Shown here: positions 1 through 64,000 of the stretch, piece after piece
Layout of the letters: each line of letters starts with the position of its first letter
Position numbering within the stretch: position 1 is the first letter of the stretch
From: a virus
Lineage: Duplodnaviria > Caudoviricetes
DNA: 64,000 nucleotides
Reading direction: 5' to 3' (one strand)
IMG/VR virus record: IMGVR_UViG_3300032243_001145
Location: 32,001-96,000 of that record
The notes under the pieces: generated by a model
Told to the model about the DNA's origin: nothing
What the model saw: only the letters and a program-made list of their open reading frames with translations
Databases searched by the model: none
Position numbers and translations under genes: made by a program

Positions 1-55
1 CATCTATGCCCAAAACTCTATTTGCTTTTGTTTTAATTAAACTAGCTAATTTCAT
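1..55 (-). CDS. RuvC-like Holliday junction resolvase, N-terminal fragment (runs off the window)
   Basis: Manual translation from ATG at 55: MKLASLIKTKANRVLGID..., matching the RuvC first-strand motif (VLGID). Only 18 codons visible. Confidence 0.55.
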   Translation of the reverse strand, partial: MKLASLIKTKANRVLGID

Positions 56-320
56 CTATAATTTCCTGTAACAAATTTTTTGACTTTGCATTTGTTTTTT
101 TAATGCAGGATGAACAAATATCTTCTATGTTATACCTGCTAAGTTGAGACTTGCATTTTTTACAAAGTCTAGTAGCTCCGTTTTTAATTGCTTTTTTTTC
201 ATAATATTTTTCCATGATTCTTTTGTTAGTAGCTATTCGGCAGCATTCATCAGAACAATATTTTTGATTATGAGTTTTTGAATTAAATTGTTTTGCACAC
301 TCAGCATTAGCGCAAATCAT
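42..320 (-). CDS. Small Cys-rich zinc-binding protein
   Basis: CxxxxC...YCSxxC and CxxC...CxxC motifs; overlaps both neighbours. Confidence 0.7.
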   Translation of the reverse strand: MICANAECAKQFNSKTHNQKYCSDECCRIATNKRIMEKYYEKKAIKNGATRLCKKCKSQLSRYNIEDICSSCIKKTNAKSKNLLQEIIDEIS

Positions 321-1108
321 AAAATTGGCACCTTGTATAAACTTATCTCGACTGTACCAACTGGACCCGATTTATCGTAACATGCTTTTTTAACGGGGCA
401 ATAAGTGCATGGCATTTTAGATTTTGTTGCTCCAGCAGGCCTTACAGGAAGATCTCCGTTCTGGAAATTGTCCCAAACCTGCTCCATCCACGCAAAAGCC
501 TCTTCAATAATTGCTTTATTTTTATCGTTCATAGAAATAGGTATAATCAAAATCTCTTGAGTATTTTTGTTTTCATACAAGAAAAAGCCTTCTTTAGCAT
601 TTTTTAACTTCATGTATGTAAGTAGCTGTAACATGTGGTTAGCTGATGATTTCATCTCTGATTGACGAGTATCCCAAACCTCTTGCTTTGCCGTTTTGAT
701 TTCGCCAATAACTGTTTCGCCATCATACTCCATGATAAGGTCTATAAAACCTCTAATTGGCGGATACTCATTAATAATTTCTTCTTCTTCTGCTCTCCAC
801 TCTGGCATAGTAGAAATAAGTTTTTGCAGTCTTTCATGCGCTTGGGTTCCTTGTGCCATATTAGCAACTGCAACTGCGTCATTATCGTCAATAAACACTG
901 CACCAGAAAATGCCATGTACCAATATCTAGGACAGTTACCATGCCCATAACCCAATGAACTTGGGCTAAAAGACTTCTTAGTCATTTGTCCATCTGCTCT
1001 TTTAGTATTCCTATATGACTCATCAAGCAATGATGCAAACTTTTCTGGGTCAAAAAATTTTCCAGTATGTTTTTTAAACTTAAGGTTCTTTACAATATCT
1101 CTAGCCAT
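317..1108 (-). CDS. Cas4-like PD-(D/E)xK exonuclease (stand-alone, phage type)
   Basis: SPSS...CPRYWY, GTQAHE, GFID...EIKT, QLLTY and C-terminal CxxCPxxxxC (Fe-S cysteines). Start moved to MARDIV. Confidence 0.85.
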   Translation of the reverse strand: MARDIVKNLKFKKHTGKFFDPEKFASLLDESYRNTKRADGQMTKKSFSPSSLGYGHGNCPRYWYMAFSGAVFIDDNDAVAVANMAQGTQAHERLQKLISTMPEWRAEEEEIINEYPPIRGFIDLIMEYDGETVIGEIKTAKQEVWDTRQSEMKSSANHMLQLLTYMKLKNAKEGFFLYENKNTQEILIIPISMNDKNKAIIEEAFAWMEQVWDNFQNGDLPVRPAGATKSKMPCTYCPVKKACYDKSGPVGTVEISLYKVPIL

Positions 1109-1265
1109 TAATAAACCTAAACACAATATCTGCGCCTAACCAAATGCCTACGATGCCCATTACTGCTGGAAAATATGGTGGTGCTGGTACTGGTAGTTTA
1201 AATGCAGCAAAAATTCCTCCAAGGACTGCGCCAGTAAATGTACAGAGTAATATGTCTTTAATCAT
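1101..1265 (-). CDS. XapX-domain (DUF1427-like) small membrane protein, 54 aa
   Basis: Not in the ORF track. Manual translation: MIKDILLCTFTGAVLGGIFAAFKLPVPAPPYFPAVMGIVGIWLGADIVFRFING; two hydrophobic helices around LPVPAPP; fills the gap exactly. Confidence 0.8.
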   Translation of the reverse strand: MIKDILLCTFTGAVLGGIFAAFKLPVPAPPYFPAVMGIVGIWLGADIVFRFING

Positions 1266-1603
1266 TATGAGTTGTACCTAACTACATATTTAAGTGCATC
1301 TACAAGTTTGTCTATGGACTCTTTAAGTGAATAATATACGTTCTTTTTATTATTGTTTATTGTTCCCGCTTTATCTTTTGCAATAGTAGAATAAACTGAA
1401 GACATGACAGCAAACTTAGTAGACATTGCTTGAAGTTCCATAATGAGCATTGGCGCTTTAGCAGAAGGCACATCTGGATTCATTAAAAGCTTTACAACAA
1501 TAGAAAGCGCCCTATCTAAATGTTCATCATTCATGAACTCATGTAAATCATTAAACTCTGTTATATCACTAATTAGTTCAAGCGTATTTTTATCTTCTGT
1601 CAT
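1265..1603 (-). CDS. Hypothetical protein, helical
   Basis: 112-aa ORF tightly packed in the operon. Confidence 0.75.
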   Translation of the reverse strand: MTEDKNTLELISDITEFNDLHEFMNDEHLDRALSIVVKLLMNPDVPSAKAPMLIMELQAMSTKFAVMSSVYSTIAKDKAGTINNNKKNVYYSLKESIDKLVDALKYVVRYNS

Positions 1604-1694
1604 TTTTAATCCTTTTGTCTAGTCGATCTATAAATATACCAAAAAAATATCCTACTGAAAAGCCAATAATTAAACCAAAAAAAAATTTAATCAT
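1590..1694 (-). CDS. Small single-pass membrane protein, 34 aa
   Basis: Manual translation MIKFFFGLIIGFSVGYFFGIFIDRLDKRIKNDRR; overlaps both neighbours. Confidence 0.6.
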   Translation of the reverse strand: MIKFFFGLIIGFSVGYFFGIFIDRLDKRIKNDRR

Positions 1695-2376
1695 TTTTAT
1701 ATGTCACATTCATGTTTAAATAATCAACTTCATGTTTACCAATTGATTCATTATTTTCATTAATTGCTTTTTTATACATTTTTGCAAACTTTCCTCTATC
1801 GGTAAATTCTTTCATTTTTTTTAAATAATTTTTTGTGTCATGAATTTTTTTAAATGGAATTGTTTTATTATGAAATATTAAATTTGAATTATCAAACTGT
1901 TTAATTGATATTGGTAATACACATGCTATATTTGTAAATGCTGGTATAAATATTTCTTTATTTGGTTCATGTATTTTCCACACAATAGGCAAAAGCCCTG
2001 TAAAAAATGAAGTTGATAAAACTGTTGAAATGCAAGAAGCTTCTTTTTTAAACTGATTTGGCACTGGCATTGTTAAAAGGCTTGTGTTGTCTTTAGTTTT
2101 AAAAATTAAATTTGTGTGAAAGCTTACTGTACCTTGTCCTCTACCAATCCATATATGCTCTTTTCCTAATATGCCAGAGACACCACCTTCTGATGATCCG
2201 TCCCAAATAAAAGAGATATCTTCTTCAAAATAAATTCCATACCCTATTTGATTAGCTGTTGTAAGGGGGTAGCAATTGTAAGTTCGTGGATCAATCCAGT
2301 CTCTTTTTATATCAAGCGACCTTACTTTAGCAGATTTTCTTTTTGCATCTTCTAAATAAACATCAAATTCATACAT
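1687..2376 (-). CDS. DUF6065-like protein (paralog of 48546 and 49234 genes)
   Basis: RDWID...YNCYPLTTANQIGYGI, LLTMPVPNQF, C-terminal IGKHEV shared with the paralogs. Start moved to MYEFDV. Confidence 0.75.
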   Translation of the reverse strand: MYEFDVYLEDAKRKSAKVRSLDIKRDWIDPRTYNCYPLTTANQIGYGIYFEEDISFIWDGSSEGGVSGILGKEHIWIGRGQGTVSFHTNLIFKTKDNTSLLTMPVPNQFKKEASCISTVLSTSFFTGLLPIVWKIHEPNKEIFIPAFTNIACVLPISIKQFDNSNLIFHNKTIPFKKIHDTKNYLKKMKEFTDRGKFAKMYKKAINENNESIGKHEVDYLNMNVTYKND

Positions 2377-2674
2377 TATTGTCTTCCCAACACTGTATAA
2401 GCTCTTCCAAAATAGACCATTCAATTATTCCAAGTCTTACTTTAGAGTTTTCTCCTATAATTATTTTAAGCGCTGGGTGCATATCTCTATTTACTTTAAA
2501 TGTGTCTGTACATATTTTAGACCAAACATCTTTATTTAATGTAAAAGATTTTGAAGCTTCTTTGTAATCTACTAAAAAATTATTCCATTGAGCATCGCCT
2601 TTTTGATAATTTCCTCTTCCGCTGTTTTTTTGAGCTTTAGCTCCATCTCTTTTTACCTCTGATCTTTCAGACAA
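2369..2674 (-). CDS. Hjc-like / PD-(D/E)xK Holliday junction resolvase
   Basis: SER...NSGRG...KGDA...VDYK pattern; probable TTG start at 2674 right after the upstream stop. Confidence 0.65.
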   Translation of the reverse strand: MSERSEVKRDGAKAQKNSGRGNYQKGDAQWNNFLVDYKEASKSFTLNKDVWSKICTDTFKVNRDMHPALKIIIGENSKVRLGIIEWSILEELIQCWEDNNV

Positions 2675-2675
2675 A

Positions 2676-3566
2676 CTATTCACCAACTTTAATTTCAAAT
2701 TTTGGAAAAACTGTTTTAAATTTAGGATGCTTTTTTCCATCATATGAAACATGAATAAGATTAGATCCATCTTCCCAACTTTTTTTTCTTCTTTCATTAT
2801 CAATTTCAGCAATTTTTTCTTCCCCTAATATTTCTTTTTGAGCTATCCATTCTTCTGTTCCGTGAAATTTATAAGCTAAAAACATTCTAATTAAATATCT
2901 ATCTTCTTCAAAAAATGGAAAAACGCCATGATAAAATGGTCTTGCGCTTGGAAATACTGTTATATCTCCTGCTTTTGGTTTATAGTTATGAATTGTATTT
3001 GTTTTTTCATCATAAAAAGAAACTTCTCCTCCACTATAATTATCATTTAAATACATTGTAACGGTTATGGTTAACTTTAATCCAGCCGATTCTGCATCAT
3101 CATCATTAAAGTCTGTGTGATAATTCATTGCAATAGAAGAATAATCGTAACTAGATTTTAAATTTGGCTTATTATATTTTAATATGGTCCCCCCAGGTAT
3201 TTTCCAAACATCTTTTATAAATAAATTCCATGTTGGAAAATCATATTGCCAAATTTTTTCATCTTTATTTTCAAATACATAATCTTTAATAACATCATTA
3301 AAAACATCATATAAATTTTTAATAATTACTTCTTCTTCATAAAAATTGCTATCTAAAACATTATCTGCAATTTTATCTTTATTAAATTGAGAAGATCTGC
3401 CTGGCCAATTTGCATTCCAATCCTGCCAAGGATTAATTGCATATTTTTTATCGGTATAAGATTCTGTTTTTTTAATATAATTTAAAATATCTTTATGATT
3501 TGGTAAAGCATTTTCATATACATAAAGGTTGTTAAAAATAATATTTTTTTGAAATTTTTTATTCAT
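2676..3566 (-). CDS. 2OG-Fe(II) oxygenase, prolyl-4-hydroxylase-like
   Basis: HTD...MYLNDNYSGGE...KPKAGD...FPS...HGV...R. Confidence 0.88.
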   Translation of the reverse strand: MNKKFQKNIIFNNLYVYENALPNHKDILNYIKKTESYTDKKYAINPWQDWNANWPGRSSQFNKDKIADNVLDSNFYEEEVIIKNLYDVFNDVIKDYVFENKDEKIWQYDFPTWNLFIKDVWKIPGGTILKYNKPNLKSSYDYSSIAMNYHTDFNDDDAESAGLKLTITVTMYLNDNYSGGEVSFYDEKTNTIHNYKPKAGDITVFPSARPFYHGVFPFFEEDRYLIRMFLAYKFHGTEEWIAQKEILGEEKIAEIDNERRKKSWEDGSNLIHVSYDGKKHPKFKTVFPKFEIKVGE

Positions 3567-3758
3567 TTATCCAACCTTATGTATTGTTTCATGGCCATTT
3601 GAGCATGTCCACTTCATTATTAAATTTTTAAAATCCCACAACCCACCATCTACATCAATATCACATTTGGAACAAGGTTTTTTTCCTGGAAGCTCTTCGA
3701 ATGTAGAATCGTTTGCTACCAGTGTTTCTTTATTAAAAAATTCATCAAGCTTTGGCAT
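3567..3758 (-). CDS. Small zinc-ribbon protein
   Basis: CxxC...CxxxH. Confidence 0.65.
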   Translation of the reverse strand: MPKLDEFFNKETLVANDSTFEELPGKKPCSKCDIDVDGGLWDFKNLIMKWTCSNGHETIHKVG

Positions 3759-4749
3759 TTATTTCTCCTACTAAGTTGTCTACAACATCGGGATTTTCCC
3801 TCAAATATGATACAGCTTTTGCACGTCCTTGAATACGTTCTCCATTTATTGTATACCACGCCCCACCTTTTTCAATTGCTCCAATCATTTCTGCAACGTC
3901 AAGAGTTTCTCCCACTCCATCTACTCCAAGAGACTCTCCTTGGTAGTAGAAATCGTATTGTCCTGAAAGATTAGGGGGGCCGAGCTTGTTGTAATCAATA
4001 ATCCAATTGACTGGTCTGCCAACTCTTTGTTCAATAATTTTGTCACCAACTTTAATGCCAGCTTTGATAGCATTAGCTTCAGCCTCAGAAGACCAAAGCT
4101 TAATGACGGTGGAAGAGAAGAACTTGACTGCCATTCCTCCTGTCGGTATGTGGGAGGCATGCATAGATCCAAACTGATTTCTCTGTTGTGAGATGAGTAC
4201 CAATAGTGTGTTCTTATTTGCATAGTTTAACATCTTGACTGCGTGAGTCATATCCTTTGCTTCAGCGCCGATTTGCTTTGTGTCTTGCAAATCTTTCATT
4301 TCATTTCCATCTTTTTCAAAATAAATAGCTGGTAGTAGCGCCGATATAGAATCTACTACGATAATATCAACACCAGCGTCCATTAGCTTTGTAGCAACAT
4401 CGACCATATCATTAACTGTTTTGGCTGAAGAATAGATAAGGGAAGACGAATCTACTCCAAGCATCTCTGCCCAAGCCTGATCGTAAGAGGCTTCAGCATC
4501 AATCCACGCACAAGTCTTGCGTTCTTTTTGTGCAAGCGCAATCATTTGCAAACAGAATGAAGACTTTCCTGCTGACTTATTTCCCCAAACAAGAACCTGT
4601 CTTCCATATCCAAGCCCACCCTTTAAAGCCATGTTTAGGCCAATGCTTGGTGTCTTTTGCTTTTCTACTTTTACATCTTGTGCTGCTTTAACTCTTGCTC
4701 TTGTTTTTGGATCTAGTGCTGCTAGGATATCGTCTATAGCTATAGTCAT
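3745..4749 (-). CDS. recA: RecA recombinase
   Basis: Walker A GNKSAGKS, IDAE, IVVDSISAL, ISQQR, TGGMAVKFFSS, KGGAWY. Confidence 0.95.
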   Translation of the reverse strand: MTIAIDDILAALDPKTRARVKAAQDVKVEKQKTPSIGLNMALKGGLGYGRQVLVWGNKSAGKSSFCLQMIALAQKERKTCAWIDAEASYDQAWAEMLGVDSSSLIYSSAKTVNDMVDVATKLMDAGVDIIVVDSISALLPAIYFEKDGNEMKDLQDTKQIGAEAKDMTHAVKMLNYANKNTLLVLISQQRNQFGSMHASHIPTGGMAVKFFSSTVIKLWSSEAEANAIKAGIKVGDKIIEQRVGRPVNWIIDYNKLGPPNLSGQYDFYYQGESLGVDGVGETLDVAEMIGAIEKGGAWYTINGERIQGRAKAVSYLRENPDVVDNLVGEINAKA

Positions 4750-4770
4750 TTATTCTCTTTCTTTTATACA

Positions 4771-4799
4771 ATTATATCATTAAAATAAATTGCCGTGAA
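4771..4799 (-). promoter_or_regulatory. Sigma70-type promoter for recA (extended -10)
   Basis: Minus strand TTCACG-N17-TATAAT with TG (TGATATAAT). Confidence 0.6.
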
Positions 4800-5169
4800 G
4801 CCTTGGTCTATCTTTATTTTTTTCCATTTTTTTAAATAAAACTTCATCTAGGCTGTGATCTACAAATCCTCCATTACGCATTGATGCATATAGATCAAGA
4901 GTTCTAATTAATATATCAACCATTTCTTCTACAATTTCTTCTGAGCCTTTGTTTTTTCTCATTGCTTCAAGAACTTCAGTTACTTCAGAATGCACTAATG
5001 CTAATTTGTTTCCAAATACATCAAAGTTTTTTGGTTTATCCCAAAATCCTTTTTCAATAGCAATTTCATGCAGCAATGCAGCTAAAACATCTAGCCCATA
5101 ATCTGTTGCCAACTCTACATCTTTATTCGAAGCTCTCAATGAGCTGGTCGTTATTGAACCCTGATTCAT
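4780..5169 (-). CDS. MazG-like NTP pyrophosphohydrolase
   Basis: LALVHSEVTEVLEA...EEMVDILIR acidic helical motif. Confidence 0.85.
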   Translation of the reverse strand: MNQGSITTSSLRASNKDVELATDYGLDVLAALLHEIAIEKGFWDKPKNFDVFGNKLALVHSEVTEVLEAMRKNKGSEEIVEEMVDILIRTLDLYASMRNGGFVDHSLDEVLFKKMEKNKDRPRLHGNLF

Positions 5170-5374
5170 TTTTTCCTTTTAATGTAAATGTAAATGTCTG
5201 ATCATCTGAATTGTAATCAACCTTAAGCTCTTGATCTTCTGTAGCAGCATTCATAAACAAGTCCGTTGGTACGGTTATTGTTCCAAGTGTCTGAAGAGAA
5301 GCAATTAAAATTTTTGGTACGCTTAAAGCACCAAAAACTTCTTCTGCTGTACTAACCTTAATTTCTTCTGTCAT
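5123..5374 (-). CDS. Hypothetical acidic protein
   Basis: 83-aa ORF with ATGA overlap to dnaE. Confidence 0.65.
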   Translation of the reverse strand: MTEEIKVSTAEEVFGALSVPKILIASLQTLGTITVPTDLFMNAATEDQELKVDYNSDDQTFTFTLKGKNESGFNNDQLIESFE

Positions 5375-8300
5375 TTTATCTCCTTGATATTTAATGTTCC
5401 ATCATCTAATTTTGACAATGTAACTTTGCATTTCATACCTTCACGCATTTTTGCTAAAGTCATTTTATACATCGCTGGGAAAGCAATTGCTCTTGTTAGG
5501 TTCTTATCTTTATCTGATAGTACTATGTGACTCATTTGTTTTCCAGCCTTTGTTGTATAAGGGGTAAAGTTTACCACAATATACTCGTCCTCTTCAAGGT
5601 CATACTTCTTTCTATATAAATAGTCCACAAATAGATCATTTGAATCTGGATTGATGTCTGATACCTTGATGTATCTTGCTATTCTATTATCTCCAACAAG
5701 AATAAAATACATTTGTCCTGTTTCAATTTGTGTTTGCTCTGTATGAAACAAACCAATAGATCCAGTTTCATCTACAAGTTCTACCCTTGCCCAGCCATTT
5801 CCACGCTTAATAGATTTAACCATTCCAAACATAACAAAAGAACCTAAGTCATCAAACTCTTCAATTGGTCTTGCTTGTGCTTTAATTCTTGGTGGAATTC
5901 CTTCAAGATTAAATGTTGGAATGTTTAAATATTCGTAGTAATTGTCTTTTTCATTTCCTTGCCTTTTATTATCAGCAAACGCAGCACCGCCGATGGCGTT
6001 AAGAGCAGCAATAGCACGGCTATTAATGCCAGAACCCTTTTTCGATGCTTTATCAATAAAGTCAGCATAGTCACTGAACGGTCTTCTTTCTATTATTTTA
6101 TTAGCAATACTGTCTGAAATAAACTTTACTTCAGCTAAACCAAAACGAATTGCGTTATCTTGTAAAGAAAAATATACTTGGGATTCATTTATATGTGGCA
6201 AAAGCACTTTTAGTCCAAGACGCTTTGCTTCAATTAAATATTCTGTTCTCGCATCTTTATCATTTTCGTTTTTAAGAATTGAAAACATGAACTCAAGTGG
6301 ATAATAAAACTTAAGCCAAGCAGCATAATAACTAAGCATAGAGTAAGCAACAGCATGGGAGCGGTTAAAAGAATAACCAGCATGCGCTTCAAAATCATGC
6401 CATAGCGCTTCGGCTTTTTTCTTAGAAATGTGCTTTGAAGCCCCAGTAACAAACTTATCCTTAAACTGGTCAAATTCTTTTGCATCTTTTTTCTTTCCAA
6501 TAATCTTGCGGACCTTATCAGCCTCTGCCCAAGTCATACCACCCAAGTGTACGCATGCTTGCATAACCTGCTCTTGATATATGATAACACCATATGTATT
6601 CTCGGTAAAAGGCTTCATGATTGTGTGCATATAATCTACAGCTTCATTGCCATTTTTGCGGTTAATGTATGCAGCTCCCACTGTATTCATTGCACCAGGA
6701 CGAACAAGAGCATTGGAAGCAGCAAGGTCTTCAAATTTATCTATGCCCATTTTAATCAAAAGGTTTGTATATGGCGTTGCTTCTGCCTGGAACACACCCT
6801 TTGTATACCCATCGTTTAACATCTTGTAAACATTAGCATCGTCCATAGTCATTTTAGAAAGATTAATTGTTTTGCCGTATCGATCTTTAATTGATTTGAG
6901 GGTATCGGAGATTACAGATAAAGTCTTAAGACCTAGTGCATCTAGCTTAATAAGACCTATATCTGCAACTGTATCCATATCGTATGCAACGACTGGAATT
7001 CTTCCTGATACTTTATCTTGAGAGTCTTCACGAGATTCAACTGGTGCAAACTTTCTTAAATCATCCTTTGCAACAACTACGCCAGCGGCGTGTACACCAA
7101 CTGATCTAATTCTTCCACGAAGTCTATCAGCAAGCCAAACAACTTCTGGGTAACGCATTCTAAATTCTTTTGTATTAGGGGAATCAATAAAGTCTTCAAA
7201 AGTATCCACTGACTTTAGTGCACGGTTAACTTCTTGAAGTGGAACCATAAAAACACGAGAGGCATCTCTAACTACACCTTTATCTTTAAAGTATGTATAG
7301 GTAGAGATAGAGGCAACATGCTTAAATTTTTTCTTTAAATAATCTTTAACTTCTTTTCTTCTACGATCTTCAAAATCCGTATCAATATCTGGAAAGTCAT
7401 TTCTTTCTTCATTAATAAATCTAAAAAACAAAAGATCATATTTAATTGGATCTACATCTGTAATTCCTAACGTATAACAAACTAAAGATCCAGCTGCAGA
7501 GCCACGTCCTGGGCCAACCCTTATATCATTTTCTTTAGCCCAATTAATCATATCTCCAACAACAAGGAAGTATGAGGCAAAATTCTTTTTAGCAATAATG
7601 CCAAGCTCTTCGTTAAGCCTGTCAATATAAATGGGGTTTGAAGCCTTCTGAAGGCTCTCTAAGCCTTTTTCAGCCAACTCCCTTAGTCTTTCATCGGCGT
7701 CTGTCTTTGGGACTGGCAGAAGGTCTAGGCCCTGATAAAAATTATATTCTCCTACTTTTTTTGCAATTTCCATTGTATTCTCATATATGTCTGTTCGATT
7801 AATTCCAGCTTTGTTAAAGTCTGCTTCTATCTCAGAACGGCTTTGAATAAATAAATTCATATCTTGGAATGATATTCTACGGTCAGGATAAAGATAATTA
7901 AATCTATCTAACATGTCCTTGATATTTCTAGACATATCAAAGTCTGCATCCTTATCTATCTTAGGAGATGTAGATAAAATTAGTAGTGCTTCTTCTAATA
8001 TTCTATCTTCTTCTTTAGCAAAGTGAGCATCTCCTGTTGCCACCGCTTTAATTTTTAATTTATCGGCTAGTTCTAATAGTTTTCCGTTTATATCTGCAGG
8101 ATTATGTGACTGAACCTCAACATAAAAATCTGCACCAAAAGTGTTTTGAAAATCTTTTAAAATATCTTCTGCTTCTTGAAAGTTTTCTTTTTCAATACAC
8201 TTGCTTACAAGACCATTAAGGCATCCAGAAAGCACAATAATTCCTTCTGCGTATTGCTTTAATACTTCTCTATCAATACGTGGCTTGTGATAAAAACCTT

Positions 8301-8640
8301 CATTCCATGCAAGCTCTTGAAGAATATTTATATTTTCTAATCCTTTTTTATTTTTTGCTAGCAAAATAATATGATTATAAGCTTGAATAGATTTGTCTGT
8401 TTTAGAAGATCTATCAAATCTATCTGTTGGAGAAATATAAGCCTCAACACCAAGAATTGGTTTAATGCCAGTTTCTTTTGCGGCAATTTGCATATCTCTA
8501 TGTGACGAGAGAGTTCCATGATCTGTAATTGCAATCGCAGTTTGCCCAGCATCTAATGCTGCTTGACATAATTCTTTAGGTGAATTTAATCCATCCATTA
8601 ATGAATAGTATGAATGAACATGTAGGTGTGTAAAACTCAT
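5371..8640 (-). CDS. dnaE: DNA polymerase III alpha subunit (family C)
   Basis: PHP HLHVHS...TDHG, GRGSAAGSLV, PDIDTDF, HAAGVV, KLDALGL, YSFNRSHA; no intein visible. Start MSFTHLH. Confidence 0.97.
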   Translation of the reverse strand: MSFTHLHVHSYYSLMDGLNSPKELCQAALDAGQTAIAITDHGTLSSHRDMQIAAKETGIKPILGVEAYISPTDRFDRSSKTDKSIQAYNHIILLAKNKKGLENINILQELAWNEGFYHKPRIDREVLKQYAEGIIVLSGCLNGLVSKCIEKENFQEAEDILKDFQNTFGADFYVEVQSHNPADINGKLLELADKLKIKAVATGDAHFAKEEDRILEEALLILSTSPKIDKDADFDMSRNIKDMLDRFNYLYPDRRISFQDMNLFIQSRSEIEADFNKAGINRTDIYENTMEIAKKVGEYNFYQGLDLLPVPKTDADERLRELAEKGLESLQKASNPIYIDRLNEELGIIAKKNFASYFLVVGDMINWAKENDIRVGPGRGSAAGSLVCYTLGITDVDPIKYDLLFFRFINEERNDFPDIDTDFEDRRRKEVKDYLKKKFKHVASISTYTYFKDKGVVRDASRVFMVPLQEVNRALKSVDTFEDFIDSPNTKEFRMRYPEVVWLADRLRGRIRSVGVHAAGVVVAKDDLRKFAPVESREDSQDKVSGRIPVVAYDMDTVADIGLIKLDALGLKTLSVISDTLKSIKDRYGKTINLSKMTMDDANVYKMLNDGYTKGVFQAEATPYTNLLIKMGIDKFEDLAASNALVRPGAMNTVGAAYINRKNGNEAVDYMHTIMKPFTENTYGVIIYQEQVMQACVHLGGMTWAEADKVRKIIGKKKDAKEFDQFKDKFVTGASKHISKKKAEALWHDFEAHAGYSFNRSHAVAYSMLSYYAAWLKFYYPLEFMFSILKNENDKDARTEYLIEAKRLGLKVLLPHINESQVYFSLQDNAIRFGLAEVKFISDSIANKIIERRPFSDYADFIDKASKKGSGINSRAIAALNAIGGAAFADNKRQGNEKDNYYEYLNIPTFNLEGIPPRIKAQARPIEEFDDLGSFVMFGMVKSIKRGNGWARVELVDETGSIGLFHTEQTQIETGQMYFILVGDNRIARYIKVSDINPDSNDLFVDYLYRKKYDLEEDEYIVVNFTPYTTKAGKQMSHIVLSDKDKNLTRAIAFPAMYKMTLAKMREGMKCKVTLSKLDDGTLNIKEIK

Positions 8641-8846
8641 TAATATCCACCTAAACATTCATTTCTTGTATGATAAAGTCTAATCTTTGTCATAGTTTTT
8701 TTATTTGGAGCATCTAAATCTTCATTGCATGTGCTACAACTAAACGTCCATTCTTTAGTAAAAAAGTTATAGCCATAACCAAAACGATCTTTGTATTTAT
8801 TTGCCACAAATGTATCAAATGGATCTGGTATTTCATATGAAATCAT
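8640..8846 (-). CDS. Small zinc-finger protein
   Basis: CxxC...HxxxxC; TAATG overlap with dnaE. Confidence 0.7.
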   Translation of the reverse strand: MISYEIPDPFDTFVANKYKDRFGYGYNFFTKEWTFSCSTCNEDLDAPNKKTMTKIRLYHTRNECLGGY

Positions 8847-8868
8847 GTTGATATTCTACTAAATAATA

Positions 8869-8894
8869 CAGGGGCGGTCAATAGACCGCCCCTG
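8869..8894 (-). terminator. Intrinsic terminator after SSB gene
   Basis: Perfect 11-bp stem CAGGGGCGGTC/GACCGCCCCTG, 4-nt loop, followed by TATTATTT on the minus strand. Confidence 0.85.
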
Positions 8895-8906
8895 ATATTT
8901 AACTTT

Positions 8907-9578
8907 TTACCAGTCTAAGTTGCTGCTTGTGGCTGAAGGCTCATCTGCATGAGTACTTTCACCAGCAAAAAAAGCTTCTTGTTCTGTATACGGCATATCA
9001 CGAACTGCTGATGTTTCAAGATCAAACAACTCTAGCGTTGAGGCATCAAAAGGAGTTTCATCTTTTGCTAACGGGATGATTGTGTAGCTTGTGTCTGTCT
9101 TTGTTCCAGAACGCTTAACACGCCACATCAGATTAGTGATGCTTCCCATTTCGCCAGCATATTCAATTAATGTTGGAGTAATTGTTTTACCGCTTGATCC
9201 CTGAGAAAGAATAGCCACGTATGGGTCTTCCTTGCCATCGTCAACAAGAACGTTAATGTAAAGTCGTGAACGACCCTTCCATCCTGCCTTGTAATCTTTA
9301 CGGTGTTGCTCACATCCGTAGCATTTGCCTTGGTCTTCCATTGTACAAAGCCCCTTGCGGCGATAATCCTTTGGATTTGTATGCTCTACAGCAATAAATC
9401 CTAAACCAGCTTTTTCATTGTAAGTTGGTGAATCTGGATCTAGTTCCTGCAAGAAACGAATCTTTACGCTTTCTGCATCCTCTAGCTTTACCCAACGACC
9501 TTTTGTACCTTCGCCACCACTTGACTGCGGCTTGTCCATAACTTTATTAAGATCTTTCAGACCTTTTACTATTCCCAT
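8907..9578 (-). CDS. Single-stranded DNA-binding protein (gp32-like)
   Basis: VKIRFL, H...C...CxxC zinc site, RLYINV, RSGTKTDTSYTI, acidic tail ending LDW; lies between primase and polymerase. Confidence 0.75.
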   Translation of the reverse strand: MGIVKGLKDLNKVMDKPQSSGGEGTKGRWVKLEDAESVKIRFLQELDPDSPTYNEKAGLGFIAVEHTNPKDYRRKGLCTMEDQGKCYGCEQHRKDYKAGWKGRSRLYINVLVDDGKEDPYVAILSQGSSGKTITPTLIEYAGEMGSITNLMWRVKRSGTKTDTSYTIIPLAKDETPFDASTLELFDLETSAVRDMPYTEQEAFFAGESTHADEPSATSSNLDW

Positions 9579-9626
9579 ATTTTTCTCCTTTATAGTTGAT
9601 GGTATAAATCCATTTGTTTATTATTT

Positions 9627-10625
9627 TTAATGGGTCCAAGATTGATATTCAATATTGGAAACTGCGTTTTTAATACAGGCTTTAATTTCCTCTTCGGTCA
9701 AATCGCCAGCATCTTTTGCATCATGTGGATATATCTTACCATATTCATACGAAGCCCACAAGAGGTCTTTGTTTTTTAATCTAGAGGCTATACTATTAGC
9801 AAGCTCACGCCCAGCGTGGTCCGCATCTGTCATTAAAGTAACCTTATTAAAATATCTATTTATTAATGCCAAGTTTTCTGTGGATATATGTCCACCAAGT
9901 GTTGCAATAACATTGGGGAACCCAGCCTGGTGCACACGGATTGCATCGAAGCTAGATTCTACAATAATAACATTGTCACCTATTTTTTTAGCACGGTGAA
10001 TGTTAAACATAGTTTTGCTTCTTGGTAAATTAGTGCTGTTCTTAAATTTCTTTTCTGAAATAGAACGACCAACAATTCCAACTGCCATCCCATCTGGACT
10101 ATGCACTGGAACTGTAACCATGTCTTGCTTTGGAGAATAGCCTAAAGAAAAATGAGCCATTGAAGACATATCAATACCTCTAGATTTAAAATAGTTTTGT
10201 GCCTCTGTACTTGCAACTAGGTCGTTGTACAAATTCTTTAATATTTCTTCTGGAAACTCTACAAAGTCTGGCTTGTCTTCAAGCATATCCGTCAAAAGTT
10301 CATCAAAGTTTTCTAGTGTTTCGGTTTCTTTTGAATAGACATATCTCATTGCTTCAAAATCGTTCTTATGCAAAACTCTTTTAACTAATTCTATTAGTGA
10401 TCCAGTTTCACCACACGCTGGATTAAAACACAGCCATGCTCCAGTTGTTTTGCTTATGCTACAGCTTGCGCTATGTCTATTGGAATGAAATGGGCAGTAG
10501 AAAGAGATCTCTATATCTGTTTCACCCGCTATCTGTAAGCCAAGGCTTTTTACAATTGCCTTTATATGTTGCTTAGAGTATTGCGTGGTATCAGCTTTCC
10601 TTGCGTAATTGCTTCGTGCCGCCAT
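9627..10625 (-). CDS. dnaG: DNA primase (CHC2 zinc finger + TOPRIM)
   Basis: CPFH...CFNPAC; IIVESSFDA; DADHAG; KDAGD. Confidence 0.9.
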   Translation of the reverse strand: MAARSNYARKADTTQYSKQHIKAIVKSLGLQIAGETDIEISFYCPFHSNRHSASCSISKTTGAWLCFNPACGETGSLIELVKRVLHKNDFEAMRYVYSKETETLENFDELLTDMLEDKPDFVEFPEEILKNLYNDLVASTEAQNYFKSRGIDMSSMAHFSLGYSPKQDMVTVPVHSPDGMAVGIVGRSISEKKFKNSTNLPRSKTMFNIHRAKKIGDNVIIVESSFDAIRVHQAGFPNVIATLGGHISTENLALINRYFNKVTLMTDADHAGRELANSIASRLKNKDLLWASYEYGKIYPHDAKDAGDLTEEEIKACIKNAVSNIEYQSWTH

Positions 10626-10852
10626 GCTGTCTTCTTTCCTACATAAGTGCCATAGAGTGTCATTAAGAACATCCATGTTGTGCCATCAAATTCTACCGAA
10701 AAATTGGTGTCTATGTCAAGTACCCTAAGATACCCTTTGTCCCTCATTTGGTGCGTAAGCATACTTTCATATTGATGCTTAATGCGAACCATATCAGAGT
10801 CATCTAAAAATTCAACTCTAACCTGGAATCTTTTTATCGGTTTGTGATTCAT
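10562..10852 (-). CDS. Hypothetical protein
   Basis: ORF bridging helicase and primase; start MNHKPIK. Confidence 0.65.
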   Translation of the reverse strand: MNHKPIKRFQVRVEFLDDSDMVRIKHQYESMLTHQMRDKGYLRVLDIDTNFSVEFDGTTWMFLMTLYGTYVGKKTAWRHEAITQGKLIPRNTLSNI

Positions 10853-12080
10853 TATTTTGGAACGGATTCTCATAAATCTCTTTGACGATACCTCTGTTGA
10901 TATCCCAATCTAAGTATAAACCAAATTCATGTCCATGTCGATTCTTGCGTGAGACAATCTCAATCATGTTAGTTCCTGGATATCTGTGTACAGCCATAGC
11001 CATATCAGCATCGTACTCAATAGCCTTTGACCATGCTACCTGAGACATCATTGGTGGATTATCTTGGTCTGAAACATCATCTGCAGTCGCTGCGGTAATG
11101 TCAATAATAGGAATATTGTTTGAAACTGCAAGCATCTTAAATTCACGAGAAACATTTCGGTTTCTTTCAACTTCAGAATTACTTCGCTTGTTATCATTAA
11201 ATAGCTGATGATAGTCAAGAATAACTAGGTCTGGTTTATGCTGGTCAATCTTACCTTGAATAGTTGCTGGTGTTACTTCTGTATTTCCTTCATTTGAAAT
11301 AAGAATAAAGCTATTCTTGTCTGCAAATTTCTTTGAGGACCATGATCGAAAATTATCAATATTAATATCACCCTTTGAAAAATCAGATGCCTTAAATAAC
11401 CCAGAGCCAAGCATGGTATAAATACGATCACGCATATTTTCTGGTGACATTTCTAGTGAAACAATCATTGGTTTAAATCCCTGCTCCCATGCTTTACATG
11501 CAAGATAAGAAGTAAACCATGTCTTACCACGCCCTGGCCAGCCGATAGCGACGATAAGGTGTCCTGGAGCCATACCTGTTGGGTATGCTAAATCTATAGC
11601 TTCAAAACCAGTCTTGATTCCTGGAGAACCGCCCATTTCTGCAGAGCGTACCTTTAACAACTCCATATATCTAATTGCTGCATCTGCATCTGTAATATCT
11701 AAATCTCGAACATTGTTTGTAAACCTACTAAGCCCAGCCAATTGTGACTGCATGTTTTCAAGAACTCTTGAAGCAGCGTCTTCTTTAAGAGATGATCCTG
11801 CACGAAGAATAATAGTCTTAAGTTTATTAGAAATAAATTCATTCTTAAGAGTATCTAAATAATATCCCGTTTGACCCTTTACGTCTACTGGCTCAAAGTC
11901 TTTAAACTTTTCTTGAAGGATTCCAACCTCTGGGACTGCTTTAAATTTATAGTAATATGACTTAAGGCCATCCCAAATATCTTTGTGTGAGGTGAATAGA
12001 TCATCAACATTGTCTGCAAGTAATGTACTGATGTCTTTATTCTTGCATACCGCTGAGATTAGCTCTGCTTCTGTATTCAC
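10818..12080 (-). CDS. dnaB: Replicative DnaB-like helicase
   Basis: GWPGRGKT, SLEM, ILDYHQL, IEYDAD, KNRHG. Confidence 0.93.
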   Translation of the reverse strand: MNTEAELISAVCKNKDISTLLADNVDDLFTSHKDIWDGLKSYYYKFKAVPEVGILQEKFKDFEPVDVKGQTGYYLDTLKNEFISNKLKTIILRAGSSLKEDAASRVLENMQSQLAGLSRFTNNVRDLDITDADAAIRYMELLKVRSAEMGGSPGIKTGFEAIDLAYPTGMAPGHLIVAIGWPGRGKTWFTSYLACKAWEQGFKPMIVSLEMSPENMRDRIYTMLGSGLFKASDFSKGDINIDNFRSWSSKKFADKNSFILISNEGNTEVTPATIQGKIDQHKPDLVILDYHQLFNDNKRSNSEVERNRNVSREFKMLAVSNNIPIIDITAATADDVSDQDNPPMMSQVAWSKAIEYDADMAMAVHRYPGTNMIEIVSRKNRHGHEFGLYLDWDINRGIVKEIYENPFQNNESQTDKKIPG

Positions 12081-12400
12081 TCTGGCCCGCCTTGCTCTAC
12101 CATCTTCTTCGTTTCTTGTAGTAACAAACGACGCTTTTCTTTATCTTTTTCAATTTCAGTTCTTGCAATGTCCATCTTATCAAAATTGTATAGAAAAAAT
12201 TGTATTGTGTGCCCATTCTTTGTTAGATGAAAATAATATTCCAACAACTCTTTTGCACGGCTAAATCCTACACTATCAATTACATCTTGCATAGCCCATT
12301 TTTCACGAAACTTATTAATTGATGCTTCTTTGCCATACTTCTTTTTATATAAATTTTGAAAAAGTGTAAGTAAGATATATGGCTCTTTATTATTTGCCAC
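12077..12400 (-). CDS. Hypothetical protein (possible helicase loader)
   Basis: Overlaps the dnaB start; function inferred from position only. Confidence 0.65.
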   Translation of the reverse strand: MANNKEPYILLTLFQNLYKKKYGKEASINKFREKWAMQDVIDSVGFSRAKELLEYYFHLTKNGHTIQFFLYNFDKMDIARTEIEKDKEKRRLLLQETKKMVEQGGPE

Positions 12401-12593
12401 GTTTTAACTCTTCCTCAACCTCTTCTGTTTTTTGAATTAATTTATTTTCAACAAAATTATATACTCGTTCAGTTGCAGCATCTACTGTCTCTCCCTGCCT
12501 AACATCATCTTCAACACCTACACCAATTTTAATACTTTCATAGTTACCAAGATTTCTAGTAAATGAAAGGTCTACTTTTACTCTCGTTGTCAT
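12390..12593 (-). CDS. Hypothetical protein
   Basis: TRNLGNYESIKI motif, a small phage protein type. Confidence 0.75.
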   Translation of the reverse strand: MTTRVKVDLSFTRNLGNYESIKIGVGVEDDVRQGETVDAATERVYNFVENKLIQKTEEVEEELKRGK

Positions 12594-12703
12594 TTATGTT
12601 CTGCCTTCTTGTGTCTGTTAAGTGTGTCGCTGGCAAATATGCCCCAGCGAACTTCTATGTCCCGTTTACAAATATCGCAAGTAACTACTCTGCTTTTTTC
12701 CAT
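12590..12703 (-). CDS. C2H2 zinc-finger microprotein, 37 aa
   Basis: Manual translation MEKSRVVTCDICKRDIEVRWGIFASDTLNRHKKAEHK; TAATG and ATGA overlaps at both ends. Confidence 0.7.
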   Translation of the reverse strand: MEKSRVVTCDICKRDIEVRWGIFASDTLNRHKKAEHK

Positions 12704-13188
12704 TACTCTGCCTTCCATACTGGAACAAACTTTCCTTCTTCTGTTTTAGTATACAATATTAAGTTATTTTTGAGAAGGGCTTGTATTTCTGCCTTTGAAG
12801 GAATTTCTTTTGAGTGTCCTGAATCTAATATGTGTTGGTGTATATCTAATATGTTCTTTTGATTAAACATATACTGTGACCAATTTTTGCTGTCTGGTTG
12901 TCCGATTGGATATATTTTTTGAGGGGTAGAAACCTTATCTCCTAATATATATTCTTGTATAGTTACCCTATGCTTGTTAAGCATAAAGGCAACTTCTACA
13001 ACGGTGTATGCAGTTTCCATATTTTTTTTAACTTGAGAATATGAATACATTACTCTTTTTTTATCTGGGTAGCACCAAGCAATCATTTCATCTTTTGATC
13101 TAGATGCTTTTAAAACTTTATGTATTTTGTCGTTTAAAAAGAAATACCGTAAGCTTTTTGATTTGCCGTCTCTTTTAATTCCAGCCAT
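12703..13188 (-). CDS. Putative HTH DNA-binding protein
   Basis: YTVVEVAFMLNKHRVTIQEY resembles a MerR/excisionase-type HTH. Confidence 0.6.
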   Translation of the reverse strand: MAGIKRDGKSKSLRYFFLNDKIHKVLKASRSKDEMIAWCYPDKKRVMYSYSQVKKNMETAYTVVEVAFMLNKHRVTIQEYILGDKVSTPQKIYPIGQPDSKNWSQYMFNQKNILDIHQHILDSGHSKEIPSKAEIQALLKNNLILYTKTEEGKFVPVWKAE

Positions 13189-13319
13189 TTTCCGAAAGCA
13201 CTCGTTTCTTTATTACACATCCAGCGTTTGCCGCACATGATACAAAATAATTCCATATGTAATTTTTGTGAAAATACTCTATCTACAAAAACTCTTCCTC
13301 CACATTTACCGCACCACAT
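13134..13319 (-). CDS. Zinc-ribbon protein
   Basis: CGKCGGRVF...CIMCGKRW. Confidence 0.75.
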   Translation of the reverse strand: MWCGKCGGRVFVDRVFSQKLHMELFCIMCGKRWMCNKETSAFGKWLELKETANQKAYGISF

Positions 13320-14119
13320 TATAATGTAAAAAACTTTCCATCCACTACACAGCTATAGTCTGGCGACACATGGATCATTTGAATATGAGGATAATCATTT
13401 ACAATATGCGCTACTGCAAATCCTTTTTGCCAATCATGATGTTGTGTGTACTTCATTCCTGGACCCTTTTCGTCACACATGTGACCAATCTCATAACCAC
13501 GAAGTGTTTCTCCTTGACCATTGTTTCTAAGCTCATATGTTACCATATGCGATGCAATTCTGTGAGAGTGTCCTCTAATTAAAGATATCTGCATGTCTTC
13601 CATATCTTTTCTTGCAGATCCAGTTGCTGCAATTGAAAGTCCATGGTGTACATGTATATCTCCAAAACGACGTTTAGGAAGTTCATCGTAATATATGTAA
13701 TTGTATCCCAATGAGTCCAAAGACCAGAGTGCTTCTGGTGTTACTTCATTAATATAATCTGGAAGTTTTGCATCAATATAATTAAAAATTCTTATGTCGT
13801 GATTTCCAAGCGCTGAAAATAGCTGTGCATCTGGAAGCATCTCTCGTGTTTTGGCGTAGAAATCTCTAGCACCTTTTGCTTCATGTCTCATCATTGGAAC
13901 AATTAAATCACGGCTGTCATCTTTGTGAAGTTGCATAAACTCTGCAGAACGACCTTCTGTGTACTTACTATAGCATGCTTGATCGTCAGTGTCTCCCAAA
14001 TAATCAACAACATCTGGCTTAAACCATTTCATTACTTTAAACCATAAGGCAATCATCTTATCGTCTTGATATGGAAACTGCTGATCGGATGAAAGCATCC
14101 ATTTTAAATCGTTACTCAT
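13319..14119 (-). CDS. Calcineurin-like metallophosphoesterase
   Basis: SD, LGD, GNHD, HHG, GHSH motifs. Confidence 0.88.
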   Translation of the reverse strand: MSNDLKWMLSSDQQFPYQDDKMIALWFKVMKWFKPDVVDYLGDTDDQACYSKYTEGRSAEFMQLHKDDSRDLIVPMMRHEAKGARDFYAKTREMLPDAQLFSALGNHDIRIFNYIDAKLPDYINEVTPEALWSLDSLGYNYIYYDELPKRRFGDIHVHHGLSIAATGSARKDMEDMQISLIRGHSHRIASHMVTYELRNNGQGETLRGYEIGHMCDEKGPGMKYTQHHDWQKGFAVAHIVNDYPHIQMIHVSPDYSCVVDGKFFTL

Positions 14120-14135
14120 TGTTTACCTTTATACG

Positions 14136-14159
14136 AAAAAAGTCACGGGTACGTGACTT
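14136..14159 (-). terminator. Hairpin + U tract at the structural/replication boundary
   Basis: Minus strand AAGTCACG-TACC-CGTGACTT followed by TTTT. Confidence 0.6.
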
Positions 14160-14161
14160 AG

Positions 14162-14200
14162 ATGTTACATTTATTGTAACATATTGGTGCAGCTTGTAAA
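14162..14200 (-). promoter_or_regulatory. Promoter overlapped by a palindromic operator-like site
   Basis: TTTACA-N16-TACAAT with TG extension; ATGTTACA-N5-TGTAACAT palindrome covers the -10. Confidence 0.55.
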
Positions 14201-14204
14201 TAGG

Positions 14205-14657
14205 TTATGCTTCTACAGCAAATAAATCAAAATTCATTTTTCCGCTTGCAGCGCCTGCGCCGCTTCTAACTTCAAATGTCATCTTTGTGCTAGTAATTGA
14301 TGTTATTATTACGTGAATTCTTGTTTGAGCCTCAGTTAATTTTGCCCCACCAGAATTTACTTGTATCCAGCAGCGTGGTGGCTTTGTAAATGTTTTATCT
14401 GGAAATGTCCAAGAGTTACCGTAAGAAGGGGTATTTGATGGATTAACTTGAGCTCCAGAGATAGTCGTGCTATATACTTTTGATGAAACTGCTACAACCT
14501 TATTGTCGCCACCAGTGGCTGTGGCGTTTTGCAATATAATACTTTGAGATGCGCTCTCTTTATTTATTGCACGTAAGTCTGCAATAATATTATTGATCAG
14601 ATCCGATGTTACTGGGTCTCCTGCGCTAATGGTTTTTGTTACTATATCAGCCATCAT
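14205..14657 (-). CDS. Minor tail protein with beta-sandwich (H-type lectin-like) C-terminus
   Basis: FPDKTFTKPP...ITSITSTKMTF pattern; last gene of the tail module. Confidence 0.55.
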   Translation of the reverse strand: MMADIVTKTISAGDPVTSDLINNIIADLRAINKESASQSIILQNATATGGDNKVVAVSSKVYSTTISGAQVNPSNTPSYGNSWTFPDKTFTKPPRCWIQVNSGGAKLTEAQTRIHVIITSITSTKMTFEVRSGAGAASGKMNFDLFAVEA

Positions 14658-14816
14658 TTACTCCTTTGGTTGTTCCGCTGGAACTTCCTGTGATTTATTT
14701 GCCTCAGCAAGCTGTGTTATTTCTGCTCTAAGGATTGCTACATGCGTCTCATATTGTGAGACAATCTCACCGATACGCTGTTGCAAAGCCTGTACTACTA
14801 GTTCTAATTTTTCCAT
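14658..14816 (-). CDS. Small coiled-coil protein, 52 aa
   Basis: Manual translation MEKLELVVQALQQRIGEIVSQYETHVAILRAEITQLAEANKSQEVPAEQPKE; AGGGGA RBS upstream. Confidence 0.75.
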   Translation of the reverse strand: MEKLELVVQALQQRIGEIVSQYETHVAILRAEITQLAEANKSQEVPAEQPKE

Positions 14817-14838
14817 TATATCCCCTTGATAGATTTAC

Positions 14839-14867
14839 AGTATATCATTATGCCTCTAGGGCGTCAA
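14839..14867 (-). promoter_or_regulatory. Near-consensus sigma70-type promoter
   Basis: TTGACG-N17-TATACT with TG extension. Confidence 0.7.
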
Positions 14868-17800
14868 GCCTATTTAAAATTCTTTTAACTACGCTTATTA
14901 ATATTGGAGCAAGGCTATTATAATTAATATTTTCTGGAAGCCCTTCGCTATTATATTCAACAATATCTTCAAGACCTTCAATTGCTGCAACTTCTTCTGC
15001 AATTAATCCTACTCTATATGCAGTATCTCCTTTTTTGGCATCTGCTATTCCTTGGAATTTAACTGGTCTTAATGCAAGAAGCTGTTGGTCAGTAAATTCT
15101 ACACTTTCAATATTAGTTTTATATCTTCTAGAGGAAGTAGATCTTGCAATTAGTCCAGTAGAGGAGCTCAGATATGCGTTAGCACCAGATGTTGTTGTGT
15201 CTGGTAAATAAGCTGTAGCTCTTGTTTTATCAAAATAAACAGAGCCAGTATCTGTGTTACTACTATTTGTAAAATGTGTTTGACCAGTTCCAGATGTAAT
15301 ATATACTGAAGTACCGCTAACTGTAGTATAGTTTGATAAACCATTTGTTAAAACATAATTTGTAGAATCTCCAGCCATTGTGGCGGAAGAAGAAGTTGCT
15401 AAAAACAAGCCGTAGGTTGTTCCAGCTGCATTTGCAGTTACTCCATAATGCATTAATATTCCAGCAGAGGAAGCAGCTAAAACGTGGCCTCTTACTGTAC
15501 TTCCATATACAACTTGTAATGAATCTGTGTTTGCATCTATAATTTGAACTCTATTTGCAGATGTACTTGTTTGAATTTTAGCACCAGTAATCGTTCCACC
15601 TGTAATAGTATTACCAACAATAGCTGATCCTGTAATTTTTCCACCAGTTATCGTTCCATTATTTGCATCAAGTATTAGTTGTGCTCCTCCGCTTGGAGAG
15701 TTGCCCAATAATTGATTACCACTAATTCCCCAACCTGCGGAAAAACTATCTCCAAAATATCCGCTTGCAGCTCTAACTTCGCCAGCAAATATTGCATCTC
15801 CAGCACTTGTTAAAGTAAATGTTGCATTTCCATTTTTATATCCTAATATTCCAGCTGAGGTTATTTTAACTCCGCTTCCATATGTGGAATCAGAAGATCC
15901 TGCATATACTTCAAAACCAGAAGCATTTGCTGAAATTTTATTATCTACTGCACTTTGTACAACATATGCAGTTGCATTTAATTTACCATTTAAAGATGTT
16001 TTTGATGCATACTTTGCATTTGGCTTTTCTGTCCAATTATATCCAGCTGCGGTTGCTGTATATATAGAATTATCATCTCCGCCATTTATCCATAAATCGC
16101 CTGCTCTATTTGCATATGGCTGAGTGTTATCTGATGTAACAAATACTGTATTTTTTGTGGCAAGTCCACTACTTAATGTAGATGCTGCTACATAATCTCC
16201 TTCAACAGTTTGAAGCCTACTATTAATTCCAGAAGTTACTGTATTTAAAGTATAAAGATTTAAGCTTCCAGTTGTTGCATAACCTTCAATTGTTGATCCA
16301 GCACCAAGACCCAAAACTGCTCCAGTTGCGTATAGTGTTCCGTCCACTCCAACTTTAAACTTAGCATTTGAACCAGTCTGACTTCCAACCCATAATCTGT
16401 AATTTGGATCTGTTGCACTCATTCTAACAATTGAACCTAATGTGCCTGTTGTATCTCCAAGTGTTATGGTTCCATTACTTTCAATACTTGTTCCAGTTGC
16501 AGATAAACCTGTTGTTGCTAAAGTCCATCCTCCAACAGTTCCAAGCGTAGCATCTAGCCTACCAGTAGATTGCACTAAAGAAAATGTTTGTCCAGTTTCA
16601 TTACTTGTGCTTGTAGAGTCATATGCAAATATACCTTCACTACTAAACCTTACTCTTGCTCCTGATGTTGGATTTGCGCCTGCGTAAAGTGTACCGCTTG
16701 TAGTTGCTCGCTCTGGAATTGAAAGCTGAACATTGCCTGTAAACTTTCCTCCTGTAGCATTAATACTTCCAGTTAGGTATAAATTTGTCCCATTCCAATA
16801 CATAAATTCTGTTGGATTTCCAACTCTAAATTGTCCTGTAGTAAGCCAAAAGTTATTGCCGACATTTGTTGTAGATTTATTTAATACAATTCCATGGTAA
16901 GTTCCTTGAGTTAGTGTTGGACTTACAATTGGATCCACACTTAAATTAATCCCCTGTGTAATTCCTGTTCCTATTTTAAATAAATCTTGAGTTGCTCCGC
17001 CTATAGCTATGTAAGATTTTAATCTTGCTAATGCTCCAGCTGCTGTTCCATCTGCATCAGAAGCAATAAATGTTCCACTTGCTGCACCCGTCCAATTGAC
17101 AACATCGTAAGGTGTTGTTGATGCAACCTGATAATAATATGTTGTATTTGGGATAAGACCTGTTGCAGTAAAAGAAGTTGTAGCTATTCCGCTTACAGAT
17201 GCATATTCCCAAAGTGGTGTAGTTACAGTTGAGGGATTATCTGTTGACCATCTTATTGCATATCCTGCTGTTTTAACATTTGTAGATTGTGCCCAACTAA
17301 TTGTTGAAACAAGACTAAATCCACTTAAATCTTTTGGATCAATAGAGGCAGTTGCAGATGAGCTACTTGGATTTTCAACAGTGTATGTTGTATCTGGATC
17401 TGAAGTAAAAGGTTTTACAGGACCCTCTGTAGCCTCCGATATATTTAAATCGTTCCATCTATCTCTAGATCTAACCTTCACCCATCGATTAGCAAAAGCA
17501 TTAGGGCCAGTAGTTAAAACTGTAACACTAGTAGATGTTCCAGTATAAACAATAGTTTGTGTAGCAAAATCTTTTGTAAGGCTTTCAAATATAATAACAT
17601 CTTCTTGTACACTAAGTGGATCAAGATCAAACTTAATTCCGTATGATTGAGAACCTGGAGTTAATGTTAAATTTTTAACTGGTTTAGTTAAGTTTTCTAT
17701 TACATGATTTACTAAATATGCAGGCGATCTTTTACTTTCAGTTATTAAACTTGTTTCGGAATCTTCATGTAAATATGTAAAAAAAAATTTATAGGTTTTG

Positions 17801-17940
17801 TCTTTAAACGGCAACATTCTTATTGTTTTTGTATATGAATTTGCGGAGGTTGAGGCAGCAGAAGCTGCTGAAGCAGTATTTGTTTTTTCTAAATCAGCAG
17901 GAAAATTTGCGTCAACTTCATCTCTATCGTATCTGGCCAT
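14848..17940 (-). CDS. Central tail fibre/spike with FN3 domain and C-terminal S74 intramolecular chaperone
   Basis: FN3 (FTATGLIPNTTYYYQV), Gly/Thr-rich beta repeats, SSRRYKTNI...LRPVKF...GLIAEEV. Confidence 0.85.
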   Translation of the reverse strand: MARYDRDEVDANFPADLEKTNTASAASAASTSANSYTKTIRMLPFKDKTYKFFFTYLHEDSETSLITESKRSPAYLVNHVIENLTKPVKNLTLTPGSQSYGIKFDLDPLSVQEDVIIFESLTKDFATQTIVYTGTSTSVTVLTTGPNAFANRWVKVRSRDRWNDLNISEATEGPVKPFTSDPDTTYTVENPSSSSATASIDPKDLSGFSLVSTISWAQSTNVKTAGYAIRWSTDNPSTVTTPLWEYASVSGIATTSFTATGLIPNTTYYYQVASTTPYDVVNWTGAASGTFIASDADGTAAGALARLKSYIAIGGATQDLFKIGTGITQGINLSVDPIVSPTLTQGTYHGIVLNKSTTNVGNNFWLTTGQFRVGNPTEFMYWNGTNLYLTGSINATGGKFTGNVQLSIPERATTSGTLYAGANPTSGARVRFSSEGIFAYDSTSTSNETGQTFSLVQSTGRLDATLGTVGGWTLATTGLSATGTSIESNGTITLGDTTGTLGSIVRMSATDPNYRLWVGSQTGSNAKFKVGVDGTLYATGAVLGLGAGSTIEGYATTGSLNLYTLNTVTSGINSRLQTVEGDYVAASTLSSGLATKNTVFVTSDNTQPYANRAGDLWINGGDDNSIYTATAAGYNWTEKPNAKYASKTSLNGKLNATAYVVQSAVDNKISANASGFEVYAGSSDSTYGSGVKITSAGILGYKNGNATFTLTSAGDAIFAGEVRAASGYFGDSFSAGWGISGNQLLGNSPSGGAQLILDANNGTITGGKITGSAIVGNTITGGTITGAKIQTSTSANRVQIIDANTDSLQVVYGSTVRGHVLAASSAGILMHYGVTANAAGTTYGLFLATSSSATMAGDSTNYVLTNGLSNYTTVSGTSVYITSGTGQTHFTNSSNTDTGSVYFDKTRATAYLPDTTTSGANAYLSSSTGLIARSTSSRRYKTNIESVEFTDQQLLALRPVKFQGIADAKKGDTAYRVGLIAEEVAAIEGLEDIVEYNSEGLPENINYNSLAPILISVVKRILNRLDALEA

Positions 17941-18920
17941 TAGAAACTTAATCCAATTCTATACTCTATGTCCATTTGCTTGCCTAAAGTTTTTGTAATA
18001 ACATCACTTAGCACAGATCTACTTATCATTCCATAGTCTGATCTGAAAGAGTCCTCATCATTTATTCTAAGACCATCAAGTAAAACATTTGTTGCTCCTG
18101 AGCTTTTTGCTTTAACTCCAATTGATATTTTTACAATAGAAGTTTGATCTGGTGTTCCAGATGTAAATCCGCTACTATACAGATTGCTTAGATTTAATTC
18201 TTTTACCTTGTAGCCAATTGGTGATAATCCAGTAAACTGTAGTGATGTTTCTCCAGGATACCTAATCTCATAGTAATTATTATTTGAATCATATGCTCTA
18301 AAATATATATAGTCTAAATTTAAATCACTTTGATAATATGCAAGTGTCATGCTGTCTTTGGCGCTGTATCCTGAAATATCTAGGCTAAGATCATAGAAAT
18401 AATTTTTTGATTGTGAGGCTGCCGCATCTACAGATAAATAATATGCTCCTATTTTAGGAGATGATGTCATAACTAAGCTTGGGCTAGCACCAGTGCTGTC
18501 TGTCCAAAATTGATTATCTTCAAATGATGATATTGATTTGCTTGCATAGTCAGTTGTTCCAAAAGTTATGCTTGGGAATAGGCCTACCTCATTTATAATT
18601 CCAGAAACATCTACTGGGATTGTTGTCTTATAAACAACTCCGTATGTGCTTACTCCTGTTAGAGGGCTTGTCTGTATATCTACGCTTGATAGATTTACTG
18701 CCGACCTGTAAAATTCAAAATCTAATTGTGTATCATTTACGGTTGCTGTTGAAGACCCTACACCTATAGCAATATCTTTATCTGGGGATACTTGCTGACC
18801 AGCCAAATATTGAGTGATATACCTCTTACCAAATTTTGTTAAAATGTTTTTGCTTCTATGGATTTCTTTTTCGTCTTCATAAAAAACGTATTCTCCAAAA
18901 ATTTTATTGTCCATATACAT
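17940..18920 (-). CDS. Minor tail / baseplate protein
   Basis: IAIGVG...DTQLDFEFYR...INEVGLF; tail module position. Confidence 0.7.
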   Translation of the reverse strand: MYMDNKIFGEYVFYEDEKEIHRSKNILTKFGKRYITQYLAGQQVSPDKDIAIGVGSSTATVNDTQLDFEFYRSAVNLSSVDIQTSPLTGVSTYGVVYKTTIPVDVSGIINEVGLFPSITFGTTDYASKSISSFEDNQFWTDSTGASPSLVMTSSPKIGAYYLSVDAAASQSKNYFYDLSLDISGYSAKDSMTLAYYQSDLNLDYIYFRAYDSNNNYYEIRYPGETSLQFTGLSPIGYKVKELNLSNLYSSGFTSGTPDQTSIVKISIGVKAKSSGATNVLLDGLRINDEDSFRSDYGMISRSVLSDVITKTLGKQMDIEYRIGLSF

Positions 18921-19248
18921 TTACCCCCACAACACTATCCCCTACGTGATTTTTAACATTAAAAACAAACTCAATATACTGATTTTTATTTTTATCTGTT
19001 ACAAGCTTTTTGCTAACCAAAGTAATGTCTTCTAGATTTGGCGCATCTAATTCTCCTCCTGGTGGTGGAGGGGGAGGATTAGGTGGCTCTTCAGACCCCT
19101 CTACAAAAATTTGCTCAGGCTCAAATGATCCTGGATCAACAATAACATAGTGGTCTGGTTTTAATACTTGAATTAAAGGGTCTTTAGGAAATAGCAGAAG
19201 CTTTTTTTCTTTTGCTGTTTCCGATGCGGGTCTTCTTATATTAGCCAT
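18904..19248 (-). CDS. Small tail-associated protein with polyproline linker
   Basis: EEPPNPPPPPPGG; lies between tail genes. Confidence 0.6.
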   Translation of the reverse strand: MANIRRPASETAKEKKLLLFPKDPLIQVLKPDHYVIVDPGSFEPEQIFVEGSEEPPNPPPPPPGGELDAPNLEDITLVSKKLVTDKNKNQYIEFVFNVKNHVGDSVVGVNVYGQ

Positions 19249-19265
19249 ATTAACATTCTACCATT

Positions 19266-22200
19266 TCACGAAACATAAATCGACCTACAAACTACTGTTG
19301 TTGTGGGCGAGGAAGCATTGTCATATGTGCTATCTAATGAAAGAATTACAAACCTGCTTCTGTTGTATCCCGCTGGTATGGTTAAGTCTTCAGAGGAATA
19401 TATGTGTTTTGACGGATAGGATACCTCTATGATATCTCCAACCTGTAGTATCGGGTTAACAAATATTTGCATAGTCAAAACTTTTTGCTGCATGGACCAT
19501 TGGTTTGTCATCCATTCGGCTAGCTCTTTAGCCTCATCTTCTTTTTGTATCCACGTTGATTCAAATCCAACCTGGTCCTGTTTTTCTTCATCGGTTAATC
19601 CTGGCTTCATGTATTCAAACTGATTTGAATTGTCTATAAAATCTCCGACTACAATAAAGTCTTTAGTCTTTCCGTCCGATAGGCTGGTAAATGCGCCAGT
19701 ATTATTCAGTACAAAAGTATCTATAGTAAATGTGTCAAATGCTGATCCTACGACTGTTACTGTGTCATTATTTATTAGTTGCGTGTATTGAGGAAATCCT
19801 GGGTTAGCAAATCTTCCTTTAATTCTTCTAAGCTCCCTAGCTACTGGACCAAATTCTTTTAGCCACGAAATGCTATCTGTTGGTGTGACTCCTTCTCCAA
19901 AAACAAAATCTCCAAAAGTTTTTATTACAGAGGATCCAGCTCCAAGAAGTCCTTTGTATAAATCATAATCTTGTCCTGATAAAAATTCTTCTTTGGTTAT
20001 TGACGTTGTGTATATATAATCAAATACGGAAATTCCTTGCAAGGAAAGAAGTCCGACTTTTTCTGGTACGCTGGTTGCGTCTGTATCTATCACACCTATA
20101 ACTTTATTGTTGATTGATATTTTAAGAGCAAGTGCTTTTTTTGTTCCGTTTTCTGGGATAGACCAGTTTGCCTTTATATCAATTTTATAAAGTTGGCCTC
20201 CATTTATATTTGTTATTATTGTTCCATCTGCTTCTTTTTGTGATGTTATTAACTTTTCTGGTATTCCGTTTTTTATTTTATAAAAATTAACGTCTCTGTA
20301 TCCCTTTTCTACATTTGCATTTTGCGAGGTTCCGATTGTTAAAAGGTATCCGCTTTTGTTATCAGCGCTTAAACCAAATGCAAGTCCAGCTATTGTTGGT
20401 TGATTCCCTGTTGGTAGCTTGGATATGGGATCTACTCTATATGGAAAATACATATTAGTTCCAATTGCAAAGCTGTCGTTGCTTGTTGGTGTGACTGTTC
20501 CTAAAAACTCTGCTTGAGCTTTTGGTGTGACAAGTCTGTATGATGTGTTTTTAACTGGTATCGTTGGGTTTGTGATTTTAGTTGCTGGGTCTTCATTTGT
20601 TTTTAATTGAACCTCTGGGGCAAAGATTGTCATCATCGATAAAGGAATAGAAGCAAAAAGATTATTGGGGTTATTTATATATTTACCGCTGGCGTCTTTT
20701 TCAACTTTAATCTTTTTTAATGTAAAGACTGCATCTGAGCTATCTGAAACAAAATTTCCAGTAACCGAGTCCCATTTAAATCCATCCCATTCTGCTTTAA
20801 GAGCATCAGTATCAACATTGTGCACCAATGCTCCCTCTTCGCCAAGCTTAATAACATCAAAAGCATTTCTGGTCTTTATTCTATATTCTCCAGTAGGCTT
20901 AAATGTATTTGGTTTTCCTAAACCTTGATATTTTTGAACATCAGATTCAGATGTTATCCATATCGGTACCGAGCCCACATCTGAGTTAATGCTTTGATAT
21001 TCATACCTGATTGCATCGTATTCAATAATTTCTTTTTCTACAACAAGGTATCCAGAGTATGAATAAAATTGCTGCTCTACTCCAGATATTACAATTGGCT
21101 CTAAAAACAAAGATCCCTTTGGCGCATCTGCTTCTAACCCAACTATTTTGTTGTCAGCTTTAACGTTTTCTGTAAGTGCTGCTGCTCCTAAAGTAACTAC
21201 TGGTGATTTGTATAACGGTTCAGAATTTATTACATATGATGAGCTTAGCTGTGGGCTGTATAGAACTTTTATACTTTTTACAGATGGCACATTATCAATA
21301 GAAATAGAAGATATGTTTGGTAGTTTAGTTAATTTTGTATCATATCTAAATGAAGCTTGAGGCAACTTTGTTGAAGAAAATAGATAGCTTCTTGGATAGA
21401 ATTGAAGCTTATCATTTTCATCAAATATTGCTACGGTTTGAGTATCTTTACACAAATCCTGAATCAATTGCCAAACCGTTTTTTCTTTATCTGTGTACCA
21501 GTAGTATGGCGTCACAGTATCTTTACTGTTTTCTGGTATATTAAAATTATAATTTGTAAATCCAATTGAATCTAGCAGTCTTCTAATGATTGCAACTGAG
21601 GACATGTCCTTTGTTACAATGTCTGGTGGCTTAATATACTGCAGCTCTCTTGCTCCGTCTAATCCAGAAATATTTATCTCTCCAAATTCATCAACAGAAT
21701 AAGAGTCTAAGTAAAATACACCTAGATTAATTATTTCCATATCTATTCTGACATATGGTTTTATTATAATGTTTTTGTATAAACTTATTTTATTTTTGTC
21801 AAAAGCATTAACCTTATCATAGTGGTCATAGTTTTTATCATAAGCATTTAAAGATAGATTTATTGAGTTTGCTGTAACATCTCCTACTGGGACTAGCCCA
21901 TCAACCTTGTCAGATGAGTTTGCAGATATGTTAAATGACTCAGTTCTTTCCGTTACATCAATAACATACCTAGCTGATAGTTCTATCACTCCAACAAATG
22001 CCCCAGCAATACTATTCTTTTTAATCTCTAATTCTAATTTATTTATGTCAATAGATTTAGTTGTGTCTAAGTCTAGGGCTACTGCTGTCCATGTTGGAAG
22101 CCCATTGTAATATAAATTAACAACTCCATCTGTTGGACATGTTGTTCCGCTATATATTGTTGATTTAACTCCTTCTGCATTTGTTACCTTTAAATTCCAT

Positions 22201-22745
22201 TCGGTTGGAATGGAGTGAGCTGTTTCAAACTTAACTACAATTTTATTGCAGGCAGCTTTTTTATCTATTGGATATGTTGCGGTTATTATGCAATCAGATA
22301 ATTCTTTTGATGAGTTTGATGCACGAGATACCCAATATTTATATGGGGCTTGAGCGCTAGAAAAATATAATCTGGTCGGAAAAGTTTTTTCTGATGAGTA
22401 GGTTTTATAGTCTCCGACATTAGACTTTAATGTACCAGCACGTTTAACTGTACCGTCTGCATTAAGCTCTGTCTGCAGGCTTGGATCTCCATCTACCATA
22501 TACTGAATTCCAGAAACTTTTGGTCTTCTTGGATCAATTATACTACTCAGTGGAAATATTTTTTCAAATGGCTTATAGGTATATCCATTAATAGTTTTTG
22601 ATGCATAGTCTGCACCTGCAGATGCAGCTATTGATTTTGTTGCAATTAAATCATTCATATTATATTCAAGTGTACATCCATTTGTCATTTTAATAGATGC
22701 GTTTGTATCTAAATAGGTAGATAGCCCAGCTGATGCAGTAATCAT
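19266..22745 (-). CDS. Large minor tail protein (Tal/hub-like)
   Basis: Second gene after the tape measure; LGVFYLD...DGARELQ and NPILQVGDII hub-like motifs. Confidence 0.75.
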   Translation of the reverse strand: MITASAGLSTYLDTNASIKMTNGCTLEYNMNDLIATKSIAASAGADYASKTINGYTYKPFEKIFPLSSIIDPRRPKVSGIQYMVDGDPSLQTELNADGTVKRAGTLKSNVGDYKTYSSEKTFPTRLYFSSAQAPYKYWVSRASNSSKELSDCIITATYPIDKKAACNKIVVKFETAHSIPTEWNLKVTNAEGVKSTIYSGTTCPTDGVVNLYYNGLPTWTAVALDLDTTKSIDINKLELEIKKNSIAGAFVGVIELSARYVIDVTERTESFNISANSSDKVDGLVPVGDVTANSINLSLNAYDKNYDHYDKVNAFDKNKISLYKNIIIKPYVRIDMEIINLGVFYLDSYSVDEFGEINISGLDGARELQYIKPPDIVTKDMSSVAIIRRLLDSIGFTNYNFNIPENSKDTVTPYYWYTDKEKTVWQLIQDLCKDTQTVAIFDENDKLQFYPRSYLFSSTKLPQASFRYDTKLTKLPNISSISIDNVPSVKSIKVLYSPQLSSSYVINSEPLYKSPVVTLGAAALTENVKADNKIVGLEADAPKGSLFLEPIVISGVEQQFYSYSGYLVVEKEIIEYDAIRYEYQSINSDVGSVPIWITSESDVQKYQGLGKPNTFKPTGEYRIKTRNAFDVIKLGEEGALVHNVDTDALKAEWDGFKWDSVTGNFVSDSSDAVFTLKKIKVEKDASGKYINNPNNLFASIPLSMMTIFAPEVQLKTNEDPATKITNPTIPVKNTSYRLVTPKAQAEFLGTVTPTSNDSFAIGTNMYFPYRVDPISKLPTGNQPTIAGLAFGLSADNKSGYLLTIGTSQNANVEKGYRDVNFYKIKNGIPEKLITSQKEADGTIITNINGGQLYKIDIKANWSIPENGTKKALALKISINNKVIGVIDTDATSVPEKVGLLSLQGISVFDYIYTTSITKEEFLSGQDYDLYKGLLGAGSSVIKTFGDFVFGEGVTPTDSISWLKEFGPVARELRRIKGRFANPGFPQYTQLINNDTVTVVGSAFDTFTIDTFVLNNTGAFTSLSDGKTKDFIVVGDFIDNSNQFEYMKPGLTDEEKQDQVGFESTWIQKEDEAKELAEWMTNQWSMQQKVLTMQIFVNPILQVGDIIEVSYPSKHIYSSEDLTIPAGYNRSRFVILSLDSTYDNASSPTTTVVCRSIYVS

Positions 22746-23206
22746 TAAACTTCTTCCAGTGTTATAGAAACATCCCAAAATTCTTGAGGTATTATTTGAT
22801 CATTCATCTTTACATTTCTTTTTTTCATAGTAAAGGTAGCAGAATTAAATGACATTAACATTATTTTTTCTCTTTCAGAAACACCGTTTGGTGAAAACTT
22901 TACTTTAACAACGCCTTGGCCAACCGTTTCATAAAAATTTTTAATATCCATTGCTCCCCATTGAAGATCTACCGTCATTAATGAATTACTTGGTAAATCT
23001 GTCCAGCTAACAGCTAAAGTACTTTTGTCAGCAATAAATACTTTTCTAAGTGTTCCATTAGACATTCTTTGAGATTTTTCAATTCTTGTTGTATCTAGGG
23101 TTGCACTTGATCTATTGTGCTCGCTAAGTGCCTGCCAAGATGTAACAACTCCCACAGTTTTTTCAAAAAATATAAGTGACCCTACTGGTAAAATTATGGC
23201 TGCCAT
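22745..23206 (-). CDS. Distal tail (Dit-like) protein
   Basis: Directly after the tape measure; RMSNGTLRK...WDVSITLEEV. Confidence 0.7.
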   Translation of the reverse strand: MAAIILPVGSLIFFEKTVGVVTSWQALSEHNRSSATLDTTRIEKSQRMSNGTLRKVFIADKSTLAVSWTDLPSNSLMTVDLQWGAMDIKNFYETVGQGVVKVKFSPNGVSEREKIMLMSFNSATFTMKKRNVKMNDQIIPQEFWDVSITLEEV

Positions 23207-26200
23207 TATTTAATACCTACCGTCATTGTTGGCCCAGTCATTTTAGCGGTACGAGCATCAAGAGTTTTTATTGCTGTAATTGTTTTTTGTGTAACCATGC
23301 TAGACAATTGCTCCAAATCTCCATCATATCCATTAATATTATTTGTAATATTATACACGCCTCCACTCATTGTAGCATTGTTAGCGTTTGGATTAAAAGG
23401 ATTCATGTTGGCTGGGATTACAGCTTCATTTTTATGAAGCATAGCAAGCATGTTAGCTGGAACGTTATTTATTCCAGTTTGAAATTTAGGTATTGCAAGA
23501 CCGCCATTTGAAAACTTTTGAAGAATAGAATCTGGGTAGGCATTATAATTAAATGTCATAAAGTCTTTTGTATCTCTTCTGTTCATTTTGCCATTTTTAA
23601 ATCCCGTATCTCCATTACGAGTCAAAAAGAATTTTTCTATTGTATTTTGCAACATCTCAAATACAGTTGGAATATTAGTTCCAGGCAAGTCTAGTTTTTG
23701 AGCAGTGGTGCCAATTCCACCATTTGGATAATAATAAAAGGGTTCTCCGTATGGTCTATCAATTACATTCTTAACGGTTGCATCTGCCACTTTGTTTCCT
23801 GCAACGCTAGTTACTGGAAAATCTTCTAATTCAAATATCTCATCGCCAGATGACATTGCTTTTGCCCAAGTCTTACCGCCCCATTTAAACATATTATATA
23901 CTCCATTAGAGGCGGCAATAGAAATTCCACTTCTTGTTCTTTGCTTGGGTATTTGGTTTGTAGCAGTTTGCAATGTTCCAGAGTTAAATTCTTTAAATGG
24001 AATAAGAGGGTATGCATACTCAATATGATCTATTACTGTTTGTTTAGGATTATAAAATTTTTCTCCTTCTGGCCAGTAATTTGGAATTGTTGGCTTGTCC
24101 CATGGGTCTTCTTGCGTGTCGTAGTTATTCCCGCCAGGCTGATCTGTGTTTTTATCTGTGTTTTTGTCGGGATTAAATGGAAGAATAATCATTCCATCAT
24201 CTTGCCCTGGTAACTTGGAGTAGTACTCGTTTGTATTATTTGGATCTGTGCCAAATGGTTTATCTGGATTATATTTTGTCATTCTTTGATGTAATTTATT
24301 ATTTATATCAAAGGTATATTTTGGGTGACCCCAATCAGATTTATTTATTGCGGAGTAAAATTCTTTAAGATCTGTTGATTTACTATTTGTAAGTGCTGAG
24401 ATTATGTCTTCGTATCCGTGATTAGGAAATTTTAATGTTTGAAGAACTGCATCTAGTCCTTGATCCCATGATGTATATGCTTGAACTCCAGTTCCAGTTT
24501 GTGCGTTGACTGTATTTACTTTTGTAGATCCTGGCATTTCTAATGTTGTATTTAATGGATTATACAAAGCTCTATTTTGCCAATGTCCACCCTCTTGCAT
24601 TGCCCATGCCTGAATTCCACCCAATAGGTTTTCGGTTGGTGTTCCACCTAAAGCTGTAATTAATGCAACTCCAAAATCATGCGGGGTTCTGATTTCAAGT
24701 GCTTTATTTTTTACTGATGGCTTACCAGATATCTTGAGGCCTAAAATTTTTGCATAATCTGTATTTAAAAGATCTGGCATTGCTGTTTGAGCATTTTCAT
24801 CAAATTTATTTGACTTTAATTGAAAGTTGGACAAATCTGCAACCATTGCTTTTGCTTTTGCTGTATCGCCAAAAAGATCTCCTGGTGTAACTCCAAAATA
24901 ATCAGCTAGTCCTATGTCAGTATTTTTATTTTTAAATCCTTGAAGATAAGCTGCAAATCTAATATTGCTATCTTGAGGATGACTATCATCAGTATGTGGA
25001 TCAATGTCAGTATTTGTTTTAGAAAGATCTGGCGCAGCTTTTGTGTAATGTGCTTTTAAATATTTTGTAACTGATTCTGATTTTACAATATTGTTCATGT
25101 AGCCAGCATTAAACATTTCTGACATTATCTGCCCAGATAGGAGATCGGCATTTATCTCGTTTAACATATCGTAATACTGTTTTCCATCTCCTTCGTTTTT
25201 TAAAGGTTTACCAAATTTATCTTTAAACAACTTAGAACTAATTCGATCATTTCCAAAAATGCCACTTTCTTTTAATCTTGTCACCATTGAATGTCCAAAT
25301 TCGTGATTAAGTATGCTAAGCAAACTCATCTTAGATTCGTCATTAGTTAAAATTTGTTTATTTATATACTCAGAATATGTTTTAAAATCAAAATTTTTTT
25401 TAGCTCCTGGAATAGGTTGATATTTTAAATGTTGATTGTTTTTATCTGGAAGTATGATATTCGGTAAATTTGCTTGTGTGCTAGTAGGCTGCACGTAAAG
25501 CATTGTTCCAACTGGGTCGTTAATATCACGCCACGAAAATCCAGGCTCTCCGCCCATCATAGATAGCCAGTTTCTTGGATCTGTAACTTCTAAATCTGTA
25601 ACTATAGGAGTTTCAAGCAAACTTGGCTTACCATTCATTTTAAATAAATTTTGATATTTAGCGCCATAATAAGTATTAAGGAGCCCAACCCATGAGTGCA
25701 TAAATTCAGAAACTTTTTTTTCGCTATCCGTAAATTTTCCAGATAGAACATCTTTGGTTTGGTCTATCGTGTCATTGCCACCAACATTTTTATATACACT
25801 TTCATGATATGGATTATATATATCTAATCTATTTATATTAGGTACTAGTCCGCCTTCAGCATACTTACGTTTTTTCTTACCAAAATAATGACTATAGATG
25901 TCTGGTATAGACGATGGAATATTAGCAAGTAGTGCTTCTGTCATTCCAGGCAAATCTTTCATTCCAGCTTGAGCCCATATTTTATTCCATGGAAGAATTT
26001 TAGGATAAAGATTTAGAGCAGACATTGCTGCTCTTCCCATTATTTTTCCGTATGCGCCAGCTTTATTTCCTTTTTGATATTCAAGTATTGCTTTTTGATA
26101 CATGTCTTCATCTTCTGCACTCATCCAATTAGTTTTGCCAAATGCTGAGCCTGCTAAATACTTACCGCTATTTATTGTAGATTGAAGCATTTCGTAACCT

Positions 26201-29200
26201 AATGATCCTAGGTCTTGCATTCCTCTGCCAAGCAATCCAAATGGTCCGCCCATTGATTCACCTGTAGATGTTGCTGTTGTATCTACTTGATTTGATAAAA
26301 AGTTATTTACTATTCCGCCATCTGCAAATTTTTGTGCGTTAAGATTGTCAAAATGCTGTATTCCATATTTTCTTACAGCTTTTTCTTTAATTACATATTC
26401 ACCATTTGAAAGTAATGCTGGAATAGAATCAGATGTTCCTGTTCCTGGGCCAACTACCTTGCCTCCAGTTTCATATGATTTAACCTTTTCTCCTCCGCCA
26501 GGAAGTGGACTAAACCATCTTCCAACTACTGCTTTGTCTCTTGTTACACTTCCATTATGATGAAAAATAAGATCTCCAACTACATAAGAAGGCTTATTAT
26601 TATTTTTTTGAAGAAAAAGCATTTGTGCTTGTAAAAGATTTATAAATTCTCTATTTGACATTCCGCTTAATGGAAGTATGAACTCAGCTAATGACCCAGG
26701 CTGTTCATATGGCATTGACATAAATTGTTTTTCGGTTATTTTTGCGCCTGCTGCATTAGAATATTCATAAGGATTATTTTTTGTTCCTGCGCCAGTTCTT
26801 TTTCCTGCAAGGTTTGAAGGATCTGCAACTGCGCCTGCTGTAGCAACTTGAGCACCACCTACTTTTTTACTATTAATATATAAATCACCATTTACAACTA
26901 ATCCAGCTTTAATGAGAGAAGTTTCAAGTGCACTCATTAGCCCTGTTGCTGCATCTACTCCAGGTTTTCCAGTGGCAGGATCTACTGGGTAAGGAGTTAA
27001 ATTTACTTTTATTGCAGTTGCTGCTTCGGTAATTGCTGCAAGCATTGAGGTTGCTTCAGGTGATGTTTTCCATTTTGCTAAATCATCTTTATGAGCATCA
27101 ATAGCAGTTCTGTAATTGGCCATTGCTGTAATTAATTTTGTTATTGCACTTTCTTCATCATCAATCTTTTTTGATACGTCTCCAAATTTTTCAGAAGCAT
27201 AGGCAGCTGCATCTGCTACATCTTGTTGCTTCTTTTGTATTAATTCAATTTGTTTTAAAAGAGGTGCATTTTTTAAAGTAGTTGCATCTTCAATTGCTTT
27301 AACTTGTGCATTGTACTGTAAATCACTTTGTAATCCTTGCATGTCCAAGCTTGCTTGTTGTGCATCTGCTGTATTACCTGTAGCAAGTGCGGCTTGATAT
27401 CTTGCTTGAGCTTTTGCAATCTCTCTTCCAATATCTCCTTCTTTTTTAGCAGCATCTAAAGCTTTTATTCTTGCGTCTGCTAATTTATTATTAGCATCAA
27501 TTTGTTTTTGTAGAGCAGATAATTTATCTCTATCTGATATTTGTTGAGCTACAGATTGGCCTTTCATTGCTTTTGTATATTTTTCTTGAAGCTGCTTTAA
27601 TCCATCTAAATGCTTATATTGTTTTTGTAAGAATCCATTTTTTGCAACGCTTTCAATAGATTTAGTTATTGCAATATTAAAACGATATACCTGATCTGTT
27701 TGAGCTGCCGATAATCCACGCATATCTAAAGTAAATCCTTTTGCAATTAATCTTTGTTTTTGCATAAGAGATATATTTGTATCATGCAAATCAGCAATTT
27801 CACGCAATACTGGATTTGTTTTTTCCATTTCCTTGAGTGTAGCTTGACTTACAGTTTTTTGATAACGTTGTGCTTTTGATATTTTTTCTATAGCAGCAAC
27901 TTCTGCATCTAACATAATTACATTTTTATCTGCAGTGCTGATGAATGTAGGCTTTGTTTTATCTTTTTTTCTCTTTTTAAGTGCTTCTGCTTGCTGTTCC
28001 TCAATTGCAGTTAATATAGCAGAGTTAGCTGTAATAAAAGCATTTGCTTGTTCTGTTCCATCTCTACCCTCATGAACTGTTTTGTTATAAAGTTTTATGG
28101 CTGCAGCTGCTGCATCTACAGATGTTTTAATCTTATTAAATCCTTCTGATGAAACTGTGTATAAGCTAGCTGATGATGAAAAATTCTTTGAAACAGTATA
28201 CATTGCATAAATCTTTTTTGTTGCTTCTTCCGAACTCATTCCCATGCCAATAAACATTGTCTTTAATCTTTCGGCTAATGCAATTTGATCATCTGCGCTT
28301 GTTTTATCAATTAATTTTATTTGATCTGCAAAATCAGTTTTTACGGTTTTCTTTAATTTTTTAAATTCTGCAATTGTTATTTTTAAAGGGGTGCCTGATC
28401 CAGTCATACTCTGATAGAGTAATTGATTTTGTTGTCTTACGGCTTTTGCTGTTTCTACAGATTCTTTTAATGATTTATTAAAGTCTCTAAATCTTAAGCC
28501 TGCTTTTTTTGCAGCCTCTTCTGTCATTCCGTAGCCTAATGCATTTAGGCGCATGCTTTCTGTATTTGCATCCCACCTATTTTTAGCAAATAATAATCCG
28601 CCTATAACAACTGCAGATATTAAATTAAATCTTGTTAAACCTAAGCCTACCTTAGATATCATTGAACCAAATTTAGTTCCACTTGATTCTGCTTTTGCTA
28701 AAGCAGTACCAAATTTTGTCATTTCTCCTGGATTTTTATTTGAGAATGCTAATGGCGTTGTTGTTTTTCCCAAGCCAACTTTTGTTAACCCTCTGCCAAT
28801 TATGCCCTTTGTGCTCCCACCTAATGATGGACTTAGCATCATTGGCAACATATACCCAGCTTGTTGAACTATCATTGATAATAATGGGTTTGTAATTTTT
28901 GAAGCTATCATATTTGCAATTGCTGAAATGCCAAGGCCTGCAACTATTTGTCCACCAATACCGTAGTTATTAGGAACTATTCCTCCTGCGTTTCTTGGAA
29001 CAAATAGTTCTGGTCCTTTTTCTCCAACAATGTAAGGTTGACCAGCATTAACTGGTCCGCCTGCAGCTCTTCCTTCAAGACTAAATATAAGCTTTTTTAA
29101 AGTTTCTGTTAATGGAGTATCTTTTCTGGATTCCCAATTTAAATATTTTGTTTTTAATATTTCTTTATCTATTGGAGAAAGCTGTTTTAATACAAATTTG

Positions 29201-32200
29201 TCTCCAATCATATCTGATGCGGCAGATCTTATAACGGCATCTAATGCATCTGGTTCAATACCACGCTTTAAAGTTCCATCTGCCATGTGCACGTAGCCAT
29301 AAGGTTTTTCTTTTGCTAATGCTGCTGCAAATTTATCATAAAATAATTTTTGAGTATATTTTCTTAAACCTGTGCTTGCAAATAAAGTTTCGGCCATTTT
29401 AATAGATAATGAATTTACACCCCATGGAGCTGACTCAAAAGTGCTTGGCTTGGGTTCCCCTGTTGGTCCATATCCAGCACCAATTCTTTTCATTGCTTTT
29501 CCTTTAAGAACATTTCCAAGCAATCCTCCAATTCCAAATTGATTTGTGGGTGATCCATTAAATAATCTTTGAGCAAATTTTCCTGAAATTTCTCCGCCAG
29601 AATTTCTTCTAATAATTTTAAGTGCGTGACTTACTCCGCTAGAAGTAGTAAGTAATGTGGCAAGATTTGTGCCTCTAGCCCAAGCAGGAACTCTAGAACC
29701 TATTGTTCTATTTTCACTAACCCAAGTTAATCTTCCATCTCTTCTTTTAACTATTTGACCTTTTTGAGATGATCCTGATATTGACCCTGATATTAATCCA
29801 CGTCGTATTGCATCGTCTTTAGTTAAAACTTCTTTTGCTCTAGTAGTAAATATTTGAGAAATTGCAGAATATAGATTTCTTCTTCCGCCTGCTTTTGATG
29901 AATCAATTTTTATTCCACGCAGGGCTGGTGCAAATATTTCTTTAGCTAATTGCTCAAAACCAAATGGATTTCCTTTTCCACCAATCATCTTGCCTGCATA
30001 TTCTGGACTTTCTAATTTAGCAATTAATTCTTGAAGTGCAACTGAATTTCTTCTTTGTGCTTGCTCAAAATCGCCGCCTAATGTTACTGCAGCTTCGTTC
30101 ATTAAACTACTTGGATCTATTCCAGCGTCTAGGGTTTTTCTTATTAAATTTGCTATCTGACTTCCATAAAGACCGCTACCATTAGAATTTACTCCAAGAT
30201 TTAATTCTCTTGGTAATAATAATGCCATGCCACTAAGATCTTCTGTAATATGTGTTCTTTGTAATGCTAATTTTTTATTTTCTAATAATCCACCACGTAT
30301 ATGCATTCCACTGCCTGAAGTATTTCCTACTCCGCCATTTAATTGGTACATTAAAGGCATATTTTTTTGAGCAAAGCTTGCTGGGATTACGGCTTCTCCA
30401 GGGGTTAATACTACTGGTACCTGACCGCCTTCTTGTGCATAATAAGATTTGCTTCCAAGTATATTAGTTATAAGAGGCAAATGCTTTTGAGTAGCAGCTT
30501 TATTAATTACAAATGATCCAGGCTCGGCTGTTGTGTGATAGGTATCTGTGTTTCCAGTCCCTGGAACAATTCCACCTTTGTTAAGTCTAGGTTTTGTTGT
30601 TTCTATATTATATCCAGCTCCAGAAGTTCTTACTCCTGCAAGAGCTCTTGCAATTCTATCCACCATTTCTCTTGTAGGGCCTTTATGAAACATTTCTTTC
30701 ATATTTGCTTTTCCAGTTACTGGATCAACTACTGGCTGTGAAGTTAAAGGAACAGTTGTTAAATTAGCTGTTCTTCCCATACTTGTTGCTGTCATTGCCG
30801 CTGTTTCTGCAAGCATTGCTTCTACTGTTGCATTTAATGAAATAATTTTTGCTCTTGCTGCTTCAACAGTTATTTTATTTGCTTGAACTTCAGCTACAAT
30901 TGCTTGTACTTCTTGTGCTGCCAATTCTGTTATTTGACTAAACTCTGGCAGCAATGCTTGATATGAATCAGATAAACTTGCTGTAATAGTTCCTGTTGCC
31001 ATAACTTCTTTTTTAAGTATTGCAAGTTCTTCTTCAGACTGCATTGAAATTGCAGCTGTCATTGAATGCCATTTAGCAGCTTCAGATGCAACAATTCCTG
31101 TTGATACTCCACCTATTGATGTAAGCCCTGGAATCTTTGGAAGATCTTGATTCATATAAGCTTGTGGATTTCTACCAACTCTTATATTTACTGGCTTTGC
31201 TCCTGGCACTGTTCCAAATATTGTTCCTGCTTGTGGATTTCCTGATGGAATTAGATGAGACATATCTCTAGAATATGGAGATCCAACTAGTGGGTGATCT
31301 TTATCTACAACTCTTCCGCTTCCAGGTGTCCCTGCCATAATGACTCCACCTGCAACTGTTGAAACTGCTGGCTGAACTGAAACTTTTGCTGCATTTGCTT
31401 TTGTTTCTAAATTTATAAAAGATTCAGCTAATGTGTTTACTGCATTTGATAAAACAATTGTTGCTTCTGAATCTGAATAAAAAGATGTTGCTAAACCTTT
31501 TGCAGCTGCATCAGCAGCCATAATTTCAGGAGTTAATAGTTTAAACCCTTGTCCGCCTTTTGCAAGTTGTCTTAAATGAAATATTCCTTTTACAACATAA
31601 CCAATAAAGTTACCCATAACACCAGCCATCATAATAAGTGGCCCAGCAATTGCTGTTAATCCACCCAGAACATTAAGGAATGTTTTAACTGGTCCTGGAA
31701 GATGTTGAAAAAATTTAACAATTGCGTCTACAACTTTTAATACCTTTGTACTTATTTTTAAGAACTGCTCGCCAGTTGAAGCTAGGTCTGCTTGAACTGA
31801 AGCTAAAGCTCTTTTAAATTGACCAGACGCAGACTCTGTCATTAATTTTAATTCTCGTTCTGATATGCTTGCAAGGTCTGAAGCACTTGCTTTCATAAGG
31901 TCCATTACTTGAAGTGTTTGAGAGCCTTGCTTGCCTAAGTTTTCAAACAATGCAGACATTCTTGCAAACTGGAATTTTCCAAATAGCTGTTCAATTGCTC
32001 TTGATTTATCTAGCGGGTTAAGTTGATCTAAAGCTGATTGCAAATCTAATATTGTTTGAGTTAGGTCTCCTGCATCTTTTGTTACAATTCCTCGTAAATC
32101 AATTCCAAATCCTGAGAACAATTCTGTTGCAACTTTAGTTGGATTAATAAGTGATGCCATTGCTGATTTAATTGCATTTGCACCTTCTGCAGCGTTTACT

Positions 32201-33291
32201 CCACCTTCTTTCATTGCTGTAAGATAAAGTGCTAAATCTTTTACATCTCCGCCCAATGCTTTAATTACTGGACCAGCTTTAGGGATCGCTTCTGTTAAAT
32301 CTGCAAGACTTGTTGAAGTTTGGTTTTCAACTGCGTTAAGAAAATCAATTGATTGTGTAAGTTCATCTGTATTCTGTTTAAATGCATTTTGAATAGCAAG
32401 AGTTGCTTTCATTGCATCTGCTCTATCTACTTCACCAAGCACTGCAAGTCTTGTAGTTTGCTGTGTTGCTTGAAGTAATTCATTTCCTTGTTTTCCAGTT
32501 GCCGCCAGGTCAGCTGCTAAAGAAATAGTATCTTTATAAGCAACTCCATATGAGCTAGCAATTTCTCTAGCTGTGGCTGAAACATCTTTTCTAACTTGTG
32601 CTAAATCAGCAGAAGATGTTGCTGCAAGACCACCATAAACTTTTGTTAGTCTTACTAGCTCTGCATCCGCTTCTCTAAAAGCTTTTTGTGCCGCTGCGCC
32701 AAATGCAACAAGCGGAACTGTAAGTCCAACAGTTAATTGACGTCCTGCCCATTGAGTATTTTTACCCCAGTTAATAAGTCCTGTTGCACCATCAAGCATA
32801 ACTTTATTCATGATTGCTGCCTCTTGGCGAGCAAGAGCCATCTTGTTCTTTACTTCATCAAGACCTTTTGCAACCATTACGTTATACTGCATTAAACCTT
32901 GTGCATTTTTACCAACAGGTTGAATTATTGCTTGCTCAAGCATTACTTGTTGCTTAGCAAGATCTTTAATTAATGTGCTTGTTTTTCTTGTATGACCATT
33001 CCAAACGTTATAATATTCGTTAAGTTTTAGTCGGCCTTTATCTAAATTCTTACCAAATTTTTCTACGTCTGAAGATAGTGATACAAAATGTTGTGAAAAT
33101 TGTCCAGTAGAAGTAAGTGTCGTTGCAAACGACTTGTTCATTACTGCAATTTGGTTTGCGAGTTTTGCGTTTGTGCCAGCAGTAGTTTCTTGCAGTTTTA
33201 TGAGTTGGGCAGTAACCGCAGCTAATTGAGCTCTTAAACTCGTGAAGTCTGCGTGGGCGGTAATATTGGTTGTTATTATATTATCTGCCAT
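23206..33291 (-). CDS. Tape measure protein, 3361 aa, with C-terminal metallopeptidase-like and lysozyme-like cargo
   Basis: N-terminal TP901-type TMP core, follows tail chaperones, GPGTGTSDSIPALLSNGEYV motif, HEFGH, QEGG...NPLNTT. Confidence 0.93.
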   Translation of the reverse strand: MADNIITTNITAHADFTSLRAQLAAVTAQLIKLQETTAGTNAKLANQIAVMNKSFATTLTSTGQFSQHFVSLSSDVEKFGKNLDKGRLKLNEYYNVWNGHTRKTSTLIKDLAKQQVMLEQAIIQPVGKNAQGLMQYNVMVAKGLDEVKNKMALARQEAAIMNKVMLDGATGLINWGKNTQWAGRQLTVGLTVPLVAFGAAAQKAFREADAELVRLTKVYGGLAATSSADLAQVRKDVSATAREIASSYGVAYKDTISLAADLAATGKQGNELLQATQQTTRLAVLGEVDRADAMKATLAIQNAFKQNTDELTQSIDFLNAVENQTSTSLADLTEAIPKAGPVIKALGGDVKDLALYLTAMKEGGVNAAEGANAIKSAMASLINPTKVATELFSGFGIDLRGIVTKDAGDLTQTILDLQSALDQLNPLDKSRAIEQLFGKFQFARMSALFENLGKQGSQTLQVMDLMKASASDLASISERELKLMTESASGQFKRALASVQADLASTGEQFLKISTKVLKVVDAIVKFFQHLPGPVKTFLNVLGGLTAIAGPLIMMAGVMGNFIGYVVKGIFHLRQLAKGGQGFKLLTPEIMAADAAAKGLATSFYSDSEATIVLSNAVNTLAESFINLETKANAAKVSVQPAVSTVAGGVIMAGTPGSGRVVDKDHPLVGSPYSRDMSHLIPSGNPQAGTIFGTVPGAKPVNIRVGRNPQAYMNQDLPKIPGLTSIGGVSTGIVASEAAKWHSMTAAISMQSEEELAILKKEVMATGTITASLSDSYQALLPEFSQITELAAQEVQAIVAEVQANKITVEAARAKIISLNATVEAMLAETAAMTATSMGRTANLTTVPLTSQPVVDPVTGKANMKEMFHKGPTREMVDRIARALAGVRTSGAGYNIETTKPRLNKGGIVPGTGNTDTYHTTAEPGSFVINKAATQKHLPLITNILGSKSYYAQEGGQVPVVLTPGEAVIPASFAQKNMPLMYQLNGGVGNTSGSGMHIRGGLLENKKLALQRTHITEDLSGMALLLPRELNLGVNSNGSGLYGSQIANLIRKTLDAGIDPSSLMNEAAVTLGGDFEQAQRRNSVALQELIAKLESPEYAGKMIGGKGNPFGFEQLAKEIFAPALRGIKIDSSKAGGRRNLYSAISQIFTTRAKEVLTKDDAIRRGLISGSISGSSQKGQIVKRRDGRLTWVSENRTIGSRVPAWARGTNLATLLTTSSGVSHALKIIRRNSGGEISGKFAQRLFNGSPTNQFGIGGLLGNVLKGKAMKRIGAGYGPTGEPKPSTFESAPWGVNSLSIKMAETLFASTGLRKYTQKLFYDKFAAALAKEKPYGYVHMADGTLKRGIEPDALDAVIRSAASDMIGDKFVLKQLSPIDKEILKTKYLNWESRKDTPLTETLKKLIFSLEGRAAGGPVNAGQPYIVGEKGPELFVPRNAGGIVPNNYGIGGQIVAGLGISAIANMIASKITNPLLSMIVQQAGYMLPMMLSPSLGGSTKGIIGRGLTKVGLGKTTTPLAFSNKNPGEMTKFGTALAKAESSGTKFGSMISKVGLGLTRFNLISAVVIGGLLFAKNRWDANTESMRLNALGYGMTEEAAKKAGLRFRDFNKSLKESVETAKAVRQQNQLLYQSMTGSGTPLKITIAEFKKLKKTVKTDFADQIKLIDKTSADDQIALAERLKTMFIGMGMSSEEATKKIYAMYTVSKNFSSSASLYTVSSEGFNKIKTSVDAAAAAIKLYNKTVHEGRDGTEQANAFITANSAILTAIEEQQAEALKKRKKDKTKPTFISTADKNVIMLDAEVAAIEKISKAQRYQKTVSQATLKEMEKTNPVLREIADLHDTNISLMQKQRLIAKGFTLDMRGLSAAQTDQVYRFNIAITKSIESVAKNGFLQKQYKHLDGLKQLQEKYTKAMKGQSVAQQISDRDKLSALQKQIDANNKLADARIKALDAAKKEGDIGREIAKAQARYQAALATGNTADAQQASLDMQGLQSDLQYNAQVKAIEDATTLKNAPLLKQIELIQKKQQDVADAAAYASEKFGDVSKKIDDEESAITKLITAMANYRTAIDAHKDDLAKWKTSPEATSMLAAITEAATAIKVNLTPYPVDPATGKPGVDAATGLMSALETSLIKAGLVVNGDLYINSKKVGGAQVATAGAVADPSNLAGKRTGAGTKNNPYEYSNAAGAKITEKQFMSMPYEQPGSLAEFILPLSGMSNREFINLLQAQMLFLQKNNNKPSYVVGDLIFHHNGSVTRDKAVVGRWFSPLPGGGEKVKSYETGGKVVGPGTGTSDSIPALLSNGEYVIKEKAVRKYGIQHFDNLNAQKFADGGIVNNFLSNQVDTTATSTGESMGGPFGLLGRGMQDLGSLGYEMLQSTINSGKYLAGSAFGKTNWMSAEDEDMYQKAILEYQKGNKAGAYGKIMGRAAMSALNLYPKILPWNKIWAQAGMKDLPGMTEALLANIPSSIPDIYSHYFGKKKRKYAEGGLVPNINRLDIYNPYHESVYKNVGGNDTIDQTKDVLSGKFTDSEKKVSEFMHSWVGLLNTYYGAKYQNLFKMNGKPSLLETPIVTDLEVTDPRNWLSMMGGEPGFSWRDINDPVGTMLYVQPTSTQANLPNIILPDKNNQHLKYQPIPGAKKNFDFKTYSEYINKQILTNDESKMSLLSILNHEFGHSMVTRLKESGIFGNDRISSKLFKDKFGKPLKNEGDGKQYYDMLNEINADLLSGQIMSEMFNAGYMNNIVKSESVTKYLKAHYTKAAPDLSKTNTDIDPHTDDSHPQDSNIRFAAYLQGFKNKNTDIGLADYFGVTPGDLFGDTAKAKAMVADLSNFQLKSNKFDENAQTAMPDLLNTDYAKILGLKISGKPSVKNKALEIRTPHDFGVALITALGGTPTENLLGGIQAWAMQEGGHWQNRALYNPLNTTLEMPGSTKVNTVNAQTGTGVQAYTSWDQGLDAVLQTLKFPNHGYEDIISALTNSKSTDLKEFYSAINKSDWGHPKYTFDINNKLHQRMTKYNPDKPFGTDPNNTNEYYSKLPGQDDGMIILPFNPDKNTDKNTDQPGGNNYDTQEDPWDKPTIPNYWPEGEKFYNPKQTVIDHIEYAYPLIPFKEFNSGTLQTATNQIPKQRTRSGISIAASNGVYNMFKWGGKTWAKAMSSGDEIFELEDFPVTSVAGNKVADATVKNVIDRPYGEPFYYYPNGGIGTTAQKLDLPGTNIPTVFEMLQNTIEKFFLTRNGDTGFKNGKMNRRDTKDFMTFNYNAYPDSILQKFSNGGLAIPKFQTGINNVPANMLAMLHKNEAVIPANMNPFNPNANNATMSGGVYNITNNINGYDGDLEQLSSMVTQKTITAIKTLDARTAKMTGPTMTVGIK

Positions 33292-33300
33292 ATATATATA

Positions 33301-33675
33301 TTACTCTATAGAGTATCCTAATCCCGCTCCAATACCAAAGCCAGCTTGCGCTGCAAATGAGCCTTGTAATGAAACAACATCATTTGCTGATGTAGTTATT
33401 CCTAATGCTCTTCTTTGAATATCTTCGAAGGATGATCCCTCCTCTTTTTCATTACTGCTTACATTTAATTCAACGCCCTGAATTGAAGCTAAGAATTTTC
33501 TTTTTTCTTCTTCAGTTTTTTGCATCGATTTAAAAGTCTGGACCATCTCTGGCATTGAAAGACTATCTTCTAGTTCTTCGTAATTTTTCCAATTACCTAG
33601 CAGAAAGACTTCCCCCTCTAAAGCGGCTAGATCTAGTTCTGACCAGCCAGTACTGCTGCCGCTAGTAGGTTTGGG
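33301..33675 (-). CDS. Tail assembly chaperone, C-terminal part reached by -1 frameshift (gpGT-like)
   Basis: -1 frame from CCCAAAC is open: KPTSGSSTGWSELDLAALEGEVFLLGNWKNYEELEDSLSMPEMV..., in frame with ORF 33301..33555. Confidence 0.8.
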   Translation of the reverse strand, partial: PKPTSGSSTGWSELDLAALEGEVFLLGNWKNYEELEDSLSMPEMVQTFKSMQKTEEEKRKFLASIQGVELNVSSNEKEEGSSFEDIQRRALGITTSANDVVSLQGSFAAQAGFGIGAGLGYSIE

Positions 33676-33965
33676 TCGTCCATCTTAATTCCACCGCAGA
33701 CCTCAAGGATTCGGTTGATTGTTGGAACGTCAAGTGTATCTTCAAATGCGTCTTTATCTTTAACTAGTTCTGGAAGTTGCTTTTCTAAAGCTACTGCACA
33801 GGCCTCAATTAAAATTGTTAATGTCTCATCTTCTGAGGTTACTTCTGCTGTTTTCTGAATGACTACCATAAACTTACGAAGCTCTTTAATTGTTAAAGGC
33901 TTAAGCTTAACTATTGCGCCATTTTGTAGTTGAATTTCTTCAACGTCGTATACTGTAGTTGCCAA
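33633..33965 (-). CDS. Tail assembly chaperone (gpG-like)
   Basis: Between major tail and TMP; LKPLTIKELRKF; ends DDPNL at the slippery site. Confidence 0.85.
   Translation of the reverse strand: MATTVYDVEEIQLQNGAIVKLKPLTIKELRKFMVVIQKTAEVTSEDETLTILIEACAVALEKQLPELVKDKDAFEDTLDVPTINRILEVCGGIKMDDPNLLAAAVLAGQN
33669..33675 (-). other. Programmed -1 ribosomal frameshift slippery heptamer C CCA AAC
   Basis: X XXY YYZ pattern in the correct phase near the end of the chaperone ORF. Confidence 0.75.
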
Positions 33966-33994
33966 TTTAATCCTCCTAGGATTTTGTCTTAATT

Positions 33995-34023
33995 ATTGTA
34001 TCATATGCAAAATATAATGGCAA
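33995..34023 (-). promoter_or_regulatory. Promoter for chaperone/TMP genes
   Basis: TTGCCA-N17-TACAAT with TG extension. Confidence 0.7.
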
Positions 34024-34028
34024 TAAGA

Positions 34029-34053
34029 AACCCCCCAATTTCTTGGGGGGCTT
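34029..34053 (-). terminator. Intrinsic terminator after major tail gene
   Basis: CCCCCCAA-GAAA-TTGGGGGG followed by TTTCTTATT. Confidence 0.85.
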
Positions 34054-34073
34054 CTATTAATTAATTAAATTAA

Positions 34074-34856
34074 TTAGTTCCAAGTGCGGTCTACGATAAT
34101 ACCGTATTCCTTATTCTTGTGTGCTGAGTCACCTGATGGTAACAAGCGGAATGTTACTGGGAATGTTGATGCTGCGTTACGAGCCAAAGAGAACTGTGAC
34201 TGTTGTACAGAAAGAACACGACGTCCATAATATACACGCTCTGTTTTAGATGATGCATCTGTTGTTGGAGCCTGTCCAACTGCAATTAGCTGGCGCTCTA
34301 CTGGAGCTTCTCCAAGTGCACCTGCTGCAAGACCAAGTTCTCCTGCTGACTTATTAAGTGTTGCTGAAGACTGACCGAATACAGCAAGAACGTTCTCAAG
34401 AGTACCTTCTGCCATTTCTGTTGCAATCATAACTTCCATTGTCTCCTTGAAAAGCTTTGCTGAGTCAAGAAGCTGATCTACTGTTACTGAACCGTATGAT
34501 GGGTTATAAGTAATTTGAAGACCATTATTTGTGTAACCTACGTTACGGTAAGCTGCACCAAGTGTCTGTGAATCTGGGTCAGCTGCATTTAAAGAATCGA
34601 TGTATGATGATCCTGCTACGTAGCCAGTTACTGGTGAACCACTTCCTGCAGCTCCATTTTTGTATGCTGGTACTAATTTGTTTTGTCCTGCAACTGCAGC
34701 TACTGCTGCGGTTGGAGTTGCTGTATTTGATGATGCTGTTGCTGCTGGAATTAAGTTTGGATTGTATCCTGATGTTGTTGAATCTTCTACTGAAAGAAAT
34801 AGTGGGGATGCGCCAACAAGAATATTTCTAGCATTACCTGCGTTTTGTGTTGCCAT
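34074..34856 (-). CDS. Major tail (tube) protein
   Basis: NILVGA...VGYTNNGLQITY...VDQLLD...FPVTFRLLP; biased codon usage; own promoter and terminator. Start MATQNAG. Confidence 0.88.
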   Translation of the reverse strand: MATQNAGNARNILVGASPLFLSVEDSTTSGYNPNLIPAATASSNTATPTAAVAAVAGQNKLVPAYKNGAAGSGSPVTGYVAGSSYIDSLNAADPDSQTLGAAYRNVGYTNNGLQITYNPSYGSVTVDQLLDSAKLFKETMEVMIATEMAEGTLENVLAVFGQSSATLNKSAGELGLAAGALGEAPVERQLIAVGQAPTTDASSKTERVYYGRRVLSVQQSQFSLARNAASTFPVTFRLLPSGDSAHKNKEYGIIVDRTWN

Positions 34857-34944
34857 GTTGTAAAACCTCCTGTTAAATAAATATATATATATTGACTTAC
34901 TTTTAAATCTAATCAAAGCTGGCTAGGCTTTTTCCTCTTAGCTA

Positions 34945-34973
34945 ATTTTACTGCATAACTAGACTAAACGCAA
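34945..34973 (-). promoter_or_regulatory. Putative late promoter TTGCGT-N17-TAAAAT
   Basis: Both hexamers and the spacing are identical to the site at 40594-40622. Confidence 0.65.
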
Positions 34974-35483
34974 CTACTTGAATCTGCCTGTACCGTCGGT
35001 GGTCCTTGAGTACTTAACCTCTAGGATTACGTCGGTAGACATAAAACCTTTAAGCTCTGCTGAAGGCTCTATGGGTGATGTCTCTACGACATGGATGCTG
35101 TAGAATATTAATTTATTGGTGTCTTTTGACTTATTAGCATCCCTGGCCGACTCGTCCATTCTTCTAAATAGGTCCACCATAAGGTTTCTGATTTCATAAA
35201 TCTCTGTGACATCTGTGGAGTATATGGTAAACAAAACCTTCTCACAGCATATTAGCCAGTTTTCTTCGTAGGACATCCCTATCTTGTCATAGATTATATG
35301 CTTTTTACCGTTTAAGAATTGATCCATTTCTGGAGATTGTTGTACTGGAATTATTGGAATTATTTCTTTTCCAAGATTATCTGAATAGTAATCGTAGGCG
35401 TCAAATATGCCAGTGGTCTTTAGCTGTTTCCATAAAAATTTACGAAGCTCAAACATTGCGTCTATTTTATAATCTACTGTCAT
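34974..35483 (-). CDS. Tail terminator-like protein
   Basis: Directly upstream of major tail; size and position. Confidence 0.6.
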   Translation of the reverse strand: MTVDYKIDAMFELRKFLWKQLKTTGIFDAYDYYSDNLGKEIIPIIPVQQSPEMDQFLNGKKHIIYDKIGMSYEENWLICCEKVLFTIYSTDVTEIYEIRNLMVDLFRRMDESARDANKSKDTNKLIFYSIHVVETSPIEPSAELKGFMSTDVILEVKYSRTTDGTGRFK

Positions 35484-36268
35484 AGTGAGCCTCCAAATGC
35501 TGATTGTAACGATGCGTCCGCCTGTAATCTTATTTTACCAGCACTAAAACTATATTGCACTTTTTTTATATTCATTGGTACATTAAGAGCTTTTGTCATT
35601 TTTGAATTAAATATTCTTTGCAATCCTGATGATTTAATTGATGAATTTACTAGTTGCCCGCCAAAAAATCTTCCATATGATAATGAGAATTGATTTGTTG
35701 CTTGTGCTCCACCAGGCCTCTTAACGGTCACAGAAGTGCCTTTGAGCATAAACACTGTTTCACCATCAAGTTCAAATACAAGTCTCTCAGCTGACCTTGG
35801 GCGGATTACTACGGGCATTCCAGTTTCCATCACAAGAGCTTTGTTTGCAAATATATATTTTTTCTTTTGTTTTTTATTTTTAGACGGTACAGAGGATTTA
35901 GATAATTTAAAGTCATAATTTATTTTAAATGAAAGTCCATCCATGTCTAATCTTGAAAGCTTAAATAGTCTTGCTGTTGGCATGCCTACTTTATTCCATT
36001 CATATATATGATGTAAAGATCTTGGTTTAATTCTTGCTTGAGAATCAATATAATCTCCAAAATCTTTTTCTATTTGATTAAATATTGTTGTTTTAAATAA
36101 ATTTTTAAATTCAGCATTTGTCGTAAGTTTAGATAATACTGCTGCTTCATAATAAAGGAATGCTGATATTTGTGCAACTGTACTATCTCTTAAAATTCCT
36201 GGAGATGAGCCTGCCATCAATCTTTCAAGTCCGCTGGCAGTTTGTATTAAAGCTACGCTAGAATCCAA
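35480..36268 (-). CDS. Neck / tail completion protein
   Basis: Basic protein in the head-tail gene block; probable TTG start. Confidence 0.55.
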   Translation of the reverse strand: MDSSVALIQTASGLERLMAGSSPGILRDSTVAQISAFLYYEAAVLSKLTTNAEFKNLFKTTIFNQIEKDFGDYIDSQARIKPRSLHHIYEWNKVGMPTARLFKLSRLDMDGLSFKINYDFKLSKSSVPSKNKKQKKKYIFANKALVMETGMPVVIRPRSAERLVFELDGETVFMLKGTSVTVKRPGGAQATNQFSLSYGRFFGGQLVNSSIKSSGLQRIFNSKMTKALNVPMNIKKVQYSFSAGKIRLQADASLQSAFGGSL

Positions 36269-36683
36269 TTTCCTGATTTTCCGATCTCTTTGCAACGGAG
36301 TTGTACGCAAGAACATTACCAAATGGATCTGTAATTGGAGTAGATCCTATTATTTCAAATACCGTTGGAGTATTATTTGGATAATTGATTTCTTTCCAAA
36401 TTATATTGCCATTCATATCTCTAATATTAGTAACTTTTTCTCTATAAGTTATTTGTTCTGGTGTTCTAATTTCAAGTTTTTGTTCATTTGAATATTTATT
36501 GGAAAGGACTTGTTTATCTCCACTTCTTGATGAGGCTGAATTAGAAACAATTCCTTTTGCAGAACATTGCACAGTTCTTGTAAATATCCATTCTTTTTTA
36601 ATAGATCCAGTATTTTCATCTTGAGTATCTAATTGAAGATAAATATCAGCTTTCATTGACATTAATGAAGTTGCTAGGCTCAT
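36258..36683 (-). CDS. Head closure (stopper) protein
   Basis: QDENTGSIKKEW; position after the adaptor. Confidence 0.65.
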   Translation of the reverse strand: MSLATSLMSMKADIYLQLDTQDENTGSIKKEWIFTRTVQCSAKGIVSNSASSRSGDKQVLSNKYSNEQKLEIRTPEQITYREKVTNIRDMNGNIIWKEINYPNNTPTVFEIIGSTPITDPFGNVLAYNSVAKRSENQEIGF

Positions 36684-36684
36684 T

Positions 36685-37671
36685 TTAGAACGCTACCATT
36701 CCATTTAATACATATGGAGAAAGAAGTTGATCTGCGTATAAGTTTCCTGTGCCTCTATGAGCATCTTCCATAAATTCAAACTTCCAGTCAAATGTGCTAA
36801 TGTTCTTTATATATTTATCTTTCCAAGCACGATCTTGATCAAAGAACTGTTTAATCAATATTATACAAGCTTCTTCAACGTTATCTGGGACGGAGGACCA
36901 ACCAAATCTTCCAGCAATAGAATATCTATAATCTTTTTTAAATGCGCCAGAATATCCTTGATCATTAATTGTTGGAGGAACAAGGCCGTTAGAAACATAA
37001 ATCATGTCATCCATTAAATCTTGTCTATTAACCCTAATTCCAAAACCAGATTCAGAAATTATTGGATTGTATATCCAATTATGAACATTATTAATATTGT
37101 CAACTAAAAGTACATCATTTTCATATACTTCATGAATTGCATTCATTTTAAATGGCATTGGCAAAATATTTGCACCTGAACCATAAACTATTTGAGTATC
37201 ATCATAAAGATAAAAAACTTGATTGGTATAAATTTCAATAAGTTTTCTGGCATATTTTTCTGCCATCTGTAGCTCATGATAAGACTTGTAATTTGGATCA
37301 GATGGATCAGTTCCAAAATTTAAATCATCAATGATATCTGATATATTAGCGTATGGCGTTACTACATCTGTAAAATATACATGCGAAGCTTGATTACCAT
37401 TTACCTCATATTGCCATTGTACTTTAAATTTTCGATTTCTTCGGCATAAATTAAAAGGCAAAATTATCTGATATGTTCCCATATCAGTTTCTAGCTTTGT
37501 AGCAGTAAATGTTCCAACTGGGACATTTGGGTTAACAGTAGGAGATATAGTGTTATCTTCAGTTATATCATATACTACTGCTGTTACATTGTCATCGGCA
37601 TCTGCTAGTTCCCCGCCCCAAAATATTTTTGTTTTTATGGGCGAAGTTTGATCTTTGTATATTTCTGCCAT
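36685..37671 (-). CDS. Head-to-tail adaptor
   Basis: GRFGWSSVPDNVEEACIIL...TGNLYADQLLSPY. Confidence 0.75.
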   Translation of the reverse strand: MAEIYKDQTSPIKTKIFWGGELADADDNVTAVVYDITEDNTISPTVNPNVPVGTFTATKLETDMGTYQIILPFNLCRRNRKFKVQWQYEVNGNQASHVYFTDVVTPYANISDIIDDLNFGTDPSDPNYKSYHELQMAEKYARKLIEIYTNQVFYLYDDTQIVYGSGANILPMPFKMNAIHEVYENDVLLVDNINNVHNWIYNPIISESGFGIRVNRQDLMDDMIYVSNGLVPPTINDQGYSGAFKKDYRYSIAGRFGWSSVPDNVEEACIILIKQFFDQDRAWKDKYIKNISTFDWKFEFMEDAHRGTGNLYADQLLSPYVLNGMVAF

Positions 37672-37687
37672 TAACTTATGTTAACGT

Positions 37688-38080
37688 TTAGTTATAGAAG
37701 TCTTGAACTTCCTTTGGTGTCGCTAAACGAAAACCCTCCTCTGAATCAAAGATTTTTTGAGCATCTTCTTCTGACATAGCCACAAAAGGATGATCTTTTG
37801 TAAATGTATATCCATGAATATCATATCTCATGTTATCTCTTGTCATACGAACAAGGACTGTATCTTCTGGCTGAGCTTTTGGATCAAATTTAGGAAGAAT
37901 TTCAATTTCTTCTGTGTCTTTTTCAATTGCCTCTACTGTACTTTGGTATACACTCCAAGTAACGCCTTCTTCTGCTAGAGCTGCAATAATGTCTTTTTTA
38001 TTCTTTAGGTTTTCTGTATCTACTGCAAAATCTGTTGCAATTACTTTTAATTCAGCTACCTTTAATGTGTCAAACGACAT
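37688..38080 (-). CDS. Head-associated protein with N-terminal SAP/HeH-like motif
   Basis: LKVAELKVIA...KKDIIAAL; immediately after the capsid gene. Confidence 0.6.
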   Translation of the reverse strand: MSFDTLKVAELKVIATDFAVDTENLKNKKDIIAALAEEGVTWSVYQSTVEAIEKDTEEIEILPKFDPKAQPEDTVLVRMTRDNMRYDIHGYTFTKDHPFVAMSEEDAQKIFDSEEGFRLATPKEVQDFYN

Positions 38081-38110
38081 ATTTTATTTCTCCTTTTTCT
38101 AGGTCCTTTA

Positions 38111-38119
38111 ATTATAGCA
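38111..38119 (-). promoter_or_regulatory. Extended -10 promoter element
   Basis: TGCTATAAT just downstream of the capsid terminator. Confidence 0.6.
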
Positions 38120-38134
38120 TTGTTAAATTTAAAT

Positions 38135-38166
38135 GAAAAGCCCCCAAAATTAATTGGGGGCCTTTC
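38135..38166 (-). terminator. Intrinsic terminator after major capsid gene
   Basis: GCCCCCAA-N6-TTGGGGGC followed by TTTT. Confidence 0.85.
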
Positions 38167-38186
38167 GGTAGTTAATTCTTATTTAA

Positions 38187-39236
38187 TTAAGAAGCAACCT
38201 TAACGTTCTTTACGACTACCCAAGCATCAGCTTGTTCAATCTGTACGCCAACTCTTGTGTACATTGTGTACTCAATTGAGTCTTTACGTGGCCAGAAGAA
38301 ACGGTAAACAGTTACATCACGCTTGATACCAATAACAACGTTATTTGGGAATGTCAAGTGGATATCTCCGTGTGAACCTGATGGGCTTGAATATGTACCT
38401 GTCTGTGTCTCAGGAAGCAATGGAACTTCAACGATTGGAATACCAAATGCGTATGGAGCTACATATCCTGCTGGACCACCAAGAACTGGAACATCACCAC
38501 GGATGATGCCTGAAGCAATATCCTGTGGAGTAACGTTCTGAATGTTCTGTGAGTTAGAGTATAGGTAATCCTGGATCAAGTTTGATCCTGAAAGGAAGCG
38601 AAGGTCTGTACGACGCTGCTTGTACTTACGTGGGAGTGCCTTAAGAGCTGAGTTAAATACAGCACGAGATATATTAGCACCCGCAGCATCGACAACGTGA
38701 CCGCTTGTCTTTGCCTTCTTAATTACACCGTCAAAAGACTTGTATAGTGCATCGCTTGAAAGTGATGTATCTCCGTTTAGGATAACATCTTCAATGTCGT
38801 TACCTGCTTGTGTTGCCATCATTCTGGCAATGTGATCTTCAAGATCAGCACCTTCAATGTTGTCTTCTAGAGACTCTGTTGAAAGTTCCCAATCCATGCG
38901 AAGTTTTTTTGTTGTAAGAGAGATCTTTGAGAAAGTTACACCGCTGTTAGAAGCTGTGTTTTCGCCTTCTGATGCAAGCTTTACAAGCTTTTCACCAATA
39001 GACATACGATCAATCTCTGTTGTGTCAGCTTTCATTCGGACAGTACGTGCAACTTTACCAATTACGGTAGCATCGAACATATAGTCCAAGAATCGTGCTG
39101 ATTGTTCTGGGTTTAGAAGTCCACCATTGCCATTTTCTGAAGCAACGTGTACGCCTGAACCACCAGTTGTTGAGCCGAACCCAGTTGATACTGTTGTACC
39201 AGCTGCTGCGGCCTTTTCTAATAATTCATTACTCAT
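38187..39236 (-). CDS. Major capsid protein (HK97 fold)
   Basis: GGLLNPEQSARF, LSTESLEDNIEG, ILNGD, FDG, FGIPIVEVP; follows protease/scaffold. Confidence 0.92.
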   Translation of the reverse strand: MSNELLEKAAAAGTTVSTGFGSTTGGSGVHVASENGNGGLLNPEQSARFLDYMFDATVIGKVARTVRMKADTTEIDRMSIGEKLVKLASEGENTASNSGVTFSKISLTTKKLRMDWELSTESLEDNIEGADLEDHIARMMATQAGNDIEDVILNGDTSLSSDALYKSFDGVIKKAKTSGHVVDAAGANISRAVFNSALKALPRKYKQRRTDLRFLSGSNLIQDYLYSNSQNIQNVTPQDIASGIIRGDVPVLGGPAGYVAPYAFGIPIVEVPLLPETQTGTYSSPSGSHGDIHLTFPNNVVIGIKRDVTVYRFFWPRKDSIEYTMYTRVGVQIEQADAWVVVKNVKVAS

Positions 39237-39257
39237 TTTTATTTCACCTACCTTATT

Positions 39258-40586
39258 TTAGTTAAAGATTTCATTTACGGAACCGAGGAAAGCTCCAGAC
39301 CATTTTGATTTTGATTTGGTAAATACCTCAGACCCGCCAAGGTCAGAGGACTTCTTAATTGCGGTATCGCCTTCTACGGCATCAACCTGCTTTTGAACAC
39401 CTTCAATGGTGCCCTTTATTTCTGTCACAGCGGCACTAAGTGCGCTGTGCTTTTCTGCCAACTCAGAAATTCTATCATCTACGCTTTTGCTGAAAGCTTC
39501 AACAGATGTTTTAATCTCTGTGACCTGTGCAGCATTTGCTTCTGTAGCCTTTGTGAGTGTCTCTGCGAAAAAGCCTTTTAGATCGCCTAACATCTTTGCA
39601 AAATCAGGTTCATCAACCATGACCTCAGCATTATCGAGTTCGGCTGCTTTTTCAACGGAGTTGGCAGGAGCTGTATCTTCTGTTGTCTCTTCAACAATTG
39701 CATCTTCTGCAGCTGGTGTTTCTACAACATCGACAGACTTTTCAATAGTTGTTTCTGCTTCTACAGCTTCTACAACTACATCATTTGTTACGTCTGACAT
39801 CTCATTACCTCCTTCTACGTTTGCCTGTTTTGCTAATTGTGTTTCAGGCAACGGTAATCTTGACTTCTTGAATGAAGCAAGAATTTTATCTATTTCTTTT
39901 GACTTGTTAATGTCTGAGCTTTCTACCCAACCGATTAGCGCAGCTGGTTTTCCAGATATTGGTGAATCAAAAGTTTTTTCTGTAGACATAAACACTGAGT
40001 CGCTGTCTTCGCAATAAAAAATATTTTCTGTTACTACATTTGTAGCAAGGCCTTTATATACCATCTTTCCATTAACTTTCTCAATTGAAAAAATGTTACA
40101 TAGCTCGTTTGCTGGTGAATCGACAATTGAAAGTTCAACAAGGTCATAATCCTTGATAAATCTTACTGCCTCTCCTGTTGCTTTGTTAACTTCATTATCA
40201 GACTCTTTAATTTTTCCGCCAATTGAAAAACCAGAAAGAGTACCGTCAAGAACTTTTTCCCAAGTATCTTGTGCACCTTTTGAAATGTATGAAGTTACAT
40301 AAACTCCATTGTAAAAAGTTTGAGATTTTTGATCGTAGTATGTTTCTGGTTTAAATGAAACAACCTTACCAACTGCAATTGACTGATGCATCTCACGAAG
40401 GTTGCCTCTAAAGTTTTCAAAAGCTTTTATGCTTGCTTCTGCTGTGACAACATCTCCTGTCTGGTCAACATTATCTAATGTTGCAAAACCAGATACAGTT
40501 CTATTTTCTCGATTGACCTTAGTAAACGGAATCGACAAATGTAAGTTGTCGCCATTACTAGACCAATGGCCTTTTTCAATGTTCAT
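39258..40586 (-). CDS. Prohead protease fused to acidic/coiled-coil scaffold
   Basis: VSGFAT...DQTGD, REMH, GFSIGG, ELSIVDSPAN; acidic coiled-coil C-terminal half. Confidence 0.9.
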   Translation of the reverse strand: MNIEKGHWSSNGDNLHLSIPFTKVNRENRTVSGFATLDNVDQTGDVVTAEASIKAFENFRGNLREMHQSIAVGKVVSFKPETYYDQKSQTFYNGVYVTSYISKGAQDTWEKVLDGTLSGFSIGGKIKESDNEVNKATGEAVRFIKDYDLVELSIVDSPANELCNIFSIEKVNGKMVYKGLATNVVTENIFYCEDSDSVFMSTEKTFDSPISGKPAALIGWVESSDINKSKEIDKILASFKKSRLPLPETQLAKQANVEGGNEMSDVTNDVVVEAVEAETTIEKSVDVVETPAAEDAIVEETTEDTAPANSVEKAAELDNAEVMVDEPDFAKMLGDLKGFFAETLTKATEANAAQVTEIKTSVEAFSKSVDDRISELAEKHSALSAAVTEIKGTIEGVQKQVDAVEGDTAIKKSSDLGGSEVFTKSKSKWSGAFLGSVNEIFN

Positions 40587-40593
40587 ATGGTTA

Positions 40594-40622
40594 ATTTTAG
40601 TGGTTTATCTACTATAACGCAA
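40594..40622 (-). promoter_or_regulatory. Putative late promoter TTGCGT-N17-TAAAAT (probably leaderless)
   Basis: -10 ends 7 nt before the protease ATG; matches the major-tail promoter. Confidence 0.65.
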
Positions 40623-40639
40623 ATAACAGTTGATTAAAC

Positions 40640-42229
40640 TTATTTGACTTTTGGACCGTCGCCCTTGGGGTTTCTGGCTTCTCCGCTTTTATCTGGAGCA
40701 TTTGCGGACCTTTGTTGGTCTCGCTTTTTATTACCAGTTGACTTTGCTTTTTGATCGGCTACTTGCTGAGGCTTTAAATCCACCATTTCGTCTCCGCCCT
40801 CAACAGTTGTCATATTCTTTCTAAGACGAACTTCATTAGGGGTAATGACCTGCATTCTCAAATAAATTTCATCAATACGGCTTTGAGTTTCTTCATCAGT
40901 AAGACTTAATTCATTAAACTTTAATTGCACAACATCTGTTTTTTCTGAAATCAAATAATTTAATTTCTTTTCAAGTCTATCTTGTGACGGACGGCAAACC
41001 TGTTCTTTAAATGTTTTATCGGCATCTCTGGCTGCAGCAAGGTTGATTCCTTCTGGAATACCAATTTTGCTAATTGGAACACGGTGAGCCAAAAGAATTT
41101 CATCTCTATTAGACTTACGATAGATATTAAATGAAGACTCTTGTTCGCCTGCTTCAATCGGCTCCATTTTAAATTCAGTTTTTGAGTCTGGCGTATCAGC
41201 TGGAAGTGGGATATATAGAGATCTGTGATTTTTTCCCTTTAGTCCAACCTGAAAAAATTCAAGAAGTTTTCTTTCTGACTCTGGTGAAAGTTTTGCTCCT
41301 TTTACTGTAATTATATATCTTGGGACTGCTTTATTTTCAAAGTAGTCTAAGTTATATCTACCAGCAAATTCATTTCCTGCCAGCGCTTGCTGTGCTGCAA
41401 TAATATCTGGTACTCCGTAGTAGTTATTCATTGGAGTGTATTTTTTTAAATGAATAATCTCATTTGGTCTATCTTCTTGACCAGCAATTGGACTTGGAGT
41501 TTCAAGATCACCAAAGTTACGGAAGTAAACTGCTTTTCCATAAAGTAGTTGAATAAATCCGTCACGTAATCTACGTACACGCATCGTTTTAGCTGGTATA
41601 TGGCCTATATAGCCTATATCTCCAGCAGTAGTACGTCCTATCTCTATGTACCCATTTCCAGTCGCCTCAAGGTCTGTGTAGGCCTTTATAAGGGTCTCTG
41701 TAAATGATTCTTCTTCATTACAATCATCTAGCCATTTGTCTAGCTGAGTTTTAATTCTATCAATTTTTGAACGAGCTCTATCTGCTTGCTTTTGATCAGT
41801 TATAGCATCCATTGCATCTTTTGCTTTAGATGTTTCTGTAAACATATATCCTAGGCCAACAATATTTGAAACCTTAGCATTGATGGCTGCATAGTTATAA
41901 GTAGAGACTTCATAAATTTTTGAAAGGTATTCTAAATTATATGTTGGCTCTACAAGATCAAATAATGCATATCCGCTAATTGCTTGCTGAAGCAGATTCT
42001 GTTGTGTGCCTACGCCAGATGTTCCAACAAATGCTTTTGAAAAATCACGATTAATTTTACGTTTAAAATTTGTTCCAAGGCCTCTTAATTTTTTAATTTC
42101 TTCTAGGCCTATTTTAAATGGATCTTCTGATTCTTCTGCTTTTTGAAAATGAAACCAGTCAGATGTATTTGAAATATCTATTGTATTTGATGAATTGTCA
42201 TCGTCTAAAAATTCTATGTTGCGTGTCAT
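40640..42229 (-). CDS. Portal protein (HK97/PBSX-like)
   Basis: GNGYIE, NEIIHLK...YYGVP, ILLAHRVP, ITPNEVR. Confidence 0.92.
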   Translation of the reverse strand: MTRNIEFLDDDNSSNTIDISNTSDWFHFQKAEESEDPFKIGLEEIKKLRGLGTNFKRKINRDFSKAFVGTSGVGTQQNLLQQAISGYALFDLVEPTYNLEYLSKIYEVSTYNYAAINAKVSNIVGLGYMFTETSKAKDAMDAITDQKQADRARSKIDRIKTQLDKWLDDCNEEESFTETLIKAYTDLEATGNGYIEIGRTTAGDIGYIGHIPAKTMRVRRLRDGFIQLLYGKAVYFRNFGDLETPSPIAGQEDRPNEIIHLKKYTPMNNYYGVPDIIAAQQALAGNEFAGRYNLDYFENKAVPRYIITVKGAKLSPESERKLLEFFQVGLKGKNHRSLYIPLPADTPDSKTEFKMEPIEAGEQESSFNIYRKSNRDEILLAHRVPISKIGIPEGINLAAARDADKTFKEQVCRPSQDRLEKKLNYLISEKTDVVQLKFNELSLTDEETQSRIDEIYLRMQVITPNEVRLRKNMTTVEGGDEMVDLKPQQVADQKAKSTGNKKRDQQRSANAPDKSGEARNPKGDGPKVK

Positions 42230-42564
42230 TGTACTTTACCGCCTCTTAGTACAGAGTCTTTATAGACTCCGATATCGTATGGGTCTGGTGGAAGTCCCCA
42301 TTTAAGTCGTTGTTCTTGTTCTGCAAGCTCTTCGTCATTAATCTTTCTGCGCCCAGATAAAAATTTGGGTTCACCCTCATAAATACCATATGAGCGAACT
42401 TCTCTAGCCAAAGCATTGATTCTGGATTTATTGCCTTTGATTGACGTGATCGAAAGAAAATTCCCATCGTCATCTCCAATCCATCTGCCGTCTGGCATCA
42501 TCCATACGTATATGCCTAGGGTTGTCTCTTCAACAATCTTAGTATTTTTATTTAAGATATCCAT
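42226..42564 (-). CDS. Hypothetical protein upstream of portal
   Basis: ATGA overlap with portal; promoter TGGACT-N17-TATGAT upstream. Confidence 0.75.
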   Translation of the reverse strand: MDILNKNTKIVEETTLGIYVWMMPDGRWIGDDDGNFLSITSIKGNKSRINALAREVRSYGIYEGEPKFLSGRRKINDEELAEQEQRLKWGLPPDPYDIGVYKDSVLRGGKVQ

Positions 42565-42626
42565 AGACCACAATCATACCATTATCTAGCACTAAAGTCC
42601 AGATCTATGCCAAACAATTACATAAT

Positions 42627-44435
42627 TTATATGCTTATTGACAAGGGCTCTACAGAAGTAATAGTAAATGATGTAAAATCATTACCAGTTGTTGTCTCAG
42701 ATATTGTCATTTGGGTGTCAGCAATTGTTTTTACCATATTCCCTGTATATAGAAGGTAGTGTTGAGCTATCTGGGTTACAGAAAGATTGTCTTCGTATAT
42801 GGCTAGGTTATTATACATATTGCCTACTCCAGACTTTGAGTCAGTCTGATTTTGATTAAACTTGATATTAGTCGCCCCAGATGTAAAATTAATAACAACA
42901 TGATGTGGCAACCCTACTGCCATAAAATCAAATACATTTGTTTCGGATGTCCTGTTTATACCATTTACGTATATTGAAGAAACTGCTGTTTTTGATATAG
43001 CGCCGTTTGAAGACCATTCATATATCTTTGATGCCGCTGAGACAAGTACATTTTCAGCTGACTCTGGGGTAAATATCATCTCCACTGCTTTAATATTTGG
43101 CACACCATTTAAACTAAATCCGTGGCCATTGTACATTCTTAGACCATTATTTTTATTATATGACAAAATTTTACTATTATTTTTTGGCAAAGAATAATCA
43201 AAAGATGAGGATAAGTAGTACCCAGAATTATCGCTATAAAAGTTTTTAGATCCATAGAATAATATTTCAATGTTTCTTAATTTTAGGTCATACTTACTTG
43301 TGTCATATGAAGACATGGTCACCCTTATATACAGGATGCTTGAGACTTGATTATCATTTTTATTATAATATGGGAGCGGGCTTCCATTTTTACATTCACG
43401 CCAACCATTAATTCCATTTAGACTTACTGCTACTTTTATTCCAGATAAGTCGTCGTTCCAATATATTTGGCTTGTAGATATACTAGAATAGTTTGGAACA
43501 GTAAAAGAATCTATAAATGAATACTCTGCGATTGCAGATTCAGTTGTTTTTGGAAAATACAAATAAGATCCGTCTTGTGATATAGATATTCCATCTTTTG
43601 CTACATCTGTCCAAGATTTAGATTGAGGGTAAGCAAATCTAAATTTATGTTGAATTGGGCTAGAGTTCATGCTAAACATATATCCGCCATCTACATTTAC
43701 TATTTGAGATGAATTTATTTCTTTTATGCCTTCTAAATAATGAGCTCTAATTTGATTTTCGGAAAGTCTAAATTTATAAAATGCAACACAGTCTATGACA
43801 AATTTTCCATTTGCGGAACCTGTTTTAAAATCAAGTGATGAGTTTGAAAACTGATAGTTACCTATGTTTGAAGATTCTACAAGTGCTCCGTTGATGTAAA
43901 GAGATATTGATGTTCCTTCAAATATACCGACTAGATGAAATGATTGTGAGTTAGATACGCTGTATTCTATTTCATTGCCGCCTACTTTAAAAACAATATT
44001 TCCATTTTTATAAAAAAGACCAGTATTAATTTCTGTATCTCCGACTATTGTTATATCAATTTGTGTAGGAGGCAAAACACACCAAGATTCAATTGTAAAA
44101 GAATCATCTTTATTGTATTGATTTGCAATACCCTGCGGTACGTAGTGAATTTCTGTATCTGACAGTATCTGTGTGCCTCGTATACCTCCAGATATTAAAG
44201 GCATTAATTCTTTATTAGATGTATTTACAGCATATCCATCATTAACGTTACCAGAGTAATCGTACACTGGAAGTCCGCTGAGTGCTGAGTAGGTTAGGCC
44301 GCTGTCTTTTAAATCTTGATAGGTTGCAAATTGAGACACTATTCCAGAATATGATCCAACGCTTCCAGATCTAACTTCATCTAACAAATAAAATGATGTT
44401 GGATGGTCATTTAAGACTACGTTTTTATATGACAT
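42627..44435 (-). CDS. LamG/concanavalin-like virion protein
   Basis: FTIESW...HLVGIFEG...LYING...IDCVAFY...QIRAHY. Confidence 0.8.
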   Translation of the reverse strand: MSYKNVVLNDHPTSFYLLDEVRSGSVGSYSGIVSQFATYQDLKDSGLTYSALSGLPVYDYSGNVNDGYAVNTSNKELMPLISGGIRGTQILSDTEIHYVPQGIANQYNKDDSFTIESWCVLPPTQIDITIVGDTEINTGLFYKNGNIVFKVGGNEIEYSVSNSQSFHLVGIFEGTSISLYINGALVESSNIGNYQFSNSSLDFKTGSANGKFVIDCVAFYKFRLSENQIRAHYLEGIKEINSSQIVNVDGGYMFSMNSSPIQHKFRFAYPQSKSWTDVAKDGISISQDGSYLYFPKTTESAIAEYSFIDSFTVPNYSSISTSQIYWNDDLSGIKVAVSLNGINGWRECKNGSPLPYYNKNDNQVSSILYIRVTMSSYDTSKYDLKLRNIEILFYGSKNFYSDNSGYYLSSSFDYSLPKNNSKILSYNKNNGLRMYNGHGFSLNGVPNIKAVEMIFTPESAENVLVSAASKIYEWSSNGAISKTAVSSIYVNGINRTSETNVFDFMAVGLPHHVVINFTSGATNIKFNQNQTDSKSGVGNMYNNLAIYEDNLSVTQIAQHYLLYTGNMVKTIADTQMTISETTTGNDFTSFTITSVEPLSISI

Positions 44436-44442
44436 CCAGGAC

Positions 44443-45564
44443 CTACTGCTCTTCTAGTATTTTTACTCTTGCTGTAAGCTCTTGTACCGCTTTAATTAAT
44501 GGAGAAATAAACTCTTCGTATCTCAATGCCTGTTGACCCTCTGGGTCAGCGACATCTGATATTACCCATCCGCCAAAGTCTGCTACTCCAGCAGCATCTA
44601 ATACTGATTTAACTTCTTGTGCAATTAAGCCATAATGCGTTCTGCTTCCATCTATCTTATTATACTTAACAGGATTAAGGTTATTTATAAAATCTAAACC
44701 AAGGTCTGATGTTATTATGTTTTCTTTTGTTCTTGCATCAGATATCACTGTGGCTGCGGAATTTAAATATATGTTTTTCCAGCCTCTTGTTGTGCGCTGG
44801 TCTCCAGGTGGATTCAATGGGCCCATTAGACCTAACGAATAAAGATTTGTGGTTAAAGGAAACCAGTTTGAATTTACTCCTATTGTGGAAATATCTGTTG
44901 CTGAGTAATTTAATGAAATTCTTGTAGCAATAGGATCTATGTTTGCATTTGTTCCAGCTGGTCCTGCTGGTCCAGTTGCTCCCGCTGCACCGTCAGCACC
45001 ACGGGGTATTGTAAAGTTTAAAACTACATTACTTGATGTTCCAGTATTTGTAACAATAGCGTTTGTTCCTGCTGCACCTGTAGTTACTGGGCTAGCAATA
45101 GTAATTGTTGCTGCTGCATCACCTTTTGGACCAGTTGCTCCAGTTGCTCCAGTTGCTCCAGTTGCTCCTACTGGTATAACAAAATTTATTGTTTGTGATG
45201 GAGATGTCCCAGTAATAGAAACTTGTGGTTGTGTTCCTGGGGCTCCAGCGGTTACTGTTCCAGGAGTTAATACATTAGCTGGGCCTGGGCCACCTAAAAC
45301 TCCATCAGCACCTCTTGGGATATTAAAAGTTAAATGTTGCGTTGGCGCTGCACCACTAATATACACAGAAGCTTGCTCTCCCGCAGAAATCGTATTAGTT
45401 GCAATTACATCCAAGGCATTAGCAGGACCTGAAGGCCCTTGTGGGCCTGGATGTGCAGCAATATATGCAGCAATATCATTTCCAAGAATACCAAGATCTC
45501 TAGGAACGTCGGGTGAGTCCGTGTAAGTTGGAAAGTGCCATCCATTAACGCCTGTAGTTGCCAT
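44443..45564 (-). CDS. Collagen-like fibre protein with C-terminal S74 chaperone
   Basis: Gly-X-Y runs, three FxIPxG modules, SDARTKENI...LNPVKY...GLIAQEV...LIKAVQEL. Confidence 0.87.
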   Translation of the reverse strand: MATTGVNGWHFPTYTDSPDVPRDLGILGNDIAAYIAAHPGPQGPSGPANALDVIATNTISAGEQASVYISGAAPTQHLTFNIPRGADGVLGGPGPANVLTPGTVTAGAPGTQPQVSITGTSPSQTINFVIPVGATGATGATGATGPKGDAAATITIASPVTTGAAGTNAIVTNTGTSSNVVLNFTIPRGADGAAGATGPAGPAGTNANIDPIATRISLNYSATDISTIGVNSNWFPLTTNLYSLGLMGPLNPPGDQRTTRGWKNIYLNSAATVISDARTKENIITSDLGLDFINNLNPVKYNKIDGSRTHYGLIAQEVKSVLDAAGVADFGGWVISDVADPEGQQALRYEEFISPLIKAVQELTARVKILEEQ

Positions 45565-45570
45565 TTTTTA

Positions 45571-45579
45571 ATTATACCA
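45571..45579 (-). promoter_or_regulatory. Extended -10 promoter, leaderless geometry
   Basis: TGGTATAAT-N6-ATG. Confidence 0.65.
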
Positions 45580-45581
45580 TC

Positions 45582-46241
45582 TTACTTTTTATATACTGAA
45601 ATTGGAGACATAAACCTGGAACCACTTTTAATATTAGATACTCCATGTTTATAGGGTTCTACTGAAGGGAACATTATAAGGCTGCCAGCTTTTGGCTTTA
45701 AGTCTATTCCATGTCCAGGAAAATATATTTCTCCACCTTCATAATCATCATTTAGATATGTAACAATAGAAAATGAAAGTCCTTTATGTCCGTCTTGATT
45801 ATCACAATGTGGTCCCATACCTTCACCAATATTCCATTTTCTAATTGGAATCATATTAAGGTCTAGATCGTAATCGTCTTTATTTAATCCATGACCATCC
45901 ATATATTTTACAAAACACATTTCTGTAGCCATAATAAAGCTATTTGATATATATTTAATTTTTTGATCTAGTCTTTCATCACCAGATGTTTGTGATAGAT
46001 TTGAAGTTTTTATAATTTTACTTGATCCATAAATATGATCGTTTTTATTACTGGATATCCAGTCTTCCCATTTAGTTATTGATCCATGAGATTTTTCTAA
46101 TAAATCAACCTCATTAATAAAATTAAGAAGCTCTTCTGGATAACTTAAAACATTTTCAAAATACCAAATATTATTTTCTAAAACCGTTAAATCAAACATG
46201 TGATACATTTTTTGTGCCATTTCATCTTGGCTACTAATCAT
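45582..46241 (-). CDS. 2OG-Fe(II) oxygenase, prolyl-4-hydroxylase-like
   Basis: HCD...YLNDDYEGGE...KPKAGS...HGV...R. Confidence 0.9.
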   Translation of the reverse strand: MISSQDEMAQKMYHMFDLTVLENNIWYFENVLSYPEELLNFINEVDLLEKSHGSITKWEDWISSNKNDHIYGSSKIIKTSNLSQTSGDERLDQKIKYISNSFIMATEMCFVKYMDGHGLNKDDYDLDLNMIPIRKWNIGEGMGPHCDNQDGHKGLSFSIVTYLNDDYEGGEIYFPGHGIDLKPKAGSLIMFPSVEPYKHGVSNIKSGSRFMSPISVYKK

Positions 46242-46995
46242 TTTTTTTAACCTCTTTTACTGGAATTTTTTCTCCAGTTGGAGTTAGAACTAAACCTTTT
46301 TCTCTAACCTCTTCCCAAACTTTTTGTTCTTCTTTTTGATAAGCTCTTACTCCTGCAAGTTCTTTTGCCCACTGGTCTCTAATCTCTTGTGGATAATCAG
46401 ACTCTTCTCTATCATCCCAAAATGATCCCAAAGTATATCTTTCTTTTTCTTTTACAACTGTAACTTCGTGCATATTTTTATGTCCACCATGAAATATTAA
46501 AAATGATCCTGATTTTGGAGTAATTTCCATTGGGTCTTTACCGTCTTGAAAGTAAAACTTTAAAGTGCCACCTTCAAAATCATCATTTAAATACAAAAAT
46601 CCTGCGTATCTACTTCTAGTAAATGCTCCCATTTTGCCTTCGTTATCGCTATTGTCAGAATGCTTTGGAGCAAATGCTCCTGGTAACCACCTTTGACTAT
46701 GAAAACTTATTTTTGACATTTTTTCTACAGGCTGACCTGCAACTTCAGCGGCAGCTTTTTTAAATCTTTCTTGAGTGTCTGTAAACCAAGTTGAGCTTAA
46801 GCCTACTTCTGATAATATAGGATCGTTGTCTGGTGGGTACATAGCTGAGTATGATTCATAAAAAGAAATGCCTTTCCAGTAACCAGGATCAGCTTCTTCA
46901 AATTTTTTAAAAATTTTAATTACTGCATCACATTCTTCTTTTGTAATAAAATTATCATATTGAAAAATGTCTTCTGTTAGCTTAGTAAGTTTCAT
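46234..46995 (-). CDS. 2OG-Fe(II) oxygenase, prolyl-4-hydroxylase-like
   Basis: HSD...YLNDDFEGG...HEV...RYT. Confidence 0.9.
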   Translation of the reverse strand: MKLTKLTEDIFQYDNFITKEECDAVIKIFKKFEEADPGYWKGISFYESYSAMYPPDNDPILSEVGLSSTWFTDTQERFKKAAAEVAGQPVEKMSKISFHSQRWLPGAFAPKHSDNSDNEGKMGAFTRSRYAGFLYLNDDFEGGTLKFYFQDGKDPMEITPKSGSFLIFHGGHKNMHEVTVVKEKERYTLGSFWDDREESDYPQEIRDQWAKELAGVRAYQKEEQKVWEEVREKGLVLTPTGEKIPVKEVKKND

Positions 46996-47815
46996 TTTTG
47001 TTCTTTTCTTTTGATAAAATTTCTTTATATTCTTCATATTCTACTGGCTTGCCATCTTTTAAATAACGCATATTTCTTGGATCATCATAATCAATTCTTT
47101 CTGATTCCATCTTTGCCCATCTATATGCTCCCCATTTTAATTGATTGTCTAGCCATTCTTTTGTTCCAGGAAAAGTGTGCATAATAAAATTTCTTACAAA
47201 AAACTTTTCTCCATTATGAATTGTCTTTACACCGTGATAATATGGCTCTATTGATGGGAAAACAACAATATCTCCTGCTTCTGGCTTATGATTTGTAAGA
47301 ACTCCATCTACATAAAATTCAATATCTCCGCCATCATAATCATCATTTATATACATTGTGCATGTTATAAAAAACTTTTCTCCTGGAGCATCTTTTTGTG
47401 ATGTGATGTGATCTGTGTGATACTGCATTGTCATGTTATTGCTTAATACATCAACCTGATCAAAATATTTTGAAAAAGAACATCCACTAAATCTCCATCC
47501 TTCTGGCAATTCAACATTTGTTTTTTCAACATAATCCATGATTACTGCATTGTAGGCTTCTTGAATTTCATCATAAAAAGCTTTTTCTTTTATATACATA
47601 TCTTGAGATTTATCAATTTGCTCAGTCTCTCTATCGTCTTTTATTTGACTGTAAGTTCCAAAGTGTGCCCACTGGTCCCATTTTTTTAAAAAATATTTTC
47701 CTTCAGAAGTTTTTTCAGACTCTTTCATAACTTCATAAAGATTTTTTACATCTTTTAAAACATTTTTGTAAACAAAAACTTTAGGGTAGATTTCATTATA
47801 TTCTAAATTATTCAT
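46982..47815 (-). CDS. 2OG-Fe(II) oxygenase, prolyl-4-hydroxylase-like
   Basis: HTD...YINDDYDGGD...HGV...K. Confidence 0.9.
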   Translation of the reverse strand: MNNLEYNEIYPKVFVYKNVLKDVKNLYEVMKESEKTSEGKYFLKKWDQWAHFGTYSQIKDDRETEQIDKSQDMYIKEKAFYDEIQEAYNAVIMDYVEKTNVELPEGWRFSGCSFSKYFDQVDVLSNNMTMQYHTDHITSQKDAPGEKFFITCTMYINDDYDGGDIEFYVDGVLTNHKPEAGDIVVFPSIEPYYHGVKTIHNGEKFFVRNFIMHTFPGTKEWLDNQLKWGAYRWAKMESERIDYDDPRNMRYLKDGKPVEYEEYKEILSKEKNKNETY

Positions 47816-48489
47816 GGTTGTTTTTCTCCTGTGTGCTTCATTATTGTCCAAAAAAATGGTGATGTAAATCTATTTCCAGATCTTACTGGTCTTACCCCGT
47901 GAGTGTAAAATCTATCCCCTGGGAAAAAATAAGCTGCGCCAGCTTTTGGTTTAAACTCTATTCCATGTTGTGGAAAATAAAGCTCCCCACCTTCATAGTC
48001 ATCGTTAAAATAAAAAAGTCCTGCTATGTCGTAGTGTGGGAAATCGTTTGGCCTACCTTTTTCAATTCCAGTATGAAATTCTTTGTCGGCATGTGGTTCT
48101 TGTCTTGCTCCAACAGGCCATCTAACAATTGCTGGACCAGTCTCTCTAACATCAACATTAAAAAATTTATCAACTTCTATTTTTAATCTTGCAATCATAT
48201 TGTTAATTAAATCTAATATTGTTGGATCCGACGCCATAAGAGATTTATATGTGCAGACTCTGTCTTTCCAAACATCTGCATCGTATAAAACTAATCCGTC
48301 TTCATCTACATGAGTCTCTGTTTTGTCCCATATTTTATTATTTAAAGCAAAATCCATTAATCTTTTTCTTTCATCAATACTAAGAAAATTTTCTAGCTCA
48401 ACAATATTTTCTGAGGATGATCCAAAAAAACCCGAAGGAGTCATTGATTTGGGTATGTGCATATGTAAATCTTTATTAACTATTTCCAT
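47812..48489 (-). CDS. 2OG-Fe(II) oxygenase, prolyl-4-hydroxylase-like
   Basis: HAD...YFNDDYEGGE...HGV...RFT. Confidence 0.9.
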   Translation of the reverse strand: MEIVNKDLHMHIPKSMTPSGFFGSSSENIVELENFLSIDERKRLMDFALNNKIWDKTETHVDEDGLVLYDADVWKDRVCTYKSLMASDPTILDLINNMIARLKIEVDKFFNVDVRETGPAIVRWPVGARQEPHADKEFHTGIEKGRPNDFPHYDIAGLFYFNDDYEGGELYFPQHGIEFKPKAGAAYFFPGDRFYTHGVRPVRSGNRFTSPFFWTIMKHTGEKQP

Positions 48490-48531
48490 TTTTTCTCTTT
48501 TCGGTATTGTGTTTTGCTTTTGGTATACTTA

Positions 48532-48540
48532 ATTTTACCA
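48532..48540 (-). promoter_or_regulatory. Internal extended -10 promoter upstream of four tandem oxygenases
   Basis: TGGTAAAAT in the largest gap (56 nt) of the cassette. Confidence 0.5.
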
Positions 48541-48545
48541 TATAA

Positions 48546-49241
48546 TTAATTAATTTCCTGTATTTCAAATTTAAAGCTATTAATCTCATGTTTTCCTATT
48601 TTATTTCCTTCGTGATCTATTGCTTTTTTGTACCAATCTGAGGTTCTAGAATTAATCCTGCCATACTCTGTCATTGCCTCTACATAATCAAACCCGTGTA
48701 TTACATCCGTAGGAGGAGTATCATTAATAATTGCCGTTGAGTTATTAATTTGAGATAAAGATATTGGAACAATTGCTGCAACTGGTGTGCCAGCTTTTAT
48801 TGTTATAACTTTATTTGGAGATGTCACTTTCCAAACAATATGTAAAGCACCAGTATAAAATGAAGTAGAAATTATTGATGTAAAACATTGTGCTCCATCT
48901 ACAAATTGATTTGGAACTGGAATAGATAGGAGGCTAAGATTTTCATTTGTTTTAAAAACTAAATTTGTTGGAAAGCCTATAACTCCTCCGCCTCTTTCAA
49001 AATAACAATGTTCTTTTCCAGACAAAACTTCAATATCTCCATCATGGCCTTCTGTTGATTTGCCTTTCCAAATAAAAGAAATATCAACTGGAAAGGATAT
49101 ACCAAAACCCATTTTATTTGGAAGTGTTATTGGAAAACAGTTATATGCATATTTATTTTCATGCATCCATTCTCTATTGGATTCAAGTGGTGACAGTATT
49201 GTTTTTGGACCTTCTGTTTTATAAACATAAACTTTATTCAT
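48546..49241 (-). CDS. DUF6065-like protein
   Basis: REWM...AYNCFPITLPNKMGFGI, VPNQF, IGKHEI. Confidence 0.75.
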   Translation of the reverse strand: MNKVYVYKTEGPKTILSPLESNREWMHENKYAYNCFPITLPNKMGFGISFPVDISFIWKGKSTEGHDGDIEVLSGKEHCYFERGGGVIGFPTNLVFKTNENLSLLSIPVPNQFVDGAQCFTSIISTSFYTGALHIVWKVTSPNKVITIKAGTPVAAIVPISLSQINNSTAIINDTPPTDVIHGFDYVEAMTEYGRINSRTSDWYKKAIDHEGNKIGKHEINSFKFEIQEIN

Positions 49242-49938
49242 TATTTTTGTTTACCTTAAGCCTTATAGCCTTAACTTGATGCTTTCCTATAGAGTTGCCT
49301 AGATGATCTAATGCATCTCTATAAAAATTTGTCCACTTGCCAGTTCTGTTTATTTCATATACAAAATTTGCATATTCATTTGAATTAAAAGATTTTGGCG
49401 GCAAAGAACTAATTTCTTCAAAATTTATTTTTGAGTCTTGAAGATCTTCTAAATTAATAGGCAAAATAGAAAAAATTGGAGTGTTTGCTTTAATTGTTAT
49501 TTCAATATTTGGCCTTGTAATTCTTAATGCACAGGGAAGCTCTCCTCTAAAAAAAGAAGAGCTAATCAAAGTAGTAAATGGCTGAATTCCGTCTCTTAAA
49601 TAATTTGGAACAGGCATAGTCAAAATGCTATAATTGCTTTCAGTTTTAAACATTATTCCTGTATTAAAGCTTACGGTTGAATTTCCTCTTTCTGCATAAG
49701 CATATTTTTCTCCTGCAAGTATTTTAACATGCTCAGCACTGGAATCTGAAATTCCATCCCATATAAATGTTATATCTTCTGGAAAAGATATGCCCCACCC
49801 AAGTTGATTTGTTAAACTTATTGGAAAACATTTATAAGCATGTGCTTCCCAGGTTTCATCCATCCAATCTCTTTTAGCTGAAAGCTGTGATATGTCTGCA
49901 TAACCTTCTCTTATTTGATAAGCTTTAATTTCTGGCAT
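49234..49938 (-). CDS. DUF6065-like protein
   Basis: RDWMDET...HAYKCFPISLTNQLGWGI. Start moved to MPEIKA. Confidence 0.78.
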   Translation of the reverse strand: MPEIKAYQIREGYADISQLSAKRDWMDETWEAHAYKCFPISLTNQLGWGISFPEDITFIWDGISDSSAEHVKILAGEKYAYAERGNSTVSFNTGIMFKTESNYSILTMPVPNYLRDGIQPFTTLISSSFFRGELPCALRITRPNIEITIKANTPIFSILPINLEDLQDSKINFEEISSLPPKSFNSNEYANFVYEINRTGKWTNFYRDALDHLGNSIGKHQVKAIRLKVNKNNE

Positions 49939-50584
49939 TTCTTCTTTCAACCATACTTCTATATTCATCATTATGAGCATTATCATTATAGTCAAGCATT
50001 GTAACAATAGAATACTTTGTTCCTTCTTTGACAGGCATAGCTATATGAGAATAAATATATGTAGATGGAAAAATATAAAGATCTCCAGCTTTTGGCTTAA
50101 CTGTAATATTTAATTTTGGAAACGCTAGTTCTCCTCCCAAATATTCTTCATTTGGATAAGCCACTAAAGAAACTGTTGAACTATAAGAAAACCCATGATC
50201 AGCATGTTCTTGAAAATGTTGTCCTGGACCATATGAAATAAAATTCATTACTTCCCAAAAATCCATCCTTACATTATGTGCAGCGCAATAATCTTCAGCT
50301 GCTGGGCCCTGTACTTTTTTTGCCAACTTCCATATTTCATTTAATTCATAATCATATTCATTTTGAGGATATTCTATGGGGCCTAATTTTATATCTTTGC
50401 AATCTCTATAGTCTAATTTTTTTTCATTGTATCCAACAGTAGCATCTCTCCATGAATAGCCACCATTGCTTTTGTCAATTAAATTAACTAGGCGTTCCAT
50501 TAAATTTAGTTCTGGTTTTACAACATCTCTATACACCCAAAGTCCTGGAAATATTATTTCTTTTGTAGTCCACGTTTGTTCCAT
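49925..50584 (-). CDS. 2OG-Fe(II) oxygenase, prolyl-4-hydroxylase-like
   Basis: HAD...YPNEEYLGGE...H...GTKYS (Lys as the 2OG ligand, as in P4H). Confidence 0.9.
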   Translation of the reverse strand: MEQTWTTKEIIFPGLWVYRDVVKPELNLMERLVNLIDKSNGGYSWRDATVGYNEKKLDYRDCKDIKLGPIEYPQNEYDYELNEIWKLAKKVQGPAAEDYCAAHNVRMDFWEVMNFISYGPGQHFQEHADHGFSYSSTVSLVAYPNEEYLGGELAFPKLNITVKPKAGDLYIFPSTYIYSHIAMPVKEGTKYSIVTMLDYNDNAHNDEYRSMVERRNARN

Positions 50585-50598
50585 TTTTTCTCTTTCTC

Positions 50599-51177
50599 TT
50601 ATTTATATTCTAGCATATCATTTGGCAATATGTCAATAATTATATGTACTCTATCAAAATCAGTTGGGTTAGAAACAGAATGAAGCATTTGATTGTTTAT
50701 TTCGTACCATCCGCCTTCTTCCATATGTATAGTATTGTCCATTACAGTAAAAGTTATTAATTTTTTTGTAATTATAGGAATATGTACTCTTCTTGAATAA
50801 TGAAGTAGGGCTCCACCATCAACGTGTTTTCTTATATAAGATTTAGATTTTAATTTAACAAACTCACATCTTATTATTTTGCCAGAATAATAGTTTTCTA
50901 AATCATTAAAAATTTTTTTAAGTTCTTTATTTGATAATTCATTTTTAAGAGAATTAACATAATTAGTTTTAATTGGATCACCAACAGCCCATTCATAATC
51001 TGTTTCACAAATTCTAAACATTTCCGTGTCTGTGTGCGTGTATCCTTTTTTTTGTCTACTTTGATCTAAAAGCCATTCTTCAGAAAATTTTTCAATTTCA
51101 TTTTTTATTTCTTTGACTTCAAATTCTCCTAATTTTAAAATTGACCATTCAGTATTCTTTTTTAATCTTTTGTACAT
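50599..51177 (-). CDS. Aspartyl/asparaginyl beta-hydroxylase-family 2OG oxygenase
   Basis: HVD...RVHIPI...EINNQMLHSVSN...RVHIIID. Confidence 0.85.
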   Translation of the reverse strand: MYKRLKKNTEWSILKLGEFEVKEIKNEIEKFSEEWLLDQSRQKKGYTHTDTEMFRICETDYEWAVGDPIKTNYVNSLKNELSNKELKKIFNDLENYYSGKIIRCEFVKLKSKSYIRKHVDGGALLHYSRRVHIPIITKKLITFTVMDNTIHMEEGGWYEINNQMLHSVSNPTDFDRVHIIIDILPNDMLEYK

Positions 51178-51856
51178 AATCGTACATCTCCATATCTAAT
51201 GAATTTAACTCTTTGATTTTGTCTATGTGTTTTTTATTAAATTTAATTCCTACATCATAAGAAGAATTTGCTTTATCCGAATGCTTAAACGTCATAAAAC
51301 CAAACTCTTTTAATAAACTTTTATTTAAATCTATTTTAAATTGATCAAGCTCATCTAACGTATAAGCTTTCATTTTTTTAATATTTAAAATTACATCTTT
51401 TATATTTAATTTATATTCTTCTAAATACCAAGCACTATTTACTGTATTTTGAAATTGTAAGACATCTTCATTAAATTTTTCTATATTTAATTTACCAGTT
51501 AAAAATTTTGATTGTAAATTAGATTGCATTGTAGACTCTTCTCCATAAAGCCATCTATCTAATTTTTCTTCAGCTTCTTTTCCTGTTCTTTTTGGCCCTG
51601 TTGTATATTTAAAGTAGCTTATAAATCTTTCTACTGGGTCCCTAACTATTGTAAAAATTTCTGGGTTTTCCATATATTCTAATGGCATCAATCCAAAATG
51701 ACCACCTACAAATTTACTTTTTTTAATTTTTTCTGTGTCTATTTTAGTTCTATTTGATATAAAATGTTCTACCCCATTTGATATCAAATGGGGTATTACA
51801 TTATTTTTTATGTATATGCCAGATGTTCTTGGAATATGCAAATGATATATTGACAC
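51149..51856 (-). CDS. Sulfotransferase family 2-like protein
   Basis: 5'-PSB-like HLHIPRTSG, GHFG, 3'-PB-like RDPVERFISY, C-terminal NSLDMEMY. GTG start overlaps the upstream stop (TAGTG). Confidence 0.8.
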   Translation of the reverse strand: MSIYHLHIPRTSGIYIKNNVIPHLISNGVEHFISNRTKIDTEKIKKSKFVGGHFGLMPLEYMENPEIFTIVRDPVERFISYFKYTTGPKRTGKEAEEKLDRWLYGEESTMQSNLQSKFLTGKLNIEKFNEDVLQFQNTVNSAWYLEEYKLNIKDVILNIKKMKAYTLDELDQFKIDLNKSLLKEFGFMTFKHSDKANSSYDVGIKFNKKHIDKIKELNSLDMEMYDYVQKIKKEY

Positions 51857-53190
51857 TAAAACCCTTTACGGTTGTGTACTATCAGGTCTCCTGCAATTAA
51901 AATATCGTTTGGAGAAGCATCAAATTCATAAACGGTTCTTTCTTCATTTATAATTTTTGTTGATTCTACCATTACCTCTTCAAAAATATTTTCATTATTT
52001 TTTACAAATATAGAATCTCCTGGTTCAATAATTCCTGTTGTACTAAAGAAATATGTGCCTTTCTTTTTTGTAAGAATGGTTTGTTCTAGTGAGAATCTCT
52101 TAGAGTAATCATCATTAATAATCATGGTTGCATCTTTTATAGAAGATTTTATTGTTTTAATTTCAGATTTTACTAAATGAATATTATTAATTGATTCTGA
52201 TGACCATGTGTATGGATCTATTGCAAACTCGTCCATCTGACCATCCCATGTAGCTGACCATATTTGATCTCCGATTTGCATTTCTTTTGCTTTTTTAAAT
52301 CCTATCAGATCTCCTGGTGTAACTACCATTATTAGTGTGTCTTCATCAATACACCAGAAGCTTGGTGGTGAGAAGAAGCTTGGTGGTGAGAAGAAGGTTG
52401 GTGGTGAAAAGAATCCTGGTGGTGAAAAGAATGTTGGTGGGAAGAACGGTGGTGAGAAGAAGCTTGGTGGTGAGAAGAAGCTTGGTGGGAAGAACGGTGG
52501 TGAGAAGAAGCTTGGTGGTGAGAAGAAGCTTGGTGGGAAGAACGGTGGTGAGAAGAAGCTTGGTGGGAAGAACGGTGGGAAAAACGGTGGGAAGAACGGT
52601 GCAAGTGTTGTAACCTGATTAGAGCCAGCAGACTCTAATGAAACCCCATTTGCATTTGTAGCTTTCACATAATATGTTTGCGATGTATTAGCAGTTTCAG
52701 CAACAGTATATGATGTTGATCCTGTTGAATATGTTGGGCCATCGCTTGATCTTAGTGTGTAAGTTGTTATTCCCTTTCCGCCATCTGCAGGAGCAGACCA
52801 AGAAACATAGTCTTGATTTACCTGGGCTGTTGCAGATGGAGCGGAAGGGGTTGCTGGAACTGTAGTTGATGTTATAGCAGTAGATGCTGAAGAATCAGGT
52901 GATGTTCCATAAGAATTTGTTGCTGTTATTGTAAATGTATAAGAAGTGGCAGAAGCCAATCCTTCTACTACTATAGGGGATGAGCTTCCTGTTGCTGTTT
53001 GACCACCAGAAGAAGTGACTGTAAATGATGTTGCTGGATAAGTTCCGTCTGGAGTAAATGATACAGTAGCTGCACCATTATTGTATGCCCGATTTGTTCC
53101 TATATCTGTTGCAGATACATTTGTTGGAGCAAATGGAGCTAGGAAATTATCCTGTCCTGATGATTTAATACCAAATTTTTTGTTAGCCAT
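51856..53190 (-). CDS. 2xFN3 - (PPxFF)n repeat - Hint (intein-like) domain protein
   Basis: Two FN3-like domains, about 82 aa of Pro/Phe/Ser repeat, then C-IDEDTLI...VYEFD...LIVHN-RKGF. Confidence 0.85.
   Translation of the reverse strand: MANKKFGIKSSGQDNFLAPFAPTNVSATDIGTNRAYNNGAATVSFTPDGTYPATSFTVTSSGGQTATGSSSPIVVEGLASATSYTFTITATNSYGTSPDSSASTAITSTTVPATPSAPSATAQVNQDYVSWSAPADGGKGITTYTLRSSDGPTYSTGSTSYTVAETANTSQTYYVKATNANGVSLESAGSNQVTTLAPFFPPFFPPFFPPSFFSPPFFPPSFFSPPSFFSPPFFPPSFFSPPSFFSPPFFPPTFFSPPGFFSPPTFFSPPSFFSPPSFWCIDEDTLIMVVTPGDLIGFKKAKEMQIGDQIWSATWDGQMDEFAIDPYTWSSESINNIHLVKSEIKTIKSSIKDATMIINDDYSKRFSLEQTILTKKKGTYFFSTTGIIEPGDSIFVKNNENIFEEVMVESTKIINEERTVYEFDASPNDILIAGDLIVHNRKGF
52354..52599 (-). 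repeat. In-frame tandem repeat of 12-nt (PPFF) and 18-nt (PPxFFS) units
   Basis: Perfect 48-nt higher-order unit at 52441-52488 and 52489-52536; 15 FF dipeptides plus a terminal FW. Confidence 0.95.
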
Positions 53191-53216
53191 TTTTTTCCCC
53201 TATTTCTTTTATTTTA

Positions 53217-55859
53217 TTAAGCTGTTAGGTCTCCAAGAAGTACCCATGTATTTGCTGCTCTTTTTACAAGAGTTGCAGATGACCATTGTGCACGAAGCTT
53301 GTTTCCTGGTGTGTAATTTAATGTTACGCCAGCTGCAGGTGACACTGTTAATGCTCCAGCTCCTACTCTCAGAATATCCAAAGATGTTCCTACTGGATAG
53401 TTTGTTGATGAATCTGCTGGAATTGTTAATGTTGTAGCTCCTGCTGCATTTATTTCAATTAATGAATCACGTTCTGAAAGATTTGAAAGAGTATAGTCTG
53501 TTGTTTTTGAAATAATTGTTGTTCGTGATGGAACACCTTCTTTTGTTTGTGTTCCGTCTGTAAATGCTACACCTGAAGCAGAAGCGGTAATTAGTGCTGT
53601 TGCTGTAATTGCTGGGGCTGTAACTGTACCAGTAAATGTTGGTGAGGCAAGCGGAGCTTTAGTTGCAATTGAGTTTGTAATTGTTGTTGAGAATGATGCG
53701 TCATTTCCAAGAGCAGTTGCAAGTTCATTAAGAGTATCAAGTGCTGCTGGTGCTGATGCTACAAGTGCTGAAACTGCTGTTCCTACAAATGCTGTAGTTG
53801 CAACTTGTGTTGTAGATGTTCCAGCTGCTGCAGTTGGTGCAGTAGGCACACCAGTAAGTGCTGGTGAAGCAAGAGGAGCCTTGAGATCAAGAGCTGCTTG
53901 TGCTGCAGTTGAAATTGGCTTAGCTGAATCTGCTGTATTATCAGCATTTCCAAGCCCTACCATTGTCTTTGTAATACCAGATACTGTACCAGTAAATGTT
54001 GGTGAGGCAAGTGGTGCCTTTAATGCAAGACCTGAGTTAACAGTTGCAGTTAAAGCAAGAGCTGAAGTGTCTGCAATTCCATGTACATTTGTTGTACCTG
54101 AAGTATGTGTTGTAAGGGATGCAGATGATGCTTTTGTATTAATTTGTGTTTGAAGGTTGTCTGCGTTTGTATTAATTGCAGTGACATTAGATTTAATTGT
54201 ATCTATATCAGATGTATGTGTTGCTATATTTGTTGTAGCTGTACCAACTGAAGTATTTATAGTATTAATTTGTGTTTGTATTGAAGATGTTACTCCATCT
54301 AGTGTAGCAATTTCTAACTGAGAAACACCACCAATGGAAGTTGTACTTGGTAAAACAACTGTTCCCGTAAATGTTGGGTTAGCAATTGGCGCTTTTGTAG
54401 ATCCAAGAGCTGTTGCGTCTGCTTGTAAAGTTGTTATATTTGAAGAATTTGTTGAAAGAGTTGAATTTATTGCAGAAAGGTCTGATACAAGACTTGCAAT
54501 TTTGCTTTGTGCAATTGCTGCTGATGCATTAATATCTGCGTTAAGAATTGTTCCATCTGCAATCATTGAAGAAGTAATTGTTCCTGTAGGAAGAGTTACT
54601 GTTCCAGTAAATGTTGGGGAAATTTTTGCAGCGTATGTTGATTGTGCATCAGATATGCTAAGCTTTGAATCTAATTGTGTTTGAATTGGGCTTGTAACAC
54701 CATGAACTCTTTGTATTTCAGCATTAGTTGTATCACCAATTTTTGCTGCATCTGCAAACAATCCTCCAACTTCAAGAGCATCTTTTGTATATGTTGTAAA
54801 ATCAACAACCGTGGTAGGCTCTGCTGTTACTCCAGAGAATAGTTTCCATATGCCATCTGAAGCATCTCTTACAATACCTGAGTGCTGATATGTTCCATTA
54901 TTAAATGCTGCTACAACACCAAGGTCTAAAGCATTTGATTGATTGTTATCGCCAATGTAGATCATTGGGTCATCAATTGAAACATTTGTTGAATTTACAG
55001 TTGTAGTTGTTCCATTAACTGTTAAGTTTCCAGAAATTGTTATATTTTGTGTATTAACATCTGTTGCTGAGACTGTTTGAACCTCAACTAATGGAGCAGT
55101 AAATTTTGTTGATGCATTAATTACTGCAGGAAGTGAAAGTGTTATTCCTGTTCCACTTGAATCATTTGTTTTAACAATTCCTGAACCTGCTGTTATATTT
55201 TCAGATAATGTAAATGTATTTGCAGAATCGTTGTAAGTTGTGGATATTCCACGTCCAGCAACAATTGTAGAAGCAAGTACGTCTTCAACTCTTTCATCAA
55301 TATTTAGCTGTGCTGTTGGAACAAATCCTGAGCTGTCTAGTGATGCAACTCCATTAGCAACTCCACGATCTGAAACAGGTATGTAGTCTGTGTCAACTGT
55401 ATTTGCAAGTCCTGAAATTTGATTATCTACATATGTTTTATTTGCAATTACAGATGTATCAACAGCAACTGTTAGTGTATTTGCTGCATCATCATATACT
55501 TTAGTAATACCTGTTCCAGCTGTTAAGGCTGAGTTAACTGCATCTTGTGCTAGTTCGTTGAAATATGAAGCATCTACTGCAATGGTAATTGTATTTGCAC
55601 CATCGTTATATGTCTTTGTAAGACCACTACCCATTGTAAGGGCTGAATTAATTGCGTCTTGGGATATTTCACCAATCGCTACGTCTGAATTATTTGCATA
55701 TGCAAGGGCAGTCCATGTAGAAGAACCATTACCGAATTTAAATAGGTTAGTGTCTGACTCTACACCCATTTCTCCTGCTGCCAAAATTGGATTTACTGAG
55801 GTCCACTGTGAAGCTGTTCCTCTTCTTACTTGAATTCTTACTGTTGACATATTTGCCAC
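53217..55859 (-). CDS. Fibre protein with Mtd_N-like N-terminal domain
   Basis: IQVRRGTASQW...GEMGVESDT...KFGNG; APLASPTFTG repeats; LDTLNELATALGND; C-terminal WVLLGDL. Confidence 0.82.
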   Translation of the reverse strand: MANMSTVRIQVRRGTASQWTSVNPILAAGEMGVESDTNLFKFGNGSSTWTALAYANNSDVAIGEISQDAINSALTMGSGLTKTYNDGANTITIAVDASYFNELAQDAVNSALTAGTGITKVYDDAANTLTVAVDTSVIANKTYVDNQISGLANTVDTDYIPVSDRGVANGVASLDSSGFVPTAQLNIDERVEDVLASTIVAGRGISTTYNDSANTFTLSENITAGSGIVKTNDSSGTGITLSLPAVINASTKFTAPLVEVQTVSATDVNTQNITISGNLTVNGTTTTVNSTNVSIDDPMIYIGDNNQSNALDLGVVAAFNNGTYQHSGIVRDASDGIWKLFSGVTAEPTTVVDFTTYTKDALEVGGLFADAAKIGDTTNAEIQRVHGVTSPIQTQLDSKLSISDAQSTYAAKISPTFTGTVTLPTGTITSSMIADGTILNADINASAAIAQSKIASLVSDLSAINSTLSTNSSNITTLQADATALGSTKAPIANPTFTGTVVLPSTTSIGGVSQLEIATLDGVTSSIQTQINTINTSVGTATTNIATHTSDIDTIKSNVTAINTNADNLQTQINTKASSASLTTHTSGTTNVHGIADTSALALTATVNSGLALKAPLASPTFTGTVSGITKTMVGLGNADNTADSAKPISTAAQAALDLKAPLASPALTGVPTAPTAAAGTSTTQVATTAFVGTAVSALVASAPAALDTLNELATALGNDASFSTTITNSIATKAPLASPTFTGTVTAPAITATALITASASGVAFTDGTQTKEGVPSRTTIISKTTDYTLSNLSERDSLIEINAAGATTLTIPADSSTNYPVGTSLDILRVGAGALTVSPAAGVTLNYTPGNKLRAQWSSATLVKRAANTWVLLGDLTA

Positions 55860-55882
55860 CCCTTATTTAGACTTATTTGGTA

Positions 55883-55911
55883 ATTATAGCATCACAATAA
55901 TTCCAAAACAA
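55883..55911 (-). promoter_or_regulatory. Promoter upstream of fibre gene and modification cassette
   Basis: TTGTTT-N17-TATAAT with TG extension. Confidence 0.65.
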
Positions 55912-56283
55912 TTAGTTAATTATTCCAGAATCAAATGTCATGCTATATGTATCTGTTGAGTAATCTCCACCATCCGCAAATTTTGTGGCTGTTGTATTTA
56001 CTCCATTTGCATAAACTGTATAGATTGGCTGACCATTATAATCTATAGCCAATCCAATATCCATAAATGTTAAAGCACTTGTATCTTCTGCCGCATCAGT
56101 AAGAAGGGCAATTTCCTTCCAAACACCATTAATCTGAATTTTTAATCTTCCAGTTGATGAGTCGAAGGCAAGGGGGGTTGAATTTAAGACTAAGTTGTCT
56201 ACATTTACTGCTGCATCAAATGTTGCAGGTCCTGCTACGTTAAGGCCATTTTTAACCTTGAAGTTTTTATTTACTATTGCCAT
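55912..56283 (-). CDS. Small virion protein
   Basis: N-terminus MAIVNKNFKVKNGL shared with the upstream gene. Confidence 0.7.
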   Translation of the reverse strand: MAIVNKNFKVKNGLNVAGPATFDAAVNVDNLVLNSTPLAFDSSTGRLKIQINGVWKEIALLTDAAEDTSALTFMDIGLAIDYNGQPIYTVYANGVNTTATKFADGGDYSTDTYSMTFDSGIIN

Positions 56284-56347
56284 TTAAGTTCACATATCCC
56301 CTAATTGTTTTAATGGGGTTTTGGAAGGACCCCATACCTTTTATTAA

Positions 56348-57889
56348 TTATTTAATTAGTGTTGCATAAACCATTACATCTGTTGATGCGTAGGTTGTTG
56401 TTACTGATATCGAAACGCTACCTGAAGCATATGCTGCTGATATTGTTCCTAGGTCGGTTCCAGTTGTAATTGAACCAAATTCTGTTATTGCTACGTTATT
56501 GCTTGTATCAAGTGTTAAGAGAACTTCAGAAACCTGAGTGTTTACTCCATTTTTAAACTTAACAAGTGCCTTTGCTGTACGGTAGTCAGATCCTGACCAT
56601 GTTAGAGCATTTACAGTTCCAGCTGAAGAAACTGTTGTGGTTGCTGCCCGTACTGCTGCTACATCATTTACATTAACTACTGTAAATGGTGTTGTGCCAT
56701 TTAATTGAGCAGCATTTGCTGCTGCTTGTGTGGCGCTAGCTGAAGCAATTGCCTCAGATTTAGCAGTTGCAATTGCTGAGTTACGGTCTGTAACTTCACC
56801 TGAAATTGCTGTTGAAATTGCTGAATTACGAGCCGTAGCTTCTGCTGCAACTTTAGATGTGGCGTCTGCTGCTGCTGTAGCCTCTGCTGCTGCTTTGGCA
56901 TCGTTGGCTTTAGTTGTAGCATCTGTTGCTGCTGCAGACTGTGCTGCATTAGCCTTTGTAGTTGCATCTGCTGCTGCAGTTGTAACTGCTGATGCAATGT
57001 CTGTTGCAACTTGTGTAGAATTAGCTTTTGTTGCTAATGCTGTTGTAATAGTTGTTGTGTAATTAGCATCATCATTAATTGCTGCTGCTAATTCATTTAA
57101 AGTATCTAATAACGCTGGTGCGCCATCTACAACTGCTGAAACTGCTGTTGAAATTGCTGTGTTACGATTTGAAACTTCTGTTGAGATTGCTGCGGTAAGT
57201 GCTGCTGCTGCAGTTGCTTCCGCTGCTGACCTTGCTGCATTAGCCTTTGTAGTTGCATCTGCTGCTGCAGTTGCTTCTGCTGCTGACCTTGCTGCATTAG
57301 CTTTTGTAGTTGCATCAGTGGCTGCTGCTGACTGTGCTGCATTAGCCTTTGTAGTTGCATCTGCTGCTGCAGTTGCTTCTGCTGCTGTTTTAGCAGTTGC
57401 AATTGCAGTGTTTCTGTCAGAAACTTCTGTAGCAATTGCTGATGCAATTGCTGAGTTACGAGCAGTTGCTTCAGCGGCTACTTTTGATGTAGCATCTGTT
57501 GCTGCATTTGCCTGTGCGCTTGATGCTGCACCTGCTGCATCGTATGCTGCTGCTGTTGCAGCTAATGCACGAGCATTTGTGAAATATAGATTTGATCCTT
57601 CTGCAAGATCGGCAGTATTATGGTTTGAAAGGCTTGAAACTGTTCCTGTTACGTTACCAGTTAAGTTACCAACAATGTTTGCTGTAATTGTGCCTGCTGC
57701 AAAGTTTCCTGAGCCGTCACGCTTTACTACAGTATTAGGAGTATTGGCTGTGTCCGCTGATCCGCCAACTGTGCTGATGATGAAGGCTGTTGATGCCTCT
57801 GTTAATACGTTATAGCCATTTACCGTTGCGACGGAACCGTCGACGATAAGACCATTTTTTACTCTAAAGTTCTTATTTACTATTGCCAT
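56348..57889 (-). CDS. Ala-rich coiled-coil fibre protein
   Basis: (AADATTKANAA)n repeats, EGSNLYFT motif, C-terminal DYRTA domain. Confidence 0.8.
   Translation of the reverse strand: MAIVNKNFRVKNGLIVDGSVATVNGYNVLTEASTAFIISTVGGSADTANTPNTVVKRDGSGNFAAGTITANIVGNLTGNVTGTVSSLSNHNTADLAEGSNLYFTNARALAATAAAYDAAGAASSAQANAATDATSKVAAEATARNSAIASAIATEVSDRNTAIATAKTAAEATAAADATTKANAAQSAAATDATTKANAARSAAEATAAADATTKANAARSAAEATAAAALTAAISTEVSNRNTAISTAVSAVVDGAPALLDTLNELAAAINDDANYTTTITTALATKANSTQVATDIASAVTTAAADATTKANAAQSAAATDATTKANDAKAAAEATAAADATSKVAAEATARNSAISTAISGEVTDRNSAIATAKSEAIASASATQAAANAAQLNGTTPFTVVNVNDVAAVRAATTTVSSAGTVNALTWSGSDYRTAKALVKFKNGVNTQVSEVLLTLDTSNNVAITEFGSITTGTDLGTISAAYASGSVSISVTTTYASTDVMVYATLIK
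56860..57400 (-). repeat. Near-perfect in-frame repeats encoding DATTKANAA units
   Basis: Repeated GCATTAGCCTTTGTAGTTGCATC blocks on the + strand. Confidence 0.8.
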
Positions 57890-57912
57890 AATTTATGACT
57901 CCTCTTACTGCT

Positions 57913-58467
57913 TTATTTTAACGCTGTTCTAAAATATCTTACAGTTACTTCTCCTGATACTGGGGTTACTGTTAGATTAATTATACCATTCACGGATTCA
58001 AAAGCCGTGGTTGCAATTGCTGTATTTGCATTTGTTACTATGTTAGATTCTGAAACATAAATATCAGAAGATCCTCTTAGTGCTGTTAGATTAGAAAAAT
58101 ATGACTCACCAGTTGATGTTTTTACAATTTGCAACGCATATGATGCCGTCCGATAATCTGCTGAGGCGTATGAGTCTATAGTTGTTTTGTTTTGAATTCC
58201 TGCGATTGTTAGATCGTTATTTCCTTCTAGACCCATCAAAGTTTCAATATTTGTTGAAGTGTTAGAAAGATTTGTAACTGATGCTGAAAGCTGATTGACC
58301 TTGTAAGTCAAAGAATCTGAATCTGAAGAGTTTGTTACACCCACTACATTTTCTAATGCTTCAATTGCGTCATTTGCGTTAGCATGTTGTGCTGCATGTC
58401 CAGATAACTCATCCGTAGATGCTGGATTTGTGAGATTGTCTTTGCTTACTGGAAAGCTTGTTGCCAT
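57913..58467 (-). CDS. Virion structural protein
   Basis: HAAQHANANDAIEALE N-terminus; C-terminal DYRTA domain resembling that of 56348..57889. Confidence 0.7.
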   Translation of the reverse strand: MATSFPVSKDNLTNPASTDELSGHAAQHANANDAIEALENVVGVTNSSDSDSLTYKVNQLSASVTNLSNTSTNIETLMGLEGNNDLTIAGIQNKTTIDSYASADYRTASYALQIVKTSTGESYFSNLTALRGSSDIYVSESNIVTNANTAIATTAFESVNGIINLTVTPVSGEVTVRYFRTALK

Positions 58468-58521
58468 GTTTCCTCCTGGCGGTGTTGCATAAACTAATTA
58501 TACCTTAAATATAATTATAAT

Positions 58522-58722
58522 TTAAGCAAGGACCGCTAAAATTTGACTTTGCTTTTCTGCAATTGATGCTGTTAATGCTGCAACAATTTCTGCATTTGGA
58601 GATGTTTTTGCGTTTTCTGCAATCTTCTCTACTTCAAAAGAATACATCTGATATTCTAATGAACGTACTGCTGATTGTTTTACTGCCGCTTTTTCATCTT
58701 CTGTTAAGTGTGCGTATGTCAT
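58522..58722 (-). CDS. Small helical protein
   Basis: AGGAG RBS; 66 aa. Confidence 0.7.
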   Translation of the reverse strand: MTYAHLTEDEKAAVKQSAVRSLEYQMYSFEVEKIAENAKTSPNAEIVAALTASIAEKQSQILAVLA

Positions 58723-58732
58723 TTTGTTCTCC

Positions 58733-58915
58733 TTATAGTTCAGCTAAAAGCTGACTGTATGTATTTCTTTCAGATATATGATTATCTAAAATTGATTGAT
58801 TTGAAGGTTTGCCTTCTGGGGCTTCTTCTTTAAACGGCTCAATTTCAGAAATTAAAAAGTTTAATCTCTCTATTTTACCATTTAAAATTTCTATTTTCTT
58901 ATCTATATTTAACAT
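58733..58915 (-). CDS. Small helical protein
   Basis: 60-aa ORF packed between neighbours. Confidence 0.6.
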   Translation of the reverse strand: MLNIDKKIEILNGKIERLNFLISEIEPFKEEAPEGKPSNQSILDNHISERNTYSQLLAEL

Positions 58916-58916
58916 T

Positions 58917-60698
58917 TTATGCCCATCCTGTGGAAACTGTAGTGGATGTTCCAGCGCTATTTGAGGCAGATATGCTTACCCAACGTGCCCATGTTGCTGT
59001 AGAATCATTTCTTGTTACTGTTACAGATCCGCCTGCTGGTATTGACCCACCTGAGCCAGAAGTAGATGCTGTAACTGTACCTCCATTTGATCTAGAGAAT
59101 TGAACTCCCCAACTATATGATGTTGCGGCTGAAGATGAATTGTTTGTTATTGTTAAAGTCCATTGATATTTTCCACCAATATATCCATCATAATTATTTG
59201 AAACAGATAGTGATGGTACAACTGTTGGTGGTGGTGCAGTAGTAAATGTAGCAGATGCAGATGATGATGATGAAGATCCTACACTATTGCTAGCATAAAC
59301 AGAAATAAACATTGATCCTGCTGCACGAACTTGAACTGAAGTTCCTGTTGTAGATCCGCTTGTATAATATCCACCATTTTGATATACAGTATAGTAATAA
59401 GTTATTGTTCCTCCACCAGTCGCTGTTGATGCAGTCCAATAAAAAGTTCCTCCTGTTGGACTTAAATTATCAGAGCCATAAACTCCTGATGGATCGGTTG
59501 GAGCGGTTGCTTTTGATGTAAATGAAGCGCTTCCGCTTCCTGCTTGAGATGTAAATATACCATCTGATGCAGTTACTGATATTGAAAATGATCCTGAAGC
59601 TGATACCTGGACGCTTGTTCCAGAAGTTGACCCAGATGTATAATAAGATCCATTTTGATATATAGTATAAGAATATCCTGTTATTGATCTTCCTATTGGA
59701 GAAGTTGATGCAGTCCAATAAAAAGTTCCTCCTGTTGGATTAACATCATCAGAGCCATAAATATTAGAAGGTGCAGTTGGATACGGTTCATATAAATTTG
59801 ATGATGCGCTTGCTGATGTGCCAGTTTTATTAGACGTAAATACAGTTGTTTGAATTCCATATCCTTGAATTCCTGCTGGTGATCTTGGATACACTGAAAT
59901 ATAATTATTTGGATTATCATCTGCAAGGTTCCAAGTATAATTTGTTTGTGACGAAGGTAGATTTATTGTTGTTTGTGTATTATTTCCATATCTTACAACA
60001 TCATAAGATGCTGCGCCTGGTGCTGCTGTCCATGTCATATAAACTTGTTTATTAGAATTGACTGGAGTTGCATATACTGTAATTGAACCAGCATTTCCAG
60101 TTCCAGTATAATTACCAGATTGTCCAGAAGAATCAGGATAAATTGATCCATTTGTTGAAGTTACTGAAACTGATGTAGCATTGCTTGATGACCAAGATCC
60201 AGAATAAGATAATCCATTTATAGATAAATTAATTGATGCAGTTGGAGTAATTGTTGAATCATAAGCTGTAAGACTTGCTACTGTGGGTAAAACAGTTGCT
60301 CCATATGAATTAGTTACTGGTGTACTTCCTCTTCCATTAGTAGCTGTAATTTGTACAGATATTATTTTATCTATATCTGTTGTAGTTGTTAAATATGTTT
60401 GTGAAGTTGCTCCAGAAATTTCAGATCCACTTCTATACCATTTATAAGTATAAGAAGTTGGTGCATAAGCAGGATTCATATTCCATGTTGCATTTGCTGT
60501 ATATGTTGTTCCTACTGTTGGGTATGGTGTACCAGAAATTGAAAGAGTTGGACCGCTAATTATTTGAGGATAGTTGGGATAAGCAATTTGCCATCCATTA
60601 TTATATACCCACCCTTTTAAAGCAGAAGCCCAGCTTGAACCAGTATATATTTTAACTGATTTATTATCTTGCCAGTCTGTACCATCATATATTTTCAT
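58917..60698 (-). CDS. Ig/FN3-repeat Ser/Thr-rich virion protein (putative adhesin)
   Basis: YTYKWYR...ISGATSQTY Ig-like motif; tandem duplicated PTGGTFYWTAST...YQNG.YYTSGST domain. Confidence 0.78.
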   Translation of the reverse strand: MKIYDGTDWQDNKSVKIYTGSSWASALKGWVYNNGWQIAYPNYPQIISGPTLSISGTPYPTVGTTYTANATWNMNPAYAPTSYTYKWYRSGSEISGATSQTYLTTTTDIDKIISVQITATNGRGSTPVTNSYGATVLPTVASLTAYDSTITPTASINLSINGLSYSGSWSSSNATSVSVTSTNGSIYPDSSGQSGNYTGTGNAGSITVYATPVNSNKQVYMTWTAAPGAASYDVVRYGNNTQTTINLPSSQTNYTWNLADDNPNNYISVYPRSPAGIQGYGIQTTVFTSNKTGTSASASSNLYEPYPTAPSNIYGSDDVNPTGGTFYWTASTSPIGRSITGYSYTIYQNGSYYTSGSTSGTSVQVSASGSFSISVTASDGIFTSQAGSGSASFTSKATAPTDPSGVYGSDNLSPTGGTFYWTASTATGGGTITYYYTVYQNGGYYTSGSTTGTSVQVRAAGSMFISVYASNSVGSSSSSSASATFTTAPPPTVVPSLSVSNNYDGYIGGKYQWTLTITNNSSSAATSYSWGVQFSRSNGGTVTASTSGSGGSIPAGGSVTVTRNDSTATWARWVSISASNSAGTSTTVSTGWA

Positions 60699-60705
60699 TT
60701 ATGTC

Positions 60706-62934
60706 CTAGTATTGTATATAAATATCCCCAGCAACCATTCCTGTAACAGGTAATGTGCCAGTATTATTATAAAATGTTTTTGCGCCACCAGATATTGTTG
60801 TAGTTCCTCCGAGTGCTACTGACGTACCGTTGATTGTTATAGATGAATTTGCTAATTTATTATTTGCTATTGATCCAGCAAGCATTGTATTTGTTACAGT
60901 TGCAGAATCTAAAAGTGTAACTGCTGTTCCAGATATTTTAGATTTATCAATTGCTGCTGAAGCATTAATATCTGCGTTAACAATAGTTCCATCAGCAATC
61001 ATAGCTGATGTAATAGTGCCTGATGGGGCAGAAAAAGTACCAGTAAATGATGCATTATTAATTGGTGCATAGGCTGCTAAATTAAGATTTGCCCAAGATG
61101 ATGATGTACCATCAGTTGTTAAATATTTTCCTGCATTATTTAATTGTGCTGGTAGTGCTGAAATACCAGTTACCGTTGCACCCGAAAAATCTACTGTTCC
61201 AGTAAATACTGGTGAGGCTTTTGTTGCATAGGTTGATGATGCAATCGACGTAGCTAATTTAGCATCTAAAGCTGTTTGAGTTGCACTAGATATTGGCTTT
61301 AATGCATCTGTTGTGTTGTCAACATTTCCTAAGCCAACCATTGATTTTGTAATACCAGCAACCGTGCCAGTAAATGTAGGGGAAGCAATTGGTGCATAGG
61401 TTGATGCAGCTGTTGCTGAAGACAGCTTGGTTCCAACTAATGTAGTTAATGAAGATGCAGCTGTTTGATCTGCTGCAATATAATCTGAAATTTCCTTTAG
61501 TGTGTCAAATGTTGCAGGAGCTCCATTAACAACAGTTGCTATTTGCGCTGCAATGTCAGAAGTTCTTGCAATTGTATTAGGGATAACAGAATCTAAAATT
61601 GTACCGCTTACTACTCCAAGCTTTGCATAGCCTCCTGGCAGATTTGCTTCTGCTTCAATTACATAACCATCTAATGTATTTGCCAGTGTGGTATTGTTAG
61701 TAAAATTAGTATTTACATATGTAAGCATTGATTCAGATGCTTGATTGACATTTACATAAACGTCTGTGAAACGTGAAAGGTTTGCAATCTGCGCTCTTTC
61801 ATTTGTAAAGTAAAGGTTTGTTGTTCCTTCTGTTACGTTATCAGAGTTTCCGCTAAAACTAGACCCGCTAGTTCCTGCTGCGCCTTGTGGAATTGTAAAA
61901 TTAAGAATTGCGGCAGAAGTTGTGCCCGCATTTGTAACAATAGCTGAAGAGCCTGGCGCACCTGTTGTAACAGTTCCTATTGCTACTGTTGCTGAAGATC
62001 CATTTGTGCCATTTGTACCAGCAGGTCCTGTAAGACCTGTGTCTCCTTTTAATCCCTGCGGACCAGCTGCGCCAGTTGCGCCAGTTGCGCCAGTTGCGCC
62101 AGTGTCGCCCTTTAATCCCTGCGGACCCACATCTCCACGAGGAATTGTAAAATTAAATAATGCCGCAGTTGGTGTTCCAGTATTTGTAATAGAAACAGAT
62201 GTTCCTGGGTTTCCAGTTGAAACTGTTCCAAGCGTAATTGTAGACGATGCTCCACCTGAAGATAATCCAGAAACAGCTGCATTAATTGCAGTATTTCTAT
62301 TTGTAATTTCAGTTGAGATTGCAGTATTTATTGCAGTATTTCTATTTGAAACTTCTGTTGTAATTTTATTATCTGTGTATGTATTTGCAGTAGAGATAGC
62401 AGATGCAGCTGAAATAATATCTTTGGTGTCAGATGCAGCTGCTGCTGTTAAAATTGCTGCAGCTTGAGCTGCATTTGCTTTATTTGTAGCATCGCTTGAC
62501 GCTGTATTAATTGCTTCAGTTTTTGCTGTGGATATAGCTGTATTCCTATTTGAAATTTCTGTTGAAATTGCGCTAACTATGGAGGCAGAAACCGCATCTA
62601 TAGCTCTTTGGTTTGTAAAATATTTATTTGTTGTACCTTCTGATATGGAGTTAGTTGTTAATGTAGCAATTGCAGCATTTAAATCAACTCCTGCTGAAAT
62701 AGAATCTGGAAGTTGTGAGGTAGGTATTTTGCCAGCTGAGTTAAGTGTAGCGATTCCATTGGCTTCGCCAACTTTTAATGCATAAGAGGTTGTGGCATTC
62801 CATCTTGAACCATTACCAATTTTAAATTTAAGGGTATCTGTTTCAATACCAAGTTCACCTTGTAATAAGATTGGATTGTTAGAAACCCAATTTGCTGCAG
62901 TGTCTCTTCTAAGTTGTATTCTTAATGATGCCAT
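60706..62934 (-). CDS. Fibre protein with Mtd_N-like domain and collagen-like segment
   Basis: IQLRRDTAANW...GELGIETDTLKFKIGNG; GPQGLKGDTGATGATG; EGTTNLYFT. Confidence 0.82.
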   Translation of the reverse strand: MASLRIQLRRDTAANWVSNNPILLQGELGIETDTLKFKIGNGSRWNATTSYALKVGEANGIATLNSAGKIPTSQLPDSISAGVDLNAAIATLTTNSISEGTTNKYFTNQRAIDAVSASIVSAISTEISNRNTAISTAKTEAINTASSDATNKANAAQAAAILTAAAASDTKDIISAASAISTANTYTDNKITTEVSNRNTAINTAISTEITNRNTAINAAVSGLSSGGASSTITLGTVSTGNPGTSVSITNTGTPTAALFNFTIPRGDVGPQGLKGDTGATGATGATGAAGPQGLKGDTGLTGPAGTNGTNGSSATVAIGTVTTGAPGSSAIVTNAGTTSAAILNFTIPQGAAGTSGSSFSGNSDNVTEGTTNLYFTNERAQIANLSRFTDVYVNVNQASESMLTYVNTNFTNNTTLANTLDGYVIEAEANLPGGYAKLGVVSGTILDSVIPNTIARTSDIAAQIATVVNGAPATFDTLKEISDYIAADQTAASSLTTLVGTKLSSATAASTYAPIASPTFTGTVAGITKSMVGLGNVDNTTDALKPISSATQTALDAKLATSIASSTYATKASPVFTGTVDFSGATVTGISALPAQLNNAGKYLTTDGTSSSWANLNLAAYAPINNASFTGTFSAPSGTITSAMIADGTIVNADINASAAIDKSKISGTAVTLLDSATVTNTMLAGSIANNKLANSSITINGTSVALGGTTTISGGAKTFYNNTGTLPVTGMVAGDIYIQY

Positions 62935-62935
62935 T

Positions 62936-63394
62936 TTATGAACCTCCTGCATCAACAATTATACCATCGTTGTCTGCAGAACTTCCTCCTTCTAGAACTT
63001 CGTCTTGTACTACTGTAACGCTGCCTTCTGGGTTTCCGCCATCAAGCAATGTTTGGTTTTCAAATGTTCCGCCTTGGTTTGATGTTGAAGGACTTTGTCC
63101 GTCGTATCCAATTACAAATGGTAATACTAGATCGGGAGAATCTGAAGTATTTGTTTCATTAAATGTAATCTTATTCTGAACATCAATTGTATGAACATTT
63201 CCATCAAATGTGTGAGTATGCATATAAAATGGTGTTGGGTCTGTGCTTGGCGGGGTAAGCTCTACCCAAACCATACCATTGTATATTCTTAAATTCTTAC
63301 TTATTACATTGAAGTATATATCTCCAACAGTGGCTATGTCGGGGTTCTCCATAGAAGTAAGAAGATTAAGTGCAACCTTCATTTGTCTGGACAT
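62936..63394 (-). CDS. Small acidic virion protein
   Basis: GDIYFN...LRIYNGMVWV; DGG repeats. Confidence 0.65.
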   Translation of the reverse strand: MSRQMKVALNLLTSMENPDIATVGDIYFNVISKNLRIYNGMVWVELTPPSTDPTPFYMHTHTFDGNVHTIDVQNKITFNETNTSDSPDLVLPFVIGYDGQSPSTSNQGGTFENQTLLDGGNPEGSVTVVQDEVLEGGSSADNDGIIVDAGGS

Positions 63395-63398
63395 TTTA

Positions 63399-64000
63399 TT
63401 ATCCTACAACTACTACTTTATATTCTCCAGCTGACGGGGCTATTGCAAAGTCTACTGTTACTGTATTTGAGCTAGTTCTTTTTACATCAGCTTCAACTTG
63501 TGCAAATGGTGATGCTGCTTCAAATATTTGAACAGTAACATCTGTTGTACCTAGGTTGTGAGTTATTGTATAAGAAGTAGCAGATGCACCAAGTGTTTCT
63601 GCATATTTTCTAGCAATTGCATGATAATTTGTTCCATTATTTGTTAATGTCCATTTATCATTAGTTTCATTCCATAAAATTTCAACATCAGTTTCTAAAC
63701 CACGTTCTACAACAATTCCTGCATCTGTTGTTGGAGTTCCAGAAAATGTGCTATTAAGCTTTACTTTATTATCTTCAATATTAATCTGTGTTGTATTTAC
63801 AGAATTAACGGTTCCAATAACATTTAAGTTTCCGCCAACTTGCAAGTTTCCAGTAATTTCTACGTTGTCTGGGAGTCCTACAGTTACAGCTGCGTTATGT
63901 CCGCTATTTGGAGAAACAGTAATTTCATTTGCTGTTCCAATAATAGTTGCTACATAATCTCCTGTTGTTTGTGAATCTAAATTAATATCTTTTACAGATA
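63399..64000 (-). CDS. Fibre-like virion protein, C-terminal part (starts beyond the window)
   Basis: Frame is open to the window edge (SVKDINLDSQ...); GNLNVIGT...IEDNKV, ITHNLGTTDVTVQ. Confidence 0.8.
   Translation of the reverse strand, partial: SVKDINLDSQTTGDYVATIIGTANEITVSPNSGHNAAVTVGLPDNVEITGNLQVGGNLNVIGTVNSVNTTQINIEDNKVKLNSTFSGTPTTDAGIVVERGLETDVEILWNETNDKWTLTNNGTNYHAIARKYAETLGASATSYTITHNLGTTDVTVQIFEAASPFAQVEADVKRTSSNTVTVDFAIAPSAGEYKVVVVG

Follow-up and report, generated by a model that had tools for sequence, protein, structure and literature searches.

The window analysed here, 64,000 nucleotides from a freshwater (lake) phage with a genome of ~115 kb and a portal that indicates kinship with Streptomyces phages, contains a minus-strand block of ten tightly packed genes running from 53190 to 45582 (Table 1). 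The block begins with a gene encoding an FN3-FN3-(PPxFF)n-Hint protein (hereafter REP), followed by genes for a PAPS-type sulfotransferase, an AspH-family oxygenase, a P4H-like oxygenase (OXY1), two DUF6065 proteins and four more P4H-like oxygenases (OXY2 to OXY5); the P4H-like and DUF6065 genes are referred to below as the cassette. Junctions between the ten genes are overlaps or gaps of 14-56 nt. The block lies amid tail-fibre genes and is remote from the replication genes, with Mtd_N fibres encoded upstream and, downstream, a collagen-like fibre with a Peptidase_S74 chaperone (44443-45564), then a LamG protein, the portal and a protease. Gene order, tight packing and fibre-gene setting are as described in an earlier note made from this DNA, and both Pfam and fold assignments agree with that description. 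Outside the cassette, the same genome encodes three more PF13640 proteins as well as a separate sulfur/oxygenase island.

Table 1. Features of the REP block (positions in the window; all on the minus strand)
Feature	Position	Length	Details and basis
REP, FN3-FN3-(PPFF/PPxFFS)n-Hint, candidate substrate	51856..53190	444 aa	ORF, Pfam fn3, homologues
Pro-Pro/Phe-Phe tract, REP residues 197-278	52357..52602		15 PP + 16 FF; pair counts, Tandem Repeats Finder
C-terminal Hint of REP	51856..52353		Cys280 ... His-Asn, then tail RKGF; AF2 model, Foldseek, invariant Cys1
PAPS-type sulfotransferase	51149..51856	235 aa	Start overlaps REP stop by 1 nt; Pfam, PHROG, motifs
AspH-family (Asp_Arg_Hydrox) 2OG oxygenase	50599..51177	192 aa	Pfam E 1.9e-11; HVD at residue 118
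OXY1, P4H-like 2OG-Fe(II) oxygenase	49925..50584	219 aa	Pfam PF13640; H127-A-D, H180, K190
DUF6065, subfamily A	49234..49932	232 aa from ATG	Listed TTG ORF reaches 50007; Pfam E 9e-30
Second DUF6065	48546..49241	231 aa	38% identity to first; Pfam E 2e-25, alignment
OXY2, P4H-like	47812..48489	225 aa	Pfam
OXY3, P4H-like	46982..47851	289 aa as listed from TTG start	Pfam, motifs
OXY4, P4H-like	46234..47037	267 aa	Pfam, motifs
OXY5, P4H-like, final cassette gene	45582..46241	219 aa	Pfam, motifs

No other protein of the genome comes near REP in Pro-Pro content (15 of the genome's 55 PP dipeptides), and REP has more than 855 homologues of the same architecture. Pfam recognises one fn3 domain (E 6.7e-6) and makes no call for the second, which is deduced from the recurrence of W-S-A-P...Y-x-V-x-A-x-N and from homologues that carry 3-4 modules of this kind. 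The tract that follows, with periods of 12, 15, 18, 30 and 48 nt in Tandem Repeats Finder, ends in ...PPSFW immediately before Cys280, and its length is not constant even among near-identical relatives (98 aa in L021, 140 aa in L029). Some relatives encode a second fibre-block protein (~900-1000 aa) with the same type of repeat at its C-terminus, the repeat-Hint module again being terminal. To judge from the position of its gene, REP may be a virion protein.

The model of the C-terminal domain (AF2, pLDDT 90) matches inteins, BIL domains (BIL2) and the Hedgehog autoprocessing domain in Foldseek (E 3e-7 to 1e-5, TM 0.6-0.8), and its Cys1 is invariant among 33 homologues; the Pfam Intein_splicing match (13 bits) is below threshold. 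Judged by its sequence, the domain is a cleavage-type module and not a splicing intein, with cleavage predicted: splicing is excluded because only 1-5 residues follow the Hint and the +1 residue is Arg. Two natural variants (L013 and L014) stop precisely at the Hint junction (...PPGFWD-stop) and retain the cassette, as expected if the Hint is there to be removed, and REP probably cleaves itself. The domain shares the Hint fold, the Cys1 nucleophile, the C-terminal His-Asn and the lack of a homing endonuclease with BIL and Hedgehog-type modules (PDB 2lwy, 6y75, 1at0), but its block-B His is replaced (SLEQ), its trailing segment is confined to those few residues, and the 'cargo' ahead of it is a Pro/Phe polymer of low complexity. 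BIL2 forms, with no need for ATP, an isopeptide bond between the C-terminus of the preceding domain and lysines (PMC8616854). Peptidase_S74 chaperone domains of phage fibres and endosialidases, such as the one encoded directly downstream of the cassette, are likewise C-terminal domains of fibre-block proteins expected to remove themselves after folding, but they differ in fold and chemistry (a Ser-Lys dyad as opposed to the Hint thioester).

Five proteins match 2OG-FeII_Oxy_3 in Pfam (E 1e-8 to 1e-12), OXY2 being the most conserved paralogue (53-87% identity across relatives). The HxD...H motif that the earlier note reported is kept in all six oxygenases, the AspH-type enzyme included, and is completed by a basic residue (R/K) ~10 residues past the distal His. 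By sequence, the closest solved relatives of the cassette oxygenases are collagen-type prolyl 4-hydroxylases, and the corresponding activity is predicted. The best PDB matches of OXY1 are the Bacillus anthracis enzyme (PDB 3itq, 5hv0; profile E 9e-8, single sequence E 1e-4), which has the same HxD...H...K core, acts itself on Gly-Pro-Pro collagen-like peptides and aligns over ~100 residues of the catalytic core only, and the P4H of PBCV-1 (PDB 5c5t; E 1e-3). The latter is a virus-encoded, monomeric PF13640-type enzyme that hydroxylates Pro-Ala-Pro-Lys repeats (PMC3634087), and PBCV-1 also encodes hydroxylatable Pro-rich repeats. The present virus is a bacteriophage and not a giant algal virus, however, and instead of one enzyme such phages carry a battery of 5-9 diverged paralogues, with the candidate substrate directly upstream, Pro-Pro/Phe-Phe rather than PAPK in composition and Hint-capped, and with DUF6065 and sulfotransferase genes added.

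The model of the subfamily-A DUF6065 protein (AF2, pLDDT 93.9) has a predicted dUTPase-like fold: it aligns with dUTPase 1dun over 109 residues (VIA-align Z 10.8, rmsd 2.9), finds a dUTPase-like match in Foldseek (E 2e-4) and also matches dCTP deaminases (Z 5-6.6). Divergent DUF6065-B genes come after REP in phages without Pro-Pro repeats; this distribution and the nucleotide-linked fold both weigh against the repeat as substrate of the cassette. The 235-aa sulfotransferase matches Sulfotransfer_2 (25.6 bits, cut-off 22) and, in PHROG, Gal-3-O-sulfotransferase, with a 5'-PSB-like PRTSG at residue 9 and a 3'-PB-like RDPVERFIS at residue 72; the phage encodes its own APS kinase, making a supply of PAPS possible. 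Among PDB entries, the AspH-family neighbour weakly matches L-proline cis-4-hydroxylase 4p7w. This pair is absent from most Pro-Pro-type loci and present in FSPFxVFG-type loci that lack an adjacent P4H array. It is thus a separate two-gene module that tracks a particular Hint C-terminal tail independently of the P4H cassette, and the chain of hydroxylation followed by sulfation that the earlier note had proposed is not supported; nor did evidence emerge for the note's suggestion that Phe residues may be hydroxylated.

Next, we examined the pairing of repeat and cassette among relatives. In a forward test on ~60 dereplicated related loci with at least 4 kb downstream of REP, every Pro-Pro-type locus (Pro ~0.30-0.38) carried, behind REP, 3-9 PF13640-like genes together with one or more DUF6065 genes. 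Single-Pro loci (FSPFxVFG, FTPY, FTPFGAFG) all lacked subfamily-A DUF6065, and any oxygenases that they had (0-2) were distant; three extra Pro-Pro-type loci (FPPYFPY, PPFF/PPYF) and three extra non-Pro-Pro loci agreed. The reverse test, anchored on DUF6065-A in loci with enough upstream sequence, placed a Pro-Pro/aromatic repeat on the same strand, at a distance of 0.7-2.6 kb upstream, in 62 of 62 viral loci and likewise in 6 of 6 MAG contigs (68/68 assessable DUF6065 loci in total). Across ~130 related loci we found no case in which the repeat gene was decoupled from the P4H-like/DUF6065 cassette. The cassette order 1-D-2-3-4-5 is fixed down to 54% portal identity, and the sulfotransferase/AspH pair, the collagen-like fibre, the Hint and extra oxygenase copies are gained or lost around it.

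Since neither repeat nor cassette is ever seen without the other among the related phages, the most likely substrate is the repeat. We favour, with a probability of about 0.5, a candidate substrate-plus-enzymes module in which the Pro-Pro tract of REP is modified by the adjacent cassette and the Hint removes itself. The main competitor, which we consider somewhat unlikely, treats the oxygenase/DUF6065 array as an accessory island of a plastic fibre-to-portal region, co-inherited with REP, whose targets would be small molecules, 2OG pools or host proteins, with the Pro-Pro repeat as no more than this clade's version of the repeat protein. In a portal phylogeny of 30 loci, one branch (100% SH-aLRT) divides the Pro-Pro loci with their cassette from all others, so that a single change accounts for both traits and one ancestral event would suffice for the pairing; on the REP FN3 tree there are 4-5 joint changes, on long branches (sign test p = 0.125), and the adjacency of repeat and cassette means that linkage, too, favours co-inheritance. 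Multi-copy 2OG oxygenases are common in aquatic phages, where 2OG modulation or DNA repair has been proposed as their role (PMC3037559). The tandem array of the T4-like cyanophage Syn9 (gp41-gp54) lies directly past tail-fibre genes and includes a DUF6065-like gene (gp43, phrog_7084, E 8e-73), and no Pro/aromatic repeat gene was found near it, which counts against the repeat as substrate. Most of the Syn9 oxygenases come from different subfamilies (2OG-FeII_Oxy_5, JmjC, DUF6445), and Syn9 has two flavin halogenase-like genes. The other PF13640 genes and the sulfur/oxygenase island of the present genome also suit co-inheritance. Against it stand the 0 decoupled cases in ~130 loci despite gain and loss of adjoining genes, the specifically collagen-P4H-like nature of enzymes encoded beside the protein richest in Pro-Pro genome-wide, and the tight gene coupling from REP onward. 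The earlier claim that the repeat is the hydroxylase substrate thus gains from the unbroken pairing, the enzyme type and the share of PP dipeptides, and is tempered by the single branch on the portal tree.

Other targets are less probable still. In the manner of collagen P4Hs, the oxygenases could act on the collagen-like tail fibres (44443-45564, 60706-62958), whose Gly-X-Y runs lie at 44947-45000, 45115-45168 and 61993-62136; the closest solved relative is a collagen-type enzyme, and such runs are somewhat commoner in Pro-Pro loci (9/30 versus 3/32). We nonetheless regard this as improbable, since in 21 of 30 cassette-bearing loci a collagen run is lacking within 10 kb, the downstream fibre is missing from many cassette loci, and Pro is nearly always at X (of the prolines in 170 triplets, 36 are at X and 4 at Y, with 0 at Y in this genome), whereas collagen P4Hs hydroxylate X-Pro-Gly. 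About as improbable is modification of nucleotides or DNA, with DUF6065 as a dUTPase/dCTP-deaminase-like enzyme and oxygenases that hydroxylate bases: the Z scores given above, the action of known fold members on nucleotides and the PHROG label 'DNA endonuclease' on some of the oxygenase families would fit, but the label looks like annotation carry-over, non-catalytic viral proteins, pp71 and ORF10 among them, share the fold, the oxygenases match protein prolyl/lysyl hydroxylases and not Tet/JBP or AlkB (Tet_JBP just 12.8 bits), and the replication genes are far off. Most improbable of all is a RiPP-like pathway in which the repeat serves as a multi-core precursor that yields small modified peptides on cleavage. 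A repeat 'core' does adjoin tailoring enzymes and a predicted self-cleaving domain, but the analogy, drawn in the earlier note, fails on a 444-aa multidomain precursor with two folded FN3 domains, on the absence from Pfam and PHROG annotation of a leader peptide, recognition element, protease gene and exporter gene, and on relatives in which the same repeat-Hint module terminates fibre-block proteins of 900-1000 aa.

No published description of a Pro-Phe repeat with a hydroxylase system was found in the literature. In the substrate-plus-enzymes reading, five anciently diverged collagen-type P4H-like 2OG/Fe(II) oxygenases would hydroxylate the adjacent Pro-Pro tract (~80 residues), their fixed order suggesting non-redundant positions or stereochemistries, with the DUF6065 proteins as possible accessory or partner proteins. 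After hydroxylation, the Hint would form a thioester at Trp279-Cys280 and then remove itself, so that mature REP would end in the modified tract, which, to judge from the position of the gene, may act in adhesion or shielding.

Every gene of the region lies on the minus strand, and open reading frames and Pfam matches bore out the earlier note's description of a ten-gene block, in which neighboring genes overlap by 1-29 nt or are spaced by 14-56 nt. The first gene encodes REP, an FN3-FN3-(PPxFF)n-Hint protein; a sulfotransferase and an AspH-like oxygenase follow, and then a cassette of five P4H-like 2OG oxygenases (OXY1-5) and two DUF6065 genes. Mtd_N-type tail-fibre genes, one bearing collagen repeats, lie 5' of the block, and a collagen-like fibre with a Peptidase_S74 chaperone, a LamG protein, the portal and the prohead protease lie 3' of it. 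A promoter and terminator scan gave counts at chance level, so that no operon boundaries could be called, and a megablast search with the cassette matched no cultured phage. The record is complete (115,319 bp, direct terminal repeats), and its portal is 57% identical to that of ~127-kb Streptomyces phages (Muntaha, BillNye), a kinship that points to freshwater Actinobacteria as the probable host. The listed sequencing runs in which the stretch occurs come from freshwater or unspecified metagenomes, all of DNA, with no RNA run among them. The structural region also holds an ORF of 3361 aa, and an extra PF13640 oxygenase (296 aa, with a weak C-terminal match to the excisionase-like DUF1233) lies distant from the cassette.

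Location of the features discussed (window coordinates count from base 32001 of the record, the window being bases 32001-96000; G000, whole genome record; L numbers, loci from related phages)
Feature	Location	Strand
Ten-gene block, in order: REP, Sulfotransfer_2, Asp_Arg_Hydrox, OXY1 (PF13640), two DUF6065, OXY2-5 (PF13640)	window 53190-45582	-
REP	window 51856-53190	-
Hint tail of REP, after His-Asn	window 51856-51870	-
Sulfotransferase	window 51149-51856	-
AspH-like oxygenase	window 50599-51177	-
P4H-like/DUF6065 cassette	window 45582-50584	-
ORF of 3361 aa	window 23206-33291	-
114-aa ORF with PPNPPPPPP	window 18904-19248	-
Extra PF13640 oxygenase	window 2676-3566	-
Sulfur island: APS kinase fused to weak cytidylyltransferase-like part, two luciferase-like monooxygenases, Sulfotransfer_1, SDR, PF13640 oxygenase	G000:8138-15975	
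APS-kinase gene	G000:11299-12060	
Third sulfotransferase	G000:104723-105355	
Deletion of Hint, sulfotransferase and AspH-like gene	L013 4100-4897; L014 9986-10783	
Repeat-ending large fibre-block proteins	L014 468-3542; L063 2424-5051; L074 1638-4397; L081 3162-5906	
DUF6065-related loci, examples	L099 11320-12054; L047 12007-13454; L021 6763-7497	
APS kinase and luciferase-like gene next to a cassette	L095 (LR798257.1) 9923-11427	
Syn9 oxygenase array	L105 12966-23145	

REP consists of a Pfam-called FN3 domain, a second FN3-like module and an 82-residue PPFF/PPxFFS tract (15 PP, 16 FF), which ends ...PPSFW-Cys280 and passes into a 165-residue C-terminal domain ending His-Asn-RKGF. This last domain scored only below threshold in Pfam, and phmmer against PDB sequences gave nothing usable; an AlphaFold2 model built with 33 homologues (pLDDT 90) has a Hint fold, which Foldseek matched to the RadA intein (E 2.9e-7), BIL2 (6y75), a further BIL (2lwy) and Hedgehog (1at0/6tyy) at TM 0.6-0.8. 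The predicted nucleophile, Cys280 (Cys1), is invariant across the 33 aligned homologues. Splicing inteins have Cys, Ser or Thr at position +1 on the C-extein and a block-B TxxH motif; a splicing intein was ruled out for REP, in which +1 is Arg, the tail is only RKGF and the TxxH position reads S-L-E-Q. With the block-B His replaced and Arg after the Asn, the domain can be predicted to cleave or transfer the upstream chain and to be unable to splice, and on these residues it should be classed among cleavage-type Hint/BIL-like modules and not among inteins. In two close relatives (L013 and L014) a clean deletion has removed the Hint domain along with the sulfotransferase and AspH-like genes and has spared the P4H cassette, and REP stops exactly at the Hint junction (...PPGFWD*), which would fit Hint removal as the normal fate of REP. 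The REP family (>855 matches, mainly on 100-120-kb contigs) is constant in architecture, and its repeat varies by lineage (PPxFF, FPPYFPY, FSPFSVFG, FTPY(S/A), FTPFGAFG). Fibre-block proteins of ~875-1024 aa in relatives, in which Pfam finds only weak PASTA matches, share at their C-terminus the repeat type of their own REP, with or without Hint, and thus the repeat(-Hint) is a portable C-terminal module. In the present genome REP is the sole repeat-bearing protein and contains 15 of the 55 Pro-Pro dipeptides; the 114-aa ORF with the run PPNPPPPPP, second in Pro-Pro richness genome-wide, is conceivably another hydroxylase target.

The five cassette oxygenases carry a PF13640 domain (Pfam E 1e-8 to 1e-12) with HxD at residues 127, 133, 145, 126 and 145, followed by a distal His and an R/K ~10 residues on. 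Inspection of the sequences upheld the claim that all six oxygenases of the block retain the HxD...H iron triad, to which the basic residue can be added. Compared with PDB as a profile, OXY1 matched the Bacillus anthracis collagen-type P4H (3itq/5hv0, E 9e-8) and a chlorovirus P4H (5c5t, E 1e-3), and next PiuC and the lysyl hydroxylase LH3; the closest characterised relatives of OXY1 are peptidyl-prolyl 4-hydroxylases. By domain, triad and the relatives of OXY1, the PF13640 enzymes of the cassette are candidate collagen-type prolyl 4-hydroxylases. A complex prediction using the OXY1 alignment, Fe and REP residues 196-250 returned a score of 0.01, classed as "no answer", which weighs neither way on binding.

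We propose that the Pro-Pro/Phe-Phe repeat of REP is the substrate of the P4H-like cassette, and give this reading a probability of about one half. The loci analysed were taken from the best 80 of roughly 500 REP and 570 DUF6065-A contigs. In a forward set of 86 loci around REP homologues, searched with the window's proteins, all Pro-Pro-type loci (those whose repeats contain PP pairs) with enough downstream sequence have 3-9 P4H-like genes and a subfamily-A DUF6065; none of the loci with single-Pro repeats (FSPFxVFG, FTPY, FTPFGAFG) has a P4H-like cassette or a subfamily-A DUF6065 (0-2 distant oxygenases), and the pattern holds in six additional contigs. The reverse set comprised 76 new viral loci anchored on DUF6065-A: 14 were too short to be assessed, and all of the remaining 62, which extend far enough upstream, carry a Pro-Pro/aromatic repeat on that side at 0.7-2.6 kb; among MAG contigs with DUF6065-A the repeat is present in 6 of 8, the other two being too short. 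The co-occurrence of repeat gene and P4H/DUF6065 neighbors, which the earlier note suggested testing, is seen in both directions, with no decoupled locus among those assessable. Cassette order is kept as OXY1-(OXY1')-DUF6065A-(DUF6065B)-OXY2-3-4-5 despite identities to the window's paralogues of 31-87%, which suggests that the paralogues are old and individually retained. A tree built from the REP FN3 region has both traits switching together 4-5 times, with long branches involved and a sign test unable to reach significance; on a portal tree of 30 loci, a single branch with full support separates the Pro-Pro type and its cassette from the rest, so that one ancestral event suffices for the pairing. 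The support that remains is co-retention, since loss of one partner alone is seen in no lineage of this deep, otherwise plastic clade, with the caution that repeat and cassette are physically adjacent.

The sulfotransferase lies near its family threshold (Sulfotransfer_2, 25.6 bits against a cut-off of 22), and phmmer against PDB sequences found nothing usable for it. Its PAPS-binding motifs are PRTSG at residue 9 and RDPVERFIS at residue 72, which we take, from what is known of carbohydrate sulfotransferases, to be the 5'-phosphosulfate and 3'-phosphate motifs. The AspH-like oxygenase (Asp_Arg_Hydrox, E 1.9e-11) has HVD at residue 118 and a distal His near residue 166, and its PDB match to L-proline cis-4-hydroxylase is weak. 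This pair is missing from most Pro-Pro-type loci, sits directly 3' of REP in FSPFxVFG-type phages without an adjacent P4H array, and was lost along with Hint in L013 and L014, a distribution that marks it as a module separate from the P4H cassette. Because the two are separable, the idea that hydroxyprolines made by the P4H-like enzymes are then sulfated is not supported. Outside the window the genome encodes a PAPS supply in the form of an APS kinase (PF01583, E 1.4e-15), along with two luciferase-like monooxygenases and two further sulfotransferases; a sulfur island lies 16-24 kb before the window start. The APS kinase was rejected as a gene tracking the REP-adjacent sulfotransferase, being present in 3 of 5 phages with it versus 3 of 5 without. 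The L013/L014 genome has an in-frame TAA inside its APS-kinase match, and in the FPPYFPY-type locus L095 an APS kinase and a luciferase-like gene lie directly 3' of the cassette, before the portal. Among loci L009-L094, a Hint tail of the form x-K-x-F/Y after His-Asn is seen in 13 of the 16 that have the sulfotransferase and in 0 of the 45 that lack it (P0019/L099, outside these 16 and 45, is an exception); the association may reflect linkage, as the tail is contiguous with the sulfotransferase start codon, or a functional tie.

That the cassette might instead act on a nucleotide is suggested by the DUF6065 fold alone. The two proteins match PF19541 (E 9e-30 and 2e-25), and the DUF6065 model (pLDDT 93.9), a dUTPase-like barrel with a helical C-terminal part, aligned with thirteen dUTPases at Z 10.8-8.3 over ~110 residues (rmsd 2.4-5.4); the modelled fold is thus of a nucleotide-enzyme type, which is a caution for the substrate reading. 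dUTPases have five conserved motifs, among them the catalytic Asp and a C-terminal P-loop-like motif, and the invariant DUF6065 residues (W23, C35, G45, D53, P158) do not obviously spell them. Subfamily A is confined to Pro-Pro-type loci; the divergent subfamily B (~242 aa), which Pfam misses or places below threshold, also lies 3' of REP in FTPY-, FSPF- and FTPFG-type phages, which have no Pro-Pro repeats, a second caution for that reading; a joint alignment of A and B was too divergent to serve the locus scan. For DUF6065, tblastn against cultured phages gave no match at 1e-3, phmmer against PDB sequences nothing usable and the protein atlas unnamed viral clusters only; the homologues among the profile matches listed were close phage relatives with no bacterial context, a genome-contig scan yielded MAG contigs only, phage-DNA-like, and we found no paper mentioning the family.

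Collagen-like fibres are poor candidates for the oxygenase substrate, since a collagen run within 10 kb is lacking from most cassette loci and Pro hardly ever occupies the Y position, the one that collagen P4Hs use. Likening the block to a RiPP cluster fails as well: such clusters encode a short precursor with leader and core, a recognition element, and either an exporter or a leader protease, whereas REP is too large (444 aa, including FN3 and Hint domains that are folded), and the block contains no gene for any of these components. Nor did the extensin likeness hold, as extensins and other hydroxyproline-rich glycoproteins have Ser-Pro(3-5) motifs and glycosyltransferases acting on Hyp/Ser, whereas the PPFF/PPxFFS unit has at most two consecutive Pro and the cassette lacks a glycosyltransferase. 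Beyond the repeat as substrate, we consider it improbable that REP gives an adhesive or anchoring polymer whose tract would be hydroxylated at multiple places by position-specific enzymes, perhaps be modified further in this phage by the AspH-like enzyme and sulfotransferase, and be attached covalently at its C-terminus through the Hint thioester, which would thus serve for more than cleavage. By analogy, the acceptor could be a lysine on a second virion protein or a nucleophile in the host envelope: BIL2 of Tetrahymena demonstrates that a domain of this kind can join the domain before it to lysines (PMC8616854), which it does with ubiquitin-like domains. If true, the result would be a fibre tip both tailored by enzymes and self-ligating, for which phages described so far offer no counterpart.

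Aquatic phages carry very many 2OG-Fe(II) oxygenase genes, and to our knowledge their substrates have remained unknown since the first cyanophage genomes. For the multi-copy oxygenases of cyanophages, whose role is unknown, DNA repair or control of 2OG levels has been proposed (PMC3037559), and chlorovirus PBCV-1 encodes a P4H together with Pro-rich repeats of its own (PMC3634087). In cyanophage Syn9 an array of two halogenase-like genes, gp43 and about eight oxygenases lies 3' of fibre genes; gp43, which matches phrog_7084, related to DUF6065 (Pfam DUF6065 itself gave no match in Syn9), sits within it, and no Pro/aromatic repeat is nearby, a further caution for the substrate reading. Several genes of that array carry the names "DNA endonuclease V", "ferrochelatase" or "minor coat protein", which look like mis-annotations. 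Our literature search found no paper in which a phage hydroxylates prolines of a virion protein, and none describing an FN3-repeat-Hint protein of a phage that is coupled to a set of P4H-like enzymes and DUF6065. The locus, carried by a lineage with hundreds of metagenomic members, offers a concrete, testable candidate protein substrate encoded beside 2OG oxygenases. If confirmed, the reading would make REP the first phage protein to bear hydroxyproline and the first low-complexity polymer on a virion to be capped by a Hint domain, and would place DUF6065 in a functional context for the first time; the separable sulfotransferase module, with the phage's own PAPS supply, would represent a second, unexplored modification.

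Follow-up and report, generated by a model that had tools for sequence, protein, structure and literature searches.

Hint-less sister alleles of a phage fibre-region gene and a large family of probably self-processing Hint domains

Described Hint systems and a phage gene that ends in a Hint domain

The His of block B is normally critical for the first step of Hint-domain processing. To our knowledge, no clear biological setting had been available until now for BIL and Hint domains other than inteins and Hedgehog. Type A BIL domains (Amitai 2003; Dassa 2004, as summarised in PMC4031507 and PMC7765530) combine His-Asn with a +1 residue that is not a nucleophile; cleavage products predominate, and the flanks can be ligated through the freed alpha-amine (PMC4031507). 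BIL2 of Tetrahymena thermophila BUBL1 (6y75/6tmm) is flanked by ubiquitin-like domains, keeps its block-B His (H69) and ligates its flanks through a Lys side chain (PMC8616854). In an engineered class-1 intein, the Ssp DnaB M86 G-1F/H73A mutant (6fre), the N-S acyl shift proceeds despite loss of the block-B His, for which a bulky side chain at -1 makes up (PMC6333167). When we searched the literature for a description of a phage Hint family, with subscription journals mostly outside coverage, only inteins in terminase, RNR and similar genes were returned. New here are Hint-less syntenic alleles of a phage gene, at least five changes in Hint presence, a Ser1 type of Hint domain, and a block made up of Hint, sulfotransferase and AspH-like sequences.

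The gene lies in the tail-fibre region of an uncultured 115-kb phage, within a window of 64,000 nucleotides, by which we mean the whole stretch of DNA analysed. On the minus strand at 51856-53190 it encodes a 444-aa protein that, by translation, consists of two FN3 domains, a disordered repeat of Pro and Phe, and a terminal domain of 161 aa. Judged by its position among fibre genes, the protein may belong to the virion, with FN3-FN3 as the part that would be displayed. We found no PHROGs family for the 444-aa protein, and a megablast search with the region drew no match from GenBank phages; the sole tblastn match among those phages was Phage NCTB, at 28% identity. The features of the locus are as follows.

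51856..53190, minus strand: whole gene (P0001), FN3-FN3-(Pro/Phe repeat)-Hint; ORF list and translation, full-length AF2 model with mean pLDDT 86.4
52606..53133, minus strand: two fibronectin type III domains, about aa 20-195; Pfam fn3 E 6.7e-6, pLDDT 94-98, all-beta by DSSP
52354..52602, minus strand: FFPP / SFFSPP repeat, aa 197-279, the N-extein tail with Trp279 last; translation, pLDDT 42-58, no secondary structure
51871..52353, minus strand: predicted Hint domain, Cys280-Asn440, 161 aa; AF2 model, Foldseek, VIA and profile-to-PDB sequence matches
52351..52353, minus strand: Cys280 codon, block A nucleophile, position 1; family alignment
52081..52092, minus strand: block B S367-L-E-Q370 at the canonical TxxH position, His replaced by Gln; read from the DNA, alignment to T-p-s-H of the RadA intein
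51871..51876, minus strand: His439-Asn440, block G; family alignment
51859..51870, minus strand: C-flank of four residues, R-K-G-F, whose +2 Lys is conserved in the family; tail survey of His-Asn members
51856-51858, minus strand: stop codon of the Hint gene; read from the DNA
51149..51856, minus strand: sulfotransferase gene; Pfam Sulfotransfer_2 E 1.6e-5, PAPS-loop-like motifs
50599..51177, minus strand: gene of the Asp/Asn beta-hydroxylase family (AspH-like); Pfam Asp_Arg_Hydrox E 1.9e-11
44443-45564: Peptidase S74 intramolecular chaperone domain in the same window

An earlier note on this DNA had placed the block-A Cys directly after PPSFW and a His-Asn followed by RKGF, with Arg at +1, at the end of the protein, and translation and codons bore this out. 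The repeat end ...SPPSFW(279) abuts C(280)-I-D-E-D-T-L-I, and the C-terminus reads ...VYEFDASPNDILIAGDLIVH(439)N(440)-R-K-G-F-stop, with Arg at +1 and four residues after Asn440. The note's assignment of a Hint domain also held when we predicted the fold: the terminal domain (AF2 pLDDT 94.6) is modelled as an unambiguous Hint fold, a single compact module of 161 aa without the homing endonuclease that the note had likewise found missing. Foldseek of the model against Hint structures gave E 3.8e-7 at probability 1.0. VIA aligned 139 residues to Tetrahymena BIL2 (6y75; Z 18.2, rmsd 2.0 A) and matched Hedgehog 1at0 at Z 17.5, the Clostridium thermocellum (Cth) BIL 2lwy at Z 16.9 (rmsd 1.9 A), and 84 Hint chains in all at Z >= 8. 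BIL2 was the top structural match, yet its Z is tied with those of inteins and Hedgehog, and its sequence identity is 11-14%.

Taken by itself, the 444-aa protein matched Pfam Intein_splicing at E 0.075 only, and a direct search of the domain sequence against PDB sequences returned noise (E ~0.8, sortase and others). That search is superseded by one with the family profile, in which the C. thermocellum BIL was the best solved sequence (E 9e-8) and the Pho RadA intein the next (7e-7). At block B the profile alignment sets 'rfSleqPiLvkR' opposite 'kvTpsHPvLlfR' of the RadA intein, in agreement with the note's reading of SLEQ at the TxxH position. Of the Hint superfamily characters, the protein thus has the predicted fold and a Cys nucleophile as first residue, and S-L-E-Q stands for Thr-x-x-His; the block-B position is homologous, with its Ser kept and the catalytic His missing. 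Position 3 of block A is Asp, and no other obvious residue supplies a His.

Conservation across the viral family

The relatives form a viral family of about 140 clusters (141 at 50% identity), in which catalytic residues are kept despite 25-45% overall identity among members. Cys1 is invariant in the 85/85 relatives covering the column, and the block-A Thr is kept in 82/90. Block B begins with S or T in 142/143, and block G has Asn in 137/143 and His in 122/146, with Tyr in 17, so that the homologs preserve both the Cys1 and the His-Asn that the note had made its case on. The fourth position of block B is Gln in 63 relatives, His in 47 and Glu in 32; the His is therefore present in about one third. 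We considered whether a bulky -1 residue compensates for the lost His family-wide, and rejected this, as the two were not significantly associated (aromatic residues 20/54 versus 7/29, Fisher p 0.33; bulky residues, p 0.36). Across the family, position -1 is free of constraint (G20, F16, R7, A7, and others). The block-B residue did not set the type of tail either (K-stop versus xK...), as no pattern was found.

The short flank after Asn is conserved in its own way. Among His-Asn members, +1 is C, S or T in just 5/119, while Lys occupies +1 or +2 in 111/119; the tail most often has a length of 1 (38 cases), 4 (22) or 5 (19), and in the 38 shortest the Lys is the lone final residue. In a Tyr-Asn subfamily the Lys gives way to Cys or Tyr at +2. 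Almost all of the 67 full-length relatives listed have a terminal Hint domain with an aromatic/Pro short-period repeat abutting Cys1, and the direct fusion to the repeat that the note described is found in essentially every relative. The heads are swappable: among 73 family members, 32 have fn3 and 16 have PASTA instead. Pfam labels among relatives vary (Intein_splicing, Hint_2, PT-HINT, Vint), with Intein_splicing matched by 23/73 at a best E of 1.7e-14.

A second type of Hint domain occupies the same slot in eight loci (L033, L035, L036, L040, L046, L047, L049 and L061). It begins with Ser1 and keeps the block-B TxxH, and it is without His-Asn and without the Lys tail, which makes it resemble the Hedgehog/Hog and type B BIL kind. 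Since this type retains Ser1 and the block-B His, the N-terminal reaction appears to be the common denominator of both Hint types. It follows that the loss of the His is unlikely to have left only C-terminal cleavage, as the note had allowed: Cys1 is invariant in the Gln and Glu lineages as well, and the sister Hint keeps its N-terminal nucleophile and drops His-Asn.

Of the described systems, type A BILs are among the closest. They share Cys1, a C-terminal His-Asn, a non-nucleophilic +1 and the lack of a homing endonuclease, their hosts are variable, non-essential surface-type proteins (here with swappable FN3/PASTA heads and Hint presence/absence polymorphism), and one of them is the best solved sequence relative. 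The phage Hints differ from them in lying at the extreme C-terminus with a 1-5-residue flank and a conserved Lys, in having Gln or Glu for the block-B His in two thirds of members, in some 25 extra residues between blocks A and B, and in being always fused to an aromatic/Pro repeat in phage fibre modules. BIL2 likewise has Cys1 and a terminal Asn, and its resolution of the thioester by a Lys side chain is compatible with the conserved Lys just past Asn in the phage domain, whose flank is four residues, whereas BIL2 lies between ubiquitin-like domains. Hedgehog/Hog domains and type B BILs share the Hint fold and, by analogy, a C-terminal place in a precursor whose N-terminal functional part would be released via a (thio)ester; in contrast to Hog, the phage protein keeps His-Asn and ends four residues later, with no sterol-recognition or other region and no adduct indicated.

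The family thus fixes an architecture of binding domains, a disordered aromatic/Pro tail and a Hint domain with a Lys tail, and it comes with natural controls in its capless sister alleles, the Ser1/no-Asn version in the same slot, and lineages with and without the block-B His. Three questions become testable in it: what a terminal Hint does for a virion protein, how a first acyl shift proceeds without the block-B His, and whether a Lys tail finishes a splice. Protein engineering, too, might benefit from a compact self-removing C-terminal tag of 161 aa that accepts Trp, Phe, Gly or Pro at -1.

Sister alleles without the domain and a self-removing cap

Two contigs from two samples (L026 and L027) carry the gene in the same synteny, with an FN3 part 74% identical and no Hint domain. 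Their gene ends ...PPGFW-D-stop, exactly at the Hint junction; tblastn to them covers query residues 6-279, and the next shared gene starts ~70 nt on. Further Hint-less orthologs (L015, L016 and L017) lie behind the same Mtd_N fibre gene. On the FN3 tree there were at least five changes in Hint presence, and clustering was no greater than for shuffled labels. Identities of the two parts were discordant (FN3 96% versus Hint 69% in L009, and 63% versus 82% in L003), which shows that the protein's two halves have recombined. The Hint-less sister alleles are in effect a natural experiment on a large family of phage domains, so far undescribed, that are most likely self-cutting.

We consider it probable that the type-A-BIL-like Hint domain, which looks catalytically intact, makes the last 165 residues a self-removing C-terminal cap. 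We infer the chemical steps, their timing and the virion location as follows. After folding, Cys280 would attack the Trp279-Cys280 peptide bond in an N-S acyl shift. With the block-B His replaced by Gln, strain on the scissile bond may come from the bulky Trp at -1; given that no association between -1 and the His was seen in the family, compensation by Trp is one possibility. The thioester would then be resolved and the FN3-FN3-repeat chain would part from the Hint domain, while His439-Asn440 would cyclise and shed the four-residue RKGF tail. The mature chain would be FN3-FN3-(Pro/Phe), ending at or just past Trp279, and the probable role of the cap is to mask or manage this disordered, highly hydrophobic tail before the protein is modified or assembled. 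Read from the sequences, the natural Hint-less product would be the same molecule as this proposed mature chain, and so a natural mimic of it.

The note had held that the domain cannot splice normally. This stands for class-1 splicing, which is excluded, as there is no +1 nucleophile and no real C-extein. Class-1 mini-inteins (Ssp DnaB, Pho RadA, Mtu RecA) are alignable in blocks A, F and G and in the position of block B, at Z 15-17.6, and differ from the phage Hint in having a +1 Cys, Ser or Thr, a C-extein and a conserved host protein. As a statement that the domain cannot splice at all it is too strong, in view of ligation by type A BILs and BIL2 and the Lys at +1/+2. Strict conservation of His-Asn and of the tail Lys would be unneeded for hydrolytic removal and hints at extra chemistry. 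The C-flank might capture the thioester, giving a product in which ...PPSFW is joined to RKGF. The capturing group would be the alpha-amine of Arg441 once Asn cyclisation has freed it, as on the type A BIL route (PMC4031507), or else, ahead of cyclisation, the epsilon-amine of Lys442, as on the BUBL BIL2 route, which makes a Lys epsilon-isopeptide (PMC8616854). Such capture is a sub-variant of self-removal and compatible with it, and we regard it as a rather unlikely one. It would account for an Asn so widely kept before a C-flank of just 1-5 residues, for a Lys that is often the sole final residue, and for the Cys or Tyr of the Tyr-Asn subfamily, and BIL2 is the top structural match, though tied. 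The Ser1-type Hints of the same slot, however, do without His-Asn and Lys tail, and the product would differ trivially from a chain that can be encoded directly. The idea that Hint-less alleles are always basic-ended, mimicking a spliced Lys tail, was rejected: only about half are, and L027 ends W-D.

The neighbouring gene block and further readings

The GTG start of the sulfotransferase gene overlaps the TAG stop of the Hint gene (TAGTG), and its HIPRTSG (PAPS-loop-like) and RDPVERFIS motifs are invariant in 8 orthologs. Hint, sulfotransferase and AspH are all missing from L027, where the break falls precisely on the Hint junction; unlike in class-1 inteins, presence/absence polymorphism here takes neighbouring genes along, with no precise excision from within a gene. 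The sulfotransferase was seen only beside Cys1/His-Asn Hint genes and beside 0/12 Hint-less genes. A general rule that Hint implies sulfotransferase was rejected, as 15/22 Hint-bearing loci have none nearby. In identity to relatives, Hint tracks the sulfotransferase (r 0.96, 7 loci) and AspH (r 0.98, 5 loci) and does not track FN3 (r 0.44). In these comparisons, Hint, sulfotransferase and AspH-like hydroxylase behave as one block in gain, loss and divergence.

Such a block would suit a Hint domain that recruits the sulfotransferase and the AspH-like hydroxylase to the Pro/Phe repeat and then removes itself via the Cys1 thioester, possibly ending in Lys-side-chain ligation of the tiny tail. The logic would be analogous to that of RiPP leader/follower peptides, on a full-size virion appendage protein. 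The joint absence in L027, the restriction to Cys1/His-Asn Hint genes, the shared divergence and the TAGTG overlap all speak for it. A predicted complex of Hint and sulfotransferase lends weak support: it scored 0.42 against 0.03 for the best of 3 controls, with contact agreement >=75% and partner pLDDT >=82, but one of three runs gave 0.01. The mark for such scores is passed by 58/80 solved complexes and 2/110 mismatched pairs, and scores of <=0.60 that still pass comprise 7 of 80 solved complexes and both passing mismatches, a band in which scores mislead more often than not. The three parts adjoin, so that their shared history may be pure linkage; most Hint-bearing loci have no sulfotransferase near them, and the loci are few and related. 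We therefore think a docking role of this kind quite unlikely.

On a further reading, trans-ligation, the Trp279 thioester would be attacked by an amine or hydroxyl of another virion protein or of a small molecule, fixing the C-terminus of the FN3 chain by sortase-like or Hedgehog-like logic. The layout of binding domains, Pro-rich flexible linker and C-terminal activating module would fit, and there is precedent in BIL2, whose N-extein is conjugated to other proteins (PMC8616854). But Hint-less alleles in syntenic sister phages show that the chain works without a thioester, at least five gains or losses have occurred among close relatives, the -1 residue is free to vary, and no adduct-recognition region follows the Hint domain. 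The note's attachment to a virion component is accordingly less likely than it had seemed, and nothing supports its cyclised chain or small-molecule adduct, there being no sterol-recognition-like region. We hold trans-ligation to be highly unlikely.

It is also very improbable that the domain is dead for processing and kept for binding or structure, or is a tolerated passenger spreading by recombination in repeat DNA. In favour of such a reading, two thirds of the family lack the block-B His, FN3 and Hint identities are discordant, and the domain is frequently gained and lost. A dead domain would nevertheless not hold Cys1 in 85/85, Asn in 137/143 and the block A, F and G motifs at 25-30% identity, and a passenger would be tolerated only by cleaving itself off, so that its mechanism would be that of the cap.

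The Peptidase S74 chaperone resembles the proposed cap by functional analogy only, as a self-cleaving module that can be removed from the C-terminus of a phage appendage protein; it is unrelated in fold and chemistry (a Ser-Lys dyad, trimer-dependent). A trimeric-fibre or S74-like chaperone reading of the Hint protein was rejected, as the single-chain full-length model predicts beads on a string: two independent FN3 domains, an unstructured linker and a monomeric Hint domain.

The Hint domain at the end of a fibre-region protein

We translated the single open reading frame of the 444-residue window protein (P0001) and read its motifs codon by codon. What the earlier note had said of this sequence was correct in every statement, coordinates included.

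Features of the P0001 gene and the neighbouring array
51856-53190, minus strand: whole gene, 444 codons, a single translated ORF
52351-52353, minus strand: codon of Cys280 (Cys1), block A and start of the domain (C-I-D-E-D-T-L-I), by codon reading
52081-52092, minus strand: block B, S-L-E-Q, by codon reading
51871-51876, minus strand: His-Asn (H439-N440), by codon reading
44443-50584, minus strand: five P4H-like 2OG-Fe(II) oxygenase genes and two DUF6065 genes, between the Hint gene block and a collagen-like S74 fibre

A short N-terminal segment is followed by two fibronectin type III domains (Pfam fn3 E 6.7e-6; pLDDT 94-98) and an FFPP/SFFSPP repeat of 83 residues, predicted as disordered (pLDDT 42-58, without secondary structure). 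Cys280 of the 161-residue C-terminal domain directly abuts the ...PPSFW of this repeat, and the protein ends ...L-I-V-H439-N440, then R-K-G-F and the stop. The record is a complete IMG/VR phage genome of 115,319 bp with terminal repeats and one copy of the Hint domain. The gene lies within the fibre-gene block, upstream of the portal, protease and capsid genes and directly behind a fibre gene headed by Mtd_N. A sulfotransferase gene follows with a stop/start overlap (TAGTG), and then come an AspH-family hydroxylase, the five P4H-like oxygenases with the two DUF6065 genes, and the collagen-like fibre with its peptidase S74 chaperone.

As a single sequence, P0001 matched Pfam Intein_splicing only marginally (E 0.075), and its domain alone had no match among PDB sequences. 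At E < 1e-3 an exhaustive phmmer search returned representatives of 141 clusters, 71 with E below 1e-10, and the domain almost always formed the extreme C-terminus; 23 of 73 full-length relatives matched Intein_splicing (best 1.7e-14). A profile of 42 relatives matched the C. thermocellum BIL 2lwy (E 9e-8) and the Pho RadA intein (7e-7), aligning S-L-E-Q on the T-x-x-H of the latter. The AlphaFold2 model built from the same relatives (mean pLDDT 94.6) matched BIL2, RadA, DnaB, RecA, Cth BIL and Hedgehog in Foldseek, all with probability 1.0. Since the profile, AlphaFold2, Foldseek and VIA-align matches agree on Hint structures, we regard the predicted fold as certainly that of a Hint domain, as the earlier note had supposed. 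Its subclass cannot be read from the modelled fold, the VIA-align values being effectively tied (BIL2, Z 18.2, rmsd 2.0 A over 139 residues; Hedgehog 1at0, Z 17.5; 2lwy, Z 16.9).

Active-site residues across the family

The residues on which the earlier note had based its reading proved to be conserved: Cys1 was kept in 85 of the 85 family sequences covering its column, the penultimate His in 122/146 (Tyr in 17) and the terminal Asn in 137/143. Block-A Thr was present in 82/90, and Ser or Thr at the first position of block B in 142/143. The block-B His position was not conserved (Gln 63, His 47, Glu 32). At +1 we found Lys in 56, Leu in 12, Ala in 9, Gly in 8, Arg in 7 and others, with Cys, Ser or Thr in only 5/119, and 111/119 members carried Lys at +1 or +2. 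The C-terminal flank was 1 residue long in 38 members, 4 in 22 and 5 in 19. The -1 residue was unconstrained (Gly 20, Phe 16, Arg, Ala, Tyr and Ser 7 each, Pro 6, Trp 4). Almost every one of the 67 listed full-length relatives has an aromatic/Pro short-period repeat (FFxPP, FGFSP, FSFTP, YFPYFP, IIATP or poly-Pro) abutting Cys1. The N-terminal heads vary (Pfam fn3 in 32 of 73 family members, PASTA in 16, also TIG and PKD).

A subfamily with Tyr-Asn in place of His-Asn (P0057, P0062, P0065, P0083, P0086-P0088, P0094, P0122, P0128, P0130, P0133) carries a block-B Glu, and its tails read [AG]-[YC]-P... and contain no Lys; the Lys of other members is replaced by Cys or Tyr.

Because Cys1 is invariant in the Gln and Glu lineages alike, loss of the block-B His does not argue for a dead N-terminal site in P0001. 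Block-A position 3 (P0001 residue 282) and block B (residue 370) showed a reciprocal pattern, members with the block-B His having mostly Gln at block-A position 3 and those with block-B Gln having Asp (15) or His (9). This is suggestive of a catalytic His relocated to block A in the Gln lineages, in a pattern confounded by phylogeny. In an engineered intein a bulky -1 residue can replace the block-B His (PMC6333167). The -1 residue of P0001 is Trp; a family-wide test for association between a bulky or aromatic -1 residue and block-B His loss was negative (p 0.33).

At eight loci the slot is taken by a Hint domain of a second type (L033, L035, L036, L040, L046, L047, L049 and L061, in FN3-repeat genes starting near position 5000 of each). 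It begins with Ser1, preceded by Lys, His or Asn, and has block-B [ST]-x-x-His in all seven distinct sequences compared. It ends in V-F-D, V-Y-D, V-H-D or V-L-E without His-Asn, followed by an acidic tail of 5-45 residues without Lys, and looks like Hedgehog or type B BIL domains.

Gain, loss and exchange of the Hint half

Searching with the FN3 half returned hundreds of relatives, and among the 120 best the Hint domain was present in 74 and absent in 46. In L015, L016 and L017, and likewise in L030-32, L037, L042, L044, L048 and L054, the syntenic gene that follows the Mtd_N fibre lacks Hint and has the repeat as its C-terminus. The closest case was that of L026/L027, two contigs from two samples (one of 115.6 kb) whose FN3 part is 74% identical. 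Their gene ends ...PPGFW-D-stop, and tblastn aligned query residues 6-279, that is, as far as window Trp279. About 70 nt after the gene end, the ortholog of the window's first P4H-like gene starts; Hint, sulfotransferase and AspH are missing as a single block with no remnant. This presence/absence block corresponds to window 50599-52353, minus strand, its upstream edge falling exactly at the Trp|Cys junction (compared with L027:5001-5900).

On the maximum-likelihood tree of the FN3 half (20 distinct rows), Hint presence required 6 changes, at least 5 of them forced by well-supported branches, and its labels were no more clustered than shuffled labels. Identities to the window were discordant between FN3 and Hint (L009, 96% vs 69%; L003, 63% vs 82%; L025, 77% vs 50%), and Hint identity tracked the sulfotransferase (r 0.96, 7 loci) and AspH (r 0.98, 5 loci) but not FN3 (r 0.44). 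These identities indicate that the repeat behaves as a recombination joint between the two halves, and that Hint behaves as one unit with the sulfotransferase (and AspH). The FN3 half and the downstream P4H-like genes have histories that differ from that of the block. The P4H-like/DUF6065 array is kept in the Hint-less sister phages L027, L044, L048 and L054 and is therefore not dependent on Hint.

We found the sulfotransferase only beside Cys1/His-Asn Hint genes (window clade, L005, L025, L010 at 33% identity, and L066 at +1.7 kb). It was beside none of the 12 Hint-less genes examined, and was absent at 15/22 Hint loci. A predicted Hint-sulfotransferase complex scored 0.42 (best of three controls, 0.03), which lends weak support; contact agreement between runs was at least 75% and partner pLDDT at least 82, and one of three runs scored 0.01. 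The mark for this score was reached by 58/80 solved complexes and 2/110 mismatched pairs, and with a score of 0.60 or below by only 7 of the 80 and by both passing mismatches. As adjacency is by itself enough to account for the shared history, we consider it improbable that Hint is a docking domain for the sulfotransferase.

In some FN3-repeat proteins without Hint, the C-terminus is a tiny Cys-rich motif (e.g. C-P-E-C-T-K-G-C-P-C), and one has a Cys in each repeat unit (PFFPNFCP). These features, in P0156, P0157 and P0160 (L016:6001-6774), in P0148, P0182, P0209 and P0259, and in P0219, may act as another kind of C-terminal cap or cross-link. In a more distant phage group, tandem paralogous genes of ~210-220 aa without a Pfam match lie behind the FN3-repeat gene whether Hint is present or absent (L010:4356-6264, L015:6800-8110, L017:7233-8527, L034:6342-8925).

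Likely activity and known Hint domains

The P0001 Hint domain is a real feature, and one that matters in being directly testable; its chemistry we infer throughout. All Hint versions place a nucleophile immediately after a hydrophobic repeat, which argues that the selected activity would be an N-terminal acyl shift and release of the FN3-repeat chain. From the alleles without Hint we see the form that such a product would have, and see it working without an activated C-terminus; this lowers the odds of obligatory covalent anchoring and of an essential adduct.

A canonical intein is ruled out by the lack of a +1 nucleophile and C-extein, and a Hedgehog-type domain by the presence of His-Asn with nothing after Hint. 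In its defining features the domain resembles type A BILs, beside which it is most simply filed and like which it would probably work. Those yield mainly cleavage products, with flank ligation possible via the freed alpha-amine (PMC4031507). The P0001 family differs in its terminal position, Lys tail, frequent block-B His loss and obligatory repeat partner. Tetrahymena BIL2 resolves its thioester with a Lys side chain (PMC8616854). By analogy, the 1-5-residue Lys tail behind His-Asn may take part in resolving the thioester, which would best explain the conserved Lys and the His-Asn before so short a tail, as a real but unproven sub-variant.

No paper on this phage Hint family turned up in the literature library that we searched. 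New here are the allele without Hint that ends at the junction, the count of gains and losses, the Ser1 sister type and the block of Hint, sulfotransferase and AspH. The only match among GenBank phages was Phage NCTB (L001, LT598654), annotated 'tail protein, contains intein domain'. One fibre region of this phage (4960-12219) holds three Hint-bearing ORFs, among them a 1304-aa 'large intein domain protein' and, directly after a Hint-ending tail protein, a stand-alone 153-aa 'intein domain protein'.
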